From an uncultured Deferribacteres bacterium (GTDB lineage Bacteria > Zhuqueibacterota > Zhuqueibacteria > Zhuqueibacterales > Geothermadaptataceae), in the NCBI GenBank assembly GCA_964014485.1, contig CAXHAT010000010.1, forward strand, positions 5,150 through 69,149: a DNA stretch of 64,000 nt. Direction: 5' to 3'. Below the pieces are notes generated by a model. It saw nothing but the letters and a program-made list of their open reading frames with translations, was not told where the DNA came from and did not search any database. The position numbers were made by a program, and so were the translations under genes. Positions 1-64,000 of the stretch are shown in pieces (the stretch's first letter is position 1; every line of letters begins with the position of its first letter).

Positions 1-819
1 TTAGAAGACAGATCTGCAATATCCAAATTTGCTGATACAATTCGGAGAACCGCAGGATCAGCAGGTTTCTTATCGAACAAAGCATCCCTTGCCATAGATT
101 CAAGTTTTGTGCTTATTAAAAAAGTCCCTGTGGATAGTTCATTGCAAGATGATGAACTGGCTGAGCATATCGATTGGGAATTTAGTCAATCCATGATCTC
201 CCCCCCAGATCATTTCATTCGGGACTTTGAGCCTTTGCCGGCGGAAGGCGGAGCCAGTTACGAAAAACATGTTGTTTCAGTTGCTGTTCGCAAGGCGGTT
301 ATCGATTATCTCCGGGAAATTTTTGCTGAAACTGATTTTTTCCTGCAGGCTATCGATGTTGACGTTTTTGCTGCACAAAGAGTGATTACGGAAAGGCATG
401 ACTATACTCCCGATAAAAAAACGGCTTTGATCGATATCAGGCAAGAAAATCTCCAGTTTTCTGTTCTTTACAAAGGCTTCAATTTGGTTCAAGAGATCAG
501 TTATCCGGCGGACGAAGGACTTGAAGTCGGACACAACAAAGATGAACGGTTGGCGAGAGTCATCTCTAAGGAGCTGAGACGGATCATACTTGACAATAAG
601 CTTGGCAAAAACGTTGAGGATGTTGATAATATTTATATCTATGGCGATGATGTTGCGCCAACCATTCTTGACACTTTAGCTCAAGCGCATAATGTCGAGA
701 TGAAAATTCTCAATCCGTTTGAGCAAATCCCGTTAACCGATCAATCAACTGACTCTCAGATTTCGAGCCATCCTGAAGCGTTTGTGACTTCTTTGGGTGC
801 ATCAATAAAAGGATTTTAG
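1..819 (+). CDS. pilM: type IV pilus assembly protein PilM-like (actin-like ATPase fold), 5' end cut by window edge
   Basis: Frame +1 has no stop from nt 1 to the TAG at 817-819, so the gene starts upstream of the window. The call rests on overall resemblance to the PilM C-terminal half (IDIRQENLQFSVLYKG, IYIYGDD, SLGASIKGF terminus). Family resemblance only. Confidence 0.55.
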   Translation, partial: LEDRSAISKFADTIRRTAGSAGFLSNKASLAIDSSFVLIKKVPVDSSLQDDELAEHIDWEFSQSMISPPDHFIRDFEPLPAEGGASYEKHVVSVAVRKAVIDYLREIFAETDFFLQAIDVDVFAAQRVITERHDYTPDKKTALIDIRQENLQFSVLYKGFNLVQEISYPADEGLEVGHNKDERLARVISKELRRIILDNKLGKNVEDVDNIYIYGDDVAPTILDTLAQAHNVEMKILNPFEQIPLTDQSTDSQISSHPEAFVTSLGASIKGF

Positions 820-851
820 TATGTACGTAAAACAGCTCACGGAGGTGGAGC

Positions 852-1865
852 ATGGTTAACATTAACCTCAACCGAGACGACGACTACAGTAGAGAACAAA
901 ATTATACGGATGATAGTTTTTCCCAAACTCTGAACCTTGACAGCAAAGAATTTGCTGATGAGCGCGACGATTTTCGCTCAGAGATGCCGGAGTTTCCCTC
1001 AAGCTCTAACAGCAATACGCGAGTATACGCCGTTCTTGGCGTGCTGCTCGTTGTCGTACTTGTCATTATTGCGATGCTTTGGTCGAGCGGCGGCGATGAT
1101 TCTGATATTCCGCCTGATTTAAGAGGGTCGGAAGACGTCATTTCAGATTCCCCTGTCGATATAAATGAAGCCGGCGAAAGCCAAATGGATGACCCGGGAG
1201 CGATGATGGACGACGATCTTTCCAGCGGTTTTGATCTGGAAAGTCTGCCGCCCATCGAGCAAAAGATAAAGCTTTCAGCGGCTCTTGGTGCTGTTGCGGT
1301 TCAAGGCGTTAATGACGCAATGAGCAGTGACGTCGGCCTGTCGCTGGTACGATTTGTTGACAGCTCCTTTCTTGCAGAAATTAAGGCGGGTTCTTCCGCC
1401 GGTCTGGATAACGCCGTCGAAATGATTCGGCAAAATACACAGGCCTCTAATTTCCGCGTCGTGTCTCGTGAAAATGAAAACATCGCGGGAAGTACGATCA
1501 TTAAGGCGATAATTTCGGGCGATTTGGATCAAAACACTGCTCCGGTTGTTATTCGCGGCGGCGTGTCGCCAGTTGCCTTGTCAGATTTGACCTCTTGGCT
1601 AAAAAGCACAGCCGGCTCAAATCAATTGCGAGTCGAAAGGCTCAACGTTAGCAACCGTTCGTCAAATGTCGACGGCTACCAGAGCACGCCGGTGGAGTTG
1701 AACCTTCGCGGCTCCGTCTCAGATGCGCTGGGATTCCTCACGGCGGTTGAAGACGCTTCGCCCAATGTTTTGATAGACAAAATCTCTGTGATTAACAATG
1801 ACGTCAGCGTTTCAACTGGAAGCACTGTCAATCTGGTCGTTGTTATGAAACACATTAACATGTAG
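852..1865 (+). CDS. single-pass membrane protein, possible PilN/PilO-type pilus assembly component
   Basis: ATG at 852 is preceded by GGAGGTGGAG (841-850). The protein has an acidic N-terminus, one TM helix (VYAVLGVLLVVVLVIIAMLW) and a ~260-aa extracytoplasmic part. The functional guess comes from its position directly after pilM; I recognise no diagnostic motif. Confidence 0.45.
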   Translation: MVNINLNRDDDYSREQNYTDDSFSQTLNLDSKEFADERDDFRSEMPEFPSSSNSNTRVYAVLGVLLVVVLVIIAMLWSSGGDDSDIPPDLRGSEDVISDSPVDINEAGESQMDDPGAMMDDDLSSGFDLESLPPIEQKIKLSAALGAVAVQGVNDAMSSDVGLSLVRFVDSSFLAEIKAGSSAGLDNAVEMIRQNTQASNFRVVSRENENIAGSTIIKAIISGDLDQNTAPVVIRGGVSPVALSDLTSWLKSTAGSNQLRVERLNVSNRSSNVDGYQSTPVELNLRGSVSDALGFLTAVEDASPNVLIDKISVINNDVSVSTGSTVNLVVVMKHINM

Positions 1866-1887
1866 ATAAAACGGATGCACTCGCCCG

Positions 1888-2442
1888 ATGCGAGTAATCG
1901 CCGGAAGTGTAAAAGGGGCGCGGTTGCAATCGCCGCCTGGCGGAGCTTTGCGCCCTACTTCAGACAGAACAAAACAAATTCTTTTTGACACGCTCTTCTC
2001 TTACGCCTCCCTTCAAAATTCTTCGATTTTAGACTTGTTTGCCGGTAGCGGCTCATTGGGAATAGAAGCCCTTAGCCGCGGCGCCCGGAATGCAGTTTTC
2101 GTAGACAGCTCACGTAAAGCTCTTCAGTTCCTCCGAAAAAATCTGGAAAAGACGCATTTTACCAAACAAAGCCGAATTTTTAACGCCGATGCTGTTGCAT
2201 TTCTGATGAAAAAACGCGATAATCACGGCTTTGATTTTGTATTCGCTGATCCTCCGTACGAACAAGGATTTGCGCAAAAGGTAGTCACGGAAGCAGGTTG
2301 TACCGAATTGTTGAGGTTGGGCGGTCTGCTTGTGCTAGAAGAATCGTTCAGAACCAGCTTTGAACTGCCGGAAAGCTTGGCATTGATCAACGAAAAAAAA
2401 TGCGGCGATACTCGGCTTTTTTTCATTTCAAGGGAGGCGTAG
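1888..2442 (+). CDS. rsmD: 16S rRNA (guanine966-N2)-methyltransferase RsmD
   Basis: Carries the RsmD hallmarks: N-terminal MRVIAGSVKGARL..P....RPTSDR, SAM motif DLFAGSGSLGIEALSRGA and catalytic ADPPY. Sits in the conserved rsmD-coaD pairing. Confidence 0.85.
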   Translation: MRVIAGSVKGARLQSPPGGALRPTSDRTKQILFDTLFSYASLQNSSILDLFAGSGSLGIEALSRGARNAVFVDSSRKALQFLRKNLEKTHFTKQSRIFNADAVAFLMKKRDNHGFDFVFADPPYEQGFAQKVVTEAGCTELLRLGGLLVLEESFRTSFELPESLALINEKKCGDTRLFFISREA

Positions 2443-2445
2443 CAT

Positions 2446-2925
2446 ATGGGAAGAACGGCCGTCTATCCTGGAACATTCGACCCCATCACGAATGGACATC
2501 TTGACGTCATTGATCGCGCTCGGCGATTATTTGACAGAGTGATCGTCGCCGTTTCAACAAATTCATCCAAGACGCCGCTTTTTACGATCGACGAACGAAT
2601 CGAACTTATTCAAAATGCTTTGGGCGACTCTGACGGCGTCGCCGTGACACATTTTGAAGGGCTGCTAGTTGACTATGTCAGGAAAGCCGGTGCGGATGCT
2701 TTGGTTCGAGGGCTGCGTGCGATTTCAGATTTTGAATACGAGTTTCAAATGGCTTTGATGAATCGCAAGATTGGGAACGGAGTCACCACGGTTTTTCTTA
2801 TGCCGCACGAGAACTACACATATTTGAATTCAACAATTGTTAAGGAAATAGCCCGTTTTGGCGGTGATATTGACAGCTTTGTCGCACCGAACGTCGCCGA
2901 AGCCTTAAAAGAAAAGTTGAAGTAA
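2446..2925 (+). CDS. coaD: phosphopantetheine adenylyltransferase
   Basis: Has the [21 protein letters not shown] (T/HxGH) nucleotidyltransferase motif. The 159-aa size is typical of CoaD. Confidence 0.9.
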
Positions 2926-2927
2926 CT

Positions 2928-3908
2928 ATGAAAATTCTCGAAAAAATACGAGAGGGCGCACGACAGCAGCCTCGAAAGATAATTTTCCCGGAGACTGACG
3001 ACGACAGAGTGCTTCACGCGGCCTCTTTTCTGTTGGAAGAAAAATTCGCCAAAGTCGTTTTCGTTGGAGATAGAGACGAAATACTCGGGCGGGCAAGAGA
3101 GCTTCCCGCCGATTCGGATGACGTCGAGTTTCTTGACCAGAAGAATGATGACCTTCGCTCCGAATTTTCGCGAGCATATTTTTCGACCAGCAAAAAAAGA
3201 AAAGACATCCCTTTTTCAGAAGCTGAAGAAACAATGTCGGACCCCGTCTGTTTTGCTGCTATGGCGGTAAGGATGGGGGTGGCGGACGGCATGGTTGCAG
3301 GGTCAGTCGCCCCAACTGTTAAAGTGATTCGTGCCGGGTTGAAAACGATTGGCGTTGCTGAAGGCTGTTCGACCGTTTCAAGCGCCTTTTTAATGGTCTC
3401 TGCGCAATTGCGAAAAACACTGACTTTTGCTGATTGCGCTGTGGTTCCTGAACCGAATGCGTCGCAACTTGCGGATATTGCGATTGCAGCGGCCAAAACG
3501 CATGAGCGACTCACGAAAGAAAGACCTCGAGTCGCTTTGCTTTCATTCTCGACCAAAGGCAGCGCCGAACATGAGAGCGTTGACAAAGTGCGGGAAGCGC
3601 TGGCCCTTGCTTTGGAACGCGATCCGGCGATTGAATTTGACGGAGAATTACAAGTTGACGCGGCGATTGTCGAAGAAATCGCGGACCGAAAAGCGCCCGA
3701 AAGTTCCGTCGCCGGAAAAGCAAACGTACTTGTTTTTCCATCATTGGATAGTGGGAATATCGCGTATAAACTTACCGAGCGGCTCGCGGATTTCCAGGCA
3801 ATCGGACCCATTTTGCAGGGTCTCCGAAAACCCGTAAACGACCTCTCTCGCGGCTGCAGTGTTGACGATATTGTCGATGTCGCATGTATAACTTCAGCCA
3901 TGAGCTAA
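2928..3908 (+). CDS. pta: phosphate acetyltransferase (short form)
   Basis: 326 aa. Matches the phosphate acetyl/butyryltransferase family pattern: IIFPE.DD.RVL.AA N-terminus, [25 protein letters not shown]. Confidence 0.8.
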
Positions 3909-3929
3909 AACCAACAAAAGGAGCCTTTC

Positions 3930-5165
3930 TTGGCTAACAAAACTGCTTTAGGGAAAACCTCAAATTCACCGCTGGGATTGTCGCAATTTTCTCAGCAAAT
4001 CCAAGGGTCGCCTACGCTCGCATTGACGACATTGGTGACTGAATTGCGGAGACAAGGTCGTCAGATTATAGACTTAGGCGCAGGCGAACCTGATTTTCCA
4101 ACGCCGTCGGCCGTTTGCCAAGCTGGAGTTGCGGCAATTAACGACGGTTTCACAAAATATACGCCGAATGCAGGCACATATGATTTGAGGGAAGCGATCG
4201 CCAACCAGGCCAATGCGTCGGGCGGCAATTATTCGCCGGAAAATGTTTTGGTATGCAACGGCGCAAAACATGCGATTTATAACGCTTTGCTTACTGTTTG
4301 CGATCCCGGCGACGAAGTCATCATCCCGTCGCCCTATTGGACGAGTTATCCTGAACAAGTAAAATTGGCAAGAGCGAAGCCCGTTTTGTTGGAAGGGAAG
4401 GAAGAAAACGGTTTCAAAATTACGGCTGATGCGCTCGAAGACGCCATTTCAGAAAAAACAAAATTACTGATTCTAAACAGCCCCAATAACCCGACCGGTA
4501 CGGTTTATACCAAGACGGAATTGGATGAAATTGTTACGGTTATCGCCAAAAAGAACATTTATGTGTTGAGCGACGAGATTTATTCTCTGCTCGTTTTTAA
4601 CGACGTAGAAACAACTTCCCTGGCGGCTTTTCCGGCGATCAGCGATCAACTGCTGCTTGTAAACGGACTCTCCAAGAGCCACGCAATGACCGGCTGGCGA
4701 ATCGGTTACCTCGTTGCGCGAAAAGAGATTGTAAAGGCTGCTGCGAAGATGCAAAGTCATGCCACTTCTAACATTTCTTCAATTACGCAAGCCGCCGGCT
4801 TGGAAGCCTTGCGAAAAACTTTGCCCGAGTTGAACGACATGAAAAACGAATTCGATCAACGTCGAAAATATGTTGTTGGGCGCGTGCAAAATTTGAACGG
4901 TTTTGAATTGCCCAAGCCGCCGGAAGGCGCCTTTTATGTTTTTCCTAATGTGAAGTCCGTTTTGGGGGGGAGTGTGTCTGGCACGAAAATCGCGTCTCCA
5001 TCAGATTTAGCCGCTTTTTTCCTCGAGTCTGCCAATGTGGCGACAGTGCCCGGAGAAGCTTTTGGCAGTAATGAGCATATTCGAATTTCCTACACGAATT
5101 CGATGGAAAACTTGGAGCAAGGGCTAAACAAAATTGCAGAAAGTCTGGAATCGATTGAACAATAA
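3930..5165 (+). CDS. class I/II PLP-dependent aminotransferase (aspartate aminotransferase-like)
   Basis: TTG start per the ORF track. Contains SPNNPTG and SKSHAMTGWRIGY (PLP-lysine motif). Confidence 0.8.
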   Translation: MANKTALGKTSNSPLGLSQFSQQIQGSPTLALTTLVTELRRQGRQIIDLGAGEPDFPTPSAVCQAGVAAINDGFTKYTPNAGTYDLREAIANQANASGGNYSPENVLVCNGAKHAIYNALLTVCDPGDEVIIPSPYWTSYPEQVKLARAKPVLLEGKEENGFKITADALEDAISEKTKLLILNSPNNPTGTVYTKTELDEIVTVIAKKNIYVLSDEIYSLLVFNDVETTSLAAFPAISDQLLLVNGLSKSHAMTGWRIGYLVARKEIVKAAAKMQSHATSNISSITQAAGLEALRKTLPELNDMKNEFDQRRKYVVGRVQNLNGFELPKPPEGAFYVFPNVKSVLGGSVSGTKIASPSDLAAFFLESANVATVPGEAFGSNEHIRISYTNSMENLEQGLNKIAESLESIEQ

Positions 5166-5190
5166 GTAGAGAAATTTCTGGAGGTAGACA

Positions 5191-5475
5191 ATGCCGACTT
5201 ACGATTATAAATGCGAAGAATGCGACCACCTTTTCGAGGCATTCCAAAGCATGTCTGCTGAACCGCTGAAAGATTGCCCAAAATGTGAAGGTGCGGTCAA
5301 ACGCATGATCCATGGCGGCACAGGGCTCATTTTTAAGGGTTCAGGATTTTATTTGACGGACTACAAGAATAAGACCCAAAGCGGCGGCAAGAAAGCGTCC
5401 GGCGGGGACGGTTCCGAGAAAAAGCCGGAAACGAAGAAAACGGAAGACAAAGCAAAAAAAAGCAGCGGCAAATAG
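5191..5475 (+). CDS. FmdB-family zinc-ribbon protein with Lys/Gly-rich tail
   Basis: MPTYDYKCEECDHLFE....CPKCEG is the canonical CxxC...CxxC putative regulatory zinc ribbon. GGAGG lies upstream at 5181-5185. Confidence 0.8.
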   Translation: MPTYDYKCEECDHLFEAFQSMSAEPLKDCPKCEGAVKRMIHGGTGLIFKGSGFYLTDYKNKTQSGGKKASGGDGSEKKPETKKTEDKAKKSSGK

Positions 5476-5582
5476 ACAAAGTTCTCTTTCCAGGCGCTGC
5501 AGAAGATTTGATTCTAATCTCCTTTCTGTGCAGCGCTTACGCCGTTTCTGCAATGGATTTATAGCACCATCGGAGTATCAAC

Positions 5583-6701
5583 ATGCAGAAAAAAGCCCTC
5601 TCTAGCGAAATCCTGTTCGGAGATCGCTCTATTCTCATCAAAACATCCCCATCTTCTGACAACAAGGCGAGCATCTCGTCTCAGGTTTTTTCCAAAGACC
5701 GGTTGACCGATGAGCGCGTGCTAAAAATCGCCGACGAGCTTGACGAAAAGCAGCTTGAGCAACGTGTTCAAATCGCTCACGATGAAATCGTCTCTGAATT
5801 CAAGCTATGGGCGGAAATCAGCGAAAAAGTCCGCCAAGTCGGTCATGCAACGTCATGTTATAAAACAGGCGTCGTGCTGCTTGAAAAAGGCTTTTTTGAA
5901 GAAGCGGCCGCGTTTCTGGAGCTGACTGTATCACTGGATTCTGAAATGGCGGAAGCTTTCCACGGGTTAGGCGCCGCACACGCAGCTTTGGGGCAATATG
6001 ATCACGCAGAAAAAGCATATCAAGCTGGGCTCGCGTTGGCTCCAGGTTACGCGGATTTGATCGTCCGGTACGCGGCAATGTTGGCAAAGAACGGGCAGAT
6101 CGACAAAGCGCTGGAACTTTTAAATTTGAAATTAGAAAACGATCAGGGAAGCGCTGTTCTTCACTATTTTTTAGCTGTCGTTTTGCTGCGACGAATCGCC
6201 TCCGCAACTGGGGACTTGAAGGAGAGTGATCTTCAGGAAATTCATCGGCACTTCGAGCAAGCTTCACGAGCCAACGGCGCATTATTTAACGAACAATCCG
6301 CCAAAGCCGCTGAGAAGCTTGAGAAAAAAGAATTTGAAGAAGCGGCGGATATCTATGAAAAAGCCTGCACTAACATGAACGGGTTATGGGATGCGACTAT
6401 CGATCATGAATTTTATTTGAAATTCATGTACGGCGGGATGGGGAAAGACAACGGTTTTGTTGAACAATACATCGGACGGCTCAAGAACGCTTCCGCCGAA
6501 GCGCCGGATTATGCCGACGTTCATAACAATCTTGGCGTTGCCTACTTGATCATGTGTCGAAACCTGTTTCTGCAAGCTTTGGAAGAGTTTAGCGCGGCGC
6601 TTGAAATAAACCCGGAATTCAAACGGGCGGCGAAAAACCTGAAACTCTCGGAAAACGACGGGAAAGGCTTTTTAATATTGCTGCGAGCGCTTTTGAAATA
6701 G
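5583..6701 (+). CDS. TPR repeat protein
   Basis: Shows repeated A..Y..AL...P TPR signatures, for example AEAFHGLGAAHAALGQYDHAEKAYQAGLALAP and ALEEFSAALEINPEF. Confidence 0.7.
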   Translation: MQKKALSSEILFGDRSILIKTSPSSDNKASISSQVFSKDRLTDERVLKIADELDEKQLEQRVQIAHDEIVSEFKLWAEISEKVRQVGHATSCYKTGVVLLEKGFFEEAAAFLELTVSLDSEMAEAFHGLGAAHAALGQYDHAEKAYQAGLALAPGYADLIVRYAAMLAKNGQIDKALELLNLKLENDQGSAVLHYFLAVVLLRRIASATGDLKESDLQEIHRHFEQASRANGALFNEQSAKAAEKLEKKEFEEAADIYEKACTNMNGLWDATIDHEFYLKFMYGGMGKDNGFVEQYIGRLKNASAEAPDYADVHNNLGVAYLIMCRNLFLQALEEFSAALEINPEFKRAAKNLKLSENDGKGFLILLRALLK

Positions 6702-7079
6702 TGTTTGACGATAAAACACTTCGTGGACAAGGTGACACATTTTTGAAAGATAATGACAGTTTGTTTACAGAACAATTCGCGCTTAGGAAACGATCTCACA
6801 TTTTACGTTTCATTTCGGCATATAACGAGATTTCGATCAAAAATGAGACTTGAGAGCGGAAGGAGTGAGGTTTAACTTCAGAAAAAAGCCGGCGAAATGG
6901 GGGAGTGAAAGCAGAAAACAGCTCGGAAAATGGGCTGATTCTTTTTTAGCTTTTACGGCGCTACGCAAACCCCGCCCATTGGTATGTATTTTGCGTTTAA
7001 GCCAATGTGAAAAAAATGACGCGGAATATGCAAAATTCCGCTGAATCGCACCATTTGCACTGCACCAGGAGGCCCCTTC

Positions 7080-7526
7080 ATGACATCCGTTCGAAAATTT
7101 GCGATTATCGCTTCCTGCCTGATTTTGACAAGCGCCCTGCAAGCGCGCGAAAACCAGATAAGCCTGGAAATTTTGCGACCTGAGCCGGGCAAAAAATCTC
7201 TCCTGAAACTCAAACTCAACCTGGAAAACGATCTCGGGAAAAGAGCTTCTTTCAACTTGGCATTTCCCGAAAAGTACGACCTGTCAAGCATGAAGATCGC
7301 CGGGTCTAAAAATTTAAAGGGCGGTTTTCAACTTTCCAAATCAGGTCAAAACATATCCATCGTGAGAAAAGGCGGGGGCGCGGCGGCGATTGCCGGAAGC
7401 GATGTTGAAATCATTTTTGGAACGATTACCGTCCCTGGCGAAAACGCGCCGAAGTCCGTCGAAATCACGATTGAATTCAACAGCGAATCGCAAAAGTCAC
7501 ACAAAGAAACGCTTACAATACAGTAA
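7080..7526 (+). CDS. small secreted protein, paralogous to the N-terminal domain of the adjacent giant surface protein
   Basis: AGGAGG at 7066-7071 precedes the ATG at 7080. Signal peptide is MTSVRKFAIIASCLILTSALQA. Residues ~56-135 align by eye at roughly one third identity with aa ~68-145 of the 7548-15155 product (FN.AFP..YDLS...GG......GQ.ISI.R.G.G..IAG..V.I..GTI..P......ITI). Confidence 0.6.
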   Translation: MTSVRKFAIIASCLILTSALQARENQISLEILRPEPGKKSLLKLKLNLENDLGKRASFNLAFPEKYDLSSMKIAGSKNLKGGFQLSKSGQNISIVRKGGGAAAIAGSDVEIIFGTITVPGENAPKSVEITIEFNSESQKSHKETLTIQ

Positions 7527-7547
7527 CATCAGCGCCGGACAGACAAC

Positions 7548-10500
7548 ATGATCAGGACGATTTGGCAACATAGCGCTAAGGAATGGCTCGTTAAACTGCT
7601 TTTGGGAGCAAGCGTCGGCTTGTTCGCGACAACGATTTACGCACGCGGTCTGGATGATATTAACGTGACTCCGGATGATCCGCGCGCAGGCGAGAACGAC
7701 CTCTATTTCATCAGTTTTCATTCCGATTCATACACCATCACCCCGACGGATTCTTTCAATTTTGTGTTTCCTGATGGGTTTGATCTCTCCACAGCCGTGG
7801 TTGTTGACGCCAATGACGCCGTTGACGGCGGTCTTGGATTTATCAAAGTCGGGCAACGAATTTCCGTATTTCGCGACGGTACAGGCTCGCCGATTTCAGC
7901 GGGAACAACCGTGCTCATCGCGCTTGGGACAATTGGAAATCCGCAGCGCGCGGATCCGTATACAATTACAATTTCTGTCAGCGACGCCGGAGGGACGGTT
8001 CACGAAGGGCCTTCGATCTCAAATGTTTTTAATATTGGCGCCGCGGACCTTGATCATTTTGCAATAGTCGCGACGGATGACGGCGTCATTCCCGACCAGA
8101 CAGCCGGTGCAAGCTTCGACGTAAAAATCATCGCGCAGGATTTGTTCGATAATACAGTCACAAGCTTTGTTGGTACAGCGGCGCTCAGCGATCCATCAGG
8201 CACGATTTCTCCAACGACGACGACGGCTTTCACGGGTGGCGTCTTGACTCCGTTTTCCGTCAGTATCACGGAATCGCAGGCCGCCGCGACGATTACGGCG
8301 ACCGGCGGCGGAGAAGCCGGCGTCTCAAACACTTTTGCGATCAATCCCGGTAACGTTGCAAGTTTTTCCTTTTCAGAAATCATCGGCCCAAAAGCCTCAG
8401 GCGTAGGTTTCGACGTTTCAATCTCCGCACTGGACGCTTTTGGAAATGTAGCGACCGGCTTTTCGGGAACCGCAAATTTAACGGACGATACGGGCACGAT
8501 AACCCCGGCGGTCAGCGCTGCGTTTACGGCGGGCGTTTTGGGGACGCAAACGGTGACGATTTCTCAAGCGCAAGACGACGTGACCATCACGGCGGAAAAC
8601 GGTGGGAACAGCGGACAGTCCAATGCTTTCGATGTTGAGCACGGCGCCTTGAGTCAATACCAAGTCTCAACGATTTCGAGTCCGCAAGCTGTCGGCGTGC
8701 CTTTTGAAATCATCATCACGGCTCAGGACGCGAACGGAAACACCGTTGAGAATTTCAACGGAACGGTGACGATGGCCCCGAGCGCGGGTACGATGACTCC
8801 GACGGCCAGCGGCAGTTTTATCAACGGCGTTCGAGCGCAGCAAGTGACGGTTTTCGCCGCGCAAAGCGGGCTGACGATTTCCGTTGATGACGGCGCTAAC
8901 ATCGGCGTTTCGAACGGCTTTGACGTAACCGCCGGGCCGCACGCAACTTTTGCCGTAACGAATTTGAGCGGGGGGAATATTGGCACGCAGCAAGCTGGGC
9001 AGGCTTTTAATATTCGTATCGAAGCCCAGGACGATTTCGGCAACGTCGTCGCGGGTTTTAACGGCGTGGCTTCGCTTTCCATACCAACGGGCGTGATTTC
9101 GCCTTCGACGACCAGCAATTTCACCAACGGCGTTTTGGCGGCGCAAGCCGTATCCATCAGTCAATCGCAAACGGGCGCGACAATTACGGCCAGCGACAAT
9201 GGGATTTCCGGCAGTTCGAATCCTTTCGATGTTGCGGTCGGCAATCTGTTTCGCGTGCTGGTGCGGGATCAGCCGGGCGGCGCCGGCAATGAAATTTCTC
9301 CAATGACTTTGACGGCGGACGACGAACTGACGGTTTTTGCGGCGGGTTACGACACCGGCGACAATTTTGTCGGCGACCAAAACGTGACTTGGGTGCTCGA
9401 CGGCTTGAACGGTGAATCAAATTCCGGTTCGGGAACTTCTTTTACTTTTAGACCGACGACGGCGAACGCCAACGGGACAACCACCGGAACCATTCGCGCG
9501 GATCACCCCACGGCGGTGGACGGGCAAACTGGAACGCTGACAATTTTGCCGGGGCTTGCGGCCAGTTCTCTCACATTGACCCCGTCTGCGACTTCGCTCC
9601 CCGCCGACGGCCAGAGTTTATCCATTATTTCTTCAAACCCGGTGCTGGACAGCGACGGCAATCCCGTGGGCGCAGGTAGACAGTTTACCGTCAACGTGCT
9701 GCCTGACGAAACCGCCGGGTCGATCATTTCAGCGGACGTCAATCCGTCATTGCCGGGAAAACAGGTGCAAACGGACGCCTCGAGTTTGCTTAGCATGACA
9801 TTTCAGGCAAGCACGACTGGAGGAAACGCGCTCATTTCGGCGAACGCCGTCGGCGCTTTTTCAACCGGCCAGACGACGATCAATGTCGGCAGCATCGATT
9901 TGCTCGACATAACCGCGCCTTTGAAAGTTTCACGCGGACAAAACGGCGCCATCGTCAATATGTCGGTGCGTAACATCGGGGCTTCCGAATTTATCGTAGG
10001 CAGCGCGGACGTCGATTTCTCCATTGACGGCAACGATGAGAGCGCGAATTATACGGAAACGCGCGTGGACGGGATAACGACCATTCCAGGCGGTCAAACC
10101 AAAGTCTTGCAATTCAGCGTCAACGTCAGCAATCAGGCGACGCTTGACACTGTCCTGATCGACGGCGCCGTCAGCGGCACAATTAACGGCAATCCGGTTT
10201 CTGACAATGTGGTGCAAACCACCGCTGAGTGGATTGTTCAGCAATCGGCTTCGGCAAATTTAATTACCGTCGTCGCCCCGGCCGCGGCCTCACAAGGGCA
10301 GGGCGGGCTGGAAATATCAGTGACCGCGCGCAACAACTTGGGCATTTCCCGCAGTGCGGATTTTTTGGTGGACGACGTTGATCTCACATTTCGCAACGGC
10401 GGCAACGACGTCACCTTGCAGTACAGCGTTTCACCGCGCCTGACCAATCCGGATACGATCAAAGGCAATTCCGAAGCGACGTTTTTCTTCGACGTTGGCG

Positions 10501-13500
10501 TCAACGGCACAGCGACGACCGGCGTTGTTACGATAAACGCGACCATTCAAGGCCGGGACGCGAACTCGAACAATATCGTTTCAGACAATGCCGCTGATTC
10601 GCCCGCAACCTGGCAAATTTCGCCCGGAGCCGCACTGCAAATAACGGCGATTGAAACGCCCCAAAGCGTGACGGCGGGCTTGCAAGGTCCTTGGCAAATG
10701 GAAATGGTCGTGCAAAACAACGGCCCGACAGCCGTAAACATCGACATTGCCGACGACAGCACAGACGTCAAATTATTTCGCGGCATTACCAACGTCACCT
10801 CCGAATTTAACATTGTTCCCAGGCCGACTTTGAAAATTTCCGGGACGACGACGCTGGCTTCCGGCGGCGTTGATCGCGTCGTTTTTGACGTCAACGGAAC
10901 GACGCCGGTCTCTGGAGACGTAGTCGCGTTTGGCAGCGTCAAGGGCTTTGATTCGGTAACCTCCGATCTCGTTTTTGACGATACGCAGGACGCTGGCGGT
11001 GGCTCTTTTGCCGTGCAATCGCCTGCTGACATGCGGATTAACGGCATTCCTCTTTCCCAAAATACGGTCACAGTCGGCCAAACGGAACTTTGGTTGATTG
11101 ACGTAGCGGTGGAAAATATCGGACAGGCGGCGGTAAAGCTTGATTCATTCAAATTGGTGCTCTCAGACAATTCTCATACGATTACAGCGCCAACCACGCT
11201 TTTGATTTCCGGGACGGACACGCTCGCTGGCAATAGTTTAGACACCTTGCGCCACGTCGTTAACCAAACGAGCATAACGGCGGGACTGAACATCGTTGAC
11301 GCTGCGGTCTATGGCCGCGAAATCAACCGCCAGACTTTTGTTAAAGATTCGACTTCGGCGGCTGGCGGAAATCAAACGCAATTCGAAGTTCAAACGCCGG
11401 CTGATTTTCGCATTTTTACGACTTTCGTTGATCCGGTCACTTCGCCGAACGCGCCGTTTATCAATGTGAAAGACACGTTTGAAGTTGACGTGCATTTTGT
11501 GAACACAGGCCAGGAAACGGTCGAAGATTTGACCGTAAAATTGTCGCAGCCGGGCGATGGAAAATCGCAGATTTTGATCCCAACGCAGACGATCCCGGAG
11601 TTAACCCCAGGGCTGGGCGATACGGCGAAGTTCGTGGTTGTTGCCGACAGCATTGTGACTGTAAACGAACGATTTTCGGCGAGCTTTCTTTCCGGTTTTT
11701 CCAAGAATACCGGTCTGGCGCTCAGCCCCGCCGCTGCAGCGGATTCAATCGCCGACGTCACCCTTCAGCTGCCTGCAGGTTTGAAAGTCGTTTCGGTGAC
11801 GACTTCCGACACGGTCGTGAACGCCAACCAGACCAGCCCAAATTGGATTATCAAAGTTGCCGTTCAAGACACCGGCAGCGCAGCAATTGTTTTAGACCCG
11901 CCTTCCGCTGACGATATTTCATTCGAGGTTAACGGATTAGCGCCGCTTCCCGGCGAATTTACTGTAGTTCCGCCAACTGGCTTGAAGCTTTCCGGTGATT
12001 TGGCGCTCAACAGCGGCGCGGTCGATACGCTGGAATATACCGTAACCCGAACTGGGCCGAACGGCGGTACGGCGATCATTACCGCGGATATTTCCGGGCA
12101 GGATGCGAATGACCGGACGGCGTTGCAAGCGGCGGGCTCCGGCAGTGTTCGCATTGACGTGAGTGCGGCGGTTGGGATTACCGGAACGCGCGCCATCGTC
12201 AACGCTTTCAACGGCAGCGGCGTGGGTTTGGTGAATACGGCGCAAAGTTTTTTTATTCGCGTCTTCGTTCACAACACCAGCGTCGAGCCGATCAAAGACG
12301 TGAGCATTACGCTGACTTCGACGGGCGGATCATCGATTGTCAAGTCGACGAAGATCATCGATTCCCTCGCGATTCAATCAGCCGACTCTTTGACTTTCAG
12401 TATCAACGCCGACATCGTTCCGAACAGTATCGGCGAAGTGTTTACGGCTGTCATTGACAGTGCGACTGCAGTGAATTCTGGTGAAAAGGCCAGGATTAGC
12501 GCGCCGTTCGACCCGAATGAACGCGTGGTCATCCAGCGACCGGCTTCTCTTAAACTAAGCGCTCGTTCCGCTCCGGACGATGGGAAATTGACGCTGTCGC
12601 AAGAATTTACTGCTTACGTAGACGTCCAGAATCTCGGCGACGCTTCAGTTGACTCCAGCGGGAAAGTCGAAATTACGGTTCCGCCCAATTACCAACTGGC
12701 GCTGGGAGAATTACAGGAAAAAGACCTGGTTGTTGGAGAAGAATTGGCTTGGCAAGTGATCGCCCCCGCCGTTACAAGCCTGCAGGACACGATCAGTTTT
12801 TTTATGACGCAAAAGCCGGTAGATCGCAATGCGAATTTAGCGGCGGAGGTCTTGCCCTTCAATGACGGCGACACGTTAATCGTTGACACGGACGAGCCTT
12901 CGCTGAGCGTGAGATCGCTTTCGGTGATTACGCCGGAAGGCGCGCGCAACGATACGCTTTCAAGCGGGCAGGAGTTTGTCGTGCAAGGCGTTTTTGACGT
13001 CTCGGCGAACCTTTCTCAGGTGAAAGCGACGCTGGAATTGCCGCTCTCATACGATTTTAAATTTGCCGACCGTGCTGTCGTTGACGTGCTCGACAGCCTC
13101 GCTTCCTGGACTTTGGAAGCGCCAATCGACGCGACGAATCGCGAAGACAAAATCCTGGTGCGCGTTTTCAGCGAAGATGAAGAGATGCTGGAAAAAACGG
13201 ACAGCCTGGGCGTGGTCACCATCTCTCGCGCACAACTAAAAATGAACCTCGATTTGCTCGGGCCGAACGGCTTGATTGAAAACGGCAGCCTGACCCAAAA
13301 CCAGCCGTTTACCTTCCGCGTTTCTCTTGAAAATATTGGTGAAGCGCAAACAATTGAAGGCGATACGGCGATAGTGACGCTGGATTTTGGCGAGACGGGC
13401 GTACGCCGCGCGGATACGGGCGAGAGTTTGAACAAAAAGGTGGCTGTCGGCGGCGACGTTTCCTGGGACTTGATCGGCCCGGCGGAATTGACGGACCCGA

Positions 13501-15155
13501 AAGCGCTCGTGGTTACGATCAGCCAGATCCCGCGCGACGAGAACACAGGCGTTTCCGCTGCGATGTTTAATAACTCGCTTAAAGCTTCAATTCTCGTTGA
13601 TACGCGCGAAGGCGGTTCGGTTCGGGCAGGCGTTATTTCAGTCGTTAGCCCGGCAGGCGCTGTAGACGGAACGGTCAGCACGGATCAAGCATTTACGGTT
13701 CAGGCGGAAGTTGAGTGGACGAACGCCAAAAATATCCAGGGCAGGATTATGCTTCCCGAAAGCGCGGGCTATGCCGTGGACGAGCCTGTGCGCGACCTCG
13801 GCGCTTCGGCCTTGACGGGGAACAGCGTGATCCAATGGACTGTCACAGCCCCGGCGCTGTCTCGCTCTGTTGAAGCCGTCAAAGTCCGTTTTACCGGCGT
13901 GGACGCATCCGATGACACACCGGATCAAGACGACACCAACGATTTGATGGTGACCGTGATGCGCGAGGCGCAGCTTTCTCTGATCACGGAGATTGTCGAG
14001 CCGCAAAACGCCGCGATTAACGGCACGGTGTCGCCGGATCAGAATTTTACCGTTCGTGCGTCGCTCGAAAATGCGGGCGAAGCCGACACGCTTGGCGTGG
14101 GAAGAATTCGAATCAATGTGCCGAACGGGTATGAATTGGTGCCGACGGATGATTCGGAAGAAAAGACGACGGACAGCGGCTACGTTGAATGGGTTTTGCG
14201 CTCACCGGCCACTCCGACCTCCGGCCCGCGCAACATCACTTTTGTCGTTTTGGATGCTCCGCGCGACGAAAATACAGGCCAAATTTTGGCGCCGAACCTG
14301 AGCGATCCTTCGATCAGTATTTTGACCGAAAACAGCAAGCTGGAGCTGCGGCAGCTTGCTATGCAGCAAACGAGCGTAGTGGTGAAAGGCCAGCAAGACG
14401 TTGAAATGTTGAGCATGAAAGTGGAGAATATTGGCCGTGCAGGGACGAACAATATCTTGCTCAAAGGGTTCATCCTCGATTTTCTGGATGCTGCGGGCGA
14501 TCCTTTAAATGCCGATCAAGTCATCACTTCGTTAAGAGTCACGGCCTTCGACGGAGCTGAATTCTTAAGCACCAGCGGAGGTTTGAACGCATCACAACTG
14601 ATGCTCAATTTTGACGCGTTCAATGTTCTCGAACCGCAATTTCCAGACTCGTTACGCATTAGCGTGAACATAGCCGACAAGGACCAAATTGACAAGTTTA
14701 TGATGCGGCTGAACGGCAGTCCCAGCATCCTTGCCGAAGATCAGGAAAACGGCAAGCCGGTCACGATTGAATTGATTGATCCGAGTAATAATCGGGGTGA
14801 AGATATTGAATTGCAATCTTCGCCCGCCATCCTTATTTCGAATGATTTTGCCGCAAGCTTCAGCAATCGACCTAATCCGTTTAACCCGGCAAACGGCCCG
14901 ACGGTTTTTAGCTATAAATTGAATCAGGCTTCGAGCGGCGAATTGAATATTTATACGATGCTGGGCGAACTTGTCTGGCGCAAATCCTTTACTGCTACAG
15001 ACCCTGAAGGTCGTCTTTTGGCGTTTCCAAATACGATTACCTGGGACGGAAAAAACGGCAAGGGACGCACGGTCTTAAACGGCGTTTATGTCGCGGTTTT
15101 GCGCTTGCAGGAAGGCGGTCAAACCGCTCATGTCAAGGTGGCGGTTGTAAGGTAA
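7548..15155 (+). CDS. giant (2535 aa) repeat-rich cell-surface protein, T9SS cargo
   Basis: An uninterrupted 7.6 kb ORF with an N-terminal signal-like segment. It has four tandem ~100-aa Ig-like modules, then many ~120-140-aa CARDB-like beta-sandwich modules (recurring V.N.G...). The C-terminal ~90 aa match the T9SS sorting-domain pattern (NPFNP....F.Y.L......L.IY...G..V.......G.....WDG.N..G..V..GVY). Confidence 0.85.
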   Translation: MIRTIWQHSAKEWLVKLLLGASVGLFATTIYARGLDDINVTPDDPRAGENDLYFISFHSDSYTITPTDSFNFVFPDGFDLSTAVVVDANDAVDGGLGFIKVGQRISVFRDGTGSPISAGTTVLIALGTIGNPQRADPYTITISVSDAGGTVHEGPSISNVFNIGAADLDHFAIVATDDGVIPDQTAGASFDVKIIAQDLFDNTVTSFVGTAALSDPSGTISPTTTTAFTGGVLTPFSVSITESQAAATITATGGGEAGVSNTFAINPGNVASFSFSEIIGPKASGVGFDVSISALDAFGNVATGFSGTANLTDDTGTITPAVSAAFTAGVLGTQTVTISQAQDDVTITAENGGNSGQSNAFDVEHGALSQYQVSTISSPQAVGVPFEIIITAQDANGNTVENFNGTVTMAPSAGTMTPTASGSFINGVRAQQVTVFAAQSGLTISVDDGANIGVSNGFDVTAGPHATFAVTNLSGGNIGTQQAGQAFNIRIEAQDDFGNVVAGFNGVASLSIPTGVISPSTTSNFTNGVLAAQAVSISQSQTGATITASDNGISGSSNPFDVAVGNLFRVLVRDQPGGAGNEISPMTLTADDELTVFAAGYDTGDNFVGDQNVTWVLDGLNGESNSGSGTSFTFRPTTANANGTTTGTIRADHPTAVDGQTGTLTILPGLAASSLTLTPSATSLPADGQSLSIISSNPVLDSDGNPVGAGRQFTVNVLPDETAGSIISADVNPSLPGKQVQTDASSLLSMTFQASTTGGNALISANAVGAFSTGQTTINVGSIDLLDITAPLKVSRGQNGAIVNMSVRNIGASEFIVGSADVDFSIDGNDESANYTETRVDGITTIPGGQTKVLQFSVNVSNQATLDTVLIDGAVSGTINGNPVSDNVVQTTAEWIVQQSASANLITVVAPAAASQGQGGLEISVTARNNLGISRSADFLVDDVDLTFRNGGNDVTLQYSVSPRLTNPDTIKGNSEATFFFDVGVNGTATTGVVTINATIQGRDANSNNIVSDNAADSPATWQISPGAALQITAIETPQSVTAGLQGPWQMEMVVQNNGPTAVNIDIADDSTDVKLFRGITNVTSEFNIVPRPTLKISGTTTLASGGVDRVVFDVNGTTPVSGDVVAFGSVKGFDSVTSDLVFDDTQDAGGGSFAVQSPADMRINGIPLSQNTVTVGQTELWLIDVAVENIGQAAVKLDSFKLVLSDNSHTITAPTTLLISGTDTLAGNSLDTLRHVVNQTSITAGLNIVDAAVYGREINRQTFVKDSTSAAGGNQTQFEVQTPADFRIFTTFVDPVTSPNAPFINVKDTFEVDVHFVNTGQETVEDLTVKLSQPGDGKSQILIPTQTIPELTPGLGDTAKFVVVADSIVTVNERFSASFLSGFSKNTGLALSPAAAADSIADVTLQLPAGLKVVSVTTSDTVVNANQTSPNWIIKVAVQDTGSAAIVLDPPSADDISFEVNGLAPLPGEFTVVPPTGLKLSGDLALNSGAVDTLEYTVTRTGPNGGTAIITADISGQDANDRTALQAAGSGSVRIDVSAAVGITGTRAIVNAFNGSGVGLVNTAQSFFIRVFVHNTSVEPIKDVSITLTSTGGSSIVKSTKIIDSLAIQSADSLTFSINADIVPNSIGEVFTAVIDSATAVNSGEKARISAPFDPNERVVIQRPASLKLSARSAPDDGKLTLSQEFTAYVDVQNLGDASVDSSGKVEITVPPNYQLALGELQEKDLVVGEELAWQVIAPAVTSLQDTISFFMTQKPVDRNANLAAEVLPFNDGDTLIVDTDEPSLSVRSLSVITPEGARNDTLSSGQEFVVQGVFDVSANLSQVKATLELPLSYDFKFADRAVVDVLDSLASWTLEAPIDATNREDKILVRVFSEDEEMLEKTDSLGVVTISRAQLKMNLDLLGPNGLIENGSLTQNQPFTFRVSLENIGEAQTIEGDTAIVTLDFGETGVRRADTGESLNKKVAVGGDVSWDLIGPAELTDPKALVVTISQIPRDENTGVSAAMFNNSLKASILVDTREGGSVRAGVISVVSPAGAVDGTVSTDQAFTVQAEVEWTNAKNIQGRIMLPESAGYAVDEPVRDLGASALTGNSVIQWTVTAPALSRSVEAVKVRFTGVDASDDTPDQDDTNDLMVTVMREAQLSLITEIVEPQNAAINGTVSPDQNFTVRASLENAGEADTLGVGRIRINVPNGYELVPTDDSEEKTTDSGYVEWVLRSPATPTSGPRNITFVVLDAPRDENTGQILAPNLSDPSISILTENSKLELRQLAMQQTSVVVKGQQDVEMLSMKVENIGRAGTNNILLKGFILDFLDAAGDPLNADQVITSLRVTAFDGAEFLSTSGGLNASQLMLNFDAFNVLEPQFPDSLRISVNIADKDQIDKFMMRLNGSPSILAEDQENGKPVTIELIDPSNNRGEDIELQSSPAILISNDFAASFSNRPNPFNPANGPTVFSYKLNQASSGELNIYTMLGELVWRKSFTATDPEGRLLAFPNTITWDGKNGKGRTVLNGVYVAVLRLQEGGQTAHVKVAVVR
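8040..9242 (+). repeat. four tandem Ig-like coding repeats (~97-104 codons each) inside the giant gene
   Basis: Protein-level periodicity: each unit carries (F/Y).V......Q.AG..F...I.AQD..GN.V..F.G...L....G.I.P......F..GV......I.......I.A......G.SN.F.V..G. Units start near aa 165, 269, 367 and 464. Confidence 0.75.
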
Positions 15156-17257
15156 TGAGAGACGGATTGTTTTGCACCAATTGGTTTGGCAACATGAATT
15201 GTAAACGCGTCACATCCATGAGAAAATACGCTTTTTTTGAAGGGTTTTTGAGCAAAATCCTGCTGATTCCGATAAAACCGCCCAAACGAAAGTCCGGGAA
15301 AGCTTCACGGCTCTTGGGTTTCCGCCTGCGCGGAAAAGACAATAATTTGCTTGCTCAGTCGTCAAAAATCTTTGTGACGATTTGCGCTCTATCGTTCGCG
15401 ATTCCTTCGACGTCTTTTTCACAGGACGCGGACGGCGGCGTTGAAAGTTTGTTTTCCTATGGGGTCGGCGCTCGCGCATTGGGTTTGGGCGGCGCTTATA
15501 CGGCGGTCGCGACAGACGCCAGCACAGTCTATTGGAATCCGGCGGGTCTTGATCTTCTGCCGCAACAATCGGCTGTCATGTTCTATTCTCGCTTGCCTTT
15601 TGGATCGCAATACAACGCGATTTCCGTTGCCTACCCAACGCTAAATCTTGGCGCGGTCGGCTTGGCCGTGCTTCGCATCAGCTCCGACTATGAAGTGCGG
15701 GGAAATGAAGCGTTTGGCGAGGACGGTGCGGAAGGCAGTTTTGCGCAAACGGAGTTTATTCTGTCATACGGTAAGAAAGTACTGTTCGATTTTGCATTTG
15801 GGGCGAGCGTAAAATTGGATCAAAAGGATTTCGAAGGGCTGATCGGGCGTGGCGTCGGTCTGGATCTTGGCCTGAATTACAGTTCCAGCGCAGTAAGCGG
15901 GCTTCTGCAAAATACGGCGATAGGCCTTACTATACAAAATGCGATTGAGCCGATTTTGAAGGTCAACAACGAGGGCGTTCCGCTGCCAAGAAATATCAAG
16001 GTGGGCCTGGCTAAAAAACTGAGTTTTGGGTTGGAAGAAAACGCGCTTTCGTTTATGGCCGACGTTTCGATGGGCGAAGGCAAGACGCCGAAGTACCACG
16101 CCGGGATGGAATTTTTGTTTAAAGGCGGGGCGATGGCGCGCATCGGATTGAATGATAAAGCGCCCGCATTTGGCGCCGGCGCGAAGTTCAATGTTTTCCA
16201 AATCGACTATTCTTACGGTTGGTTCGCGGAACAGACTCCTGACTTTGGCGCGAGTCAGCGGCTTTCTGTTACCATTGAGTTTGGAAAAACGCGGCAAGAC
16301 ATTGTTGCGGAGCAGAACCGCAAACGCGCCCAGGAAGTGAATGATCGCGTCGCGCGCGAAATTCAGGCTAAGCGCAGACTTGACGTTCAAAACTTGATTG
16401 ACGCCGGAAACGCCTTGCTTCGACAAGGTAAGTTTTATCCGGCCTTTTTGCGTTTCAGCGAGGCAAAGCTGATCGAGCCGAATAACCAGGCGGCGACGGT
16501 CGGCGCCAACCGGGCGCAGCAGAAAATTGATGAAATTCAATCACGAGAAGAAGAGCAGCGCAAGCAGACGGCCCTTGCTGAACAAGAGCGAATTCGAAAA
16601 GAGCAGTTCGTACAGCGCCAGCTCCAGAGAGGGATCGATCAAGCTGAAGCCGGACGACTTGAACGAGCCATCGCCGAATGGGAATTGGCTTTAGAAGAAG
16701 ATCCCGAAAATCAAGTGCTCAAGGACTGGATAAACAAGACGGGCGCCGAGATTGGCAACCGCACGGCGACGCGCATTCGAAACGCTGAACGATTCGCGGC
16801 GAACGGGAATTACTTGAAAGCAATCGAAACGCTGACGCCGCTGCAAAATTCGAACAGTCTTGATGAAGATACGCGTCGACGCGTCAACAACAGCATCACA
16901 ATTTGGAACAATCGTCTGAGCGGCGATTCAGCTTGGCGCCAGGGCTTAAACGAGTATTACAACGGCAACTACGTTGTTGCTCTGCGATACTTTGAGCAGG
17001 CGCGAAAAAGCGAGCCGGGCAACAGACAATACCAGGAATTCAGGGATCGCGCCGAAGAGCGAGCAAATGCACGGGATGAAGATTTCGCTTCGCAAGACAT
17101 TCGGAAAAAATACCAACGCGCCCTTGGATTGGTGTCACTGCAAAACTATCAGGAAGCGCTCAACATTTTGAATGAGATTCGAAAACAGCAAAAATACAAC
17201 AAACGTATACTCGATTTGATCGACAAAGCAGAACAAGGCCTGCGGAGCAAGAATTGA
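15155..17257 (+). CDS. PorV/PorQ-like outer-membrane beta-barrel fused to a C-terminal coiled-coil/TPR region; start uncertain
   Basis: GARALGLGGAYTAVATDASTVYWNPAGL is the signature N-terminal strand motif of PorV/PorQ (FadL-like) T9SS-associated barrels. The last ~310 aa are Q/E/R-rich coiled coil plus TPR-like repeats. The listed ATG at 15155 overlaps the upstream stop (TAATG). However, a signal peptide (LLAQSSKIFVTICALSFAIPSTSFSQ) only begins at an in-frame TTG at 15347, which may be the real start. Confidence 0.65.
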   Translation: MRDGLFCTNWFGNMNCKRVTSMRKYAFFEGFLSKILLIPIKPPKRKSGKASRLLGFRLRGKDNNLLAQSSKIFVTICALSFAIPSTSFSQDADGGVESLFSYGVGARALGLGGAYTAVATDASTVYWNPAGLDLLPQQSAVMFYSRLPFGSQYNAISVAYPTLNLGAVGLAVLRISSDYEVRGNEAFGEDGAEGSFAQTEFILSYGKKVLFDFAFGASVKLDQKDFEGLIGRGVGLDLGLNYSSSAVSGLLQNTAIGLTIQNAIEPILKVNNEGVPLPRNIKVGLAKKLSFGLEENALSFMADVSMGEGKTPKYHAGMEFLFKGGAMARIGLNDKAPAFGAGAKFNVFQIDYSYGWFAEQTPDFGASQRLSVTIEFGKTRQDIVAEQNRKRAQEVNDRVAREIQAKRRLDVQNLIDAGNALLRQGKFYPAFLRFSEAKLIEPNNQAATVGANRAQQKIDEIQSREEEQRKQTALAEQERIRKEQFVQRQLQRGIDQAEAGRLERAIAEWELALEEDPENQVLKDWINKTGAEIGNRTATRIRNAERFAANGNYLKAIETLTPLQNSNSLDEDTRRRVNNSITIWNNRLSGDSAWRQGLNEYYNGNYVVALRYFEQARKSEPGNRQYQEFRDRAEERANARDEDFASQDIRKKYQRALGLVSLQNYQEALNILNEIRKQQKYNKRILDLIDKAEQGLRSKN

Positions 17258-17392
17258 TCTGGAAACAGTAAGCAGTAAGCAGTGAACTGTGTAGGCTGAA
17301 GCTGATTTTCAGGTTACAGCTCACTGTCCACAGAAAAAGCGCCCTTCTGGAGTAAATCAAGGAAGACGACCAGTAAGCGATAGAGTGCATCC

Positions 17393-20300
17393 GTGTTCAA
17401 AAGCACAATCAAAGAACAACTCAAAGTTCCCGCGCACGTTGACTATTTGAGCGAATTGCGCGCCTTCGTAACCCGCGTTGGACGCAAGCACGGCATTAGC
17501 GACAAAGCCGTCAACGCTTTTAAGCTCGCCATCGACGAAGCGGGGACGAACATCATTCGTCACGCCTACCGAGACATTGCGGAATCCGGTTTCATTCTAT
17601 TGCGGGTAATCATTCGCAAAGCAAGTGTAACGGTCAGCCTCATTGACCAGGGGAAATACTTCGATTTACGTAATGTCAAAGATCCGGATCTCAAAAGATA
17701 CGTTGAAATTGGCAAGAGGGGCGGCCTCGGCATTTTTATCATCCGTAAACTCATGGATGAGATTGATTATCGAAAAACCGAGGAAGGCAACGAGCTGCGC
17801 CTGACGAAGTATCGACAAGGCTCAAAATCGAAAAACGGCGCCGCAAAAACCAGCGAAGTCGAATCCCCCGTCGGCATTCCGCTCACGCTCAAAGTAAAAT
17901 ATTTTATTCGCACGGGAGCGGTTGTCACAGTTGCGATCGCAATTTGGTACCTTTATTTGTTTATGCGCTCCGGTGCGAACATTCAGGAAACGCGACTGAG
18001 CGATTTGCACGGTTTCGGCATGCGCCTCGGAAATTCGCTGAGCCAAAATCCGTCGATCCCGGACGATCCGCTTTTCACCCTGAATTACATCGAAGCAACC
18101 TTCAAAGAACAAGAGAATTGGTTGCGGGAAATCGTGCTTTATGACAAGCACGGGACAATCATCGCGCACAGCGATAAACAGCGCTTGCTGGACGGCGCGG
18201 AAGAGTATGAACCTCGGCCTGAAAATCGCAAGCGGGTTTATGAAAACATCTTCAAAAATTCTGTAAAAGTCGATGAAGCCGCCGGCAATAAAGACATTTA
18301 TAATTTCGTCACTGAGTTGACGGATACTTTGACGCAAGCAAGCATCGGCGAAGTTCATGTAAGAATTTTCAAAGAGAATATCGATAACGAGATTTTCTCG
18401 CAACGCTTTGAAGACGCCAAGCTGGCCTTGTTTATTTTGTTGAGCGGGTATGTCGGCGCGCTGATTTTGATCTATTTTCTACTTAACCCGTTTCGGAGAT
18501 TGTCCGATTGGGTGCAGCGAATGGATCATGGCGACGAAGTCGAGGACGAGATGGACATCGATTCTTCGACTGAAATTGGGGAAATTGCCAGGGCTTTTAG
18601 CGACATCACAACGAAATTCCGCGAGTCCCAGAAAAACCTCGCAAAGCAAGAGCAGCTTCAAAAGGAGATGCAAGTTGCTCAGGAAATTCAACAGACGCTG
18701 CTGCCGACGGAATTTCCAAATCTTGAAGGCTACGAGCTTGCATCAATGTACCAGGCCGCGAAAGAAGTGGGCGGCGACTACTACGATTTCGTCGAGGTGG
18801 ACAAGGACACGCTCGGAATCGTGGTTGCGGACGTCTCCGGCAAAGGCGTACCGGGATCATTGGTCATGACGATGATACGGACGGCCCTGCGAACGGAAGC
18901 GCGCGGCGTTTACGATGCGGCTGAAGTCCTTGCCCGCGTCAATAATTTTGTCGTCAGCGACATGAAAAAGGGCATGTTCGTGACGATTTTTTACGTGATT
19001 ATCGATTCGAAACGTCGCAGGCTGAATTATGCCAGCGCCGGGCACAACCCGATGATTCTCTACCGGCCTTCGGTCAAAAAGACTTACTACCTCAACCCCA
19101 AAGGCTTTCCTATTGGCATCCAATTGGCCGAGAAAGATCTTTTTCGCAAATCCATTGAATCTGACACGATCCAGCTCGCCGAAGACGATATTTTGATTCT
19201 TTACACGGACGGCATCACTGAAGCCATGAACAACGAGCGCGCTCTTTTCGGGGACGAGCGGTTGTTGAAAGTGATTCGAAACTATGGGCATCTGCGCGTG
19301 GAGCCGTTTGTAGAGAAGCTAAACTCCGAGATTGAATCTTTTACAGAAGGGGGAATTCAATACGATGACATTACCCTGGTTTCAATCAAGGAAAAGACTT
19401 CGCCGGAAAAAGAAGAACTTCGCAGGGCAAAATTAGCGCATAAGGCGATATTAGGCGGTATGAGTATTAAAGACGCCTGCGAAGACGCCGGGATAACAAC
19501 GTACGCGTATTACAACAAGTACAAAAAACAATTCGATGAGTTTGGCGCTGACAATTATGAAATTGATGAAGAAAACTCAGTCGAAGCGAAGCACATTAGT
19601 ATCGAAGACAAGACTAAGGTTTTCGATATCATCAAGAACGCGCCGGAGTTAGGCGCCAGGCGGATTAGTGAAGAATTAAATACCGAAAAGTACGGCTTCG
19701 TCGAAATTCCGGAGAGCAAGATTTACGAAGAATTGGTTCGAAGTCGTTTAAATACAAAGCAATTAAGAGAAGCTTACATCGCGCGCGGCGGCCCCAAAAA
19801 GCGCCGTATGAAGCCGCCGGGAACGCCGATGCTGACGCTCGACGGGCGCGTAATTATCGACCGAAAAGAGCACGAACTCAAGCCGATTCAATCTCAAGGC
19901 ACTGGCGAAAAAGTAGCGACCGAGCCTGGCAAGCCGCCGATTGAAATCAAACGGCGGGAGTCGAAAGCAAAGAGCAAGACGAACGTCGACATGACGGTGC
20001 TCTCAACGCCAATTGAAGATTTGCTCGAAAAGACGAGGTCGATCAAGGCGCAAAAAACGGCTGCTTCCGGAATTCAAGATGATCAGGCAAAGGAAGGCAA
20101 GCCGCCAGAGTCTGCTGAAGAAACGGACGAACGGGTCAGAGCGCCGCAGGCGACGGATGACGTTTCGTTCGAAGATTTGTTTGCCGACGGCGGTTTCGAG
20201 CTCGACTCAGCCAGTGAAACAGAAAAAGCAAATGACTCCTTGACAAACGACGCCGACGCTATCGCCGACAAATCTCAAGCGAAAGGCGACGGCGGCAGGT

Positions 20301-21055
20301 CTAAGAATCAAAAAACCGAATCTTCGACCTTTAACGGATTTGATGATCTGCTTCGGGAAGAGATTTTGAGTAATTTTGAAGATGCGGCTTCGAATCTAAT
20401 TTTTGAGGAAGCATTTGACGAAGACGACAGTTTTGAAGGACCTGGGTCTGAATTGGAGAGCGGCTCGACGGGTTTGCTCGCAAAAGAGCATGTTTCGAAA
20501 TCTGATCAAAGGAAACCTCGGCAATTCGCCGAGTTTTCAGAAGAGAGTCTTGAAGTGACCGTTCGCAGCGACCAGGTCAGCGACACGAAGAACGAGCCGG
20601 TCAAAGTTGTCGGCAACGAAACCGTCGAAGCTTCAGCGCCGATAACGAACCTTGCAGCGGAACGTGTTGAAAAAGACAAGTTGTTGCTCGCCGGATTGAG
20701 TTATTATAAACGGCAAGAATTTGATAAGACGATAAATGAACTTCGAGAAGCTGTGGCGAATTATCCGGATTTTAAAGAAGCGCACAGCGTACTCGGTAAC
20801 GCATATTTTAGAAAAAACCAGTTTGCGCAAGCAACTGAAGCTTATCATCGTGTTTTGGAGCTTGACCCAACGGATACGACGGCGCGAGAAAACATTGGCG
20901 TCATCTGCGCCAATCAAGGGAAATTGCAGGAAGCAATTGAACAATGGCGCTTGATTATTCAAGGGGATCCGACGCGAAAAGATATCGAGAAAAAAATAGA
21001 AAAAGCAGAAAAAATATTGCAACGAAAACCTGTTTTGGCAGATAGTTTCCGTTGA
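17393..21055 (+). CDS. multidomain partner-switching protein: RsbW/SpoIIAB-type Ser kinase, 2 TM + sensor region, HAMP, PP2C (SpoIIE/RsbU-type) phosphatase, HTH-like segments, acidic linker and TPR
   Basis: GTG start. The N-terminal ~150 aa carry HATPase boxes (AIDEAGTNIIRHAY, LIDQGKYFD, GGLGIFIIRKLMDEIDY). TM helices lie near aa 172-195 and 344-366. PP2C motifs GGDYYDF, VADVSGKGVPGSLVM, YTDGITEA and DDITLV span ~nt 18670-19390. HTH-like stretches include GMSIKDACEDAGITTYAYYNKY and ELGARRISEELN. TPRs lie at the C-terminus (AYFRKNQFAQATEAYHRVLELDP). Confidence 0.75.
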   Translation: MFKSTIKEQLKVPAHVDYLSELRAFVTRVGRKHGISDKAVNAFKLAIDEAGTNIIRHAYRDIAESGFILLRVIIRKASVTVSLIDQGKYFDLRNVKDPDLKRYVEIGKRGGLGIFIIRKLMDEIDYRKTEEGNELRLTKYRQGSKSKNGAAKTSEVESPVGIPLTLKVKYFIRTGAVVTVAIAIWYLYLFMRSGANIQETRLSDLHGFGMRLGNSLSQNPSIPDDPLFTLNYIEATFKEQENWLREIVLYDKHGTIIAHSDKQRLLDGAEEYEPRPENRKRVYENIFKNSVKVDEAAGNKDIYNFVTELTDTLTQASIGEVHVRIFKENIDNEIFSQRFEDAKLALFILLSGYVGALILIYFLLNPFRRLSDWVQRMDHGDEVEDEMDIDSSTEIGEIARAFSDITTKFRESQKNLAKQEQLQKEMQVAQEIQQTLLPTEFPNLEGYELASMYQAAKEVGGDYYDFVEVDKDTLGIVVADVSGKGVPGSLVMTMIRTALRTEARGVYDAAEVLARVNNFVVSDMKKGMFVTIFYVIIDSKRRRLNYASAGHNPMILYRPSVKKTYYLNPKGFPIGIQLAEKDLFRKSIESDTIQLAEDDILILYTDGITEAMNNERALFGDERLLKVIRNYGHLRVEPFVEKLNSEIESFTEGGIQYDDITLVSIKEKTSPEKEELRRAKLAHKAILGGMSIKDACEDAGITTYAYYNKYKKQFDEFGADNYEIDEENSVEAKHISIEDKTKVFDIIKNAPELGARRISEELNTEKYGFVEIPESKIYEELVRSRLNTKQLREAYIARGGPKKRRMKPPGTPMLTLDGRVIIDRKEHELKPIQSQGTGEKVATEPGKPPIEIKRRESKAKSKTNVDMTVLSTPIEDLLEKTRSIKAQKTAASGIQDDQAKEGKPPESAEETDERVRAPQATDDVSFEDLFADGGFELDSASETEKANDSLTNDADAIADKSQAKGDGGRSKNQKTESSTFNGFDDLLREEILSNFEDAASNLIFEEAFDEDDSFEGPGSELESGSTGLLAKEHVSKSDQRKPRQFAEFSEESLEVTVRSDQVSDTKNEPVKVVGNETVEASAPITNLAAERVEKDKLLLAGLSYYKRQEFDKTINELREAVANYPDFKEAHSVLGNAYFRKNQFAQATEAYHRVLELDPTDTTARENIGVICANQGKLQEAIEQWRLIIQGDPTRKDIEKKIEKAEKILQRKPVLADSFR

Positions 21056-21120
21056 CAATAAGCAAGGGCGATTGTATATTTCGCGCTTCCTTGCAATAAA
21101 CATCATTGTAGGAGTCAGCC

Positions 21121-21813
21121 ATGGAAGGTATTCAGGTGTCTGTGGAACGTACAGGAGTTAATAAGAACATCGCTGTGATCAAGGTTGGCGGGTATATCGA
21201 TACAACGACTTCCGCTGAGCTTGAGCATTCTCTTGACACGCTCCTAAAACAAGGCATTTATAAAATAATCATCGATCTGGGCAACGTTGACTATATCAGC
21301 AGCGCCGGATGGGGCATCTTCATCAGCGAGATAAAGGGCATTAGAGAACGAGGCGGGGACTTAAAGCTCGTTCGCATGATTCCGGACGTTTATGAAGTTT
21401 TTGAATTGCTGGAATTCCACTATATTTTGAAAGCTTTCGACGCTCTTGAAGATGCAGTCAGCGATTTTGAGAAAGGCGGCGCAAATTTCGCCGAAAAACC
21501 TGCTGCGGTTTCCGCTGCGCCAAAGGCTTCAAATGTTCCTGGCGGCGGAGCTGATTCGATGGTTGCGCAACAGACTGCAACGGCGACAGCAAATCGTTCG
21601 CAAAAAGCCCCGAATTCAATTGAAGACAGGGTGCGCGCCGCGGTTATTTCAGACCCGGAAGCCGGTACGTTCAAGCTGAAGAAAATATTGAAGTCAAATG
21701 CTCACGGCAATACGAGCATCGGCTTTTTTGAGCTTCGCGGCATGTTGAAAAAGCTTCGGCTCGATTCGAAACAAAAGAGAATCCAATTTTTTCGGCAACG
21801 CGCTACACGATAG
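21121..21813 (+). CDS. STAS-domain anti-sigma-factor antagonist (RsbV/SpoIIAA-like) with ~115-aa C-terminal extension
   Basis: The STAS pattern is IAVIKVGGYIDTTTSAELE...IIIDLGNVDYISSAGWGIFI, with the phosphorylatable Ser in DYISSAG. The extension is an Ala/Pro-rich linker plus a basic tail. Confidence 0.8.
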   Translation: MEGIQVSVERTGVNKNIAVIKVGGYIDTTTSAELEHSLDTLLKQGIYKIIIDLGNVDYISSAGWGIFISEIKGIRERGGDLKLVRMIPDVYEVFELLEFHYILKAFDALEDAVSDFEKGGANFAEKPAAVSAAPKASNVPGGGADSMVAQQTATATANRSQKAPNSIEDRVRAAVISDPEAGTFKLKKILKSNAHGNTSIGFFELRGMLKKLRLDSKQKRIQFFRQRATR

Positions 21814-21876
21814 CCGTTTCTGTATGTTGACCTGCCAAAATTTACTCGACGCCTACTCGCACACACACCTTTGATC

Positions 21877-21905
21877 TTGGCAAGTTCCGCCACATTGCGA
21901 TAATT
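21877..21905 (+). promoter_or_regulatory. candidate sigma70-type promoter for icd (TTGGCA - 17 nt - ATAATT)
   Basis: TTGGCA lies at 21877-21882, followed by a 17-nt spacer and ATAATT at 21900-21905. This is ~33 nt upstream of the icd ATG (21939), with a GGAGG-like site in between. Pattern match only; the promoter consensus of this lineage is unknown. Confidence 0.3.
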
Positions 21906-21938
21906 ACAATTCCTGAAAACGATTACTGGAGGCATGGG

Positions 21939-23180
21939 ATGGAGTTCGATAAAATCCGCCAACCTGAGTTCGGGGAGCGGATTACTATTTCCGACAACAA
22001 ATTGCAAATTCCCGATCAACCGATTATTCCGTTTATCGAAGGCGACGGCATTGGCGTAGACATTTGGCCTGCGTCCCGGCGCGTTTTTGACGCTGCGGTG
22101 GAAAAAGCTTACGACGGTCAAAAAAAGATATCCTGGATGGAAATATTCGCCGGTGAGAAAGCCCAGGAAGTTTACGGCGAATGGTTGCCGGAAGACACTT
22201 TTAACGCGATCCGCCATTACATCATCGCCATCAAAGGGCCGTTGACAACGCCGGTAGGCGGCGGCTTTCGCAGCTTGAACGTAACGTTGCGCCAAGTGCT
22301 CGATTTGTACGCGTGCGTGCGTCCGGTGAAATATTATTCCGGCGTCCCGGCCCCCGTCACTCGCCCTGATCGCATGGATGTCGTAATTTTCCGGGAGAAC
22401 ACGGAAGACGTTTACTCGGGCGTTGAATTTAGGCAAGGTGAAGCTGAAACGGCAAAATTAATTGAGTTTATCAACTCAAGCTTTAATAAAAATGTACGCA
22501 CAGATTCCGGTATCGGCATCAAGCCGATCAGCGTTTTTGGCACAAAACGTTTGGTGCGCAAAGCGATTGAGTTTGCCATTGACCAGAAACGCAAAAGCGT
22601 AACTTTGGTGCATAAAGGCAACATCATGAAATTTACCGAAGGCGCTTTTAAAGAATGGGGCTATGAGCTGGCAAAAGAAGAATTCGGCGACCATACGATC
22701 ACGGAAGATGAATTGTGGGACGATTTCGGCGGCAAACAGCCGGAAGGAAAAATCGTCATCAAAGATCGCATCGCCGACAATATGTTCCAGCAAATTCTCA
22801 CGCGAACCGACGAGTATGACGTTATCGCGACTTCAAACTTAAACGGCGATTACCTTTCCGACGCATGTGCGGCGCAAGTCGGCGGGCTTGGTATGGCGCC
22901 AGGCGCAAACATCAGCGACCATGTCGGCTTGTTTGAAGCAACGCACGGCACCGCGCCCAAGTATGCCGGACAGGACAAAGTCAATCCAGGTTCGGTCATT
23001 CTTTCAGGTCTGATGATGCTGCAGTACATGGGCTGGCAAGAAGCCGCTGGTTTAATTGAATCGGCGCTCGGAAAAACCATTCTGCAGAAGCGAGTGACTT
23101 ACGACCTTGAGCGTCAGATGGACGGCGCGACGCTGCTCAAATGCTCCGAATTCGCGGAAGCGATTGTTGAAAATATGTAA
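21939..23180 (+). CDS. icd: NADP-dependent isocitrate dehydrogenase
   Basis: 413 aa. Contains [31 protein letters not shown] and [10 protein letters not shown], the classic prokaryotic homodimeric IDH signature. Confidence 0.9.
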
Positions 23181-23229
23181 ATTGATCATTTCTCAGTGAA
23201 AAAGCAGGGCGATTCGTCCTGCTTTTTTT

Positions 23230-24222
23230 ATGCTCATGTTTGTTGATTACGCCAAAATTTTTGTGGAATCCGGTCGCGGCGGCAGCGGTTGCGTCAGCTT
23301 TCGACGTGAAAAGTTTGTGCCCAAAGGCGGTCCGGACGGCGGCGACGGCGGTCGTGGCGGCAGCGTAATCGCGGTCGGCAACGCCCACATGCACAGCCTG
23401 CTGGATTTCCAGAGCCGTAAACACTTTCGCGCAAAGCGAGGCGAACACGGCAAAGGCGCCAACAAACACGGCAAGGGCGCGCAGGACGTCATCATCAAAG
23501 TTCCAGTCGGGACGATGATCTACGACAACATTTCCGGCGAACTGCTTGGCGATATCAAAGAAGCGGATCAGCGCCTTGTCCTGGCAAAAGGGGGCAAAGG
23601 CGGGCCTGGAAACGCACGGTACGTTACCCCGACGAACCAGGCGCCGCGTGAGTGGAAACCAGGGGTTCCCGGCGAAGAAAAAGAAGTTCGACTTGAGCTA
23701 AAGTTGATTGCTGACGTCGGTTTGGTCGGATTGCCGAACGCCGGAAAATCGACGCTACTTTCAAGAATTTCAAATGCTCGCCCTAAAATCGCCGACTATC
23801 CTTTTACAACGCTAAAACCGAATCTTGGCGTTGTAAAATACCGCGACAAATTTTCTTTTGTGATTGCTGATATTCCCGGTCTAATCGAAGGCGCGCACAC
23901 AGGAAAAGGTCTCGGCCACGAGTTTTTGCGACACATTGAGCGCACAAAAGTTCTGCTTTTTATGATCGATATTACCGCTGACGATCCTTTCGAAGACTTG
24001 CGAACCTTGCAAGAAGAACTGGAACAATATGATCAAGAACAGTTGAATAAGCCAAAAATCTTGGCGATCAATAAATGCGACGTGTTTTCAAAAGAAGATT
24101 TAAATCTTGAAGCGCCGCGTGAATTTGACGCAGTTTTTTATATTTCCGCAGTGACCGGCGAAGGGCTGGTTGCATTGAAAGACGCAATTTGGCAAAAACT
24201 GTCGAAAGAAAATCCAAGCTAA
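23230..24222 (+). CDS. obg: GTPase Obg/CgtA
   Basis: Has the Obg-fold glycine-rich N-terminus (GGPDGGDGGRGGSV). G motifs are GLPNAGKST, DIPGLIEGA and NKCD. Confidence 0.9.
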   Translation: MLMFVDYAKIFVESGRGGSGCVSFRREKFVPKGGPDGGDGGRGGSVIAVGNAHMHSLLDFQSRKHFRAKRGEHGKGANKHGKGAQDVIIKVPVGTMIYDNISGELLGDIKEADQRLVLAKGGKGGPGNARYVTPTNQAPREWKPGVPGEEKEVRLELKLIADVGLVGLPNAGKSTLLSRISNARPKIADYPFTTLKPNLGVVKYRDKFSFVIADIPGLIEGAHTGKGLGHEFLRHIERTKVLLFMIDITADDPFEDLRTLQEELEQYDQEQLNKPKILAINKCDVFSKEDLNLEAPREFDAVFYISAVTGEGLVALKDAIWQKLSKENPS

Positions 24223-24241
24223 AAAATGGCGGGACGGGGAA

Positions 24242-25357
24242 GTGAGCGGATGGTTTGAAAACCCGGAAGAAATTCGGATATTGCTCAACCTGACTCAGGT
24301 CAAGGGGGTTGGCGGAGCAAGCATTCGCGCTCTCATTGAACGATTTAAGTCTCCCAAAGAAATTTGCCGCGCGAACATCAAAGCGTTGACAACCGTCCCC
24401 AGGGTTACCTCCGAAATTGCACAAGCCGTCAAAAATGCTCAAACGATGACGTTTGGCGATCAGCAGCTTGCGACGGCGGAAAAACTCAAAGTAAAGATTC
24501 TCGCCTACTGGACGCCCGCCTATCCTGATCTGCTGCGCCGCATTCCCGATCCGCCTGTTGTGTTATTTGTGAACGGCGATTTAGAAAAGCTCAACGGTTT
24601 CAATATAGCAATTGTCGGCACGCGCAGTCCGACGGTTTACGGCAAGCGTGTCACGGAAAAGCTGGCAAAGGATTTGGTCGCCGAAGGTGCGCTCATCATC
24701 AGCGGTCTCGCACGCGGCGTCGATGCCGCGGCGCACATCCAGACATTGAAAAGCGGCGGAAGAACGGTTGCAATTTTGGGAACCGGCCTGGATATTTTAT
24801 ACCCGCCAGAGAACAGCGCCATCGCCGAAAAGATCGTACGAAGCGGCGCCCTGATTTCCGAATTTCCGTTCGGTACAAAACCCGACGCGACGAATTTCCC
24901 GCGCAGGAATCGTATTATCAGCGGCATGTCTCTCGGCGTAATTGTTGTTGAGGCGCGGGAACGCAGCGGCGCATTGATTACTGCGCATCTGGCGCTGGAG
25001 CAAAACCGTGAAGTTTTTTCAATTCCCGGCAGTATTTTCTCCGCCCAAAGCGCCGGAACGCACGCGCTCCTGAAAGAAGGTGCAAAATGCGTCACGCACA
25101 TCGGCGACATTTTGGAAGAATTGCCCAAACAAGGCGAACTTTTCGCACGACAAGAACTGACGGAAAACACAATGCTTTCAATGAGTCCGCAGGAAAAAGA
25201 AATCTTCAGAAAATTGAGCCGCGAACCGTTGCACATTGACGCCCTATCACGATCAAGCGGAAAAACGCCGTCCGAATTGCTGTCAATCCTTTTACAGCTC
25301 GAATTCTCCGGCGCGGTCAAGCAATTACCGGGGAAAATGTTTGTACGGGACGTCTGA
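24242..25357 (+). CDS. dprA: DNA-processing protein DprA/Smf
   Basis: Contains IVGTRSPTVYG, GLARGVDAAAH and FP.RNRIISG, plus a C-terminal winged-helix-like tail. Confidence 0.85.
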   Translation: MSGWFENPEEIRILLNLTQVKGVGGASIRALIERFKSPKEICRANIKALTTVPRVTSEIAQAVKNAQTMTFGDQQLATAEKLKVKILAYWTPAYPDLLRRIPDPPVVLFVNGDLEKLNGFNIAIVGTRSPTVYGKRVTEKLAKDLVAEGALIISGLARGVDAAAHIQTLKSGGRTVAILGTGLDILYPPENSAIAEKIVRSGALISEFPFGTKPDATNFPRRNRIISGMSLGVIVVEARERSGALITAHLALEQNREVFSIPGSIFSAQSAGTHALLKEGAKCVTHIGDILEELPKQGELFARQELTENTMLSMSPQEKEIFRKLSREPLHIDALSRSSGKTPSELLSILLQLEFSGAVKQLPGKMFVRDV

Positions 25358-26544
25358 TGAATATTTCAAACCTGCGCTCAGAAACGCCCGGCTGCCTAGA
25401 TCGCATCCATCTGAACAACGCCGGCGCTGCGCTCATGCCGTCGTGTGTTGTAAAAGTTATTCAGGATTATATCGCGTTAGAAAGCCGCATCGGCGGTTAT
25501 GAAGCATATGATGCGCGCCACGATGAAATAAACGCCGCTTACCGAGCCGTCGCGGCATTGCTCGGAACACAGTCGCAAAATATCGCATTTACTGAAAATG
25601 CGACTGTTTCCTACGCGCAAACCTTGTCCGCGATTCCCTTTACACACGACGATGTTCTCCTGACGACCAACAATGACTATGTCTCCAACCAAATCCAATT
25701 TCTTTCCCTGCAAAAGCGGTTCGGCGTTCAGGTTTTGCGCGCTCCGGACCTTTCTGAAGGCGGGGTTGACGTACAGGCTATGGCGGATTTGATTCGTCGT
25801 CGTCGCCCTAAGTTGGTCAGCGTAACGCATATTCCGACAAATTCGGGCCTTATTCAGGACGTGTACGCGATTGGCAAAATTTGCCGTGAGGAAAACGTGC
25901 TTTACTTGGTGGACGCCTGTCAGTCAATTGGCCAAATGCCGGTCTATGTTAATGAAATTGGCTGTGATTTTTTGGCTGCCACCTCGCGTAAATTTCTGCG
26001 CGGCCCGCGTGGATCGGGATTTCTTTATGTCTCAAATCGCGTGTTGCAACAAGGTTTAGAGCCTTTGTTTCTCGATTTGCGCGGCGCTGACTGGACTGCC
26101 AAAGACGACTATCGCATTGCGGGCGACGCCAAGCGTTTTGAAAACTGGGAGTCCGCATGGGCGCTTGTACTCGGAACCGGAGAAGCCGCCCGTTATGCAA
26201 AAAACATTGGATTGGAAAAAATTCAAACGCGCGTCAAGTATTTGGCTGAACAACTCAGAGAAAAACTGGGCGCGATAGAAGGCGTGCGCGTATTGGACGA
26301 GGGAAAAGAGCGCGGCGGCATTGTCACGGTTTGGGTTGAAGGTTGGGAGCCAATCGATCTCATGACTGCTCTGCGAAAGCGGCGCATCAATGTTTCCGCC
26401 CAAACGCGAAGCTCCGCCGTTATCGATTATGGAAGAAAAGGCGTGACTGGAGCGCTGCGCCTCTCGCCTCACTATTACAACGCTGAGGAAGAAATCGAAC
26501 AAGCGGTGTTAGCGATTCAGCAAATGATCGATTCTGATTCGTGA
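25357..26544 (+). CDS. class V PLP-dependent aminotransferase / cysteine desulfurase-like enzyme
   Basis: The start overlaps the dprA stop (ATGA). HLNNAGAALMP, VTHIPTNSG and DACQSIGQ fit class V fold-type I enzymes. The substrate cannot be assigned. Confidence 0.7.
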   Translation: MNISNLRSETPGCLDRIHLNNAGAALMPSCVVKVIQDYIALESRIGGYEAYDARHDEINAAYRAVAALLGTQSQNIAFTENATVSYAQTLSAIPFTHDDVLLTTNNDYVSNQIQFLSLQKRFGVQVLRAPDLSEGGVDVQAMADLIRRRRPKLVSVTHIPTNSGLIQDVYAIGKICREENVLYLVDACQSIGQMPVYVNEIGCDFLAATSRKFLRGPRGSGFLYVSNRVLQQGLEPLFLDLRGADWTAKDDYRIAGDAKRFENWESAWALVLGTGEAARYAKNIGLEKIQTRVKYLAEQLREKLGAIEGVRVLDEGKERGGIVTVWVEGWEPIDLMTALRKRRINVSAQTRSSAVIDYGRKGVTGALRLSPHYYNAEEEIEQAVLAIQQMIDSDS

Positions 26545-26567
26545 AGCAACAAATTTTTTGAGAATGC

Positions 26568-28256
26568 CTACAAATTCATTCGATTCAACTCTTTCACCGC
26601 GTGATCGCAAGCTCTGGCGGTCAGCGCCATGTAGGTGATCGATGGATTCTGACAAGCGGAGGACGTCATGCACGAACCGTCGGTCACGAAAACATTTGGG
26701 GCTTCGTGGCATTGATTATGAGCGTTTAAAACCGAAGTTTTCGGGTCTTTTCCCATCCGCGCCGTGCCCATCTCATGAATACAAAGTCCCGGAGGCGAGG
26801 GCAAATTGTAAGTGTAAACTTGTTTTCCTCCAGCCGCCTCAAGCATTTCTACCACGTTCGTGACGATTTCTTTCTTAATGTTCTGCTCGTTTTCGCGATA
26901 AGTGCAGTGGATGTCCAAAGTAGGAATTCCCCATTCATCTGTCTTGTCGCCGCTCAGTTCGACGTAGTTGTCTTCGTAAGGCAAACATTCACCCCAGCCG
27001 CCAATATTCATCCGCCAGGGGCCCGGCTCGCGAAGCGCATTTTTGAAATCAGCGCCGAAGCCGGGCATTTTCATGCCGCGTCCCCAACCGTCGCGCCACG
27101 CGCCGCCTTGAAAACCATAGCCGCGCAGAAAATTCGGGTGCTGTTTTTTGATATTCTGAAATCGCGGGATATAAATGCCGTTTGGTCGCTTGCCTGAAAA
27201 ATACTTGTCTTCAAATCCTTCAAACGTTGCGCCCGCGCCGGAGTCATAGGTGTGATCCATTAAATAATGGCCCAACGCGCCGCTGCCGTTTGCAAACCCG
27301 TTTGGGAATCGGGACGAGGTGGAGTTGAGCATGATTTGCGTCGTGCCAAGCGTGGAAGCGCACATAAAAACAATGCGCGCTTTGTACTCAATGTCTTGCC
27401 TGGTGTTCGCATCAATCACCCGCACGCCGGTCGCACGATTTTTCGTCTCGTCGAACATGATGCTGTGCGCGATGCTGTCGGTTTTAATGGTCAAATTCCC
27501 GGTGGCTAAAGCGGCGGGGAGAGTCGCGCTCGGGCTGCTGAAATACGAGCCCGTTGAACAGCCTCGTTGACATGGGCCGCAGTAATGACAAGCTGCGCGA
27601 CCGTTGTGAGCTTGCGTAAGCACGGCGCAGCGCCCAATCGTCATCATGCGGTCTGAAAAATGCTTTGCGATGCTTTCTTTAACATGCTGTTCGACGCAAC
27701 TCATTTGCATCGGCGGCAAGAACTTTCCGTCCGGCAACTGCGGCAAGCCTTCCGCCTGACCGCTGATTCCGGCGAATGTTTCGACGTAATCGTACCATGG
27801 CGCAATGTCTTTGTAGCGAATCGGCCAATCGACGCCAAAACCGTCCTTTGCGTTTGCCTCAAAATCAAGATCGCTCCAGCGATAGCATTGGCGCGCCCAA
27901 GTCAGGGAGCGACCGCCCAAATGATAACCGCGAATCCAGGAAAAAGGTTTGTCGGCGGGGGTTGAGTACGGATGTCGTTTGTCGTTGGCAAAAAAATGTT
28001 TTGTCGATTCGTTGAAGGCGTAGCATTGCTTTTGAACTTGGTATTCATCTTCGAAAAGCTGACGTTCGCCCTGAAGGCGGTACGGATATTCCCACTCCGG
28101 TTTATGCTCCGTCACATAATCTTTTCCATGCTCTACGTGCCTGCCGCGTTCGAGCAGCACGACCTTAAGGCCTTTCTCGGCCAACTCTTTCGCCGCCCAA
28201 CCGCCTGTGATTCCGGAACCTACAACAATCGCATCGAATTCATTCGTGTTCGGCAT
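26568..28256 (-). CDS. GMC-family FAD oxidoreductase (gluconate 2-dehydrogenase flavoprotein-like)
   Basis: FAD motif FDAIVVGSGITGGWAAKELAEKGLKVVLLERG plus a GMC C-terminal region. I prefer the Met at 28256 (MPNTNEF) over the ORF-track start at 28358, whose extra 34 aa look non-coding. Confidence 0.8.
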   Translation of the reverse strand: MPNTNEFDAIVVGSGITGGWAAKELAEKGLKVVLLERGRHVEHGKDYVTEHKPEWEYPYRLQGERQLFEDEYQVQKQCYAFNESTKHFFANDKRHPYSTPADKPFSWIRGYHLGGRSLTWARQCYRWSDLDFEANAKDGFGVDWPIRYKDIAPWYDYVETFAGISGQAEGLPQLPDGKFLPPMQMSCVEQHVKESIAKHFSDRMMTIGRCAVLTQAHNGRAACHYCGPCQRGCSTGSYFSSPSATLPAALATGNLTIKTDSIAHSIMFDETKNRATGVRVIDANTRQDIEYKARIVFMCASTLGTTQIMLNSTSSRFPNGFANGSGALGHYLMDHTYDSGAGATFEGFEDKYFSGKRPNGIYIPRFQNIKKQHPNFLRGYGFQGGAWRDGWGRGMKMPGFGADFKNALREPGPWRMNIGGWGECLPYEDNYVELSGDKTDEWGIPTLDIHCTYRENEQNIKKEIVTNVVEMLEAAGGKQVYTYNLPSPPGLCIHEMGTARMGKDPKTSVLNAHNQCHEAPNVFVTDGSCMTSSACQNPSITYMALTARACDHAVKELNRMNL

Positions 28257-28362
28257 TTTGTTTTCTCGGTATGGTTTGTTTTTGGAAAATACGCAGGAGT
28301 GCAAAGCTTGCTTTGCCCAAGACGCCGATAGAAGAAGCAAGGCAAGCCTTGCACTCATTTTT

Positions 28363-29106
28363 TCAGCTCAAGCACGTTCGCAACTCATTCCAGAGTGCGA
28401 GATAAGCTTTTGATGAAACGCTCTTTGGTGCAGTGGAAACGACAGGCTCTCGCGTGACGCCCATTTTTTCGATGTCCGACAAATAAGGGATGCGGACGTC
28501 GAAAAAGTGATTTTTCGTTTTCGACAATGCTTCGATTGTTTCGGTATGCAATTTTTTTCGCTTTTCCACCATCGAAAAGAGACCGGAGATTTTTGCGCGA
28601 TTCATATCTTGATCTTTAAAAAAGCCGGTCAGTTGCTTGAATGTATTGATGGAAAGCGAGGTGGGGATTACAGGTACGACGATTAAGTCAGCGGCGCGAA
28701 AGACATTCTCGGAAACAAGAGTCAGGTTTGGCGGGCAATCCAGGAAAATATAGTCATAATCGGTCGAGAAATAATCCAGCGTCTCGGAGAGCCGCTTCTT
28801 CGATCGTTTTGCGGCGTCCAGCGCCAGATCGAGATTGCGAAAGGAAAGGTGGGCGGGCAATAAGTCGAGACCTTCGAAGTCCGTGCCGCGAATGTGCTTG
28901 TCAAGCTTGCCGCCGCCGCGAACGATGTTTTCCGGGGAGAGTTTTTTACGCGGGCGAATACGAAAATAATAGGAAGATGCGCCTTGCGGATCAAGGTCGC
29001 AAAGCAGCGTGCGCTTTTGGTTTTGCGAGGCGAGCCAGGCAAGATTGACCGAAGTTGCGGTTTTGCCAACCCCGCCTTTAATACTGTAGAGAGCAATGAT
29101 TTTCAC
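28363..29106 (-). CDS. orphan ParA/MinD-family P-loop ATPase
   Basis: Deviant Walker A with signature lysine (YSIKGGVGKTAT). Also CDLDPQGA and IFLDCPP. No ParB-like gene lies nearby. Its start overlaps the stop of the CYTH-CHAD gene by 4 nt. Confidence 0.85.
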   Translation of the reverse strand: MKIIALYSIKGGVGKTATSVNLAWLASQNQKRTLLCDLDPQGASSYYFRIRPRKKLSPENIVRGGGKLDKHIRGTDFEGLDLLPAHLSFRNLDLALDAAKRSKKRLSETLDYFSTDYDYIFLDCPPNLTLVSENVFRAADLIVVPVIPTSLSINTFKQLTGFFKDQDMNRAKISGLFSMVEKRKKLHTETIEALSKTKNHFFDVRIPYLSDIEKMGVTREPVVSTAPKSVSSKAYLALWNELRTCLS

Positions 29107-30668
29107 GTGCGATTTCTCCGAGTCTTTTTCTTGCCAAAAAGATTTTCAAAACGAGCAGCATTTTCCGCTGATGTAAACGTCGAAAAACGCTGACTGAACT
29201 CGTGTCGAACTTCGCCTTGCCGACGATGCAACAAGGTAATCAGCCCGCCAAGAGCGGCGGAAAGCGCTTCCGGGTTTTTGCTCTTCGGCGCGATCTCGGT
29301 CATGAAGCGCTTGAGCTCCTCTTGCTGCACAAACAAATCGTTAAAATCGCCGAGGTTATCTTGCAATACTTTCAATTGCTTGACAAACAAAATCATTTGT
29401 TTTTTAGGAAACAAGGAAGTAAAAAACTCCAACAAGTAGCGCAGTTTTTTGCAATCGATCCTCAGGTCGTGCAGCGCCTGATCCGGCGTTTCGTCGTCAA
29501 TGGCTCCGCCTTTTTTTAAGACTACGTGATAGCGCTTGCGAATAAAACGCTTGGCCAGGAGCGTAACGGGCTTGTCCGCATTTGGCGCCGCCGGGTGCGA
29601 CTTTTCAGCATTTTCCCGGATTGATTCTCTGGCCGTTGCGAGAATCGATTGGTAGCGTTTGGAGCGCAATGTTCGAATAAGCCGTTTTAGTTCGATTTCA
29701 CGCTCTTCTTTCAAAGCATCAAAGAGTGGATCGAGGCCTTCACCCATAGCTGGCGGCAACATTGACTTATATTCTTCTTCCGCCAGTAAATAAACGTCGA
29801 GATCGCGCAGGCGGTTGGTCGATTTACCGAGATAAGCAAAATCAGTCTTAAGACGTTGCGTCGTTTCCGGAGTAAAAACGCCCTTAATCAGCGCTAACCC
29901 TGAACGAATACGTCGGATGGAAACGCGGAAATCGTGCAGGAATTCCGTGTCGATATCTGAAATCAAGCCCTGTTCGTTCTGCTGCATAACGTCAATCAAG
30001 TAATACACGAGCCGCTGCATTGCTTCCGCGCCGGTCATTTCAGGCGATAATTGGACGCTGACCTTCGAAGTATATTCGCCCGGTTTTTTGTCTAACAGCG
30101 CCAAAGCGGCCAAGTACGCGTCTTCCTTTAAGGGCTTGAGTCCGAATTGTCGAAAAATCGCTCTGATTTGCGCCGCTGGTTTTGGGTATCCGCGAATCGG
30201 CGTCACTCGGAACGTTCTTGTTACCGGAAGATGTTTTCTTCCGGCTATGACTTTAATTTCTTCAAGCTTGAGACGCAAAACCGTTTTTTCATCCGCGTTC
30301 AAAAGGCGCGCAGGGTGAACGTTTCTGACGAGCGCAGCCTGTTTGTAGACAGCGCGAATGTCCAAACTCTGACGGACGGCGTTTTGCGCAGGGCCTTCCG
30401 GGAAATCCTGCCAAAACGCAGGCGGCTTTTGCGCTCGCCACGAGACTTCGCTCTTTGAATTTTGGCCTGGTTTTAAAATAGAGTAAATATTCTTTTGGGC
30501 AGAGAGGCGCAGCCCCTTTGTTTCCAGGAGCCAGTCAAAAGTATCATAGTAAGTAACAGTTTCCTTGAACGGCGCTTCAAACTGCAATTTCAGGTTTTCA
30601 GGGATGGCATTAAGGATCTCGCTGTGATCCGAACTTTCAGGTACTTTAAACTTTTCCGACTTTAGCAT
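29103..30668 (-). CDS. CYTH-like + CHAD domain protein (polyphosphate-granule-associated type)
   Basis: The N-terminal ~190 aa have the layout of the CYTH-like module found in CYTH-CHAD proteins, but the ExExK motif is degenerate (SEKFKV). The C-terminal helical CHAD region contains HDFRVSIRRIRSGL and LHDLRIDCKKLRYLLEFF. Confidence 0.75.
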   Translation of the reverse strand: MLKSEKFKVPESSDHSEILNAIPENLKLQFEAPFKETVTYYDTFDWLLETKGLRLSAQKNIYSILKPGQNSKSEVSWRAQKPPAFWQDFPEGPAQNAVRQSLDIRAVYKQAALVRNVHPARLLNADEKTVLRLKLEEIKVIAGRKHLPVTRTFRVTPIRGYPKPAAQIRAIFRQFGLKPLKEDAYLAALALLDKKPGEYTSKVSVQLSPEMTGAEAMQRLVYYLIDVMQQNEQGLISDIDTEFLHDFRVSIRRIRSGLALIKGVFTPETTQRLKTDFAYLGKSTNRLRDLDVYLLAEEEYKSMLPPAMGEGLDPLFDALKEEREIELKRLIRTLRSKRYQSILATARESIRENAEKSHPAAPNADKPVTLLAKRFIRKRYHVVLKKGGAIDDETPDQALHDLRIDCKKLRYLLEFFTSLFPKKQMILFVKQLKVLQDNLGDFNDLFVQQEELKRFMTEIAPKSKNPEALSAALGGLITLLHRRQGEVRHEFSQRFSTFTSAENAARFENLFGKKKTRRNRT

Positions 30669-30672
30669 CGGA

Positions 30673-31122
30673 TTAACTCCTCTCCTGTTGTTTGGGGTTT
30701 AAGAATTTCGGCAACGATAGTATAATTTCAAGAAGGTCGGGGCGCTTAACATATGACGAGACGTCTTGCAGTGCAATCCATTTCCGCGTGCGCCAGAACG
30801 CTTCCATCCAGTCTTCATGAATTTCTTCAACGCGCATGACGAAAACGTCGATTATGCAGACGCCGCCCCATTTTTTGTGCTTGTAGACGCCAATTTTTTC
30901 TGTGTAAAAGCTTCCTCGTACGCCCGCTTCTTCTAGCGCTTCTTCGGCTGCGGACTCAATTGGCGACATGCCGCCTTCAATCAGTCCTTTTGGAATGATC
31001 CATTTTTTGCCGCTGCTGCTCGTAATAAGCAGGACGTCAATTTGACCAGTCTCATCGATGCGATACGGCAAGGCGGCGGCCTGAAGATAAACAGACTCAT
31101 TTGTTGGATTTATGTCTGGCAT
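30673..31122 (-). CDS. NUDIX hydrolase
   Basis: The Nudix box region is GLIEGGMSPIESAAEEALEEAGV. I prefer the Met at 31122 (MPDINPT); the ORF-track start is 31167. It overlaps the ppx 3' end by 26 nt. Confidence 0.75.
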   Translation of the reverse strand: MPDINPTNESVYLQAAALPYRIDETGQIDVLLITSSSGKKWIIPKGLIEGGMSPIESAAEEALEEAGVRGSFYTEKIGVYKHKKWGGVCIIDVFVMRVEEIHEDWMEAFWRTRKWIALQDVSSYVKRPDLLEIILSLPKFLNPKQQERS

Positions 31123-31999
31123 ATAAGAGTTGGACAATCCCAAAAGAAATACCGACCTGTGGCACATAGATTCTTTTAATTTTCGCCCACTCTATCACGG
31201 AAAGGTAAATTTCCGAAGCTGGTATGATGACGTCTGCGCGATCGGGTTTTAAACCGAGAACGTCTATTCGGTCAGCCAACGAAAAACCGTTTAAATACTC
31301 GTAGATGCGGTCGACTTCCTTGTAAGTCATTGGCGTGTCGGATTTTTTTCGGGCGAGTTTGAAAATTTTGTTGATATTGCCGCCGCTTCCGACGCCGCGC
31401 AGGCCTTTGTATTTTCCGGCGTGTTTTCTCACCCATTGCTTCATCGACTTCCACTGATCTTTTTTCACCAGATTGTGCAGCAACCTGACCGTGCCAATAT
31501 TGAAGGAACTGGATGCGACGACTTTTTTTCGTGAAATGACAGTTAATTCAGTGCTGCCGCCGCCGACGTCAATGTAAAGATAATTCCTGCGCGGATTGAG
31601 GCGCTCTTCGATGTGACTTGAGTAGATAATTTCCGCTTCTTCTCGCCCGCTAATGATATTGAGATCCAAATCGCTTCTTTTTTTTATTGTCTGCACGATC
31701 CTGGAGCCATTGCTTGCTTCGCGCATTGCGGATGTGGCGCATGCCATATAACTTAAGGCGCCGTAAGCTTTAATCAGATGGCCGAAGCCAATCATCGTTT
31801 CGATAAGCAGCGTTGATTTTTGCGTAGAAATTTTCTTTTTGACGAAAGAGTCTTCGCTTAAACGGATTGGCATACGTACGAATGCTTGACGCTCAAAAAT
31901 CGCCTCGTCGTCGTGTTCTTCAACTTTGGAAAGCAAGAGACGGACTGCGTTTGAGCCGATGTCGATCGCGGCGAATTTGAGGGGAAGTTTGGGCGTCAT
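31097..31999 (-). CDS. ppx: Ppx/GppA-family exopolyphosphatase (short, 300 aa)
   Basis: ASKHA phosphate-binding motifs AAIDIGSNAVRLL and IDVGGGSTE. Only the N-terminal two domains are present. Confidence 0.8.
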   Translation of the reverse strand: MTPKLPLKFAAIDIGSNAVRLLLSKVEEHDDEAIFERQAFVRMPIRLSEDSFVKKKISTQKSTLLIETMIGFGHLIKAYGALSYMACATSAMREASNGSRIVQTIKKRSDLDLNIISGREEAEIIYSSHIEERLNPRRNYLYIDVGGGSTELTVISRKKVVASSSFNIGTVRLLHNLVKKDQWKSMKQWVRKHAGKYKGLRGVGSGGNINKIFKLARKKSDTPMTYKEVDRIYEYLNGFSLADRIDVLGLKPDRADVIIPASEIYLSVIEWAKIKRIYVPQVGISFGIVQLLYARHKSNK

Positions 32000-32128
32000 T
32001 GTTAAGCAAAAAAACTATTGGTCGAGACGTTTGTGCGTCATTTCAGGAACCCCCTTTGGCATTGTTCTCGAACTCGAGAAAAGTAGGTTCTCCTGAATGA
32101 CGCTTGGTAATGACTTTCGAATAAGCTC

Positions 32129-34234
32129 TCAAAACGCAGCCAATTCCTCAGCGGGCGTTTCGGCTTCCTTCTCTTCGCCGACAATGCTCTTAAGGTATTC
32201 GTAAGTCGCTTCTTGCGAGCGAACGGCTTTGTGGCCGTTCATGCCGCGGCGGTACTGGTTTTGAAAGCGTCTGTCCAGAATACGCGCTTTCACGTTGTCT
32301 TGCCACTGCAGCTCAAGAATAGAGCGTATTTCTTCCTGAATCGATTTGTCATAAATCGGACAAGTCACTTCCACGCGACGATCCAGATTTCGCGTCATCC
32401 AGTCTGAAGAAGAAAGAAAAAACTTTTCATCGCCGCCGTTATGGAAAATGAAAAGCCGTGAGTGTTCAAGGTATTTGTCGACGATGCTAATTGCTTCAAT
32501 GTTTTCGCTCAAATCTCTAACTTTTGGCGCGATAGAAAACATCCCGCGCACGATCATCCGAATTTTTACGCCCGCCTGGCTGGCTCTGTAGAGTTTTTTA
32601 ATGATTTTGTAGTCAGAAAAATTATTCAACTTCACTGTAATTGCGGCGTCTATCCCGGCTTCCGCGTTTTTGATTTCCTTCTGAATCAACTTCGAGAACG
32701 TTTTGCGCATCTGGAACGGCGCAACCACGAGATGTCGAAAGCGACTTATTCGATAATTGTTTTCAAAGAAATCAAAAATCTTCTCAGCTTCAGACGTGAT
32801 TTCTTCGTGCGTCGTCAGCAGGCAATGATCAGTATAGATTTTGGCCGTGTCCTCATTGAAATTGCCAGTGCCTATAATGCAGTAGCGGACGATCTTTTTG
32901 TTTTCTTTGCGCTTGATCAGGCACAATTTGGAATGCACTTTTAAACCCTGCACTCCGAAGATAACTTTCACGCCTTCTTCCTGAAGCTTGTTCGCCCACT
33001 GTAAATTGGCTTCCTCGTCAAAGCGCGCCTGCAGTTCAAGTACAACAGTTACGTTTTTTCCATTCTTCGCCGCGTTAATCAAGGCATTGATAATGCTGGA
33101 GTTTTTGGCGACGCGGTAGAGCGTAATAGAAATCGATTTGACTTTGGGATCAATGGAAACGTCGCGCAGCAAATCGATAATGTACATGAACGATTGATAG
33201 GGGAAATGCAACAGAACGTCTTTTTTGCGCATCACGCGCAGCGCACTGGCGCCGCGAGTCAAGTCCTTGTGCGGCAAGGGCGGGACAGTCTTTTCAATGA
33301 AACTTGGCGGGCCGATGCGCGGGAACCCGATGAAATCTTTAAAGTTGTGATAACGCGCGCCGGGGATGATCGTATCTTTTGCTTTGTTGACCTTGTTTCG
33401 GGAGACGATGATTTTGAGCAAGCTGTCCGGCATGTCTTCATCGTAAATGAAGCGCACTGTCCTGCCGGACTTTCGTTTTTGTAACCCGCGATGGATTTTG
33501 TGCATATAGCTTTGCGTCGGATCGTTGTCAAAATCCAACTCGGCGTCGCGGGTCGTTTTAATAGTGTATGCTTCGAATTGCTGATAATCGAAAATGGAGA
33601 AAATGTCCCGCAGCCCAAAACGGATCACATCGTCGAGCAGCATGATGTATTGATTACCGTTGTTTTTGGGGAGAATCAAGAAACGGGGCAGGAGAGTGGT
33701 GGGCACTTCGATGAGAGCGAGTCTCTGCGTTTGTTTGCTGAACGATTCTCTCATCAGAACCGTAAGATAAATCGCGTGATCTTTTAGATGCGGGAACTTT
33801 GAGCGTTTGTTGAACATGATCGGGAAGAGCTTTGGCCGGACTTCGCGCAAAAAATAGGTGTGAACAAACTCAGCCTGCTCCTCGTCCAGCCCCTTCGCAT
33901 CGGCGAGAATGATGATCTTGTTGCGTGCAAGTTCCAGAATAATCTGATCATAAATGTCGTTGAACAGATCAGTCTGGTCGATGACAATGTCCTCGATGCG
34001 GTTGATGATGCGGTTCGGATCGTGCCCGATAATCGATTTCGCATTCTCCTTGAGCGGAGCCAAACGTTTTAAAGTGGCAACACGTACGCGAAAGAATTCA
34101 TCGAGATTGTTGGAAAAGATTCCAAGAAATTTGATGCGTTCGATTAATGGGACGGTTGGGTCGGCGGCTTCTTGCAACACGCGGGCGTTGAAGGACAGCC
34201 AACTGATCTCCTTGTTGATAAATTTTGCTTTCAT
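32129..34234 (-). CDS. ppk1: polyphosphate kinase 1
   Basis: 701 aa. The canonical N-terminus is FINKEISWLSFNARVLQEA. Also has IERIKFLGIFSNNLDEFF and PLD-like C-terminal domains with HSKLCLI. Confidence 0.9.
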   Translation of the reverse strand: MKAKFINKEISWLSFNARVLQEAADPTVPLIERIKFLGIFSNNLDEFFRVRVATLKRLAPLKENAKSIIGHDPNRIINRIEDIVIDQTDLFNDIYDQIILELARNKIIILADAKGLDEEQAEFVHTYFLREVRPKLFPIMFNKRSKFPHLKDHAIYLTVLMRESFSKQTQRLALIEVPTTLLPRFLILPKNNGNQYIMLLDDVIRFGLRDIFSIFDYQQFEAYTIKTTRDAELDFDNDPTQSYMHKIHRGLQKRKSGRTVRFIYDEDMPDSLLKIIVSRNKVNKAKDTIIPGARYHNFKDFIGFPRIGPPSFIEKTVPPLPHKDLTRGASALRVMRKKDVLLHFPYQSFMYIIDLLRDVSIDPKVKSISITLYRVAKNSSIINALINAAKNGKNVTVVLELQARFDEEANLQWANKLQEEGVKVIFGVQGLKVHSKLCLIKRKENKKIVRYCIIGTGNFNEDTAKIYTDHCLLTTHEEITSEAEKIFDFFENNYRISRFRHLVVAPFQMRKTFSKLIQKEIKNAEAGIDAAITVKLNNFSDYKIIKKLYRASQAGVKIRMIVRGMFSIAPKVRDLSENIEAISIVDKYLEHSRLFIFHNGGDEKFFLSSSDWMTRNLDRRVEVTCPIYDKSIQEEIRSILELQWQDNVKARILDRRFQNQYRRGMNGHKAVRSQEATYEYLKSIVGEEKEAETPAEELAAF

Positions 34235-34257
34235 CCTGACTCCTCCGAATTTTGAGG

Positions 34258-34926
34258 TCAGATTTTCGAGACCGCTGCAAAATATTTAGCTAGCTTTTTG
34301 CTCGATTTTTTGACCTCGCTGATCACTTCTTTTGTGGCGGGTACAGCGAACTCGGACAGCACCGCTTTAAGGCTCGATTCTATCTCCGGCTGCATTCTTT
34401 TTCTTAAATCTTTTGTAGTTAAAATGTTTTGGGCAAGATTTTCCGGTTTCTCGAAAAACGCCAATTCCCCATCCCCCAAAGCCAGCGTTCTCCAACTGCG
34501 CCGCTTTGTTTTGATGCAAACGGCGCCGCATTTCGGAATGTTGGCGTTAAAGTCGGAAAGCATAGCTGCGGCGAAGTGCGAAAAACCGGGGTTATGGCCA
34601 AATAGCATCACATGTTGATAGCTGTTGTCAAGCTGATGCAGCTCAGTCAGAAAATCGTCAGGGGACAATGCTTCGTATAGCCCCCTGGTTTTGATAATTT
34701 GATCTTCGGGTATTTGCAGGATGTTTGCAAAGATGATAGCAGTGTCCAGCGCTCTGTTGGCTGAACTGGAGACAAGAAGCGAGGGCGGCAATTCAAGAGA
34801 TTTGATTTTGCGCGCCATTTGATGTGATTGCAGCTCGCCTTTCGTTTTCAACGGGCGTTCAAAATCAGGCTTGTCATGTTGAAAGCGAACGGCGGCGGCG
34901 TGGCGGACTAATGTAATCGTCTTCAT
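34258..34926 (-). CDS. SixA-type histidine phosphatase with ~60-aa C-terminal helical extension
   Basis: Contains the LVRHAAA (RHG-type catalytic His) and LFGHNPGFS motifs. The last ~60 aa are Lys-rich and look amphipathic. Confidence 0.75.
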   Translation of the reverse strand: MKTITLVRHAAAVRFQHDKPDFERPLKTKGELQSHQMARKIKSLELPPSLLVSSSANRALDTAIIFANILQIPEDQIIKTRGLYEALSPDDFLTELHQLDNSYQHVMLFGHNPGFSHFAAAMLSDFNANIPKCGAVCIKTKRRSWRTLALGDGELAFFEKPENLAQNILTTKDLRKRMQPEIESSLKAVLSEFAVPATKEVISEVKKSSKKLAKYFAAVSKI

Positions 34927-35509
34927 TTCTCTCCATCCGATTGCCCTATGAGTTTATCTTGTCGTACACGATTCGGCGATGTGAATTTTCTGCTCTGGAA
35001 TCAGTTGGGGACAAGATAAAATTCAATATTGTTATTTATTTGCGGTTTGATTTGCAAATTAAGTTTGTGTTAACGGCTGTGATAAAAGAAATTGTTCGCT
35101 CGCCACAGTCAAAATGAAGACAAGGGCGTCGGAAAACAGCAAGGTTTTTATCAATTGATAATGTACGGCGGAAGAGTGTAGGAAGCGAGTCGTCTGTTCA
35201 TGAATACCGCCCTTTTCCAACCATTGTCGTCTGACTTCAATAAGCGACAATGGTCGTCCTGCATCCAGCGATAGAGCGCTCTAAAGTAGGATGAGCTTGC
35301 GTCTCATCTGGCAATTTTTTCTTAAATTTAATAAAAGCAAAGTACGTGTTCCCGCAAGCTCGTGGCCTGGTCCTTCAGGCGAAGCTTTAACTCCCGATCC
35401 CCATTCAGAAGGTATGATTAAATATCTTAATATCTTAACAAACCGCAAGGAAAAATGTGCAAACGATCGTCAGTGCTATGACAAAATCGCTCTGCGTTGC
35501 AAACGCAAA

Positions 35510-36073
35510 TTACCACGCGGAGTCGTGCGCCCAGGTCTTGCCGATGTCTGCGTACGGCACGCAGCCGTCGAATGTGCTGTGAATCGGTGCGTATTTCAGT
35601 TCTTGCGTCATGCCGATTTCCGAAGTGTAATACCCAACCAACGTCAATTCTTTCAGGCGATGAAAAAACGGCTTCTCTCCGGCAAGCTGGATGGAAGCGA
35701 ACGAGCCTTCGCTTGCTTCCATAGCTTTTAAATGTTGAACCTGCTCTTCTTGCGGAAGCGAAACGAAGCCGTCTGTTTCAATTTCAGACAATCCGATCAT
35801 GAAGCCGTCGCGTTCTTTCGGCGTGTACCAGTCCGCCAGCATCGCGTCGATAAATTGATGCACTCCTGCTGCATGCGCACCCGGCGTGTCGGTTTCTGGG
35901 ATGATTAAATCCGTCAACGCCGCCACAAGTTCGGCCTGCTCGTCGGTCAGGAATTTGGGCTTCCAGCCGGGAGCGCCTGCTTGACAGCCGGACAAAACCG
36001 CGGAAATGGTTGAAGAAGATAATGCGCCGCCCAAAGCGATGCTGATATTCTTTAGCGCTTGTCTTCGATCCAT
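35510..36073 (-). CDS. gluconate 2-dehydrogenase subunit 3-family protein with Tat signal
   Basis: MDRRQALKNISIALGG is a twin-arginine signal. IIPETDTPGAHAAGVHQFID is the family signature. I prefer the Met at 36073 over the ORF-track start at 36124. Confidence 0.75.
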   Translation of the reverse strand: MDRRQALKNISIALGGALSSSTISAVLSGCQAGAPGWKPKFLTDEQAELVAALTDLIIPETDTPGAHAAGVHQFIDAMLADWYTPKERDGFMIGLSEIETDGFVSLPQEEQVQHLKAMEASEGSFASIQLAGEKPFFHRLKELTLVGYYTSEIGMTQELKYAPIHSTFDGCVPYADIGKTWAHDSAW

Positions 36074-36249
36074 GCGTATGCTCAAGTTTGGAATGAGAAA
36101 GTTTTTGCGACAACTAAAACTCAAAAAATGGCAAGAAAGTCAAGCAGAAACGCGCTAGGTTGAAAGACGCTGTAGAATTAATTTGGGACTTTCTCGTTTC
36201 AATAGACAACAGCGCTACATTACGGGAAGTCGTGTAGCCTGTGGCGCGC

Positions 36250-39200
36250 TTATTTGACTTTGGTGACTTCGCCGTCGCGCTTGACAATTATTTCCCTTGC
36301 TCCCGCCGGAATTTCGGATTCAATCGTTTCTCCACTCGGCCAACGCACTTGCACGTTTTTAACGCCCTCTCGAACGCCGAAAACTTGCACCGCTGAGCTC
36401 TGAGACCAATAACCGGAACCTGCCTGAATTTCTCGCACCGGCCCGTCCCCATTTTCATATTTTACACGAACAACAGCGCCGACGCCGTGCGGGTTTTCAG
36501 AAGCGCCTTGCAAACGCACGCGCAAACCCGGCTTGGCTCCAACGTTTTTAAAGAGCATTGTTTCTGCTGCGTTTTGCGAAACGACAAGATCAACGCGCCC
36601 GTCGCCGTCGTAGTCGCTCAAGGCTGCAGCGCGCTGCTCGCCGTAAGCTTCGACGCCGGACTCTTGCGCGTGAACGGCTTGCAAGCCGCCTTTGCCGTCG
36701 CCGCGCAGCCAAAGTCCGCGCCCGGCGTCAGAGCGGGATGTAGCTTCCGGGTATGAGAAGAAGTTTTGGCTTAAAAAAACGTCATCATGGCCGTCGCCGT
36801 CAAAGTCTGCAATACCCGCATGAAAAGCCGGAGTGAGCTGCGCTTCAAGCGGCAACTCCACGGCTTCAAATTTCTCGCCGCGATTGAAAAACACCATATG
36901 CGCCAACGTATTTGTCGCAAGACTTCCTGCATCACTTTTTAATCTTGGTCCCGCGATTTCCTGGACAGTGGAACGGCTGTATTTCTTGTGGCTGGGCATG
37001 CGCATTCGCGTCATCGGTATCGCCCGCATCATCGTGTTCAGGTTGCGGAACGGCATATAGGCTTGCAGCTCGGGAACAAAATAGGATTCGATAATATCGA
37101 TGACGCCGTTGCGATCAAAATCATAATAAAAAAGGCGTAATGGATTTTCGGCAGTGATTTTTCCAGCGTATTTATTGTTTAAGCCCCAGTTGGTCGCGAT
37201 AATGTCGAGCTTGCCGTCTTCGTCCAGGTCGCCGGTCGTGACGCCGTTCCACCAGCCGAGATATTGCGACAGCCCCAGCGCTTCGGTCACATTCTCAAAT
37301 GCGCCGTTTGTGTTGCGGAAAATGTTTACTGCGCCCCACTCTACCGCAAGAATCAAGTCCGGGTCGCCGTCCGAATCAAAATCACTGAACACCGCGCCCG
37401 AAACCATGCCGAATTGAGCTAGCTTCTCCGAATTCAGATCGTCCTTTTGAAAAACGCCCTTTTCGTTTTTGTAGAGAAATGATGGAGCCGGAACGCCGTA
37501 CCGTCCGGGAATGCTGCGTCCGCCAACAAACAAATCGAGATCGCCGTCACCGTCGTAGTCCGCCATAGCCAGCGGCCCAACGCCAGCCGCGCCCGCAGTA
37601 ATTTTGGAGCCTTGTGAACCGGCCCTTTGTTCATCAGCAGGCATTTGCTCGATAAATGAAGCTTCTCTGGAAATGCTCTCAAAATTTGAATGACTGACCA
37701 ATAAAGACGCCGAGTTATCCGCACCCGTCCAGGCCAACACGCCTGTTTTTTCGTATTCTGTGACAGCGCCGTTCACCAGCCGTTCTTCTTTTCTAAAAGC
37801 GCCGTTTTCGTTTTTAAAGGCTGCGACAGCGCCGTCTCTTCCATTCGAAATAAGCAGATCGTCGTCCCCGTCGCCGTCCCAATCATGCCAGGAAACGCCC
37901 GGCCCCAGGCGGCTATGACGCACCGGCATGAGCGGCTGGCGCACAAAATCATCAAACGGGCCTTCATAATGCTTGTGGTCGAGCAAATGGCTGACGTCTT
38001 CAAAAAAAGGCTTTGGCTGGAGTTGCTTGGCAGCCTCAACGACTCTTGCTGAAGATTCATCGATTTCGTAAATGCGATTTGGCTGAACGTTTTCAACTGT
38101 ACTGACCATTCCGTTTCGCCACGTTACCTCAATCGAAAAATCTTTCCCGCCGGTTGCGGCGAAAACCGCCATTGGATCGGAGCTTGAAAGATAGGCTCCG
38201 CCGGCGATGATTTCTTTCATCTGTATTTTCCCGTCCCCGAGCAGACGGATTTTGGCGCCGATTCCTTGCGTATTCGGCGCTTTGCCGCGTAGACGAATCG
38301 CAATTCTGTCTTCCGCCGTTTCATTGCGATAAATAGCCGCTTTTGCATTCAATCGATTCATGACAACGTCCAAATCGCCGTCGTTGTCTAAATCGCCCAA
38401 CGCCATGCCGTTGCTTATGTCCGGCGTAGAGAGTCCCCAGCTTTGACTGACGTCTTCAAACGTCAAATTGCCGCGATTTCGGAAAGCGGCGTTCGGCAGT
38501 TTGAGTTCAGGGTGGAGAAAAATGGTGTTTAAGCGATTATTGCTTGGCGGCGCCGTTTCTGAATATTGAATGGCGCTGGCAGTGAATCCGATTCGCTCTC
38601 TGCCAAGTTCCTGTGCGTCAAAATCCTGTGCGTCGTAATAGTGGCCGGTGGCGATGATCACGTCTTCATAACCGTCAAGATCGATGTCAAAAAACAAATT
38701 TGACCAGGACCATTCGGATGCGTCAATTCCGCTGTACTGCGCGATTTCGGAGTAGGTTTTGTCGCCATTGTTAAGAAAAAGCGTGTTGCGCATGTGCTGG
38801 GGGCGATTGTCAATCTCGCCCGGCATGTGGGGGAGCGGCACGGCGGTGCTTTTTTGCGTCATTCGGAATTGGTGATTGCGGCTGAGCATGTCAACAACTA
38901 AAAAATCCTGATCGCCGTCGCGGTCAATGTCTGAAAAATCAATCGCCATCGAAGAGTTGCTGATATTGCGGATTGCGAGCTTGGGAATCGCTTGAAAACG
39001 ACCAGTTCCGTCATTAATCCAAATGCGGTCGGGCGACTCGAAATCGTTGCAGACGTAAATGTCCGGATCGCCGTCGCCGTCCATGTCCTGGAATCGTGCC
39101 ATCAAGCCCCAATCCTTGAGCGTTTCCATCTTTTCGCCTGCTTCATCAAGGAAGGCGCCGCCCGTCATATCAACTTTTTCGAATTTTCCGGTTCCGTCGT

Positions 39201-39993
39201 TGAGGAGCAACTGATCCGGCTCTCCCGTTTCCTGAAACAAGACCCATTCGCCGCGAATATCCAGAACAAAATGCTCCCGAAATCGCGGTTGGATGCTGTA
39301 CTCGCCGTCGACTTCGTCAACAATGAATTCGAAAACCAGCTCGCCGGCGTCCCAAATGTCTTTCGCACTTTTCTTTTTATAGTTTGCGATGTAGACGTCC
39401 AGATCGGCATCGCCGTCAACGTCCGCCAACGCCATGGTTGATGCGCCTGTTTTGGCGGAAAACCCGTAGGCTTCAGTAACGTCGGTGAATTTTCCTGAGC
39501 CGTCATTGAGAAAAAGCGCATTTGGACCGCCAACAGCCGTGACAAGCAGGTCGAGGTCAAAATCGCCGTCAACATCTGCGAACACGGCGCCGGAAGAATT
39601 CTGGTCTTCGCAAGTAACGCCGGCGCTTTGCGCGACGTCTTCAAAGCGCCAGTCGCCGAGATTTTTGTAAAGCGCATTTGGCCCGTCGAGTCGACTAAAA
39701 TAAATATCGGCAAGCCCGTCGCCGTCGACGTCTCCAACGGCTACGCCTGAGCCGTTGAGGAGTATGCGATTTTTTTCGATAACCGCTTTCTCCAAATCAT
39801 TGGAAAAAACAATGCCGGTTTTCGATGAGTCTTGCAGTTTAAAACCGGTCTCTCCCCAGAATGGAACGTTTAGGTTTGACCATTTGTAGCCGACTTCTTC
39901 ATGCCATTCGAGCGTATTATCGGTTGTGCAAGAAATCAGCGCTAAACACAAAAAGGACGCAAAGATATTTTTGGCGATCATATTTCCGAGCAT
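36250..39993 (-). CDS. CRTAC1-family FG-GAP/VCBS repeat lipoprotein with ASPIC/UnbV-type region (paralog B)
   Basis: Lipoprotein signal is MLGNMIAKNIFASFLCLALISC. It has many D.DGDGD.D FG-GAP calcium-loop repeats and an RIYEIDE-containing ASPIC/UnbV-like segment. It is collinear with the 40388-44122 product at roughly half identity by eye. Confidence 0.8.
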   Translation of the reverse strand: MLGNMIAKNIFASFLCLALISCTTDNTLEWHEEVGYKWSNLNVPFWGETGFKLQDSSKTGIVFSNDLEKAVIEKNRILLNGSGVAVGDVDGDGLADIYFSRLDGPNALYKNLGDWRFEDVAQSAGVTCEDQNSSGAVFADVDGDFDLDLLVTAVGGPNALFLNDGSGKFTDVTEAYGFSAKTGASTMALADVDGDADLDVYIANYKKKSAKDIWDAGELVFEFIVDEVDGEYSIQPRFREHFVLDIRGEWVLFQETGEPDQLLLNDGTGKFEKVDMTGGAFLDEAGEKMETLKDWGLMARFQDMDGDGDPDIYVCNDFESPDRIWINDGTGRFQAIPKLAIRNISNSSMAIDFSDIDRDGDQDFLVVDMLSRNHQFRMTQKSTAVPLPHMPGEIDNRPQHMRNTLFLNNGDKTYSEIAQYSGIDASEWSWSNLFFDIDLDGYEDVIIATGHYYDAQDFDAQELGRERIGFTASAIQYSETAPPSNNRLNTIFLHPELKLPNAAFRNRGNLTFEDVSQSWGLSTPDISNGMALGDLDNDGDLDVVMNRLNAKAAIYRNETAEDRIAIRLRGKAPNTQGIGAKIRLLGDGKIQMKEIIAGGAYLSSSDPMAVFAATGGKDFSIEVTWRNGMVSTVENVQPNRIYEIDESSARVVEAAKQLQPKPFFEDVSHLLDHKHYEGPFDDFVRQPLMPVRHSRLGPGVSWHDWDGDGDDDLLISNGRDGAVAAFKNENGAFRKEERLVNGAVTEYEKTGVLAWTGADNSASLLVSHSNFESISREASFIEQMPADEQRAGSQGSKITAGAAGVGPLAMADYDGDGDLDLFVGGRSIPGRYGVPAPSFLYKNEKGVFQKDDLNSEKLAQFGMVSGAVFSDFDSDGDPDLILAVEWGAVNIFRNTNGAFENVTEALGLSQYLGWWNGVTTGDLDEDGKLDIIATNWGLNNKYAGKITAENPLRLFYYDFDRNGVIDIIESYFVPELQAYMPFRNLNTMMRAIPMTRMRMPSHKKYSRSTVQEIAGPRLKSDAGSLATNTLAHMVFFNRGEKFEAVELPLEAQLTPAFHAGIADFDGDGHDDVFLSQNFFSYPEATSRSDAGRGLWLRGDGKGGLQAVHAQESGVEAYGEQRAAALSDYDGDGRVDLVVSQNAAETMLFKNVGAKPGLRVRLQGASENPHGVGAVVRVKYENGDGPVREIQAGSGYWSQSSAVQVFGVREGVKNVQVRWPSGETIESEIPAGAREIIVKRDGEVTKVK

Positions 39994-40107
39994 TTTTTGA
40001 TTGTTTTTTCGAAGGCGGGCGTTTGAGGTGAGTTTAAGAATTGCAAGGTCTGCCGCAAACTTTCGGGCAAACTTTGCAATTCTCAATTTTGAAGGTTTGC
40101 GCCAGAC

Positions 40108-40332
40108 TTACGCCCACCTGGAGCCGAAGACTTCGTTCGCGGCATTTTCAAAGTGCAAGCTCAAGCCGCCGCCGTCATTCGGATCTTCAGTCGTTTGATT
40201 GTCTCTTTCTTCAGGGTCTTGTTCTTCTTCTATTCGCGGCGCCAATAGTCCATTATTACAGGCGGACAAAAAGACTGTGGAAATTGAGAAAACGAGCAAA
40301 AGTACGAAGCTAATGAAACGGTGCTTTTTCAT
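40108..40332 (-). CDS. 74-aa acidic lipoprotein
   Basis: MKKHRFISFVLLLVFSISTVFLSAC is a lipobox signal. The remainder is acidic and disordered. It sits between the two CRTAC1 paralogs. Confidence 0.5.
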   Translation of the reverse strand: MKKHRFISFVLLLVFSISTVFLSACNNGLLAPRIEEEQDPEERDNQTTEDPNDGGGLSLHFENAANEVFGSRWA

Positions 40333-40387
40333 AACTTTTACCTCACAATAAGGTTAATCAATAAACGCAATGTAAATGAAAAAAAGG

Positions 40388-43300
40388 CTATTTGCCAGTA
40401 AAACGAACCACGACTTCTTCAGTTCCGGAAGAAATGTTTTTTTGAGTAATTTTTCCTCCAGGCCAGCGCACCTGGATTCCCTTTGCTCCGTCGCGCAAGC
40501 CAAGCACGTGCACGTCTGAATTTTGAGACCAATATCCCGAGCCGGATTGCACTTCGCGCGCCGGTCCAAGTCCATTTTCATAGACGATCCGAACGAGAGC
40601 GCCAATCCCGGAAGGATTGCCTGGCGGCCCCGCCAACTTCACGCGCAGGCCCGGCTTGGCGCCCGCGTTTTTATAAAGTTTTGTTTCGGCGCCGTTTTGA
40701 GAAACGGCGAGATCGACTCTGCCGTCTTTGTTGTAATCGCTCAATGCCGCGCCGCGTTGTTCGCCATAAATTTTGATTCCGGAATCTTGACCAGGTACTG
40801 CCGCCAAGCCGCCGCTTCCATCGCCTTTCAGCCAGAGACCGCGCCCGGCGTCGGAGCGCGAACTTTCAACGCGCTGAGCGAAAAAGTTTTGGCTTAGAAA
40901 AACATCGTCATGTCCGTCGCCGTCGTAATCTGCGACTCCAGCGTAGAAAGCTGGGGCGAACTGCGCTTCCGCGGGAAGCGGCTTTGCTTCAAATCGGTCG
41001 CCCTGATTTATGAAGACGGCGTGCGCCAGAAAACTGGCTTGCAGTTCCTGCGCTTTATCAAATTTCGGCCCGATGACGTCTTCAATTCCTGAGTGACTGT
41101 AAACGCTGTAATCGGTGAATCGCCTGCGCAAGTCAGGCATAGCCATTTGCAACCAAAATAATTCGTTTTCCGGAGCGTAGGCGCCTAATTCGGGAGTGTA
41201 AACCGTTTCAAAAAGATCGAGCGAGCTGTTGTTGTCAAAATCGTTGAAATACAGACGCAGCGGATGTTTTTTGCTGTAGCGATGCTCATACTTGCTGTTC
41301 AACCCCCAATTTGTCGCAATAATATCCAGGGCTCCGTCTTCGTCAAAATCGCCTGTCGCGACGCCCTGCCACCAGCCATGATAATCAGTCAGCCCCAATT
41401 CATGAGTAGCGTCTGCGAAAACGCCGTCATCGTTTCTGAAAATGGTGATCGGGCCCCATTCAATGGCCAGAATCAAGTCAGAATCGCCGTCGCCGTCGTA
41501 GTCGCTGAAGATCGCTGAGGAGACCATGCCGACGTGTGCAAAATTTGAATTATTGGCGCTGTCCGGGAGAAAAACGCCGTTTTCATTGCGGTAAAGTTTT
41601 GACGATGCGGCTTCAGGAAAACGCATCGGCACGCTGCGGCCGCCCGCGAAAAGGTCGAGATCGCCGTCCAAATCATAGTCCGCCATTGTCAGCGCCCCGG
41701 GGTTTGACGCCCCGAATGAAATTTTGCTAGCGGGTTTGAATTGGCCGTTCTGAAAAACAAACTGTGCAATTGAAGATTTTTCCGGCTGCATGCTTTCCAA
41801 ATTTGACTGACTAACCCAAAGGCGCGGGGTCTTTGTTTGATCGCGCCAAATGATCAATCCGTTTTGATCACCGACATTTTTTTCGCTGAATACGCCGCCC
41901 GAAAACTGTTCAAAACCACCGTTCCCGTCGTTCCGAAATCCTGCCAGGCTTCCGTCTCTGCCGCCGCCTATCAAGAGATCGTCAAAGCCGTCGTTGTCGA
42001 GATCGTGCCAAACCAGCCCAGGCCCAAGCTGGCTCAGTTTTTTGGGCAACAATACTTGCTGCTGAAAATCATCCCAAGGCTCTTCATGATGTATGTGATC
42101 GAGCGCTTCACTCACATTCTCAAAATAGGGTTTTGAAGCTTTTGGCGACTGAACTGGATCATCTGCGGCCCGCGTCGCTCCGGTTTCGTGGATTTCGTAA
42201 ATTCGATTACCTTTTGCATTCCGGATCACGCTCGTCGCACCGCTGCGCCACTTGACTTCAATGGTTAGGCCCCGATCAAGATCGGCTGCGGCAAACATAT
42301 AAATTTGGTCGGAGCTTGAGAGATATGCGCCCCCGGCGATAACCTCCTTGCTTTGCAGTACCGGGCCGCCTGAGACGCGTATTTGAGAACCGACGCCTCG
42401 GGTGTTTGGCGGCAGACCTTTCAAGCGTACGGCTATGCGAGGTTCAGAAGCTCTGTTGCGATAAACCGCCGCAGTTGTGTCGAGCCGATTGGCGACGAGA
42501 TCAAGATCGCCGTCATTGTCAAAATCGCCCAGCGCCATGCCGTGTGTGACGTCTTTTGAATCCAAGCCCCAGTCGGTTGTCACGTCTTCAAAAGTCAGGT
42601 CGCCGCGGTTGCGAAAGGCGGCGTTCGGCAGTTTCAGGTCTGGGTATTCTAAAATTTGTTTTTGCCAAGTGCTCAGGCTGGAATAGGCCCGCGTCCCTAA
42701 TTTTTTGAGCGTGTTTTCATCAAGCGCATCATGATAATGCCCTGTCCCGATCACAATGTCTTCAAAACCGTCAAGATCAACGTCCAGGAAAAAGGGCGAC
42801 CAGGACCAGTCGGAAGCGGCGACCCCGCTAAATTGTGCGATTTCGGTGTAAGTGTCGTCACCGCGATTTAAGAAAAGCGTGTTTCGTGAGTATTGCGGTC
42901 TGTCATCAATGACGCCGACGGAGTGGGGGAGAGGGACGCGATGGTAACGTTGCCGTTTTCGGAGACGATGGTCTCGGCTGAGCATGTCAAGCAGCAAAAA
43001 GTCCAAATCACCGTCGCGGTCAATGTCAGAGAAATCGACGCCCATGGTCGCCCAACTGGTATTGCGCATGGCAAGCTTCGGCATAGCGCGAAAATTTCCG
43101 GCGCCGTCGTTAATCCAGGCGTGATCCGGGCTCTCAAAATCGTTGCAAACGTAGATGTCAGGATCGCCGTCCTGATCAAAATCCTGGAAGCGCGCCGTTA
43201 GGCCCCAATCTTTGCGGTCAGTGATGCGCTCGCCGTTTTCATCCAGAAAGCGACCGTCGGTAAACGAGACGGGTGTGAATCGTCCGTTTCCGTCATTGAG

Positions 43301-44122
43301 GTAAAGCATGTCCGGTTCGGCGACTTCGTAGCGCGTCAAGACTTCATCGTTCAAATAGCCAAGCTCGTAGTGTTCTTTAAACTCTGCATCAATCTCAAAA
43401 GCCCCGGATCGCATCTGCCGCACGACGTTGTCAAAAGCGATTCGCCGGGGAATGTATTGATCTTTCACCGTTCGTTTTTTGTAATTGGCGACGTAAAGGT
43501 CGAGGTCGTTGTCGCCGTCAACATCGGCCAGAGCCATCGTGGTTGCGCCTGAGTCGCCGAAAAGTCCGGAAGCTGCCGTCGCATCACTGAATTTTCCCGT
43601 ACCGTCGTTCAAAAAGCAATAGTTTGGCCCGCCCAGTGTTGTCACCAACAAATCAAGATCGTCGTCACCATCTAAGTCCGCGAAAGTTGCGCCGGTCGAG
43701 AAATCTTCTGAGCACGTCACGCCGGATTGTTCGGCAATGTTCTCAAATTCCCAGCCGCCGAGATTTTTATAAAGCGCATTGGCGCCGTTCAAGCGGCAAA
43801 AGTAAATATCCGCTAACCCGTCGCCGTCCACATCACCGACGGCTACGCCTGAGCCGTTCAACAAATGGCGGTTTTGGGTTAATTGCTCGACGGTTAAGCC
43901 GTTTGAAAAATCAATGCCGGTTTTAGACGCAGGAAGCAAGTCAAAGCCGGTTTTCCCGGATGACGAAATCGATAGCTCAGCCCATCGGAAATTCTGTTCT
44001 TGACGCCATTCCAATTTTTTCTGTTCTGATGAGCATGAAAAAAGGAAAGCGATGCTTGGTGAGAGAAGAAGAAAAAGCGTGGTTAGCCTGGTTGTCATTT
44101 GAGCGATAAGTGATCTGGGCAT
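40388..44122 (-). CDS. CRTAC1-family FG-GAP/VCBS repeat lipoprotein with ASPIC/UnbV-type region (paralog A)
   Basis: Signal plus lipobox is LLLSPSIAFLFSC. FG-GAP repeats occur throughout, and the architecture matches 36250-39993. Confidence 0.8.
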   Translation of the reverse strand: MPRSLIAQMTTRLTTLFLLLSPSIAFLFSCSSEQKKLEWRQEQNFRWAELSISSSGKTGFDLLPASKTGIDFSNGLTVEQLTQNRHLLNGSGVAVGDVDGDGLADIYFCRLNGANALYKNLGGWEFENIAEQSGVTCSEDFSTGATFADLDGDDDLDLLVTTLGGPNYCFLNDGTGKFSDATAASGLFGDSGATTMALADVDGDNDLDLYVANYKKRTVKDQYIPRRIAFDNVVRQMRSGAFEIDAEFKEHYELGYLNDEVLTRYEVAEPDMLYLNDGNGRFTPVSFTDGRFLDENGERITDRKDWGLTARFQDFDQDGDPDIYVCNDFESPDHAWINDGAGNFRAMPKLAMRNTSWATMGVDFSDIDRDGDLDFLLLDMLSRDHRLRKRQRYHRVPLPHSVGVIDDRPQYSRNTLFLNRGDDTYTEIAQFSGVAASDWSWSPFFLDVDLDGFEDIVIGTGHYHDALDENTLKKLGTRAYSSLSTWQKQILEYPDLKLPNAAFRNRGDLTFEDVTTDWGLDSKDVTHGMALGDFDNDGDLDLVANRLDTTAAVYRNRASEPRIAVRLKGLPPNTRGVGSQIRVSGGPVLQSKEVIAGGAYLSSSDQIYMFAAADLDRGLTIEVKWRSGATSVIRNAKGNRIYEIHETGATRAADDPVQSPKASKPYFENVSEALDHIHHEEPWDDFQQQVLLPKKLSQLGPGLVWHDLDNDGFDDLLIGGGRDGSLAGFRNDGNGGFEQFSGGVFSEKNVGDQNGLIIWRDQTKTPRLWVSQSNLESMQPEKSSIAQFVFQNGQFKPASKISFGASNPGALTMADYDLDGDLDLFAGGRSVPMRFPEAASSKLYRNENGVFLPDSANNSNFAHVGMVSSAIFSDYDGDGDSDLILAIEWGPITIFRNDDGVFADATHELGLTDYHGWWQGVATGDFDEDGALDIIATNWGLNSKYEHRYSKKHPLRLYFNDFDNNSSLDLFETVYTPELGAYAPENELFWLQMAMPDLRRRFTDYSVYSHSGIEDVIGPKFDKAQELQASFLAHAVFINQGDRFEAKPLPAEAQFAPAFYAGVADYDGDGHDDVFLSQNFFAQRVESSRSDAGRGLWLKGDGSGGLAAVPGQDSGIKIYGEQRGAALSDYNKDGRVDLAVSQNGAETKLYKNAGAKPGLRVKLAGPPGNPSGIGALVRIVYENGLGPAREVQSGSGYWSQNSDVHVLGLRDGAKGIQVRWPGGKITQKNISSGTEEVVVRFTGK

Positions 44123-44173
44123 GTATGAATTTATGTGAGTAAAACGGTTTGCAAGCTTGCGCTTTCGGTATAA

Positions 44174-44411
44174 TAACCTTTGGTGCTAGTGACTGCAAAA
44201 GCGAGTCGCCTTGTTGGTATAAATTATTAAGGCATTGAATCGCACAAGTCTAATTTTATAAAATGCCGACAAAAGCATTTCGAAAAAATAGCTTCAATTG
44301 ACCGAAACGCCTTTATCGAAATTTTCCATAATTAGGCCCGAGAAAGCAAACGCCTTAATATTTGAGGTTGACGAGCGGTTTCATTTTTACAATAACTAGC
44401 ACCAAAGGTTA
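44174..44411. repeat. 238-bp element bounded by perfect 17-bp inverted repeats, with nested 9-bp inverted repeats
   Basis: TAACCTTTGGTGCTAGT at 44174-44190 is the exact reverse complement of 44395-44411. An inner pair is TATTAAGGC (44225-44233) and GCCTTAATA (44352-44360). The interior is AT-rich. Confidence 0.8.
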
Positions 44412-44464
44412 ATAGATGGAAAACCTGGAAACGCGCTTTATGATAACGAATTTGCGCCGTCTGA

Positions 44465-44525
44465 AAATACAAAAGGCCGCCGCCTGTTCCCGAAGCTTTC
44501 GGGACGAGACGACAGCCTTTTGTTT
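44465..44525 (-). terminator. intrinsic terminator downstream of susD
   Basis: On the minus strand, just after the susD stop (44571), there is a long GC-rich imperfect hairpin: GGCUGUCGUCUCGUCCCGAA-AGC-UUCGGGAACAGGCGGCGGCC. It is followed by UUUUGUAUUUU. Confidence 0.6.
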
Positions 44526-44570
44526 GCTACAGGATGACGCGATCGATTAAACGATCACGCCAAGGTAAAC

Positions 44571-46160
44571 TTAGTTTGCCTTCAAAGCACCGTCGAATAC
44601 TCTGCGAGCCTTTGGCGCAGAGTCGCCTTTGCCGCCGCCGTGCGAGTAGAGTTCCAACTGCAGAACTTCGAGGTCAAGCGCAGGAACAGGGAAGTGGATC
44701 GGCGTTCCTGAAGTCAGGATGCCGTATCCGCGACCGTCCCAAAGCTGCAAACCGCTAAACGTGCCAAGCAAGTCCATTCTGCGTTCATACTTCAGTGCGG
44801 ACCACAGTGTTCTCGATTCAGGCTTCGGATCAGGCAGATCATTGATGGTGCCTTTAGCTACGCCGGCCAATGACGGATAACCGCCGTCAACAACGTGCGT
44901 TTGATCGAGAAGTGCAGCTGCTTCCGCTTCACCGCCGCCGACGCCATTCAGTGCAGCTTCAGCGCGAATAAAGTCAGCTTCGCTGGCACGGTACATTACG
45001 ACTTGTGTGGCTGCGTCAGTTGTCGCGTATTCTGTAAAACGATCGTGTCCGTACATACAGGCGATGTAAGGACGGCCGCCGTTATAAGCAGTGGGGCCGG
45101 CAAAACTCATTTGCGTTCCCGGATTCTGGTTGCCGTCCATGTCACGAGTTTGATCCCAAATACGAAGATCGCCCGTATCCATTTCAAACTCTTGACGATC
45201 TGCAGGCGCTCTGGAACCCCAATCAGCATAGCCGTTTGAACGGTCGCTCGGGCCAATCAGACGATAGTCGACGCGTTGCCACGTCCCGTATTGCGACGAG
45301 TACCATTGCACGCCGTCGTACCATTGGGAGCTTCTGCCCGCGCCGTCGCCGATTGGGCCCCAATCATCGGTCAAACCGCGGTCAACATGACTCAAAACGG
45401 TCGCCCAGTCTGTTGCTGCACGTTCTTGAGGATTTCTGGCTACAACGACTTTATAACGTGCGATAAACGTATGAGCTATTCTGGCAAGGTCTTCGTTGCT
45501 GGTGCTGACGCCGTTAATCCACTCAATCGGAAGGGTAAAAGTGGTTGAGCCGCTGAGGTCAATGCATTCTTGCAATTGAGCAATAGCTGCGTCCAAAACA
45601 GCGTTGTAGGGCTGCAGCGTCAGTTCATCATTAGCAAGATCAACGTCTTCATCCAAAATGAAGCCTTGATCGAACATGGTGGCAATATAGCCGTGTGACA
45701 AACCTTGAACCAGCTTGCCAAAAGCGATGGCGCGGGTATTGTTAGCCGCGCCAAGATCAACCGTACCGTTTTCAATATTTCGGATGCCGTCTGACGCCGC
45801 TGAGATAGCGCCGTACAAACCGAACCATGGGTTTTCGATAACGCCACGTTCAGGTGATGAAGAGGTGTTGCCGAATTCCTGGCGCGGCTCCTGATCCATT
45901 CTCCACATGCTGAAGTTACCCCAGCCGCAGGTGTATGTATCTGAAGCCATGGCAAGAGACATGTTCGGCGTGGAACTTGAAATCGCTTGGAACCAACTTA
46001 GAAAAGAACCGCCGACAAGCGATTCAATATCACTACCAGTTGCTAACGCGCGGCTTTCATCAGGTGAATTCAGATTCTCGGTATCGAGATCCTGACAGCT
46101 AAAGAAAGCCATAGCCAAGCCGAGCATGGCAACCAGGCTAAATGACAGGCGTTTTTTCAT
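44571..46160 (-). CDS. susD: SusD/RagB-family nutrient-binding outer-membrane lipoprotein
   Basis: MKKRLSFSLVAMLGLAMAFFSC is a lipoprotein signal. The gene lies immediately downstream of susC and has SusD-like size and helical content. The Met at 46160 has GGAGGA 5 nt upstream; the ORF-track start at 46172 contains that Shine-Dalgarno site. Confidence 0.8.
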   Translation of the reverse strand: MKKRLSFSLVAMLGLAMAFFSCQDLDTENLNSPDESRALATGSDIESLVGGSFLSWFQAISSSTPNMSLAMASDTYTCGWGNFSMWRMDQEPRQEFGNTSSSPERGVIENPWFGLYGAISAASDGIRNIENGTVDLGAANNTRAIAFGKLVQGLSHGYIATMFDQGFILDEDVDLANDELTLQPYNAVLDAAIAQLQECIDLSGSTTFTLPIEWINGVSTSNEDLARIAHTFIARYKVVVARNPQERAATDWATVLSHVDRGLTDDWGPIGDGAGRSSQWYDGVQWYSSQYGTWQRVDYRLIGPSDRSNGYADWGSRAPADRQEFEMDTGDLRIWDQTRDMDGNQNPGTQMSFAGPTAYNGGRPYIACMYGHDRFTEYATTDAATQVVMYRASEADFIRAEAALNGVGGGEAEAAALLDQTHVVDGGYPSLAGVAKGTINDLPDPKPESRTLWSALKYERRMDLLGTFSGLQLWDGRGYGILTSGTPIHFPVPALDLEVLQLELYSHGGGKGDSAPKARRVFDGALKAN

Positions 46161-46211
46161 AACTTCCTCCAAATATATGGATTTAAACTTTGAGTGACCA
46201 TTAGATCAGTT

Positions 46212-46243
46212 AACCTTGACAGGGTTGCAACCCTGTCAAGGTT
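46212..46243. repeat. 32-nt palindrome (15-bp arms) in the susC-susD intercistronic gap
   Basis: AACCTTGACAGGGTT-GC-AACCCTGTCAAGGTT read directly from the sequence. It lies between the susC stop (46256) and the susD start (46160). Confidence 0.85.
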
Positions 46244-46255
46244 GTTTAATACGAT

Positions 46256-49200
46256 TTAGAACTCAATTTCAAAAACGCCAGTAAACGTTCTGTAGTTCGG
46301 GTAATTGAATGAGTCGACTCTGGTGACAACCGAAGAACCGCCGTCCGTACCGTTACTAACGATACCAACTTCAGGATCGTAGCCTTCGTCATAGTTGTCA
46401 AAAGTCAGCAAGTTACGACCGACAATACCAAAAGTGACTTTGTCGAGCAAGCCGCCGAAAAGACCGCTTAACTGCTTGCGACCGAAAGAATAACGAACAG
46501 AGAGTTCGCGCAATTTGAGATACTCTGCGTCAAAAACGAAAGTGTCTCTTGCACTGCCGCCGCTGCTGCGAGACAGTTCTCTGTAGTATTCCGTCGGTTT
46601 CATGGTTTCTTCGGTTTTGCCTTCCTGGTTGTTGTCGCCATGACGTTGCTCAACGCCGTAGCCCCAATCGACCGTACGGCTGTAAAGCTGGCCGCCGGAT
46701 TGAGCATCGATCAAACCATAGAACGTGAAGCCTTTGAAACGGAAGTTACTGGAAAAGCCCATGTTGAAATTAGGCACGGTGCTGCCAGTCTTCTGGAAAT
46801 TTTGACCTTCAGCGTCTGCATAGTCAATTGGGAAACCCCAAGTGTACTGCGTGCCGTTTGAAAGCGTGGCTTGAGAACCCCACAATTGTTTGCTAACGCC
46901 TTCAGTCCAGGAGTTGCCGTCGCCGACCCAAACAACGTAACCTTCGTCGTTGACCTGGAATTGGCTCAACTCATCTTGGGTAACGTTTTGATCGAGCAAG
47001 TCATTGAGTTCGTAGATTTTGCGACCGCCGTACAGCGCGCCAAACTCTTCGCCTTCCTGTACCCGGAAAACGCTAGCGCCCTGAGTGAACGCAGGCGCCC
47101 AGTTGTAGGCGGGCAGATTGAGTTCAGTAATCGTTTGTTCTGTGCGGTCAAAAACAACGCCGAAAGTCCACGATTTGTCGCGGCTCTGCAGCAGTGAACC
47201 TTGCAAAGAAGCTTCCCAAGTACTGGATTCCAGCGTTCCGGCATTCTGCCATTGCGTGGTGTAACCAGCGTAGGACGGAAGCGGCACTTCAAGCAATTGA
47301 TCTTCAACAGTGCTTTCTGCACGGGTCAATTCAACAGAGAAACGATTGGCAAAAGTAAAGTCAATCCCAGCCTCAAATTCTTGCGCGAATTCCGGCTTCA
47401 ATTCTTTGTTGCCAAGCGTCGCCTTTGATACGTTACCTGCATTAACGGCCCAAGTTTCAAAACGTGCAAAGAAGTTAGGACGACCGCCTGCGGTGCCGTA
47501 AGAAGCACGCAGTTTGAAGTCTTGGACGCCGGAAATCGGCCACCAGGATTCTTGCCCGATGCGGTAGGCGCCTGAGACGCGGTAGTAAGTCGCCCATCTT
47601 TCGTCCGGGCCGAACAGCGAACTTCCGTCGCGACGGATCAGAAAATCGCCAATATACTTGTCTTTATAATCGAAAGCCGTTGTTACGAAGAAACCTTCGG
47701 AACGAACTTGTTGGATTTCAGAATCGATGACAAGTTTAGTTGAGTTAGCAACACTCAAGTCACGTACGCCGCGAACGGCAAGGTCGGTGCCCTGAGCAAA
47801 GGTGTTTTGCAATTCACTGCGTTCAAACAAGCCGCGAACTTTCGTTCTGAGGGTCAAGTTGTTGTTCATCAACGCTTTCTGGAAAGATGCGGTAAAATGG
47901 CCGTTCATTGCTTGATCAAGCGCCGGGAACTTAACAAGGCGTCCCGAGGTGATGTCAATGTCGAACGGATCCTGGAAGCCGATTCTCCAGAAACGTGATC
48001 TTTCGCGATTTGATTTGTCGTAGCTGAACGAACCTTCAAGTTTGAACCAGTTTGCCGGTTGGTAAGCAAGACTCAAACCACCCATGATGCGTGTGGTCTC
48101 ATCTTTACGCGGAAGGTTTTGCGGTTCATAAAGAGGATTGTCGCGCTGTGCAAGCGGATCCGGCAGGATGAAGAGATCACCGCCAATATCTTCAGGAAGA
48201 CCGTTGGGGAATTCCGCGGTTTTCGTGCCCACTGCTGCGTGACGTATTCTCGGGTCAGCATCCGGTGAGATAAAAGTCAGGCCAAAAAACGGCGAGCCAA
48301 CGCCCGTGCGAATATCGTCACGATCGGTGTCGCTGACAAAACCGCTGATAGAAACGGTCAGGTCATCGCGGAATTTGTGATCGAGCGCGAGACGAACGTT
48401 ACGGCGAGAAAAACCTTTCAGGCCGTCAATAACGCCGTCTTCAGAACGGTTGCCGAAACTCAGGGAGAAGTTGGTGCTCTCCATGTTACGAACAACAGTT
48501 GCGTTATTCGTCATAAAGGTGCCGGGGTCAAAAAGCTCGTCAACCATGTTGAAGCCGCCTTCAGGAATAAGCTGCAAACCTACAGGCTTGCCCGTGGCGG
48601 GGTCAATTTGAACCGTGCCGTCTTCATTCAAAAGAATGTCGCCGGTAGCAACCCATTTGTATGGCTTATCAGAAAAAGCGATGGTTGCTTTAACGCCGTC
48701 ATCCGGATTATTAGGATCATAATTTCCGGTGTAACGATCGATAACACGGCCGGTCGTTGCTCTAGGATCAACGAAGTTGCCGTCGTTGTCAATGAAATCC
48801 CCAGGCGAAACAGTGATGTTGTTAGCATCGGTATAGTCGCTTGCGCCTTCATGAATTCTGAACCAATGCGTTTCGCTCAAAGGATAATTCTTGTAAAGTT
48901 CGTTAATGCCGAACTCGTTGCGAACGCGGATTTTGGTTTGGTTGAGAGCGGCGCCTTGACCGCGGTTGGTGGTAATGTTGACAACGCCGTTTGCTGCGCG
49001 AGAGCCATAAAGGGATGCGCCCGCAGCGCCTTTTACGATTTCCATGCTGATAATGTCTTCAGCAGGAATGTCCGTTAAAGGACTGGCGGAAACGGAAGGA
49101 TCAATGATCACGCCGTCAATAATGTAGAGCGGATCTTGCGATCTGCCGCTTGAGTTGATACTGGTTGGAGCGCGCAACATAACGGAAGCGTCGCTGCCCG

Positions 49201-49702
49201 GCTCGCCGCTGCCGCGAACAACGCGAACGCCGGCGACTTTGCCGCGAAGTGCTGATTCCGGAGATGCGGAAGGCACTTGCTCAAGCGCTTGTTGGCTGAC
49301 TCGACCAACGCTAAAGGCCAATTTGGCTTTCGGCGTATCATCAACAACGCCCGTCACAATAATCGCGTCCATTTCGAGAACGTCGAGCGAAAGGGCGAAG
49401 TCAAGAGTGTGAGAGCCCGGAGTCAAATTCAGTTTTTCGGTTTTGGTGTGGTAACCAATGAACCGAGCTTCCAAAGTGACTTCCTGGCCGTTTGCCATTG
49501 AGGCGGGTACAGTAAACGAGTACTCGCCGTTTTCATTAGTAGCGGCGCCAAGCTTTGTGGTGCGAACGAGAACGTTTGCGCCAGGCAGCGGATCGCCGGC
49601 TTCGTCCGTGATTTTTCCTGAAATTGTGGCTTCCTGGGCAATAAGCGCCATTGGAAGCAGGAAAAAACTCAGACAAACGGTTAGAAAAAACTTAGATCTC
49701 AT
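46256..49702 (-). CDS. susC: SusC/RagA-family TonB-dependent outer-membrane transporter
   Basis: Has a signal peptide (MRSKFFLTVCLSFFLLPMALIAQE), a carboxypeptidase-regulatory-like domain (ISGKITDEAGDPLPGANVLV), a plug (SMEIVKGAAGASLYGSRAANGVVNITT) and a C-terminal aromatic terminus (...TGVFEIEF). The Met at 49702 has GGAGGA upstream. Confidence 0.9.
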   Translation of the reverse strand: MRSKFFLTVCLSFFLLPMALIAQEATISGKITDEAGDPLPGANVLVRTTKLGAATNENGEYSFTVPASMANGQEVTLEARFIGYHTKTEKLNLTPGSHTLDFALSLDVLEMDAIIVTGVVDDTPKAKLAFSVGRVSQQALEQVPSASPESALRGKVAGVRVVRGSGEPGSDASVMLRAPTSINSSGRSQDPLYIIDGVIIDPSVSASPLTDIPAEDIISMEIVKGAAGASLYGSRAANGVVNITTNRGQGAALNQTKIRVRNEFGINELYKNYPLSETHWFRIHEGASDYTDANNITVSPGDFIDNDGNFVDPRATTGRVIDRYTGNYDPNNPDDGVKATIAFSDKPYKWVATGDILLNEDGTVQIDPATGKPVGLQLIPEGGFNMVDELFDPGTFMTNNATVVRNMESTNFSLSFGNRSEDGVIDGLKGFSRRNVRLALDHKFRDDLTVSISGFVSDTDRDDIRTGVGSPFFGLTFISPDADPRIRHAAVGTKTAEFPNGLPEDIGGDLFILPDPLAQRDNPLYEPQNLPRKDETTRIMGGLSLAYQPANWFKLEGSFSYDKSNRERSRFWRIGFQDPFDIDITSGRLVKFPALDQAMNGHFTASFQKALMNNNLTLRTKVRGLFERSELQNTFAQGTDLAVRGVRDLSVANSTKLVIDSEIQQVRSEGFFVTTAFDYKDKYIGDFLIRRDGSSLFGPDERWATYYRVSGAYRIGQESWWPISGVQDFKLRASYGTAGGRPNFFARFETWAVNAGNVSKATLGNKELKPEFAQEFEAGIDFTFANRFSVELTRAESTVEDQLLEVPLPSYAGYTTQWQNAGTLESSTWEASLQGSLLQSRDKSWTFGVVFDRTEQTITELNLPAYNWAPAFTQGASVFRVQEGEEFGALYGGRKIYELNDLLDQNVTQDELSQFQVNDEGYVVWVGDGNSWTEGVSKQLWGSQATLSNGTQYTWGFPIDYADAEGQNFQKTGSTVPNFNMGFSSNFRFKGFTFYGLIDAQSGGQLYSRTVDWGYGVEQRHGDNNQEGKTEETMKPTEYYRELSRSSGGSARDTFVFDAEYLKLRELSVRYSFGRKQLSGLFGGLLDKVTFGIVGRNLLTFDNYDEGYDPEVGIVSNGTDGGSSVVTRVDSFNYPNYRTFTGVFEIEF

Positions 49703-50221
49703 AGACCTATCCTCCGCGGTTAAGTTAAGAGTGACCATCTAACCAACTAAATGAATTGTAAAACAACCATCTTTAGGTCTGTTTCAAACCAAAAGAGCAG
49801 TTATTCGATCTTCGTGGAGCATGTGTAGGAGTGACGTTTGGATTGTCTAGAACAGACAAATCGGGAAGGCTGAAATTTGTCATTTTTCTCCGATCAATAA
49901 TTAGCGTTCCAAAAATAGTCCTGGATGTTAAGAAAAGCGAAAACTCGCTTTAAGCATGGCGATAACATCCTCTAGAAAAACAGCCCAGTTTTGGCAATTT
50001 TTGAGCCATTGCAGAAATGTGATGAGGTAAAGTTATCTAAAATAATATCTTGAAGGGAAAGTGCATCATGCTGTAGAATGCGGATTAGTGCAAGTTAGTG
50101 CATACTTTTAGAGCGAAATTTTGCACCCGGCTTTTCTTATGTAATCCGAGTGGAAACATAGAGTTTATCCGACGATACGCGACGCATCGTTTGAAGATGT
50201 TCAGAAAGCTAATTTTTTACA

Positions 50222-52858
50222 TTAAGCGCTCTGAAAATCCGTGCGGCTGTTTTCTATGAAAAGCTGTTCCGTCTTCGTGTGGGGAAAGGCTGGTAGGGAA
50301 AGTTTAATGGTGAAATTGAATATGCTGCCCGCGCCGCTCTCGCTCTGCACTTGAATCTCTCCCCCCATCATGCGAATGAGCTGCGAAGAAATCGTCAAGC
50401 CAATGCCTGCGCCGCCGAATTGTCGCGAGTGAGAAGCGTCCCCCTGAGTAAACAATTCAAAAATTGCATTTTGCTGGTCGCTTGGAATGCCGACGCCCGT
50501 ATCTGAAACGGAGAAATGCAAGATCGCCGTTTCGTCGTCGAGTTCGCCCGTTTTAACCGTGAAATGAATTTCTCCCTTGTGCGTGAATTTAATGGCGTTA
50601 CCGATGATGTTCATCAAAACCTGCTGCAATCTGCGATGATCGCCCATGAGCTTGTTCGGAATTTTTTGATCAAGATGAACCGTCAGGGAAAGGCGCTTTT
50701 GGTTCGCGCGGGCGCGCAAGGGCGCGATTGTCTGATCAATTTTTTTTCGAAAATCGAACTCAGACGAGACAAGCTGCATTCGTCCGGTTTCAACGCGTGA
50801 AATATCAAGGATGTCGTTTAGCAGCCCTAAAAGCAGGTAAGCGGATTCTTTGATCATGTTGGCGTACTCTTGCTGCGGCGGCGTAAGCGGATCTTCCAGA
50901 ACAAGATCGCTCATGCCGATAATAACGTGCAGCGGCGTCCTGATTTCATGACTCATGTTGGCCAGGAATCGGCTTTTTGCCTGGCTGGCGACTTCGGCGG
51001 CTTCTTTCGCTTCCCGCAGGTCGAGTAAAGCCTGTTTGCGGTCTGTAACGTCGGACAAAATACCGAACGCCCCGGTTCGCGCGCCCTGTGCATTGAAGAT
51101 TGGCGCTGCGTTCATTCTGACCCAGATTTGGTCGCCGGCCTTATCTCGCGTCTTGAAATCATAGGATTCGAAGCGGGCCGTTGATTTCAACAAAGTCAAG
51201 TGCTTGGCCGCGCGCTTGTCAAGCGTATCAAACATGTTTCTTCCGTTTTTGCCGATAACCTCCGATTCCACGAAACCAAAGATTTCACAAAATCGGCGAT
51301 TGACCAGGTAAATTGTGTCTTCATGATCCACCGCGATCACAGCTTCGTGCATGTTTTCCATCAATGTGCGGCGGCGCATCTCAGACATCTTGATCGCTTC
51401 TTGCGCTCTTTTTTGCTCGGAAACGTCTCGAATCAGAACCAGCGAAGCCGGTTTGCCTTCAAAAGTTATCGGCGCAGTCGAGATCGCCGCATCGACGGCC
51501 GTTCCGTCCAGGCGCAGGACTTTCTCTTCCATAACCCGGCCAAGTTCGCCTGAATAGCTGCGTTCGACGCGACGCCTGACCACGTCACGGAAGTCCGGGT
51601 GGACAAAATCCAGAATTGGCTTTCCGACGACGTCTCGAAATCGTTCGCCGCCAAAAAGTTTTAAGCCGGAAGCGTTCGTATAAACGATTTTTTGCTCTTG
51701 ATGAACGACAATCGTTTCCGGCGACAATTCAACCAGGCGACGATACCGTTCTTCACTTTCGCGCGTTTTTTGAATCGCCCGTTTTTGCGCCGTGATGTTT
51801 CGCGCAAACACTGAAACGCCGGATATTTGAGTTTCGTCGTTGGAAACGATTGGATTGAACGAAATTTCTGTAATTATTCGCGTATCCTGAAAATCGAAAA
51901 CTTTTTCCGTGGAGAAATGCTCGCCGGCCAACGCCCTGTTGTAAAATCCAAGCCACTCTTCGTGAAGCGCTTTCGGCGCTCTTTGAATGATATTCATTCC
52001 CGGCTTCAAAACCTTGCCGTACTCCAGAGCAAATTGCGTCTGAAAAACGGAATTGACCGTGACCAAATTATAGCCGCGATCAATTGACCAGATGGCGTCT
52101 TGCGTATTTTCGATGACGGCGGAAAGATTGGCGCGACTTTCCGCGTGCTGATGCATGTGGGAAACGACTTCTTCTAAGTCCTTCTTGCGAACCTTTGCCG
52201 CAATGATGCTCAAAATCGCAATGAGCGCGACAAGGCCAAATGGTTGTAAAACGTCTATGGCGCGCAAATTCCGGGTTAATGCAGCGATCAAAACCATCGC
52301 AGAACTGCTGAAAAACGCAAGCGCCAAAGTTGATTTGGTCGATAAAACGAGGCTGCTCAGAAGAAAAGCGACGCTTAACAATAGAAAAGGCGTTGGAGGC
52401 TGAGCCGTCAAAGCTTCAAATTGGAGAAGCGTTGAAAGCGCCGCGCAAGCAAGAGCGCCGACGGCCAGCTTTGCGCCCCAATGAAAATAGCGCGTCCGGC
52501 TTAACCAGTAAGCGGCGCCCTGAAAAATGAGCATTCCCGCGACGATGAGAAATTCAGGATCGGTCAAAGGGGAAAAGGCTTCGCCGCGGCGGATTGGGAT
52601 CAGGACGAACGCCAACATAAAGATGGGAAGGAAGAGCGCAAGCAGCAGCGTCGCCAGCAAACGGGCCCTACGCTGATCCGCCGCTTCGATTACTCGGGAC
52701 GGACGGGTTGCTTTTTGCCAAATATTTCTGATGATGAGATAGATACGCCGCAGTTTCACAACTCTGCCCTGCTTGAAGATCGCGGACTTGTTCACGTCTT
52801 GCGGGTTTTCAACCGCCGGGGGCGTGTTTTCAAGGCGAGACTTTTCTATATCTATCAA
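50222..52858 (-). CDS. membrane-bound PAS-domain sensor histidine kinase (no receiver, no cognate regulator in window)
   Basis: The N-terminus is a multi-TM region (~aa 60-230), followed by three PAS-like segments. H-box is MSHEIRTPLHVIIG, N-box NIIGNAIKFT and G-boxes DTGVGI and GGAGIGLTIS. Confidence 0.85.
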   Translation of the reverse strand: MIDIEKSRLENTPPAVENPQDVNKSAIFKQGRVVKLRRIYLIIRNIWQKATRPSRVIEAADQRRARLLATLLLALFLPIFMLAFVLIPIRRGEAFSPLTDPEFLIVAGMLIFQGAAYWLSRTRYFHWGAKLAVGALACAALSTLLQFEALTAQPPTPFLLLSVAFLLSSLVLSTKSTLALAFFSSSAMVLIAALTRNLRAIDVLQPFGLVALIAILSIIAAKVRKKDLEEVVSHMHQHAESRANLSAVIENTQDAIWSIDRGYNLVTVNSVFQTQFALEYGKVLKPGMNIIQRAPKALHEEWLGFYNRALAGEHFSTEKVFDFQDTRIITEISFNPIVSNDETQISGVSVFARNITAQKRAIQKTRESEERYRRLVELSPETIVVHQEQKIVYTNASGLKLFGGERFRDVVGKPILDFVHPDFRDVVRRRVERSYSGELGRVMEEKVLRLDGTAVDAAISTAPITFEGKPASLVLIRDVSEQKRAQEAIKMSEMRRRTLMENMHEAVIAVDHEDTIYLVNRRFCEIFGFVESEVIGKNGRNMFDTLDKRAAKHLTLLKSTARFESYDFKTRDKAGDQIWVRMNAAPIFNAQGARTGAFGILSDVTDRKQALLDLREAKEAAEVASQAKSRFLANMSHEIRTPLHVIIGMSDLVLEDPLTPPQQEYANMIKESAYLLLGLLNDILDISRVETGRMQLVSSEFDFRKKIDQTIAPLRARANQKRLSLTVHLDQKIPNKLMGDHRRLQQVLMNIIGNAIKFTHKGEIHFTVKTGELDDETAILHFSVSDTGVGIPSDQQNAIFELFTQGDASHSRQFGGAGIGLTISSQLIRMMGGEIQVQSESGAGSIFNFTIKLSLPAFPHTKTEQLFIENSRTDFQSA

Positions 52859-52952
52859 ATTACAAAAGATTCAATTTTTTGCAGAATCATATCCTTGAAA
52901 CAATTATATTCTTCCCGCTCAATTCGGTTCTCAAACTCAAACCTGATCATGG

Positions 52953-53612
52953 ATGTCTTCTGAAATAAAACCACAGTACATTGCCGTCGCGGGCAACATT
53001 GGCGTCGGCAAAACCACTTTGACGCGGCTCTTGTGCGAGCAATACGATTGGCTTGGCTTTTACGAAAACTTTGTTGAAAATCCCTACCTGGAAGATTTTT
53101 ATGAAGACATGAGAGGGTTTGCGTTTCAGTCACAGGTCTTTTTCTTGAAAGAGCGCATCAAAGATCATTTTGAAATCCATGACGCGCACAAAACTTGCGT
53201 GCAAGACCGGACGATTTACGAAGACGCCGAGATTTTCGCTCGCAATTTATACGACCGCAAAATGATGTCGAGCAGGGACTACGCCGTCTATGCCGACCTT
53301 TATCGGAGCATAAAAGGCTTTCTCCGCCCGCCCGACTTTTTTATCTATTTACAAGCGTCCGCCTGGACGCTGATTAGCCGAATTCGCAAACGCGGACGGA
53401 CTTATGAGCAAAGCATCGACAAAGAATATCTGTTGCAGCTCAACGCAACCTATGAACAGTGGGCTAAAGAAACGGCGGCGGAACAGCCCGTTCTAATCAT
53501 TAACACGGATGATCGCGATATCGTCGACGATCTGGAATGGCAAAAAGAAGTGTTGGTGAGAATTGAAAGCTTCGGTCGAGAAGTACGAAGTAAAAGAGAA
53601 GAGAATCTATGA
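52953..53612 (+). CDS. deoxynucleoside kinase
   Basis: P-loop AVAGNIGVGKTTL. YLEDFY, FQSQVFFL and QDRTIYED are typical of the dAK/dGK/dCK family. Confidence 0.8.
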   Translation: MSSEIKPQYIAVAGNIGVGKTTLTRLLCEQYDWLGFYENFVENPYLEDFYEDMRGFAFQSQVFFLKERIKDHFEIHDAHKTCVQDRTIYEDAEIFARNLYDRKMMSSRDYAVYADLYRSIKGFLRPPDFFIYLQASAWTLISRIRKRGRTYEQSIDKEYLLQLNATYEQWAKETAAEQPVLIINTDDRDIVDDLEWQKEVLVRIESFGREVRSKREENL

Positions 53613-54253
53613 AATTGACTGATTCAGGGAAAAGCCTCCGCTTCATCGCTGTTTGCTGTCTTTTGCCGTGGCTAATTCAATGCTCTTCCAGCAAACCGAA
53701 TCTCGCCAAAACTGAGAATGACGACAAGCAAGAAAGCGTTGCGGAGAAGCCGCAAAATCCGGCGGTCGTGCTGCGAACGACCAAAGGAGAAATCACCATC
53801 GAGCTTTTGCCGAAAAAAGCGCCGAAGTCTGTTGAGAATTTTTTGCAGTACGTCCGGGACGGTTTTTATGACGGCACGATTTTTCACCGCGTCATTCCGG
53901 ATTTCATGATCCAATGCGGCGCGCTCACTGCTGATCTGAAACCCAAGAAAACGCGCGAGCCCGTCCAGAACGAAGCGAAGCGCAGCATCAAGAATTCGCG
54001 TGGAACGGTTACAATGGCTCGGCGTTCGGGGCGAAACAGCGCAACCGCCTCGTTTTTCATCAATCTCAATCAGAACACTCATCTCGACTACGGCGTGGAC
54101 GAGTTTGGCTACACGGTTTTCGGCAGAGTCGTCGCAGGCATGGAAGTCGTTGATGCCATCGCCGCCGCGCCGACGACTACGCTGAAACAATTGAAAAACA
54201 TTCCGACCGATCCGCCGGTGATTTTACAGGCGGAGATCATAAATGCCAATTGA
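53609..54253 (+). CDS. cyclophilin-type peptidyl-prolyl isomerase, lipoprotein
   Basis: The lipobox is LIQCSS. The cyclophilin core is FHRVIPDFMIQCG and GTVTMAR...NSATASFFINL. The start overlaps the upstream stop by 4 nt. Confidence 0.85.
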   Translation: MKLTDSGKSLRFIAVCCLLPWLIQCSSSKPNLAKTENDDKQESVAEKPQNPAVVLRTTKGEITIELLPKKAPKSVENFLQYVRDGFYDGTIFHRVIPDFMIQCGALTADLKPKKTREPVQNEAKRSIKNSRGTVTMARRSGRNSATASFFINLNQNTHLDYGVDEFGYTVFGRVVAGMEVVDAIAAAPTTTLKQLKNIPTDPPVILQAEIINAN

Positions 54254-54261
54254 GAGTTTAA

Positions 54262-54660
54262 TTGTCGAACGGATCACGCTCAATAAACGAAGAGGGTTTT
54301 AAAATTAGCTATTATTACGCGATTGATGGAGATGATATCGGGAAAAAGTTAGAAGAATACGCCTTAAAAAACGATATCCGAGCAATTGTGAGTCTTTCGA
54401 ATAGAGTCAAAGCCGCTCTTTTGAAAATTCAGAATCATATCCACTCCAAGGGAGGTGAGACTATTTTCTGTGAAGGAGATAGTTTGTTGGCGTGTTCGGA
54501 CGAATTGATTGAGGTTTCTATGCAACAGTTGTCTTTTAATGAAAATGTATCATTTTCTGCAGGAGTTGGATCGACAAGCGCACTTGCACTTTTGGCACTG
54601 AAGAAAGCGAAAGGACTCGGAAAAAGCCGAATTGAAATTTTCATGGAGCGTCCGGAATGA
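54262..54660 (+). CDS. stand-alone minimal Cas10/GGDEF-type palm (mCpol-like) nucleotide cyclase/polymerase, 132 aa
   Basis: TTG start 8 nt after the cyclophilin stop. Palm motifs appear in the canonical order: YYYAIDGDDIG (nt 54310-54342), FCEGDSLLA (nt 54466-54492, equivalent to the GGDEF/GGDD hairpin), SFSAGVG, and ALLALKKAKGLGKSRIEIF (equivalent to A..AK..GRNR). There are no other domains. The gene is AT-rich relative to its flanks. Assignment is by motif pattern only. Confidence 0.65.
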   Translation: MSNGSRSINEEGFKISYYYAIDGDDIGKKLEEYALKNDIRAIVSLSNRVKAALLKIQNHIHSKGGETIFCEGDSLLACSDELIEVSMQQLSFNENVSFSAGVGSTSALALLALKKAKGLGKSRIEIFMERPE

Positions 54661-55310
54661 AAGCACTGGTTTTGGTTCAAAGTCCAAGAGTTGATACATA
54701 CATAAATGTTTTTGCAGCTATTTGTCACAAATATAAAAAAGTGAAGCAGATACGGCTTTTATATATTACTGAAGACAAAAACTCTGTGACAAAGAAAGAA
54801 ATTCGAGAACGTTTAGTTGAACTCTCCAAAGAGTACGCCCTGTATGAAGGTGCGGCAGATGTTTTCAAAGACACAGATGACTGCTCTTTTGAAAAACTAG
54901 GGGTTTATACTAAGCAGTGGGATATTGTTGATGTTTCAGGGCTAAGTAAAGAAACATCCATAAGCATCGCTGCAATGTCTGTTTCGAATCGTAATGTTCG
55001 AGTCTGCTCGGTTCATTGGTTAAAACAATTTAAAAAAGGGGATGCTTGGGTTTTATCAGATAGTAATCATGAATATATTAATTTGTTAAGCACCGGAGCT
55101 CTTGCCCTATTAAGGAATGATCATTTCCAGAAAAGGCATGTCATAATAGCCTTTGGCGGAATTTTTGGATCGCTTACGCTGCTTGTTCTTTTTAAAATAA
55201 TGTTTCCAACGTTTTTTATACCCAATATTGTCGTAAATGTTTTTGGGCTCCTGATTGGCGTTGCAGGCTTATATTTGGCGGCAGTTAGTTTATCAAATGG
55301 TGTGAAGTAG
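54657..55310 (+). CDS. CARF-like (Rossmannoid) sensor domain fused to two C-terminal TM helices - predicted membrane effector
   Basis: An ATGA overlap with the upstream gene. The N-terminal ~155 aa start with a beta strand (KALVLVQSP) and contain DIVDVSGLSKETS, which resembles the D-[IV]-[TS]-G-x-x-K ligand loop of CARF-type sensors. TM helices are HVIIAFGGIFGSLTLLVLFKIMF (aa 161-183) and IPNIVVNVFGLLIGVAGLYLAAVSL (aa 187-211), at nt ~55137-55289. Confidence 0.55.
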   Translation: MKALVLVQSPRVDTYINVFAAICHKYKKVKQIRLLYITEDKNSVTKKEIRERLVELSKEYALYEGAADVFKDTDDCSFEKLGVYTKQWDIVDVSGLSKETSISIAAMSVSNRNVRVCSVHWLKQFKKGDAWVLSDSNHEYINLLSTGALALLRNDHFQKRHVIIAFGGIFGSLTLLVLFKIMFPTFFIPNIVVNVFGLLIGVAGLYLAAVSLSNGVK

Positions 55311-55330
55311 CTGAAATCAACCTAAGTTAT

Positions 55331-55402
55331 TCAACGCCTCGACTGCCAAAACCAGCTTTGCGGAGAATCGACGGCGCACAGATCTTGGCTAACTTGCTGT
55401 GT
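55331..55402 (-). pseudogene. 3'-terminal remnant of a DUF900-type alpha/beta hydrolase paralog
   Basis: The minus-strand translation TQQVSQDLCAVDSPQSWFWQSRR* matches the C-terminus of the intact hydrolase at 57679-58797 (...FGLRAVDSPEGRFWKVRR*). At the nucleotide level, 55361-55381 and 57709-57729 are identical at 19 of 21 positions. An in-frame stop immediately upstream (55403-55405) leaves only ~23 codons. Confidence 0.55.
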
Positions 55403-55572
55403 TTAAAGAGGTGCGCCTAAGGTCACTTTGGAACGATTTGAAAATCATTCCAATCGATTCTCTGGTTACCTTACACATGGAAATTCTCGAATAAAAGCGT
55501 TAGTCCGCGGCAGCATGTGCTTCTGGGGTTAACAAGAGCAAATGGTTTGCAGTTTTCAAAAGGAAAACACCG

Positions 55573-57282
55573 ATGAAGAACGCCGCTTCATTCATCAGCA
55601 TTTTTGCGCTGTTAACACTAACCAGCAACGTCACGACAGCCCAATCGATCACTATCGCGGTAAAAGATACAACGTTTCATGCGATTGGCGATGATTTCTT
55701 CGGCTTGCAATACCACGCCGACACTTATGACGACAATAACGCAATTGAAAAACTGAAGGCTCTCCACGCGCGCCGAATCAGAATTTGGGCGGACGTGACC
55801 GAGTTTCATCCCTCCCCCGGCGTCTGGAATTGGACGGAGCTGGATCGAAAAACGGCTGAAGTTCTCGATGCAGGATTCAAGTTCATCCTTTGCCTTTATC
55901 AGGGGGATGCGTGGTTCGTAGGCACGCCGGAAAACCCGTGGTGGAATCATCAGGCGGCGCTGACTGAGTGGGACAAAGCCGCTTTCCATCTCACCGAAAG
56001 ATATCAAAACGACATTGACCGGATCATCATTTTTGACGAGCCAAACATGCTTCATAAGGAAAGGGAGTACTACATTCCTTTCAAGCAATGCGCTCAGCTT
56101 TTCATACGCGCCGCTCAAGAAATCAAGAAGGCAAAGCCAGGCGCACTTTGCGGCGGCCCTTCCAGTTTTGGCGGCTGGGAAAACGGGCACTGGGCGAATT
56201 ATGTTTTTGCCGAGCCGGGCGGAGACGAAGCGTTAGATTTTGTTTCTTGCAACATTTTTCTGTCGTGGAACGCCGACGATGAAGACGAAACGATTATGGA
56301 CAGAACGATTTGGTACGAAGAAAGCGCACAAAAAATTAAAGTGATGACAAGCGAGCACGGCGCTCCGTCGTTGTTGCTGGACGCTTACAATGCGAGCGCG
56401 CTTTGGAAAAAAGACGGCGAACTTTGGACTGACCCGGGAAATGTCAGCGTATTCGGCGGCGTTTACCAGGCGGCGGCTTTGCTGCACAGCGCGAAGGGCG
56501 GATTTGAAATCGCTTTGCATTGGGAAACGGTCGGCGGCTTTGGCGTTCTCAATTGGCCGCCTCAATTCAAGGAGCTGCCGCCCTACCATGCCTGGAAGTT
56601 TCTGGTTGAAACGGCGGGCATGAAAGCCGGAGCAAGAATTCTCGATTGTACGTCCACGGAATCGCCCAAACCGGAGGCCCCGCACCACAGCGGCATGAAC
56701 GTCAATCTCTATGAAATCCAGCCTTTTGCCATTGAGCGGGCGGACGGCGGCGTCAGCGTTATTCTTATCAACAAATACGCCGGTGAAAATCACGTCGTCT
56801 CCGTTACTCCGCCGCTTGAAATGAGAAAATTCGCAAAATTCAGGTTCGACGCCGAACGAATTTTGGATTACGCTGTTCCTTTGGAGACAGGAATCTTGGA
56901 CGGAGCGGTAGAAATCACGTGCCCGCCGTTGAGCATCTCGATCATCAGATTTGAGCGGCAGGATCCGGTCGGCTTAGACGTTGAAAATGCAACCGTGCCG
57001 CAAGAAATTGAACTTTCGCCAAGCCGTCCAAATCCCTTCCGAACAACCGCCGTTTTGGATTATTCGCTGACAAAACCGGGACAAGTTTTACTGACGATTC
57101 ACAATATTTTGGGCGAGCAAGTTCGCGTCGTCGTGAATGAACATCAGTCGGCGGGAAAACACCAGGCGGCATGGGACGGTCGCAACGACGCGGGAGAAGC
57201 GTTAAGCAGCGGCGTTTATTATTTTCGATTGCACGCTGCCCACGTCAAGCTTTTCAGAAAAGTTCTTTTTTTAAAAAACTGA
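55573..57282 (+). CDS. secreted clan GH-A-like glycoside hydrolase with T9SS C-terminal sorting domain
   Basis: Has a signal peptide and a TIM-barrel-like N-terminal region with IIIFDEPN (the NEP-type acid/base motif of clan GH-A). The last ~88 aa (nt ~57016-57279) fit the T9SS CTD pattern (RPNPF....LDYSL......L.I.N..G..V..........G.H...WDG....G..L..GVYYFRL). The GH family is not assignable by eye. Confidence 0.6.
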   Translation: MKNAASFISIFALLTLTSNVTTAQSITIAVKDTTFHAIGDDFFGLQYHADTYDDNNAIEKLKALHARRIRIWADVTEFHPSPGVWNWTELDRKTAEVLDAGFKFILCLYQGDAWFVGTPENPWWNHQAALTEWDKAAFHLTERYQNDIDRIIIFDEPNMLHKEREYYIPFKQCAQLFIRAAQEIKKAKPGALCGGPSSFGGWENGHWANYVFAEPGGDEALDFVSCNIFLSWNADDEDETIMDRTIWYEESAQKIKVMTSEHGAPSLLLDAYNASALWKKDGELWTDPGNVSVFGGVYQAAALLHSAKGGFEIALHWETVGGFGVLNWPPQFKELPPYHAWKFLVETAGMKAGARILDCTSTESPKPEAPHHSGMNVNLYEIQPFAIERADGGVSVILINKYAGENHVVSVTPPLEMRKFAKFRFDAERILDYAVPLETGILDGAVEITCPPLSISIIRFERQDPVGLDVENATVPQEIELSPSRPNPFRTTAVLDYSLTKPGQVLLTIHNILGEQVRVVVNEHQSAGKHQAAWDGRNDAGEALSSGVYYFRLHAAHVKLFRKVLFLKN

Positions 57283-57329
57283 AGTCACGGACGGTCACTC
57301 ACAGTTTGAGTGTCTGGGACCAAGCTGGT

Positions 57330-57461
57330 CTTATTAGCGCCGGGCTTCAGCCCGGTGATGAGCGTAAATTCTCTCTTTTTTCTCCCAATCGCGCTGACGC
57401 GATTGGGAGAAAAAGGGGGGCGCTTTATCTGGTCCCCGCGCTGAAGCACGGGGCTAATAAG
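57330..57461. repeat. nested palindromic element: two inverted 26-nt repeats flanking a 17-bp-stem hairpin
   Basis: CTTATTAGCGCCGGGCTTCAGCCCGG at 57330-57355 matches the reverse complement of 57436-57461 at 23 of 26 positions. The central hairpin is TTTTTCTCCCAATCGCG (57377-57393), loop CTGA, then CGCGATTGGGAGAAAAA (57398-57414). Confidence 0.8.
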
Positions 57462-57678
57462 AATATGGAGTTATCCAGAGTCTCTTTATCGCACATGCGC
57501 GGGAATGACATAGAAATCCAGGTTTTACGGCTCGATCCCAAACTGGAGTTTGGGATCGAGAATTTTGAGCGTGTCAAAATTAGGTTGACGGTAGTGCGCC
57601 TCTGCGAAAAGACATTGACAAGCGGTTGTTGTATTGTGGAGCTGGTGCGTAATATCAGTTAAAACGTGAAGAAATCAC

Positions 57679-58797
57679 TTATCGCCTGACCTTCCAGAAC
57701 CTGCCCTCCGGAGAATCAACGGCGCGCAGGCCGAAGCGCTCGTCGGCTGGCTTGCCGTACTTGAGCAGTGCGAAAATATCTTCGATAATCGCACGGCTTT
57801 CCGCAAAATAATTGTGCCCCAAAAAGCCTTCTGAAATCGGCGTTGCGTCAATCGTCTCCACCCCGTCAATCAAAAGCACTTTTTCCCCGGCGCGCGGATA
57901 ACCGTGAAAAGATTTCGACGCTTTTAATGCGTTGTCCTCCGAAGAAACGTACAACGTGAACCGGCTCGCGCTTTTTTCAGCTATGGCCCCGATCTCGCGC
58001 TTAAAAACGTCGGCGTCCACGTCCGGCGCAACCATGACCACATTGCGGATCGCGTTTAGAACCCGCCCGTTGTTGTTCTGTTTGAGCGTCATGAGAACAC
58101 GCATCAGCGCGCGGTTGCCCATGCTGTGCGCCAGCAGAACAATGGACTTCGCTCCGGCTTCTCTGACCAGTTTTTCCAGAAAAATTTCCAGATGGCTTTG
58201 CGTCCAGCGCACGTTGGTTTCATCGACGGGGTAGCTGGAATATTCGCCCTGCGACGGCCAACTGTAAAACATGGAAACGCCGTCGAATTTCAGGTCAAAA
58301 GCCAGTTGAGCGGCGCGTGTTGCGGCTTCTTCAAAGTCAACGTTGTAGCCGTGAACATAAACCAGGGCGCTGCGCTCGCGCGTCAAATCCAGCCTGCTTT
58401 TAATTTGGCCGAAGAAGGCGTTGTTTTGCGCAGTTGCAGTTTCCTCCACCAAAATATACTCGTCAGGGTTGCTGCGATTCCAAAGCGTCCATGCTCCGGG
58501 CGCTTCGACCGCACCGATTTTGTGGATTTTCGGAATGTTCACCCGGCACACGCCAAAGGACAGGGTTCCGCGTTCAACACCGAAATTTGCGGAATCTTTA
58601 ATGGCGCGATCTGTTGCGAATAAAACTTCGAGCTTTGCGTTTTCGCCAACTTGTACAGGCGCGGGAGGCTCCGGGCGCGGCGGAGTGGGCGTAACGACGA
58701 CGGCGGGCGTTTTTGAGCTGGAGGCGCACCCGACCAATGCCCAAAAAACGGAAAATAAAACGATGGTTTTACAAGAGAGACGCATTCTGATCCGCAA
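57679..58797 (-). CDS. DUF900-type alpha/beta hydrolase lipoprotein
   Basis: The lipobox is VFWALVGCASS. LVYVHGYNVDFEEA, FYSWPSQG and the nucleophile-elbow AHSMGN fit the DUF900 esterase-like family. Confidence 0.7.
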   Translation of the reverse strand: MRIRMRLSCKTIVLFSVFWALVGCASSSKTPAVVVTPTPPRPEPPAPVQVGENAKLEVLFATDRAIKDSANFGVERGTLSFGVCRVNIPKIHKIGAVEAPGAWTLWNRSNPDEYILVEETATAQNNAFFGQIKSRLDLTRERSALVYVHGYNVDFEEAATRAAQLAFDLKFDGVSMFYSWPSQGEYSSYPVDETNVRWTQSHLEIFLEKLVREAGAKSIVLLAHSMGNRALMRVLMTLKQNNNGRVLNAIRNVVMVAPDVDADVFKREIGAIAEKSASRFTLYVSSEDNALKASKSFHGYPRAGEKVLLIDGVETIDATPISEGFLGHNYFAESRAIIEDIFALLKYGKPADERFGLRAVDSPEGRFWKVRR

Positions 58798-58810
58798 TGG
58801 TTAATTAACG

Positions 58811-61690
58811 CTATTTCATCAATAAGACGCGCTTGGCTTGGGTGAAATCGCCGGCTTGCAAACGATAAAAATATAATCCGCTGGGCGCCGTTGCGCCGGT
58901 TTCCGTCTTGCCGTTCCAAGTCACGGTATAAACGCCTGTGGCTTGGCTCGCCTGGACGAGCGTTCTAACTTCCCGGCCGAGCGTATCGAATATTTTTAGG
59001 GTGACGTCGCTGTTCTTCGGCAAAACATATTGAATTTTCGTCGAAGGATTGAACGGGTTTGGCCAGGCGTTGGAGAGCGCATAGCCCGAAGGCAAGACAG
59101 TCTCGCTCCCGTCCGCGACGCTTGTCGCCATGCTGGTGTAGCGGATGCGGTAAATTTTGCCGCTGTTTGCTGCGTCGGCGTTCAAATTGCCGTGAGAGGA
59201 AAAGTCGGCGACAAACAAATCCGCGCCGCTTGCCAGCAAGCCGTCCAAATGCCCAATGTCCGGCTGCATATTGTCGATAAAATGAAAATATTCCCACGTC
59301 TCGCCGTCGACGAAAACGAGCGGATTTTCTTCATTCTCTAGGCCCGCCAGAAAAAACTTGCCGTGAAAACCGACGAAAATACCGTTGTTCAAACCGTCGG
59401 GAAATTCCGGCGGCGCAAAAGCGATTTCATTCGGCCCTTCCGCTTCCGCGCCGGTCATCGGATCCGTCCACGGTTGAAAAGCCACAAGCGGCTGAATCCC
59501 GCCGCCGCCTACAACTTCGCCGGTGCGGTAGGCCGTGTAATTGTCTGGAAAGCCAAAATCCTCGATTTCACCGCCAATGTCGTCCTTCGCAATAAAATTG
59601 ATCTCGTCGGCGCTGGTCGGTTCGTTCGGGTCGACGAGGCCGTCAATGCCGTTGTCTTCAAAATACAAATCGCCGGTGACCGGATGAAAAGCCAGTCCGG
59701 AAGCGCTGCGCAAACCAGTCGCGATTTGTACCGGAGCTGTCGCGCCGATCTGGTCGTCTTGCTTAATAATTTGAATCATGTGGACGGCGTCGCCGTTGAG
59801 CGTGCCGTTGCCGCCAATTTCGCTGGAAATGGAAACCGTGCCCGTCGTGTTTTCAAAGTTTTTGGCTGAGCCAATGGGGAAAAACAAGTCGTAGCTGTCC
59901 GTCTCACCGGGCGTTTTTCGCACCGCGAGCGCCGAATGCGGATGCAGCCAACTGCTCGGGTAGGAGAAATCAAACTGCCCGACTTTTTCAAAGCTCGGTT
60001 CGTTTTCCGGGGAGTAGCGATAAATCACAATCGGCTTACCCTGCCCGGTGGTAAAAACGAGATCGTCGACCATGCGCAGAGCGGTCAAGCCGCCAACGGG
60101 AACGTCATCGAGCAACACGTTGCGCGTCTCGGCGACGCCGTTGTCGTCAGCATCGATCAATTGTACAAAACTCCCGGAAGGACTGCTCCAAAAAGATGTT
60201 CCATTGCTGACGGCGGTCAAAATCGAGCCGTCTGAGAGCTCAACCATACCAATCGGGAAATTCAAGTCCGCCGCGTAAGTCGTAATTTCGAATTCTTCCG
60301 GCTTCACGCGCGGATCGCCGCCGATGGGAAACGGCGCAGAAATTTCTTCTTCAAAAGTCACTTCCCACAAGCTTGAGCTGCGTCCGTTTTCAATGACGTA
60401 CATTTTATTTTCGGCCAGCACGGCGTCAACCGGGTTTTTGAAATTTCCGACGATGCGGGTGACGCGCGCTTCATAGCGATTTTCGGCCTCGATTTTGGTC
60501 AAGTCGAGATGGAGCAAGTCTTCGCTTTCATCACCGAAGGGACTGAGCAGACTGCTCGATCCCGGCGTCCAGCTCAGGACAAAACCGCCGCCTTTGAGAT
60601 CGCGCGGCAGGTTCATTTCCGTATCAAAAAGCAGTCCCAGCGGCGAGCGGTGCGCGGTGAAAGTGCTGATCGTCACGCCTTCATCGCTGGCGTCTTTGAT
60701 TTGCCCGTCTGCGGGGTCGCGGTACTTGTCCGCGTCCGGGCCGACGCTTCTCACGGGATCGGCGAAAACAACGCCTTCCGGCGGGGCGGGGTAGGTGGAG
60801 TCATCATGGAAAAAACCGAGCATCACGGCGTAAGCGCCCGGATTGACGAAAGGATCGGCGGTGAAATCGTACCCCGGAAATTGCTGTGGCGTGTCGTTTG
60901 TTCCCATTCGCCAGGGAAAACCGTAATGCTCGCCCTCGCGAATCCAGTTCAACTCTTCCGGATCGTCGCGGTCGCCGGAATTTTCCACGCCGAACAGGTC
61001 GCCGTTTGGCGCAAAGGCGAGATCGAAATGGTTGCGCACACCATCGGCGTATAAATAACCCTGCGCTTCCAGGCTGTCAGCGTCGTTTTGCAAAACGAGA
61101 TTCTCAGCGTCGATTGGGATGCGGAAAATTGCCGAGGTGAGGGGGAATTCGCGCACGCCGTCCATGTCCTGTGATTCGCCGTGATCGGTGCGCGAGCCAT
61201 TGTTCAGAAAAATGTAATGCCCGTCCGGGCTGAAGGCGATGGCGTTCCAATTGTGGTCGAAATGGCCGTTGAGCGGATATTCGACGGTTTCCATGACCTT
61301 CGTCCATTCGCGACCGTTGTCGTCTCCCACGCCTTTCATTAAAACGCCCATGTTCTTGCCGTCGTTTTTTTGGTTGCCGAGCACAAAAAACGTCCCGTCC
61401 GGCGCGATGGCGAAACCGGCGAGGGAGGTGACGCCGTGGTGCGTTGAGCGCGCAACCAACCGACGCGTCTTGGTCAACAAATTCGGGCGGTAAATCGACC
61501 CGGAATCGAGCGCATAATACAGCGTTTCCGTATTTAAATCCCGCGCGATGCGAATGCAATTATCTTGCACGGTCATAATTTTTTTGATCGTTATGTCAGG
61601 CCGAAACGAGATCGGTTCCTGTGCAAAAAGGAGGGTCGGAAAGACAAGAAGCGGTATAAAGGCGAGAAAGCGGGCGCTGAGATTTTTCAT
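58811..61690 (-). CDS. PQQ-dependent sugar dehydrogenase-like beta-propeller protein with T9SS C-terminal sorting domain
   Basis: Signal peptide from the Met at 61690 (MKNLSARFLAFIPLLVFPTLLFAQE). ADGVRNHFDLAFAPNGDLFGVENSGDRDDPEELNWI..GEHYGFPW matches the soluble glucose/sorbosone dehydrogenase signature. A second propeller-like half follows. The CTD (nt ~58814-59068) is NPFNPSTKIQYVLPKNSDVTLKIFDTLGREV...GVYTVTWNG...SGLYFYRL. Confidence 0.7.
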   Translation of the reverse strand: MKNLSARFLAFIPLLVFPTLLFAQEPISFRPDITIKKIMTVQDNCIRIARDLNTETLYYALDSGSIYRPNLLTKTRRLVARSTHHGVTSLAGFAIAPDGTFFVLGNQKNDGKNMGVLMKGVGDDNGREWTKVMETVEYPLNGHFDHNWNAIAFSPDGHYIFLNNGSRTDHGESQDMDGVREFPLTSAIFRIPIDAENLVLQNDADSLEAQGYLYADGVRNHFDLAFAPNGDLFGVENSGDRDDPEELNWIREGEHYGFPWRMGTNDTPQQFPGYDFTADPFVNPGAYAVMLGFFHDDSTYPAPPEGVVFADPVRSVGPDADKYRDPADGQIKDASDEGVTISTFTAHRSPLGLLFDTEMNLPRDLKGGGFVLSWTPGSSSLLSPFGDESEDLLHLDLTKIEAENRYEARVTRIVGNFKNPVDAVLAENKMYVIENGRSSSLWEVTFEEEISAPFPIGGDPRVKPEEFEITTYAADLNFPIGMVELSDGSILTAVSNGTSFWSSPSGSFVQLIDADDNGVAETRNVLLDDVPVGGLTALRMVDDLVFTTGQGKPIVIYRYSPENEPSFEKVGQFDFSYPSSWLHPHSALAVRKTPGETDSYDLFFPIGSAKNFENTTGTVSISSEIGGNGTLNGDAVHMIQIIKQDDQIGATAPVQIATGLRSASGLAFHPVTGDLYFEDNGIDGLVDPNEPTSADEINFIAKDDIGGEIEDFGFPDNYTAYRTGEVVGGGGIQPLVAFQPWTDPMTGAEAEGPNEIAFAPPEFPDGLNNGIFVGFHGKFFLAGLENEENPLVFVDGETWEYFHFIDNMQPDIGHLDGLLASGADLFVADFSSHGNLNADAANSGKIYRIRYTSMATSVADGSETVLPSGYALSNAWPNPFNPSTKIQYVLPKNSDVTLKIFDTLGREVRTLVQASQATGVYTVTWNGKTETGATAPSGLYFYRLQAGDFTQAKRVLLMK

Positions 61691-61863
61691 TGATTCCCTT
61701 GAATTTACGTGAGTTTTAAAATCATCATTCAGTTTGGCTTTCCAAGCCATGCTGGAAGCATCTTTTTTACCTTCAGCTTTTAGTTGGGCGGCAGTTCTGC
61801 ATTTGCGACTAAAAGAGATTTTTCAGAATGATAAATCGGGCTGAACGGGCGTCTTGAAAGCTT

Positions 61864-64000
61864 TCAAAAATTGATTCCAAATATCGGCTCATACTCCAGT
61901 TTTCCCGTTCCCGAATGATAATATCCCGCGACGCCGATACGCGCATTAAACACTTGAAAAATTTGAAAATTCGCGGACAAAAATGCGCCGGAAGAATAGC
62001 GGCTGAACCAGCCTCGAAATTGATTGGCCTCGTTGTCGATGAAGTCGGTTCCCCAATCATGAAAAACGCCGCCCGCAAGAAAATCCCAATAGACCGGGAG
62101 CAGCGGCGGTTTCCACTCAACGTAAGCAATGGGGAAATGATAAACGCCTTTTAGCCGCAATTGCTTCGAACCGCCGCGCGAGCTATGCCCAATAGGCCGG
62201 GATCGAAATGCATCGTAAAGGAAATTACCGTTTTCGCTTGCGAACGCGCCGGTATAGGTCGTTTGAAATTGCAATTGGTGATGCTTGATGAATGTCGGCA
62301 GAAAAATGTCGGCGCGCGCGGTGAGCTGTCTGTCGTCAAATTCGTTGCCCATGATTGACAAGCTTTTGTCCGCCAGAACGCTGAGAACAAGAGCGCTGCG
62401 GGGAACTACGTCTTTCAATGTTTGCGTGGCGCGGAAGAAAGTCAAGCCGCTGCGAACGCCGCGATACTTTGTACGCGCCAGAGTGAGCTGATCTGGAAAA
62501 ACGCCCCAGTTCTCGGCTCTGAAACCAATGGTCGGACGCAGAACCGTTGTGTGAACGTCGCTGTTGAGCAGCAAAGGGGCGCCGGCGGTAAATTCGAGGC
62601 CGTTTCTCCGCAGCCATGATTGCACAATGCCGAGCCCCTGTTCGCTAAGATCGACCGGGCCAAGTTCTTCCGGCTCGCTGTAAGAACGGATGGTGAACTC
62701 CGGGAAAAGCCGTCGAAAATTGAGGTTGAAATCCCAGGTTGGCTTGAATGTTTCGGTGGAGAAGGTCAGAATTCCCGACCAGTCGACAAGCCCCAAAGCA
62801 TCGGCGGAAGCAGCGAAAAAACCGGCGGCGTAGCCTTCTTCATCTTCAACGACAAACGGCAGCCAGCCTTGCGGACGCCAAAATTGTTTGACGGCGCGAT
62901 AAGGCGAGACTCGCCATTTTTCCTGCGACGGCGCGCCATAGCTGTGCTCATTTTCGTGCTCAAGCTGAACCTCGGAAAAATAACCCGTTTGATCTTCAGG
63001 AATCCAGTTCGCCGGGTTCAAACGGTAGCTTGCAATTCCCAAACCCTGGTCGGTGTATTGCGAAACGGCAAGTTCGTCGCCATTTGGCGAAACGACGGGA
63101 GAAAAAACGCCGGCTGCGTGATTCGTCACCATCCACATTTTCCCGCTCTCCGCCTCGCACGCCCAAATATTGAATTTCCCTGACCGATCCGATTCGAAAA
63201 ACACAAATCGATCATCGTTCGACCAGGTCGGCGTGTTCTCGTGGTGCGCGTCTGAAGTGTAAAGCGGCTCGGCCTTTTGGGTCGCCGCATCGAAAATATA
63301 AATGTCCTGCGAATTGTTGCTCTCTTTTACTGCAACGGCGATGCGTTTCCCATCATTTGACCATCGCGGGTTAAAAAAGAGCCGCCCCGGTTCTTCCCAG
63401 AACGATTCTACAGAACCGTCCTCTACCGAAACGACCGCAAGCCGGTTTCCGGTCGCCGTGCTTTGGATCACTGCAATCTTTTGTTCGTCCGGCGAGAGGC
63501 TCGGGCTGAAGACGCGAGCGTTGTGCGTTAATCTTTTCTCCCGTCCGTCCGCGCGATTTTTGAGGTACAAATCGCTGTACTGCGTCGCTGAAAAACGCTT
63601 GTGTGGAGACAATCGCGCCCACACGATCAAATTTTCGCCAACATCAAAACCGTTGGAAGATTGAAAAACGCGGTGGTTCAAGAATCTCTTGCGCTTGCCG
63701 TCGCGGGTGACTTGCCAGAGTCCCGGCGGTTCGTCGTAAAGGCTCGCTTCGCTGTAAACGATGGCGTCGTCGTTCAGCCAGCGCGGGTTTTCTTGTAAAG
63801 CAGGTTGAGCGTCGAATTTCCAGGATTGATCCGGCGGCGAGAAGTTTGTCTCATTCATTTTGCTTCGGTAGTCCGCCAGCATTTCCAGGTATATTTCACC
63901 GTCGTCTTTTCCGGTTACTTGCTTGACCGCAAAGCCAAACCCAAACAGCGGGAATTTCGTAAAACGATCAACGATGCGCCGCCAGGCGTCTTCGCCGTAT
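61864..64000 (-). CDS. PD40/TolB-like beta-propeller repeat protein with C-terminal beta-rich region, 5' end beyond window
   Basis: The minus-strand frame stays open from 63882 to nt 64000 (…YGEDAWRRIVDRFTKFPLFGFGFAVKQVTGKDDGEIYLEM…), so the listed Met is internal. WD40-like PD40 repeats include P.WSNDGKRIA, PTWSNDDRFVFF.SDRSG and FSPVVSPNGDELA. The aromatic-rich C-terminus ends in ...PIFGINF. Confidence 0.65.
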   Translation of the reverse strand, partial: YGEDAWRRIVDRFTKFPLFGFGFAVKQVTGKDDGEIYLEMLADYRSKMNETNFSPPDQSWKFDAQPALQENPRWLNDDAIVYSEASLYDEPPGLWQVTRDGKRKRFLNHRVFQSSNGFDVGENLIVWARLSPHKRFSATQYSDLYLKNRADGREKRLTHNARVFSPSLSPDEQKIAVIQSTATGNRLAVVSVEDGSVESFWEEPGRLFFNPRWSNDGKRIAVAVKESNNSQDIYIFDAATQKAEPLYTSDAHHENTPTWSNDDRFVFFESDRSGKFNIWACEAESGKMWMVTNHAAGVFSPVVSPNGDELAVSQYTDQGLGIASYRLNPANWIPEDQTGYFSEVQLEHENEHSYGAPSQEKWRVSPYRAVKQFWRPQGWLPFVVEDEEGYAAGFFAASADALGLVDWSGILTFSTETFKPTWDFNLNFRRLFPEFTIRSYSEPEELGPVDLSEQGLGIVQSWLRRNGLEFTAGAPLLLNSDVHTTVLRPTIGFRAENWGVFPDQLTLARTKYRGVRSGLTFFRATQTLKDVVPRSALVLSVLADKSLSIMGNEFDDRQLTARADIFLPTFIKHHQLQFQTTYTGAFASENGNFLYDAFRSRPIGHSSRGGSKQLRLKGVYHFPIAYVEWKPPLLPVYWDFLAGGVFHDWGTDFIDNEANQFRGWFSRYSSGAFLSANFQIFQVFNARIGVAGYYHSGTGKLEYEPIFGINF

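Follow-up and report, generated by a model that had tools for sequence, protein, structure and literature searches.

A conserved CHAD-ParA gene pair as a candidate positioning module for polyphosphate granules

The placement of polyphosphate (polyP) granules in bacteria and their inheritance are an acknowledged open question. The locus which we describe here raises it in a concrete form: does a ParA/MinD-family ATPase, encoded next to a CHAD protein, offer an ATP-dependent candidate for this task? Reviews and a 2026 study describe the polyP positioning mechanism as undefined and ask about the use of energy (PMC13052382, PMC13081873). A 2025 review lists a single polyP placement factor, the passive tether AlgP, and asks if the process costs energy at all. 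A 2026 study of a cyanobacterium reports a ParA-like periodic spacing which is independent of the only ParA-family ATPase of that organism. The first-pass annotation of this DNA had suggested that the CHAD protein is a granule-bound adaptor and ParA its motor, in the belief that no such ParA is established; our literature search found no description of one for polyP granules. Its observation is confirmed and its interpretation partly supported. In our judgement there is a somewhat better than even chance that the last two genes of the cluster are a two-component cargo-positioning module for polyP granules, and the CHAD-ParA pair is a real, widespread and previously undescribed candidate for a module of this type.

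The locus has six co-oriented genes on the minus strand of a 64-kb window, which is the whole stretch of DNA analysed and is ordinary chromosomal DNA. The open reading frames and domains reported by the first-pass annotation were all found again in place. The first gene (34258–34926) codes for a histidine phosphatase of 222 aa (PF00300, 24.3 bits; cut-off 21.7). It had been called SixA-like: it does belong to the His_Phos_1 superfamily, with an RH motif at R8-H9, but not to the SixA equivalog (TIGR00249, 32.1 bits vs a cut-off of 74.5). It is followed by polyphosphate kinase 1 (PPK1; 32129–34234, 701 aa), with all four PPK1 Pfam domains and 751.7 bits on TIGR03705 (cut-off 465.85). The short exopolyphosphatase Ppx (31097–31999, 300 aa) has only the Ppx-GppA domain (PF02541, 111.6 bits) and scores 202.8 bits on TIGR03706, under its cut-off of 307. 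The fourth gene is a NUDIX hydrolase (30673–31167, PF00293, 30.5 bits), 164 aa in its longest open reading frame. This reading frame overlaps ppx, as had been claimed; with the public gene call, which has a TTG start at 31071 and 132 aa, the overlap becomes a 25-nt gap. The tiny gaps and overlaps which had been ascribed to the whole cluster do not hold throughout: PPK1 and Ppx are separated by 129 nt.

The last two genes code for the CHAD protein (29103–30668, 521 aa), the proposed adaptor, and for the ATPase (28363–29106, 247 aa), the proposed motor. They share 4 nt, as had been noted, and are translationally coupled: the CHAD gene ends in ...ACGTGAAAATC and the GTG start of ParA lies within GTGA. 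This start is correct, since the N-terminus MKIIALYSIKGGVGKT agrees with the consensus of the ParA clade. Right after the ParA stop there is a G+C-rich hairpin (28337–28352, minus strand), a terminator-like scan match GCAAGGCTTGCCTTGC which possibly marks the end of the transcription unit; it is a weak match, as the total of such matches is not above the shuffled expectation. An open reading frame for a GMC oxidoreductase that would start 4 nt past ParA was rejected: its true start is at 28256 (562 aa). ParA is thus the last gene of the cluster, with the hairpin in between. A search of Rfam gave no match. Nowhere in the window is there a ParB, replication or origin gene, as the first-pass annotation had said.

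We have studied the linkage of the two genes across genomes from both sides. On the ParA side we took the 80 top-ranking relatives of ParA among GTDB species-representative genomes, 79 of them at assessable loci. A CHAD gene adjoins ParA in 73 of these, directly upstream in 72 cases and downstream in one; the six loci without an adjacent CHAD correspond to two evolutionary events. On the CHAD side, in a sample of 69 assessable metagenome loci, ParA is adjacent in 61 (56 directly downstream, 5 in another order) and is not adjacent in eight. An overlap of 4 nt is common, being found at 31 of the 61 junctions measured. An adjacency which recurs at so many independent loci is far beyond chance. 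It is also what is expected of an McdAB-like system, an ATPase gene coupled to the gene of a cargo-binding adaptor. Bacteria of at least 14 phyla carry the pair, from Chlorobi and Desulfobulbaceae through to Actinomycetota, and so do ANME-type archaea. The co-occurrence check proposed at the outset therefore ties the ParA clade to CHAD across phyla; orthologs lying beside unrelated genes would have spoken for accident, and the opposite was found.

The conserved unit is this two-gene pair and not the six-gene cluster, since polyP enzymes are found with it in only some of the loci: a single-sequence search places PPK or Ppx genes within 8 kb at just 16 of 80 genome loci. No third conserved gene goes with the pair in the surveyed loci. 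Homologs of His_Phos_1 are found near it in 8/80 and 25/80 related loci, and in one locus (L074) the histidine phosphatase is fused to CHAD. NUDIX genes adjoin the pair in other phyla too. It is also present in four loci annotated with Pfam which belong to other lineages, namely three named phyla and an 8.6-Mb genome, with varying PPK1, PPK2, Ppx, CYTH, NUDIX and His_Phos_1 neighbours. In cultured Paracoccus strains the gene order is CHAD-ATPase-CYTH-NUDIX, a set which is close to phoB in P. marcusii; some copies of the pair are on Paracoccus megaplasmids. There is no ParB in any of the Pfam- or RefSeq-annotated neighbourhoods.

The CHAD protein (PF05235, 196.6 bits, matched at residues 225–452) gives a confident AF2 model over its 521 aa, with pLDDT 90.8 and pTM 0.85. 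Its long CHAD domain with a central polyP pore (about aa 207–511; 29136–30050, minus strand) matches the structures of CtCHAD from Chlorobium tepidum (Q8KE09) by profile, with E values of 1.4e-103 for 3e0s and 2.1e-103 for 6qv7. In a Foldseek comparison with the polyP complex 6qva the model has TM 0.95, rmsd 1.5 Å and 44% identity. The polyP contacts of CtCHAD, H253/R256/R260/R296/R438/K441, correspond here to H245/R248/R252/R288/K430/K433, all invariant or nearly so; H245, R248, R252 and R288 are invariant. The PF05235 score, the fold match and the conserved His/Arg contacts assign the domain to the long pore-forming type with its two four-helix bundles. For CtCHAD the binding of polyP has been demonstrated by crystal structure and mutagenesis: its affinity is in the nM–µM range, a 9-mer is held in its pore and its oligomeric state shifts with polyP (PMC6537752). 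Membership of this family predicts that our protein binds its polyP cargo, which supports the polyP-binding side of the adaptor idea. The two proteins also share their architecture, with CHAD at about 207–522 in the roughly 520 aa of CtCHAD, and close relatives of CtCHAD at 86% identity (L162 and L169) both have ParA downstream. The published study, however, dealt with the isolated CHAD domain and did not go into the N-terminal domain or the neighbouring ParA. According to published work on several organisms, cited in PMC13081873, granule formation is not substantially disrupted when phosin-like (CHAD) proteins are deleted.

The N-terminal domain (aa 1–200; 30069–30668, minus strand) had been labelled CYTH. 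The label holds for the predicted fold, an eight-stranded tunnel, but not for the sequence signature. Foldseek relates this half of the protein to thiamine triphosphatases, YgiF and plant and bacterial CYTH proteins with probability 1.0 and target TM 0.47–0.60. On the other hand Pfam CYTH (PF01928) does not match it even at E<=10, and hhalign gives a probability of 0.1 against 15 canonical CYTH proteins of related loci. The ExExK motif is absent: the family consensus of strand 1 is xxFxLPxxxD, and E4/E6/K8, which the stand-alone CYTH proteins at these loci all share, have no counterpart. The domain is found almost solely at the N-terminus of proteins of 505–535 aa (926 representative clusters). 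To judge from these residues, it is probably non-catalytic. The tripolyphosphatase YgiF of E. coli (5a60) has its domains in the same order, TTM fold first and CHAD second (Foldseek E 7.6e-10), but its CYTH is catalytic and its CHAD short and pore-less (PMC6537752). The two proteins have 11% identity, and ours has no ExExK and a long, pore-forming CHAD.

The ATPase has an intact deviant Walker A, SIKGGVGKT, with its signature lysine, in agreement with the first-pass annotation. K10, the signature lysine, and K15 are lysine in all 81 clade members, and D37/D39 (Walker A', DxD-PQ) and D123 (Walker B) are invariant in them. In Pfam both AAA_31 (124 bits) and CbiA (57 bits) are over their cut-offs, while none of the curated NCBIfam models reaches its own. 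ParA_partition (NF041546) gives 90.3 bits vs a cut-off of 180, the RepA and SopA models are far under theirs, and BcsQ (TIGR03371) gives a full-length but sub-threshold match of 65 bits. The nearest solved structure is the chromosomal ParA of M. xanthus (8ray, E 2.6e-22); HpSoj and TtSoj are also among the nearest solved relatives. A MinD identity was rejected: the score on TIGR01968 is 38.6 bits vs a cut-off of 212.9, there are no min genes nearby and the protein has no C-terminal amphipathic membrane helix, nor any other membrane helix, ending a few residues past the last conserved helix of the fold (YxxLWxE). A Soj-type ParA of a ParABS system was rejected as well. The deviant Walker A and the catalytic Asp residues are the same, but NF041546 is sub-cut-off, the neighbour is a polyP binder, with neither ParB nor a centromere protein alongside, and the basic residues of Soj for non-specific DNA (nsDNA) are replaced.

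We propose that the CHAD protein would coat the granules and recruit or stimulate ParA, whose ATP-bound dimers would lie on an extended polyanionic matrix, for which the nucleoid is the most probable candidate. Hydrolysis of ATP stimulated by the adaptor would leave a zone depleted of ParA and, as with plasmids and carboxysomes, a few granules per cell might thus be spaced and one inherited by each daughter. The diverged TTM-like domain without ExExK would be the best candidate for contact with ParA or for binding polyP ends. The upstream SixA-like, PPK1, Ppx and NUDIX proteins would take care of polymer synthesis and turnover, as optional neighbours of the pair. This logic, with an adaptor on the cargo and an ATPase gradient on the matrix, is identical to that of McdA-McdB, in which the gene of a small ParA-type ATPase, again with no ParB, likewise adjoins that of a cargo-associated partner and the cargo is a low-copy, non-DNA body of the cytoplasm. 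However, the cargo here would be an inorganic polymer granule. The partner is large, folded and two-domain (TTM-like and CHAD), whereas McdB is small and disordered. ParA resembles McdA only weakly (6noo, E 1e-11, over the N-terminal 157 residues only). Terminal basic peptides stimulate other ParAs; no stimulatory peptide is evident at the N-terminus of the CHAD protein and no conserved basic one was found at either end, both termini being variable. A structure model of a natural CHAD-ParA 'fusion' has a pLDDT under 60 in its ParA part and is uninformative on the contact between the two. Granules are also tied to the nucleoid and evenly spaced by AlgP (polyP of P. aeruginosa) and by PhaM/PhaF/PhaH (PHB) (PMC9239181, PMC13052382). 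These proteins tether passively by binding DNA, are not known to work with an ATPase and have no sequence relation to CHAD-ParA, in which the ATPase is a conserved partner.

Genetic linkage is silent on the output of the pair. The ATPase could be a switch of granule biogenesis or turnover instead of a motor, acting on nucleation, on size and fusion, on CHAD oligomerisation on polyP or on the recruitment and release of PPK/Ppx. We find this unlikely. In its favour, the oligomeric state of CtCHAD responds to polyP (PMC6537752), the canonical DNA-binding residues are missing from ParA, and BcsQ and the tyrosine autokinases, which are relatives of ParA/MinD, organise polymer machineries. However, the curated BcsQ and kinase models all stay below their cut-offs, the nearest solved relatives are partition ParAs and the pair is usually not beside PPK/Ppx.

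The nature of the matrix was approached through the Soj-type nsDNA motif, I-P-[KR]-[SN]-V-[KR] (K227/K230 in HpSoj, R238 in M. xanthus). It aligns with I-P-Y-x-S-D in the ParA clade: of the 81 members, 71 have Tyr/Phe at position 208 and 68 have Asp/Glu at position 211, and none has Lys/Arg at either. On the helix which corresponds to alpha8 of HpSoj a basic/His cluster is conserved, with R183 in 65, K184 in 79 and H187 in all 81; K/R are also frequent at positions 185 and 188. PolyP is a polyanion and competes for DNA-binding surfaces. The non-basic contact positions and the conserved cluster would suit polyP itself as the ATP-dependent matrix, instead of DNA or membrane, with ParA coating or bridging the granules and CHAD as a regulator there. 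We think this improbable: plasmid-borne relatives of ParA (38–43% identity) with no CHAD neighbour also have H187 and non-basic 208/211, so that these features do not single out a ParA linked to polyP. For the same reason the replaced Soj residues are not decisive on nucleoid binding. There is a similarly small chance that the clade is a dedicated partition ATPase of storage-polymer granules, with polyP as matrix and CHAD as regulator, and that a derived branch, whose members lie beside glycogen phosphorylase or carry a fused sucrose-phosphate-phosphatase-like domain, has been re-used for carbohydrate stores.

Still less probable is that polyP and CHAD are a cue and not the cargo, the granule-bound CHAD being a landmark or regulator, like ParB for MipZ or PomXY for PomZ, while ParA positions the division site, a nucleoid region or another complex; the pair has no third conserved gene and no division or chemotaxis genes nearby. 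An enzymatic CHAD protein (class IV adenylate cyclase or tripolyphosphatase) with an orphan ATPase of chromosome or plasmid partition as chance neighbour is very improbable and largely refuted, in spite of the TTM/CYTH fold, the megaplasmid copies in Paracoccus, the annotation of Acidithiobacillus 'ACAci' and YgiF as such enzymes and the proposal of a cyclase beside a 'chromosome partitioning protein ParA' in Acidithiobacillus (PMC6416229), because ExExK and the other CYTH catalytic residues are absent together with any profile relation or Pfam match, no ParB accompanies the gene in this ordinary chromosomal DNA and accidental neighbours do not stay adjacent across so many phyla.

We return to the positioning module. 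Two papers on Acidithiobacillus map, without interpreting it, a folD-ppk-parA-CHAD cluster in which parA adjoins ppk and a CYTH-CHAD gene; this is probably the module described here. The papers cover one genus only, set ParA aside as a partition protein of plasmids or chromosomes and read the CHAD protein as adenylate cyclase or copper-related (PMC10892726, PMC6416229). As a machine which would spend energy to place or partition polyP granules, the CHAD-ParA pair is the first good candidate. It proposes a role for long CHAD 'phosins' beyond polyP binding and, if true, adds an inorganic-polymer organelle to the cargoes of ParA/MinD ATPases. The idea is directly testable: the polyP-binding domain of the adaptor has been crystallised, and cultured carriers exist among Chlorobium/Chlorobaculum relatives, Paracoccus aestuarii, P. 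marcusii, Methylomonas lenta, Roseovarius, Cohaesibacter and Acidithiobacillus.

For the ParA ATPase of the window there are thousands of homologs from many phyla, about 247 aa long and with 50–61% identity. In four contigs annotated with Pfam, from Thermodesulfobacteriota, Latescibacterota, Dadabacteria and one further genome of 8.6 Mb, ParA comes directly after a CHAD protein, whose length is 511–518 aa except in the gene call from Dadabacteria, with 402 aa. The other neighbours vary among these contigs and include Ppx, PPK1, PPK2, NUDIX, a separate canonical CYTH protein and His_Phos_1. A survey from the ParA side, based on one genome per GTDB species with ORF calling and phmmer, gave 80 best relatives with 47–56% identity. 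A CHAD gene lies directly upstream in 72 of the 79 which could be assessed and downstream in one; 31 of the 61 measured CHAD-ParA junctions are 4-nt overlaps. From the CHAD side, in metagenome contigs, 56 of the 69 loci which could be assessed have ParA immediately downstream, and five more have it adjacent in another order. Thus the clade does adjoin CHAD across phyla, as the first-pass annotation had asked, and it does so in both directions (72+1 of 79 and 56+5 of 69). The genetic coupling is tight and the adjacency is not accidental. The hosts of the 80 relatives include Latescibacterota, Dadabacteria, Calditrichota, KSB1, Lentisphaerota, Verrucomicrobiota, Gemmatimonadota, Chlorobi/Bacteroidota, Spirochaetota, Thermodesulfobacteriota, Actinomycetota, Alpha-, Beta- and Gammaproteobacteria, "Entotheonella" and one Methanophagales archaeon. 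The six exceptions without CHAD correspond to two events: one Methylococcales sub-clade, placed within CHAD-linked Methylococcales sequences, and one Bacteroidetes protein.

Genes for polyP enzymes are found in the flanks of 16 of the 80 genome loci and 39 of the 80 metagenome loci. Since they are near the pair only sometimes, the conserved unit is the two-gene pair and not the six-gene cluster. None of the plasmid-borne ParAs with 38–43% identity has a CHAD neighbour, which sets the boundary of the CHAD-linked clade near 45% identity. In cultured strains of Paracoccus the order CHAD-ATPase-CYTH-NUDIX is found on megaplasmids, with phoB nearby in P. marcusii; the P. aestuarii proteins of the pair are WP_119887043 and WP_119887044.

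In the window, ORFs and domain matches confirm six co-oriented genes on the minus strand, head to tail from 34926 to 28363. The first one codes for a protein of the histidine phosphatase superfamily which is SixA-like in size and RH motif only: it has 32 bits with the sixA equivalog model, against a cut-off of 74.5. It is followed by PPK1 (TIGR03705, 752 bits against a cut-off of 466), a Ppx of 300 aa which only has the Ppx-GppA domain, a NUDIX hydrolase, the CHAD protein of 521 aa and the ParA/MinD-family ATPase of 247 aa. An overlap of NUDIX with ppx had been reported; it is present with the longest NUDIX ORF and disappears with the start of the public gene call, TTG 31071. The overlap reported between the CHAD stop and the ParA start is correct: GTGA is common to the stop and to the GTG start. 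The N-terminus of ParA, MKIIALYSIKGGVGKT, is identical to the family consensus. The true start of an apparent seventh gene, a GMC oxidoreductase, is at 28256 and is preceded by a hairpin at 28337–28352, so that ParA is the last gene of the cluster. A scan for promoters and terminators gave no more matches than expected from shuffled sequences; only the hairpin after ParA was retained.

A profile of 54 members of the CHAD protein family matches, over its positions 199–511, the structures 3e0s and 6qv7 of CHAD from Chlorobium tepidum (E about 1e-103). The AlphaFold2 model of the window protein (pLDDT 90.8, pTM 0.85) superimposes on the polyP complex 6qva with TM 0.95 and rmsd 1.5 Å, with 44% identity. 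The crystallised domain of CtCHAD comprises residues ~207–522 and belongs to the "long" CHAD type, with a polyP 9-mer in its central basic pore; its affinity for polyP is nM–µM, and H253, R256, R260, R296, R438 and K441 are required for binding (PMC6537752). In the alignment these contacts correspond to H245, R248, R252, R288, K430 and K433 of the window protein, invariant or nearly so. Judged by these conserved residues and its kinship with CtCHAD, the window domain is a polyP-binding domain. In two metagenome loci (L162 and L169) a CHAD protein 86% identical to CtCHAD is followed by ParA; therefore the crystallised CtCHAD is itself a member of the ParA-linked family, although its paper is silent on a ParA neighbour (PMC6537752).

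The 200 N-terminal residues of the CHAD protein have no Pfam match even at E≤10, and their profile-profile comparison with 15 canonical CYTH proteins from related loci gave no signal (hhalign probability 0.1). They also lack the ExExK motif, which is invariant in those 15 proteins. Yet Foldseek matches the modelled domain to TTM proteins, among them thiamine triphosphatases and YgiF (probability 1.0, target TM ~0.5–0.6), with which it would share the TTM fold. It is thus a diverged tunnel-fold domain, probably non-catalytic; the label CYTH holds for the predicted fold and fails by sequence. A search of 1.84 billion representatives found the domain in 926 clusters, in nearly all of them at the N-terminus of proteins of 505–535 aa; the shorter ones are presumably fragments. 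K128/T129 and G160/Y161 (aa 128–129 and 159–161, window ~30186–30287) are near-invariant in ParA-linked CHAD proteins. Conservation of Y161, G160 and K128 is lower in CHAD proteins without ParA, as for Y161 with 0.98 in linked proteins and 0.29 in a small sample of seven. These residues might form a loop in contact with ParA, a possible lead from a tiny sample. No terminal peptide which could stimulate ParA was found in the CHAD family, where both termini are variable; the basic tail GKKKTRRNRT of the window protein is not conserved and was rejected as such a peptide.

The ParA itself has the deviant Walker A with signature lysine described in the first-pass annotation. K10, K15 (Walker A), D37/D39 and D123 (Walker B) are invariant in the 81 sequences of the clade, so at the sequence level the ATPase motif set is intact. 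Among solved structures, those of chromosomal ParAs come closest (M. xanthus 8ray, HpSoj and TtSoj). Neither ParB nor replication genes were found in the 64-kb window, in agreement with the absence of ParB context noted earlier. The ParA reaches none of the curated family cut-offs (ParA_partition 90 vs 180, BcsQ 65 vs 158, MinD 39 vs 213), and it has neither an N-terminal DNA-binding extension nor an extra C-terminal amphipathic helix. The DNA-binding residues of Soj-type ParAs come from the motif I-P-[KR]-[SN]-V-[KR], as K227 and K230 in HpSoj (PMC6393308). In M. xanthus ParA the mutation R238E abolishes DNA binding. In the present clade I-P-Y-x-S-D aligns with this motif. Of the 81 sequences, 71 have Tyr or Phe at position 208 and 68 have Asp or Glu at position 211; a basic residue occurs at neither position in any of them. 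The preceding helix has a conserved basic/His cluster, R183, K184 and the invariant H187. Plasmid ParAs outside the CHAD-linked clade (38–43% identity) have the same substitutions and the same cluster without CHAD neighbours, so these features are uninformative on a DNA or polyP matrix, and the idea that the missing Soj arginines mean no DNA binding is weakened.

A 2025 review on organelle positioning lists AlgP alone for polyP granules, with ATP dependence "unknown", and states that further positioning proteins may await discovery (PMC13052382). A 2026 study of S. elongatus found that polyP granules have a ParA-like periodic spacing, independent of McdAB; it called the mechanism unclear and named CHAD proteins as candidates (PMC13081873). 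Polyphosphate is not mentioned in a 2024 review of ParA/MinD, and we found no ParA for polyP granules in the searched literature, as anticipated in the first-pass annotation. Two papers on Acidithiobacillus show conserved folD-ppk-parA-CHAD maps, in which ParA is called a plasmid/chromosome partition protein and the CHAD protein a cyclase or copper-related (PMC10892726, PMC6416229). Thus the adjacency has already been drawn for one genus; no mention of its breadth or of a role in positioning was found in the searched literature.

ParA and the CHAD protein are very probably functional partners. Positioning or partition of polyP granules is, in our opinion, a reasonably probable output of the pair. 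By analogy with ParABS and McdAB we infer that the CHAD protein would sit on the granules, ParA-ATP dimers would bind an extended polyanionic matrix, and ATP hydrolysis stimulated by the adaptor would space and partition the few granules of each cell. If this is true, ParA/MinD positioning gains polyP as a new cargo and CHAD as a new type of adaptor. An ATP switch which acts on granule biogenesis or turnover appears unlikely. It is more doubtful still that polyP itself is the matrix of ParA, a question on which the substituted Soj motif is silent, and there is little to recommend polyP and CHAD as a landmark for another cargo. A further alternative, in which the CHAD protein has enzymatic function and its ParA neighbour is accidental, is largely refuted here.

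Some loci depart from the usual pair. The Methylococcales sequences which have lost their CHAD neighbour form a monophyletic sub-branch of the ParA clade; in two Methylobacter MAGs (L065:8001-11311 and L071:5750-9191) ParA has an HDOD-REC-GGDEF protein on one side and a glycogen/carbohydrate phosphorylase on the other. A MAG of Bacteroidetes (L029:7992-9677) has the ParA fused to a HAD domain similar to sucrose-6F-phosphate-phosphohydrolase (PF05116, E 5e-65). There are hints that in the CHAD-less branches the ATPase has been re-used with carbohydrate stores. In Entotheonella (L074:7935-12587) the genes after ParA encode a SixA-CHAD fusion protein of 727 aa and a double-domain PPK2. Locus L146 has ParA and then separate SixA-like and CHAD genes, in L159 ParA is divergent, upstream of the CHAD gene, and L143 also has a variant gene order. 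Taken as a group, these variants connect the histidine phosphatase with the CHAD protein. Plasmids of two Paracoccus species (L170:4299-4487 and L173:1788-1976) both have a hypothetical ORF of 62 aa with a 4-nt overlap with the start of the CHAD gene; it has no equivalent in the window and could be a small, lineage-specific third component of the pair.

Apparent CHAD-ParA fusions were rejected as Rosetta-stone evidence. An ORF of 775 aa in an actinobacterial MAG (L086:6444-8771) has a 97%-identical relative with the two genes unfused, and the database proteins P0248, P0259 and P0301 have out-of-frame linkers and tails. All four are best explained as frameshift or gene-calling artefacts of high-GC assemblies. 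A structure prediction of P0248 (pTM 0.66), in which the ParA part mostly has pLDDT <60, speaks neither for nor against a ParA-CHAD complex. Such false actinobacterial fusions in public protein sets are a possible trap for surveys of domain architecture.

The six-gene cluster is flanked by genes for a Gluconate_2-dh3 small subunit with a TAT signal (35510–36124) and for the GMC flavoprotein oxidoreductase (26568–28256), which are normally neighbouring partners. The GC content of the cluster is 0.47–0.485, against 0.52 in both flanks; it looks like an insertion between two dehydrogenase genes. The rest of the window is ordinary chromosomal DNA, which also encodes DprA, Obg, isocitrate dehydrogenase, a SusC-like receptor, FG-GAP/ASPIC giants and a histidine kinase. 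It has no Rfam match, and a reading as a defence system was discarded, as the PADLOC matches are generic PLD and P-loop only. Within the stretch of highest GC content of the window (0.54–0.56) there is a 2535-aa ORF on the plus strand (7548–15155), which has no Pfam match at E≤1e-5 and is followed by a TPR protein of 700 aa. A source in the FCB group is suggested by the content of two minus-strand regions, 36250–44122 and 46256–49738: two FG-GAP/ASPIC-UnbV proteins of ~1250 aa each, the SusC-like TonB receptor with CarboxypepD_reg, and proteins with FlgD_ig C-terminal domains.

Follow-up and report, generated by a model that had tools for sequence, protein, structure and literature searches.

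The gene pair at positions 54262 to 55310 (plus strand) of the window, by which we mean the whole 64-kb stretch of DNA from an uncultured bacterium that was analyzed, is probably a type II Panoptes anti-phage guard system. The first gene encodes an mCpol (minimal CRISPR polymerase, an OptS-like synthase), whose maximal open frame spans 54262 to 54660 (132 codons from TTG). The second gene (54657 to 55310) encodes a CARF-TM effector of 217 amino acids, which was assigned to the "dCARF+TM+TM" or CARF_m9 family from a PADLOC profile, its homologues, and hhalign comparisons. The stop codon of mCpol and the start codon of the effector gene overlap as ATGA at 54657 to 54660, as read directly from the sequence; abutting or overlapping junctions are also found in relatives, and the two genes are predicted to be translationally coupled through this overlap. 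Both frames and their overlap had been reported in a preliminary description of this DNA and were recovered on the plus strand at the same coordinates. The locus is a further member of a class that has already been described, with a published architecture and mechanism.

The first gene encodes a palm-domain enzyme with an intact predicted catalytic site

The mCpol open reading frame matched Pfam PF18182 (E = 9e-29, residues 18 to 126 of 132) and NCBIfam NF033576 (E = 5e-23). The Pfam scan detected no domain other than the palm, and Kyte-Doolittle analysis detected no transmembrane helix. A profile built from homologues matched the solved structures of OptS (9mnr and 9pd0) and mCpol (9nwn) with E values of ~1e-21, and the same three structures were the best Foldseek matches of the AF2 model (TM 0.83, rmsd 1.6 to 2.1 Å; model pLDDT 90, with low confidence in the first ~14 residues). 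The palm-only identity put forward in the preliminary description is therefore upheld by profile and structure searches alike. The motifs quoted there (YYYAIDGDDIG with D22/D24/D25, FCEGDSLLA with E71-G72-D73, SFSAGVG, ALLALKKAKGLGKSRIEIF, and DIVDVSGLSKETS) are present, and their residue numbers are right.

Two conserved motifs make up the predicted active site. The palm strand 1 motif YAIDGDDIG (residues 19 to 27; 54316 to 54342, plus strand) carries the predicted metal-binding residues D22 and D24 and aligns with AIDGDDVG of the solved mCpol and OptS enzymes; Y19, A20, I21, D22, D24, and G27 were invariant across 29 aligned mCpol homologues. The hairpin E71-G72-D73-S74 (54472 to 54483, plus strand) is the counterpart of GGDD/GGDEF, with D73 as the predicted catalytic Asp, and both G72 and D73 were invariant in the same 29 homologues. 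The hairpin position reads AADG in the solved type I enzyme. In the alignment to solved structures, D22 and D24 match the AIDGDD motif and D73 the xxDG motif. The hairpin has Ser in place of the second Asp of GGDD, a replacement shared by most aligned homologues; xGDS is their commonest form, and a few have GDG or GDN. A Ser after the hairpin Asp is the rule of this mCpol clade and no local oddity. We conclude that this mCpol is a sensor-less palm enzyme with an intact predicted catalytic site.

Two positions concern nucleotide selectivity. S46, which was invariant in the 29 homologues, appears by hand residue count to match S30 of 9NWN, a Ser involved in ATP selectivity. The other such residue of type I mCpol, N34, has not been retained: by hand mapping, K50 stands in its place. 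The product could differ from c-di-AMP and cA3 alike.

Two other identities for the first gene were rejected. A GGDEF diguanylate cyclase was dismissed because no Pfam GGDEF match was obtained even at E <= 1 and the hairpin reads EGDS; GGDEF structures were distant fold neighbors of the model (Foldseek E = 4e-5 or weaker, TM about 0.4 to 0.5). A remnant of Cas10 was rejected because there is no cas context (no cas genes among the 36 larger open reading frames scanned in the window) and the palm matches to Cas10 are weak and partial (Pfam PF22335 [Cas10/Cmr2], E = 5e-5; PADLOC Cas10, E = 1e-4). Cmr2 (3w2w) was among the Foldseek matches of the model.

The probable mCpol start codon and its 5′ signal

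The 132-amino-acid frame begins at a TTG immediately 3′ of an in-frame TAA. Comparison with relatives led us to prefer ATT at 54304 over TTG at 54262 as the start, which suggests a coding sequence of 54304 to 54660 (plus strand) and a protein of 118 amino acids, the length of six closer homologues. The 132-residue product of the preliminary description thus stands as an open frame and probably fails as the true protein. Likewise, the 8-nt gap after the upstream cyclophilin gene holds for the TTG start and becomes 50 nt, from the cyclophilin stop codon to mCpol, with the likely ATT start.

In this comparison, the candidate start was defined as the codon four positions before the Tyr or Phe that opens the [YF]AIDGD motif. 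At the locus, a Shine-Dalgarno (SD)-like gaagaggg (GAGG at 54292 to 54295) precedes ATT at 54304 to 54306, a probable noncanonical start (feature 54289 to 54306, plus strand). An SD-like word was found at positions -16 to -7 of the candidate start in 10/10 loci of the closest clade, which shares the EGDS hairpin (background rate, 9.6%). The candidate start codon in these 10 loci was ATT in six, ATC in three, and GTG in one. Three loci had no ATG, GTG, or TTG at all in the open frame ahead of the catalytic motif. Outgroups had ATG or GTG at the equivalent position.

As a separate observation, mCpol of the EGDS clade seems to initiate at AUU or AUC behind a conserved SD-like motif, which may be new and is of possible specialist interest. 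Gene callers had missed or truncated mCpol in five related loci that were inspected, and we attribute such errors to the apparent AUU/AUC start. Pseudogenization of mCpol was considered for two loci (L004 and L006) and rejected: their frames run uninterrupted between stop codons and lack only a canonical start codon.

The effector combines a CARF-like domain with a C-terminal membrane hairpin

The effector matched the PADLOC model PDLC01992 (CARF_m9--CARF_TM) over residues 2 to 211 of 217 (E = 7e-35). According to AF2 and Foldseek, residues 1 to about 145 (54657 to 55091, plus strand) form a Rossmann-like (CARF-like) domain, the predicted sensor, in which strands alternate with helices (pLDDT 80 to 92 over most of the domain). 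Its Foldseek matches in the PDB included the ring nucleases Sis0455 and Sso2081, Cad1, Card1, SiRe_0806, and cA3-bound Cdn1, and these CARF matches were interspersed with E1-type Rossmann folds (E = 1e-4 to 1e-3). Searches of effector profiles against PDB chain sequences gave no meaningful match. Within the domain, the DVSGLSKE loop (residues 92 to 99; 54930 to 54953, plus strand) is a predicted nucleotide-binding loop: D92 and K98 were invariant, and V93 nearly so, family-wide down to 18% identity. We take this loop to resemble the D-x-[TS]-G-x-x-[KR] loop of CARF domains.

The C-terminal part carries two membrane-spanning segments, located by Kyte-Doolittle analysis, AF2, and conservation. 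Transmembrane helix 1 (residues about 161 to 182; 55137 to 55202, plus strand) reached 2.18 in 19-residue Kyte-Doolittle windows and is continuous with a predicted cytosolic stalk helix from residue 147 (AF2 helix 147 to 182); its K180 was invariant in 20 close effector homologues. Transmembrane helix 2 (residues about 190 to 212; 55224 to 55292, plus strand) peaked at 2.27 over residues 191 to 209 (AF2 helix 190 to 215) and contains a near-invariant GLLIGVAGLYLA motif. The effector therefore joins a CARF-like predicted nucleotide sensor to a membrane hairpin of two helices at its C terminus, and the count of exactly two hydrophobic C-terminal helices given earlier was correct.

The layout known from OptE was not found at the locus, since the transmembrane helices follow an alpha/beta soluble domain; this confirms the earlier remark that the domain order differs from that of OptE. 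As a negative control, we took the only plasmid match of mCpol, a type I system carried by a Sulfitobacter plasmid. Its S-2TMbeta effector aligned with the effector family at an hhalign probability of 0.2% and matched PADLOC CBASS 2TM models instead.

The two genes recur as a pair in unrelated genomes

About 25 effector homologues were found at 58 to 71% identity. An exhaustive search of the family yielded 38 clusters, mostly of 208 to 239 amino acids, and a further search with a broad effector alignment returned no homologue beyond this known set. Of 18 loci having upstream DNA, 17 had a full-length mCpol frame immediately before the effector gene, across several phyla (including Neisseria, Nitrospirae, "Ca. 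Electrothrix," "Ca. Magnetomorum," and Pasteurella), and a scan of genome contigs with the mCpol alignment gave two loci. The effectors of the Magnetomorum, Pasteurella, Nitrospirae, and Neisseria relatives also matched CARF_m9--CARF_TM (E = 5e-47 to 3e-27). Defense-type neighbors of the relatives included TIR, Cas6/RAMP, a RAMP-TIR fusion, patatin, toxin-antitoxin pairs, and NERD/helicase genes. Homologous pairs thus recur as a cassette in unrelated genomes, and the profile, structure, and linkage tests agree on a CARF-like-2TM effector in a Panoptes-like module. The single exception (L019) has an intact effector without mCpol, behind an IS91-type element, which is awkward if the apo effector is always toxic.

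Sullivan et al. (2025; PMC12657218) found CARF+2TM partners in the operons of 40% of mCpol genes, and their Supplementary Table 3 describes MCI5207908.1 as "mCpol*->dCARF+TM+TM->"; this Electrothrix mCpol (P0028) is 68% identical to the mCpol of the locus. The same string is given there to the mCpol of Cylindrospermum stagnale (Cst), of Sphingomonas sp. (Sph), and of Pasteurella multocida (116 amino acids), and Ahniella affigens (Aaf) is listed as CARF+TM+TM. Our effector family matched the P. multocida neighbor with an hhalign probability of 99.8% (E = 8e-30). The assignment to type II was made through the architecture string. This string and the Pasteurella homology lend indirect support to a possible relationship with the characterized CARF-TM effectors, which were compared from their published descriptions.

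The cassette lies on a low-GC insert among housekeeping genes

The cassette is borne on a low-GC insert (54254 to 55572) between the cyclophilin gene and a gene with a FlgD_ig tail. The insert has a GC content of 0.37 to 0.40, compared with 0.50 for the window, and GC3 is 0.38 and 0.31 in the cassette genes versus 0.54 to 0.62 in the flanking genes. Because of this GC3 contrast, we conclude that the cassette was acquired horizontally. The insert flanks contained no notable repeats (only short, chance-level matches), no tRNA, no integrase, and no Rfam family, and no mobility genes were found at the locus.

Such a compact, translationally coupled two-gene cassette on acquired DNA would also suit an addiction module of toxin-antitoxin type, in which loss of the synthase frees the membrane toxin, the DNA segment is stabilized, and defense is secondary or absent. 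A toxin neutralized by the product of an enzyme is formally toxin-antitoxin logic, and toxin-antitoxin pairs and IS elements adjoin relatives. We nevertheless regard this explanation as very unlikely: effector relatives were absent from 2.9 million viral contigs and from 72,556 plasmids, the locus itself lacks mobility genes, and Acb1-dependent phage restriction has been shown experimentally for the same architecture (PMC13577387).

The cassette lies downstream of, and on the same strand as, a pair of genes for a deoxynucleoside kinase (dNK) and cyclophilin. No terminator-like site was predicted on the plus strand across 52700 to 55700, the cyclophilin junction included, which makes constitutive read-through from the cyclophilin gene plausible. 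No promoter-like site was detected directly upstream of mCpol, and the promoter/terminator scan was at background level. This arrangement, together with the housekeeping content of the rest of the 64-kb window, would be expected of a housekeeping second-messenger circuit cotranscribed with dNK and cyclophilin and tuning a membrane function to nucleotide status rather than responding to phage. The cassette has a much lower GC3 than its neighbors, however, which argues that the juxtaposition is recent; in addition, the family is patchy across phyla, and the neighbors of relatives are wholly different and often of defense type. A housekeeping role is accordingly hard to credit, and we return to type II Panoptes as the preferred reading.

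Proposed mechanism

Type II Panoptes was characterized experimentally by Gruschow et al. (bioRxiv March 2026, PLoS Biol September 2026; PMC13577387) in the Cst, Sph, and Aaf systems, whose CARF-TM effectors include WP_015209626.1 and WP_106889608.1. Constitutive cA3 keeps CARF-TM off, and its depletion by Acb1, Acb2, or Crn4 leads to growth arrest. Constitutive synthesis of 3′3′3′-cA3 is known for the mCpol of these three systems only; the Cst and Aaf effectors cause toxicity when the nucleotide is lacking, active mCpol relieves this toxicity, and phage restriction was shown for Aaf (BASEL phages Bas35-37 against Bas43) (PMC13577387).

For the present locus, we infer the product of mCpol and the inverse logic by extension from these characterized systems of the same architecture class. 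mCpol would slowly and constitutively synthesize a cyclic oligoadenylate, most likely 3′3′3′-cA3 by analogy with Cst, Sph, and Aaf. A weak AUU start would yield little enzyme and hence a small decoy pool, and it is on the smallness of this pool that the conserved AUU/AUC synthase start bears. The nucleotide would sit at the dimer interface of CARF-TM and keep the effector inactive. A phage protein aimed at CBASS or type III CRISPR, whether the sponge Acb2, the phosphodiesterase Acb1, or a ring nuclease (for example, Crn4), would lower the decoy pool, whereupon apo CARF-TM would rearrange or oligomerize, disturb the membrane, and abort the infection through growth arrest.

Membrane effectors of type III CRISPR that bind cyclic oligoadenylate are activated by their ligand, and the pair could conceivably signal in the same positive sense, in the style of CBASS or type III CRISPR, with mCpol silent until infection and its product activating CARF-TM. 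The locus L019, which tolerates an orphan effector without mCpol, fits such a scheme, and the sign of regulation for non-2TMbeta mCpol partners was left open by Sullivan et al. (PMC12657218). Three observations make positive signaling quite unlikely: the mCpol of the locus is a bare palm without sensor or regulatory domain, an ordered turn replaces the Cas10 regulatory loop in solved mCpol, and three CARF-TM-partnered mCpols make cA3 constitutively, with Cst and Aaf effectors toxic in its absence (PMC13577387).

Within the type II Panoptes reading, an AUU/AUC synthase start combined with an AUG toxin start could constitute a "translation-and-nucleotide" guard, and, independently, the short dCARF branch could use a signal other than cA3; we consider this extension unlikely. 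If it were true and the start codon deliberate, the output of mCpol would be tied to the initiation fidelity and capacity of the cell, and the system would have two triggers, namely, removal of the nucleotide by a phage sponge or nuclease and phage shut-off or rewiring of host translation initiation.

Comparison with known systems

The locus adds an environmental member, from an uncultured bacterium, to type II Panoptes, a guard characterized only in 2026. It indicates that the short (about 215 amino acids) dCARF-2TM branch moves as a low-GC cassette of two genes, which is self-contained and can insert amid housekeeping genes at a distance from CBASS and CRISPR systems. It brings no conceptual advance, since architecture and mechanism were already published. 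For the same reason, the preliminary description's suggestion of a possible undescribed architectural variant is not supported: the arrangement is in Sullivan et al. (2025) and in Gruschow et al. (2026), and PADLOC-DB (2023) already contains an HMM for the effector.

Like type II Panoptes, the locus is a two-gene operon with mCpol first and the effector second. The mCpol is sensor-less in both (about 118 to 127 amino acids) and has a corresponding Asp pair (D11/D63 in Cst, D22/D73 here), and in the effector a CARF-type sensor at the N terminus precedes a transmembrane segment at the C terminus (two helices according to Sullivan et al.). The locus differs in that the soluble part of the effector extends to T207 in Cst and L212 in Aaf, whereas the transmembrane region here starts from about residue 160; in the hairpin, which is D63-D64 in Cst and EGDS here; in the probable AUU start codon of its mCpol; and in being solitary, as no CBASS or type III CRISPR system that it could guard was found within the 64-kb window. 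Given the difference in effector length and the finding of only 38 family clusters, the characterized effectors may sit in a different dCARF-TM branch.

Type I Panoptes (OptS/OptE; Sullivan et al. and Doherty et al., Nature 2025) pairs mCpol with 2TM-beta. It has in common with the locus a homologous synthase (35 to 36% identity to Klebsiella OptS and 9NWN), the organization as an operon of two genes, and, presumably, an inverse guard logic based on a decoy nucleotide. In contrast, its OptE-type effector is unrelated, with the 2TM segment first and a beta-rich S-2TMbeta part after it, and type I enzymes, unlike those of type II, make cyclic dinucleotides.

Within the CARF_m9/CARF_TM family (PDLC01992), the effector is a full-length member from which no difference was detected; the family name denotes no tested function. 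The name CARF_m9 reportedly goes back to the classification of CARF proteins by Makarova et al. (2020). Finally, type III CRISPR systems with Cas10 and CARF effectors share with the locus the palm-domain cyclase chemistry and the CARF-type sensor. The synthase of the locus, unlike Cas10, is a single 118-amino-acid domain without HD domain, second palm, or Cas subunits, and its signal is presumed to be constitutive and inhibitory, whereas that of type III CRISPR is RNA-triggered and activating.

A solitary insert of two overlapping genes

The two overlapping ORFs of the preliminary description were both present on the forward strand: a maximal mCpol frame of 132 codons (54262-54660, +) and an effector ORF of 217 aa (54657-55310, +), which share an ATGA overlap. 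All of the motifs quoted there were found, with residue numbers as quoted. The cassette stands alone as a low-GC insert (GC3 of 0.38 for mCpol and 0.31 for the effector versus 0.54 to 0.62 in neighbors), with a dNK-cyclophilin pair on one side and a FlgD_ig-tailed gene on the other. These deoxynucleoside kinase and cyclophilin genes (52953-54253, +; ATGA overlap at 53609-53612) directly precede it on the same strand, and the cyclophilin carries an N-terminal hydrophobic, signal-like segment. FlgD_ig-type domains end two large window proteins (55573-57282 and 58811-61750). No CBASS or CRISPR genes were found in the 64-kb window, the surroundings being housekeeping in character, and no informative repeats, tRNAs, or Rfam families were found around the cassette.

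Elsewhere in the window, a 2535-aa ORF (7548-15155, +) had no Pfam match at E ≤ 1e-5. After it come a TPR protein of 700 aa, a HATPase_c_2-SpoIIE-TPR protein of 1220 aa, and a STAS protein, a run that resembles a partner-switching module. A tandem pair of about 1250 aa each with FG-GAP/ASPIC-UnbV repeats (36250-44122, −) adjoins a TonB-dependent receptor with a CarboxypepD_reg domain.

The first gene encodes a bare mCpol palm enzyme

The first protein matched Pfam mCpol (PF18182, E = 9e-29, residues 18-126) and NCBIfam mCpol (E = 5e-23); Cas10/Cmr2 palm profiles gave weak, partial matches only, and the Pfam scan yielded no GGDEF match. The mCpol profile retrieved the solved Panoptes OptS structures 9mnr and 9pd0 and the mCpol structure 9nwn (E ~1e-21). 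These were also the nearest PDB neighbors of the AlphaFold2 model (pLDDT of 90, with low confidence in the first ~14 residues), at a TM score of 0.83, an rmsd of 1.6 to 2.1 Å, and 35 to 36% identity, which bears out the proposed palm fold; GTP cyclohydrolase III, GGDEF domains, and Cmr2 were far weaker structural neighbors. The protein is thus a bare palm enzyme, and its active site is intact. Across a 29-homolog alignment, conservation is complete or nearly complete at Y19, A20, I21, D22, D24, G27, S46, G72, and D73, as well as over the C-terminal LALKKAKGLGK block. The hairpin reads xGDS in most of these homologs, so that Ser after D73 is the norm among them; in the three solved structures it is AADG in the profile alignment. 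By manual residue count from the alignment, the ATP-selectivity serine described for 9NWN (S30) corresponds to S46, but the second selectivity residue (N34) corresponds to K50, a position that varies among relatives. On this correspondence, the product would probably be adenylate-based and is not otherwise predictable.

The mCpol coding sequence likely begins at AUU

The first codon of the mCpol frame is a TTG right after an in-frame TAA, with no SD-core word (GGAG/GAGG/AGGA) at −16 to −7; the ATT at 54304, by contrast, is preceded by GAGG at −12 (motif and probable start, 54289-54306, +). In the closest mCpol clade, defined by an EGDS hairpin, an SD-like word occurs at −16 to −7 of the codon four before the Tyr/Phe of [YF]AIDGD in 10/10 loci (background, 9.6%). 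The putative start codon is ATT in six, ATC in three, and GTG in one; at the corresponding codon, more distant relatives have ATG or GTG. Three loci lack any ATG/GTG/TTG between the beginning of the open frame and the catalytic motif, and in one of these the SD-like motif overlaps an in-frame stop codon. Initiation at ATT gives a 118-aa product, the length of six closer homologs, and the 14 extra residues of the 132-codon form are those modeled with low confidence. Motif placement, clade codons, and product lengths together make 54304-54660, read from AUU, the likely CDS, and AUU/AUC preceded by a conserved SD-like motif appears to be the mCpol start in this clade. Other such sites lie in related loci L004 (6640-6655), L005 (~995-1010), and L006 (~770-785), with further examples in L009, L011, L017, L020, and L021; the effector start is ATG. 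Gene callers missed or truncated mCpol in five related loci. An AUU start would imply low synthase expression, which would fit the published view of a small decoy pool.

The effector joins a CARF-type sensor to two C-terminal TM helices

No Pfam family matched the effector, but the PADLOC model PDLC01992 (CARF_m9--CARF_TM) spans it entirely (E = 7e-35), and a Csa3 (CARF) profile gave a weak additional match. The two hydrophobic C-terminal helices previously noted were recovered by hydropathy at ~161-182 and 190-212, with basic residues ahead of TM1. In the AlphaFold2 model (pLDDT of 78), an alternating strand-helix, Rossmann-like domain ends near residue 142. The long helix that comes next (147-182) runs on into TM1, and a second helix spans 190-215. 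Foldseek neighbors in the PDB included the Sis0455 and Sso2081 ring nucleases, Cad1, Card1, SiRe_0806, and cA3-bound Cdn1, interspersed with E1-type Rossmann folds (E = 1e-4 to 1e-3), a result consistent with CARF but not decisive. Sequence searches of effector profiles against PDB chains gave nothing meaningful. The family is small (38 clusters, mostly 208 to 239 aa, in an exhaustive HMMER scan of 1.84 billion representatives). D92, K98, and Y140 are invariant throughout it, down to 18% identity, and Y15, Y63, and V93 nearly so. The stretch D92-V-S-G-L-S-K98 appears to resemble the CARF ligand loop, D-x-[TS]-G-x-x-[KR].

Synthase and effector form a conserved operon

The expectation that the two genes recur as a pair held: stop-to-stop frames scored with HMMs of both families, plus one locus from gene calls alone, placed an abutting or overlapping full-length mCpol frame directly upstream of the effector in 17 of the 18 loci having upstream DNA. 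Linked loci include a Neisseria MAG, a Nitrospirae MAG, Ca. Electrothrix, Ca. Magnetomorum, and Pasteurella multocida. Ca. Magnetomorum sp. HK-1 (JPDT01001346.1, 6.7 kb) carries two paralogous pairs ~4 kb apart (769-1778 and 5489-6561), separated by a 343-aa protein without a Pfam match. Both effectors (215 and 234 aa) are family members (HMM E = 1.5e-77 and 1.9e-62), the longer matching CARF_m9--CARF_TM at E = 5e-47.

Genes adjoining relatives' cassettes encode TIR, Cas6/RAMP, a RAMP-TIR fusion, patatin, toxin-antitoxin pairs, and NERD/helicase proteins. The fusion, a 475-aa Cmr4/Csm3-type RAMP with a C-terminal TIR (4530-5957 of Nitrospirae MAG JALUUO010000062.1; RAMPs E = 7e-19, TIR_2 E = 2e-23), lies immediately upstream of the pair. 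A second solitary insert among housekeeping genes occurs in an uncultured Neisseria sp. MAG (CAKMQH010000013.1, 5014-8278), flanked, by eye from ORF translations, by genes for a polA-like DNA polymerase I, whose frame looks frameshifted in this assembly, and an MscS-like channel. Housekeeping signaling, in which the window pair would act together with the kinase and cyclophilin genes, is unlikely given its GC3 contrast with them and the different, often defense-type, genes adjoining relatives' cassettes. No effector relatives were found in viral contigs or plasmids; an addiction module, with the effector as a toxin held by its synthase, is likewise improbable.

The sole exception to linkage is L019 (739-2769 of a Logan ERR3801502 contig), where mCpol's expected place is taken by an IS91-type element with IS91/Y2-transposase and tyrosine-recombinase genes. 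An intact 213-aa effector (P0024) comes immediately after this element, and no mCpol frame is present. W121, otherwise conserved among 20 close effector homologs, is broken in P0024 and its sister P0023. An orphan "toxin" without mCpol is unexpected under inverse signaling, in which the nucleotide restrains the effector. Positive signaling, in which it would activate the effector, is nevertheless unlikely, the Cst (Cylindrospermum stagnale) effector being toxic without cA3 (Gruschow et al., PMC13577387). That effector also requires its TM domain.

Comparison with published Panoptes systems

The preliminary description had suggested a possibly undescribed architecture; the mCpol plus CARF-2TM arrangement is already published, with 40% of mCpol genes in operons with a CARF-domain 2TM protein (Sullivan et al. 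2025, PMC12657218). Supplementary Table 3 of that study gives "mCpol*->dCARF+TM+TM->" for MCI5207908.1 (our homolog P0028), C. stagnale WP_015209627.1, Sphingomonas WP_230771556.1, and a 116-aa Pasteurella multocida mCpol. MCI5207908.1 and its partner MCI5207907.1 share 68% and 69% identity with the window mCpol and effector, respectively. The Pasteurella neighbor is homologous to the effector family (hhalign probability 99.8%, E = 8e-30) and also matches PDLC01992.

This class was named type II Panoptes by Gruschow et al. (bioRxiv March 2026; PLoS Biol September 2026; PMC13577387). In that work, Cst, Sph (Sphingomonas sp.), and Aaf (Ahniella affigens) mCpols synthesize 3'3'3'-cA3 slowly and constitutively. 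Of the CARF-TM proteins, that of Cst was purified, and it showed tight cA3 binding. The Cst system is triggered by Acb2 or Crn4, and the Aaf system restricts those BASEL phages that encode Acb1; the escapers carry acb1 mutations. We consider it probable that the window pair is a working type II Panoptes-like guard, with about an even chance that its signal is cA3 specifically. A true type I effector, encoded on a Sulfitobacter plasmid, differs in showing no match to the effector family and hitting CBASS 2TM models instead. Features common to type II and the window pair are a stand-alone mCpol whose active site is intact, a CARF-type sensor followed by a C-terminal 2TM segment, and a conserved operon, although the soluble part of the characterized effectors is apparently ~50 residues longer.
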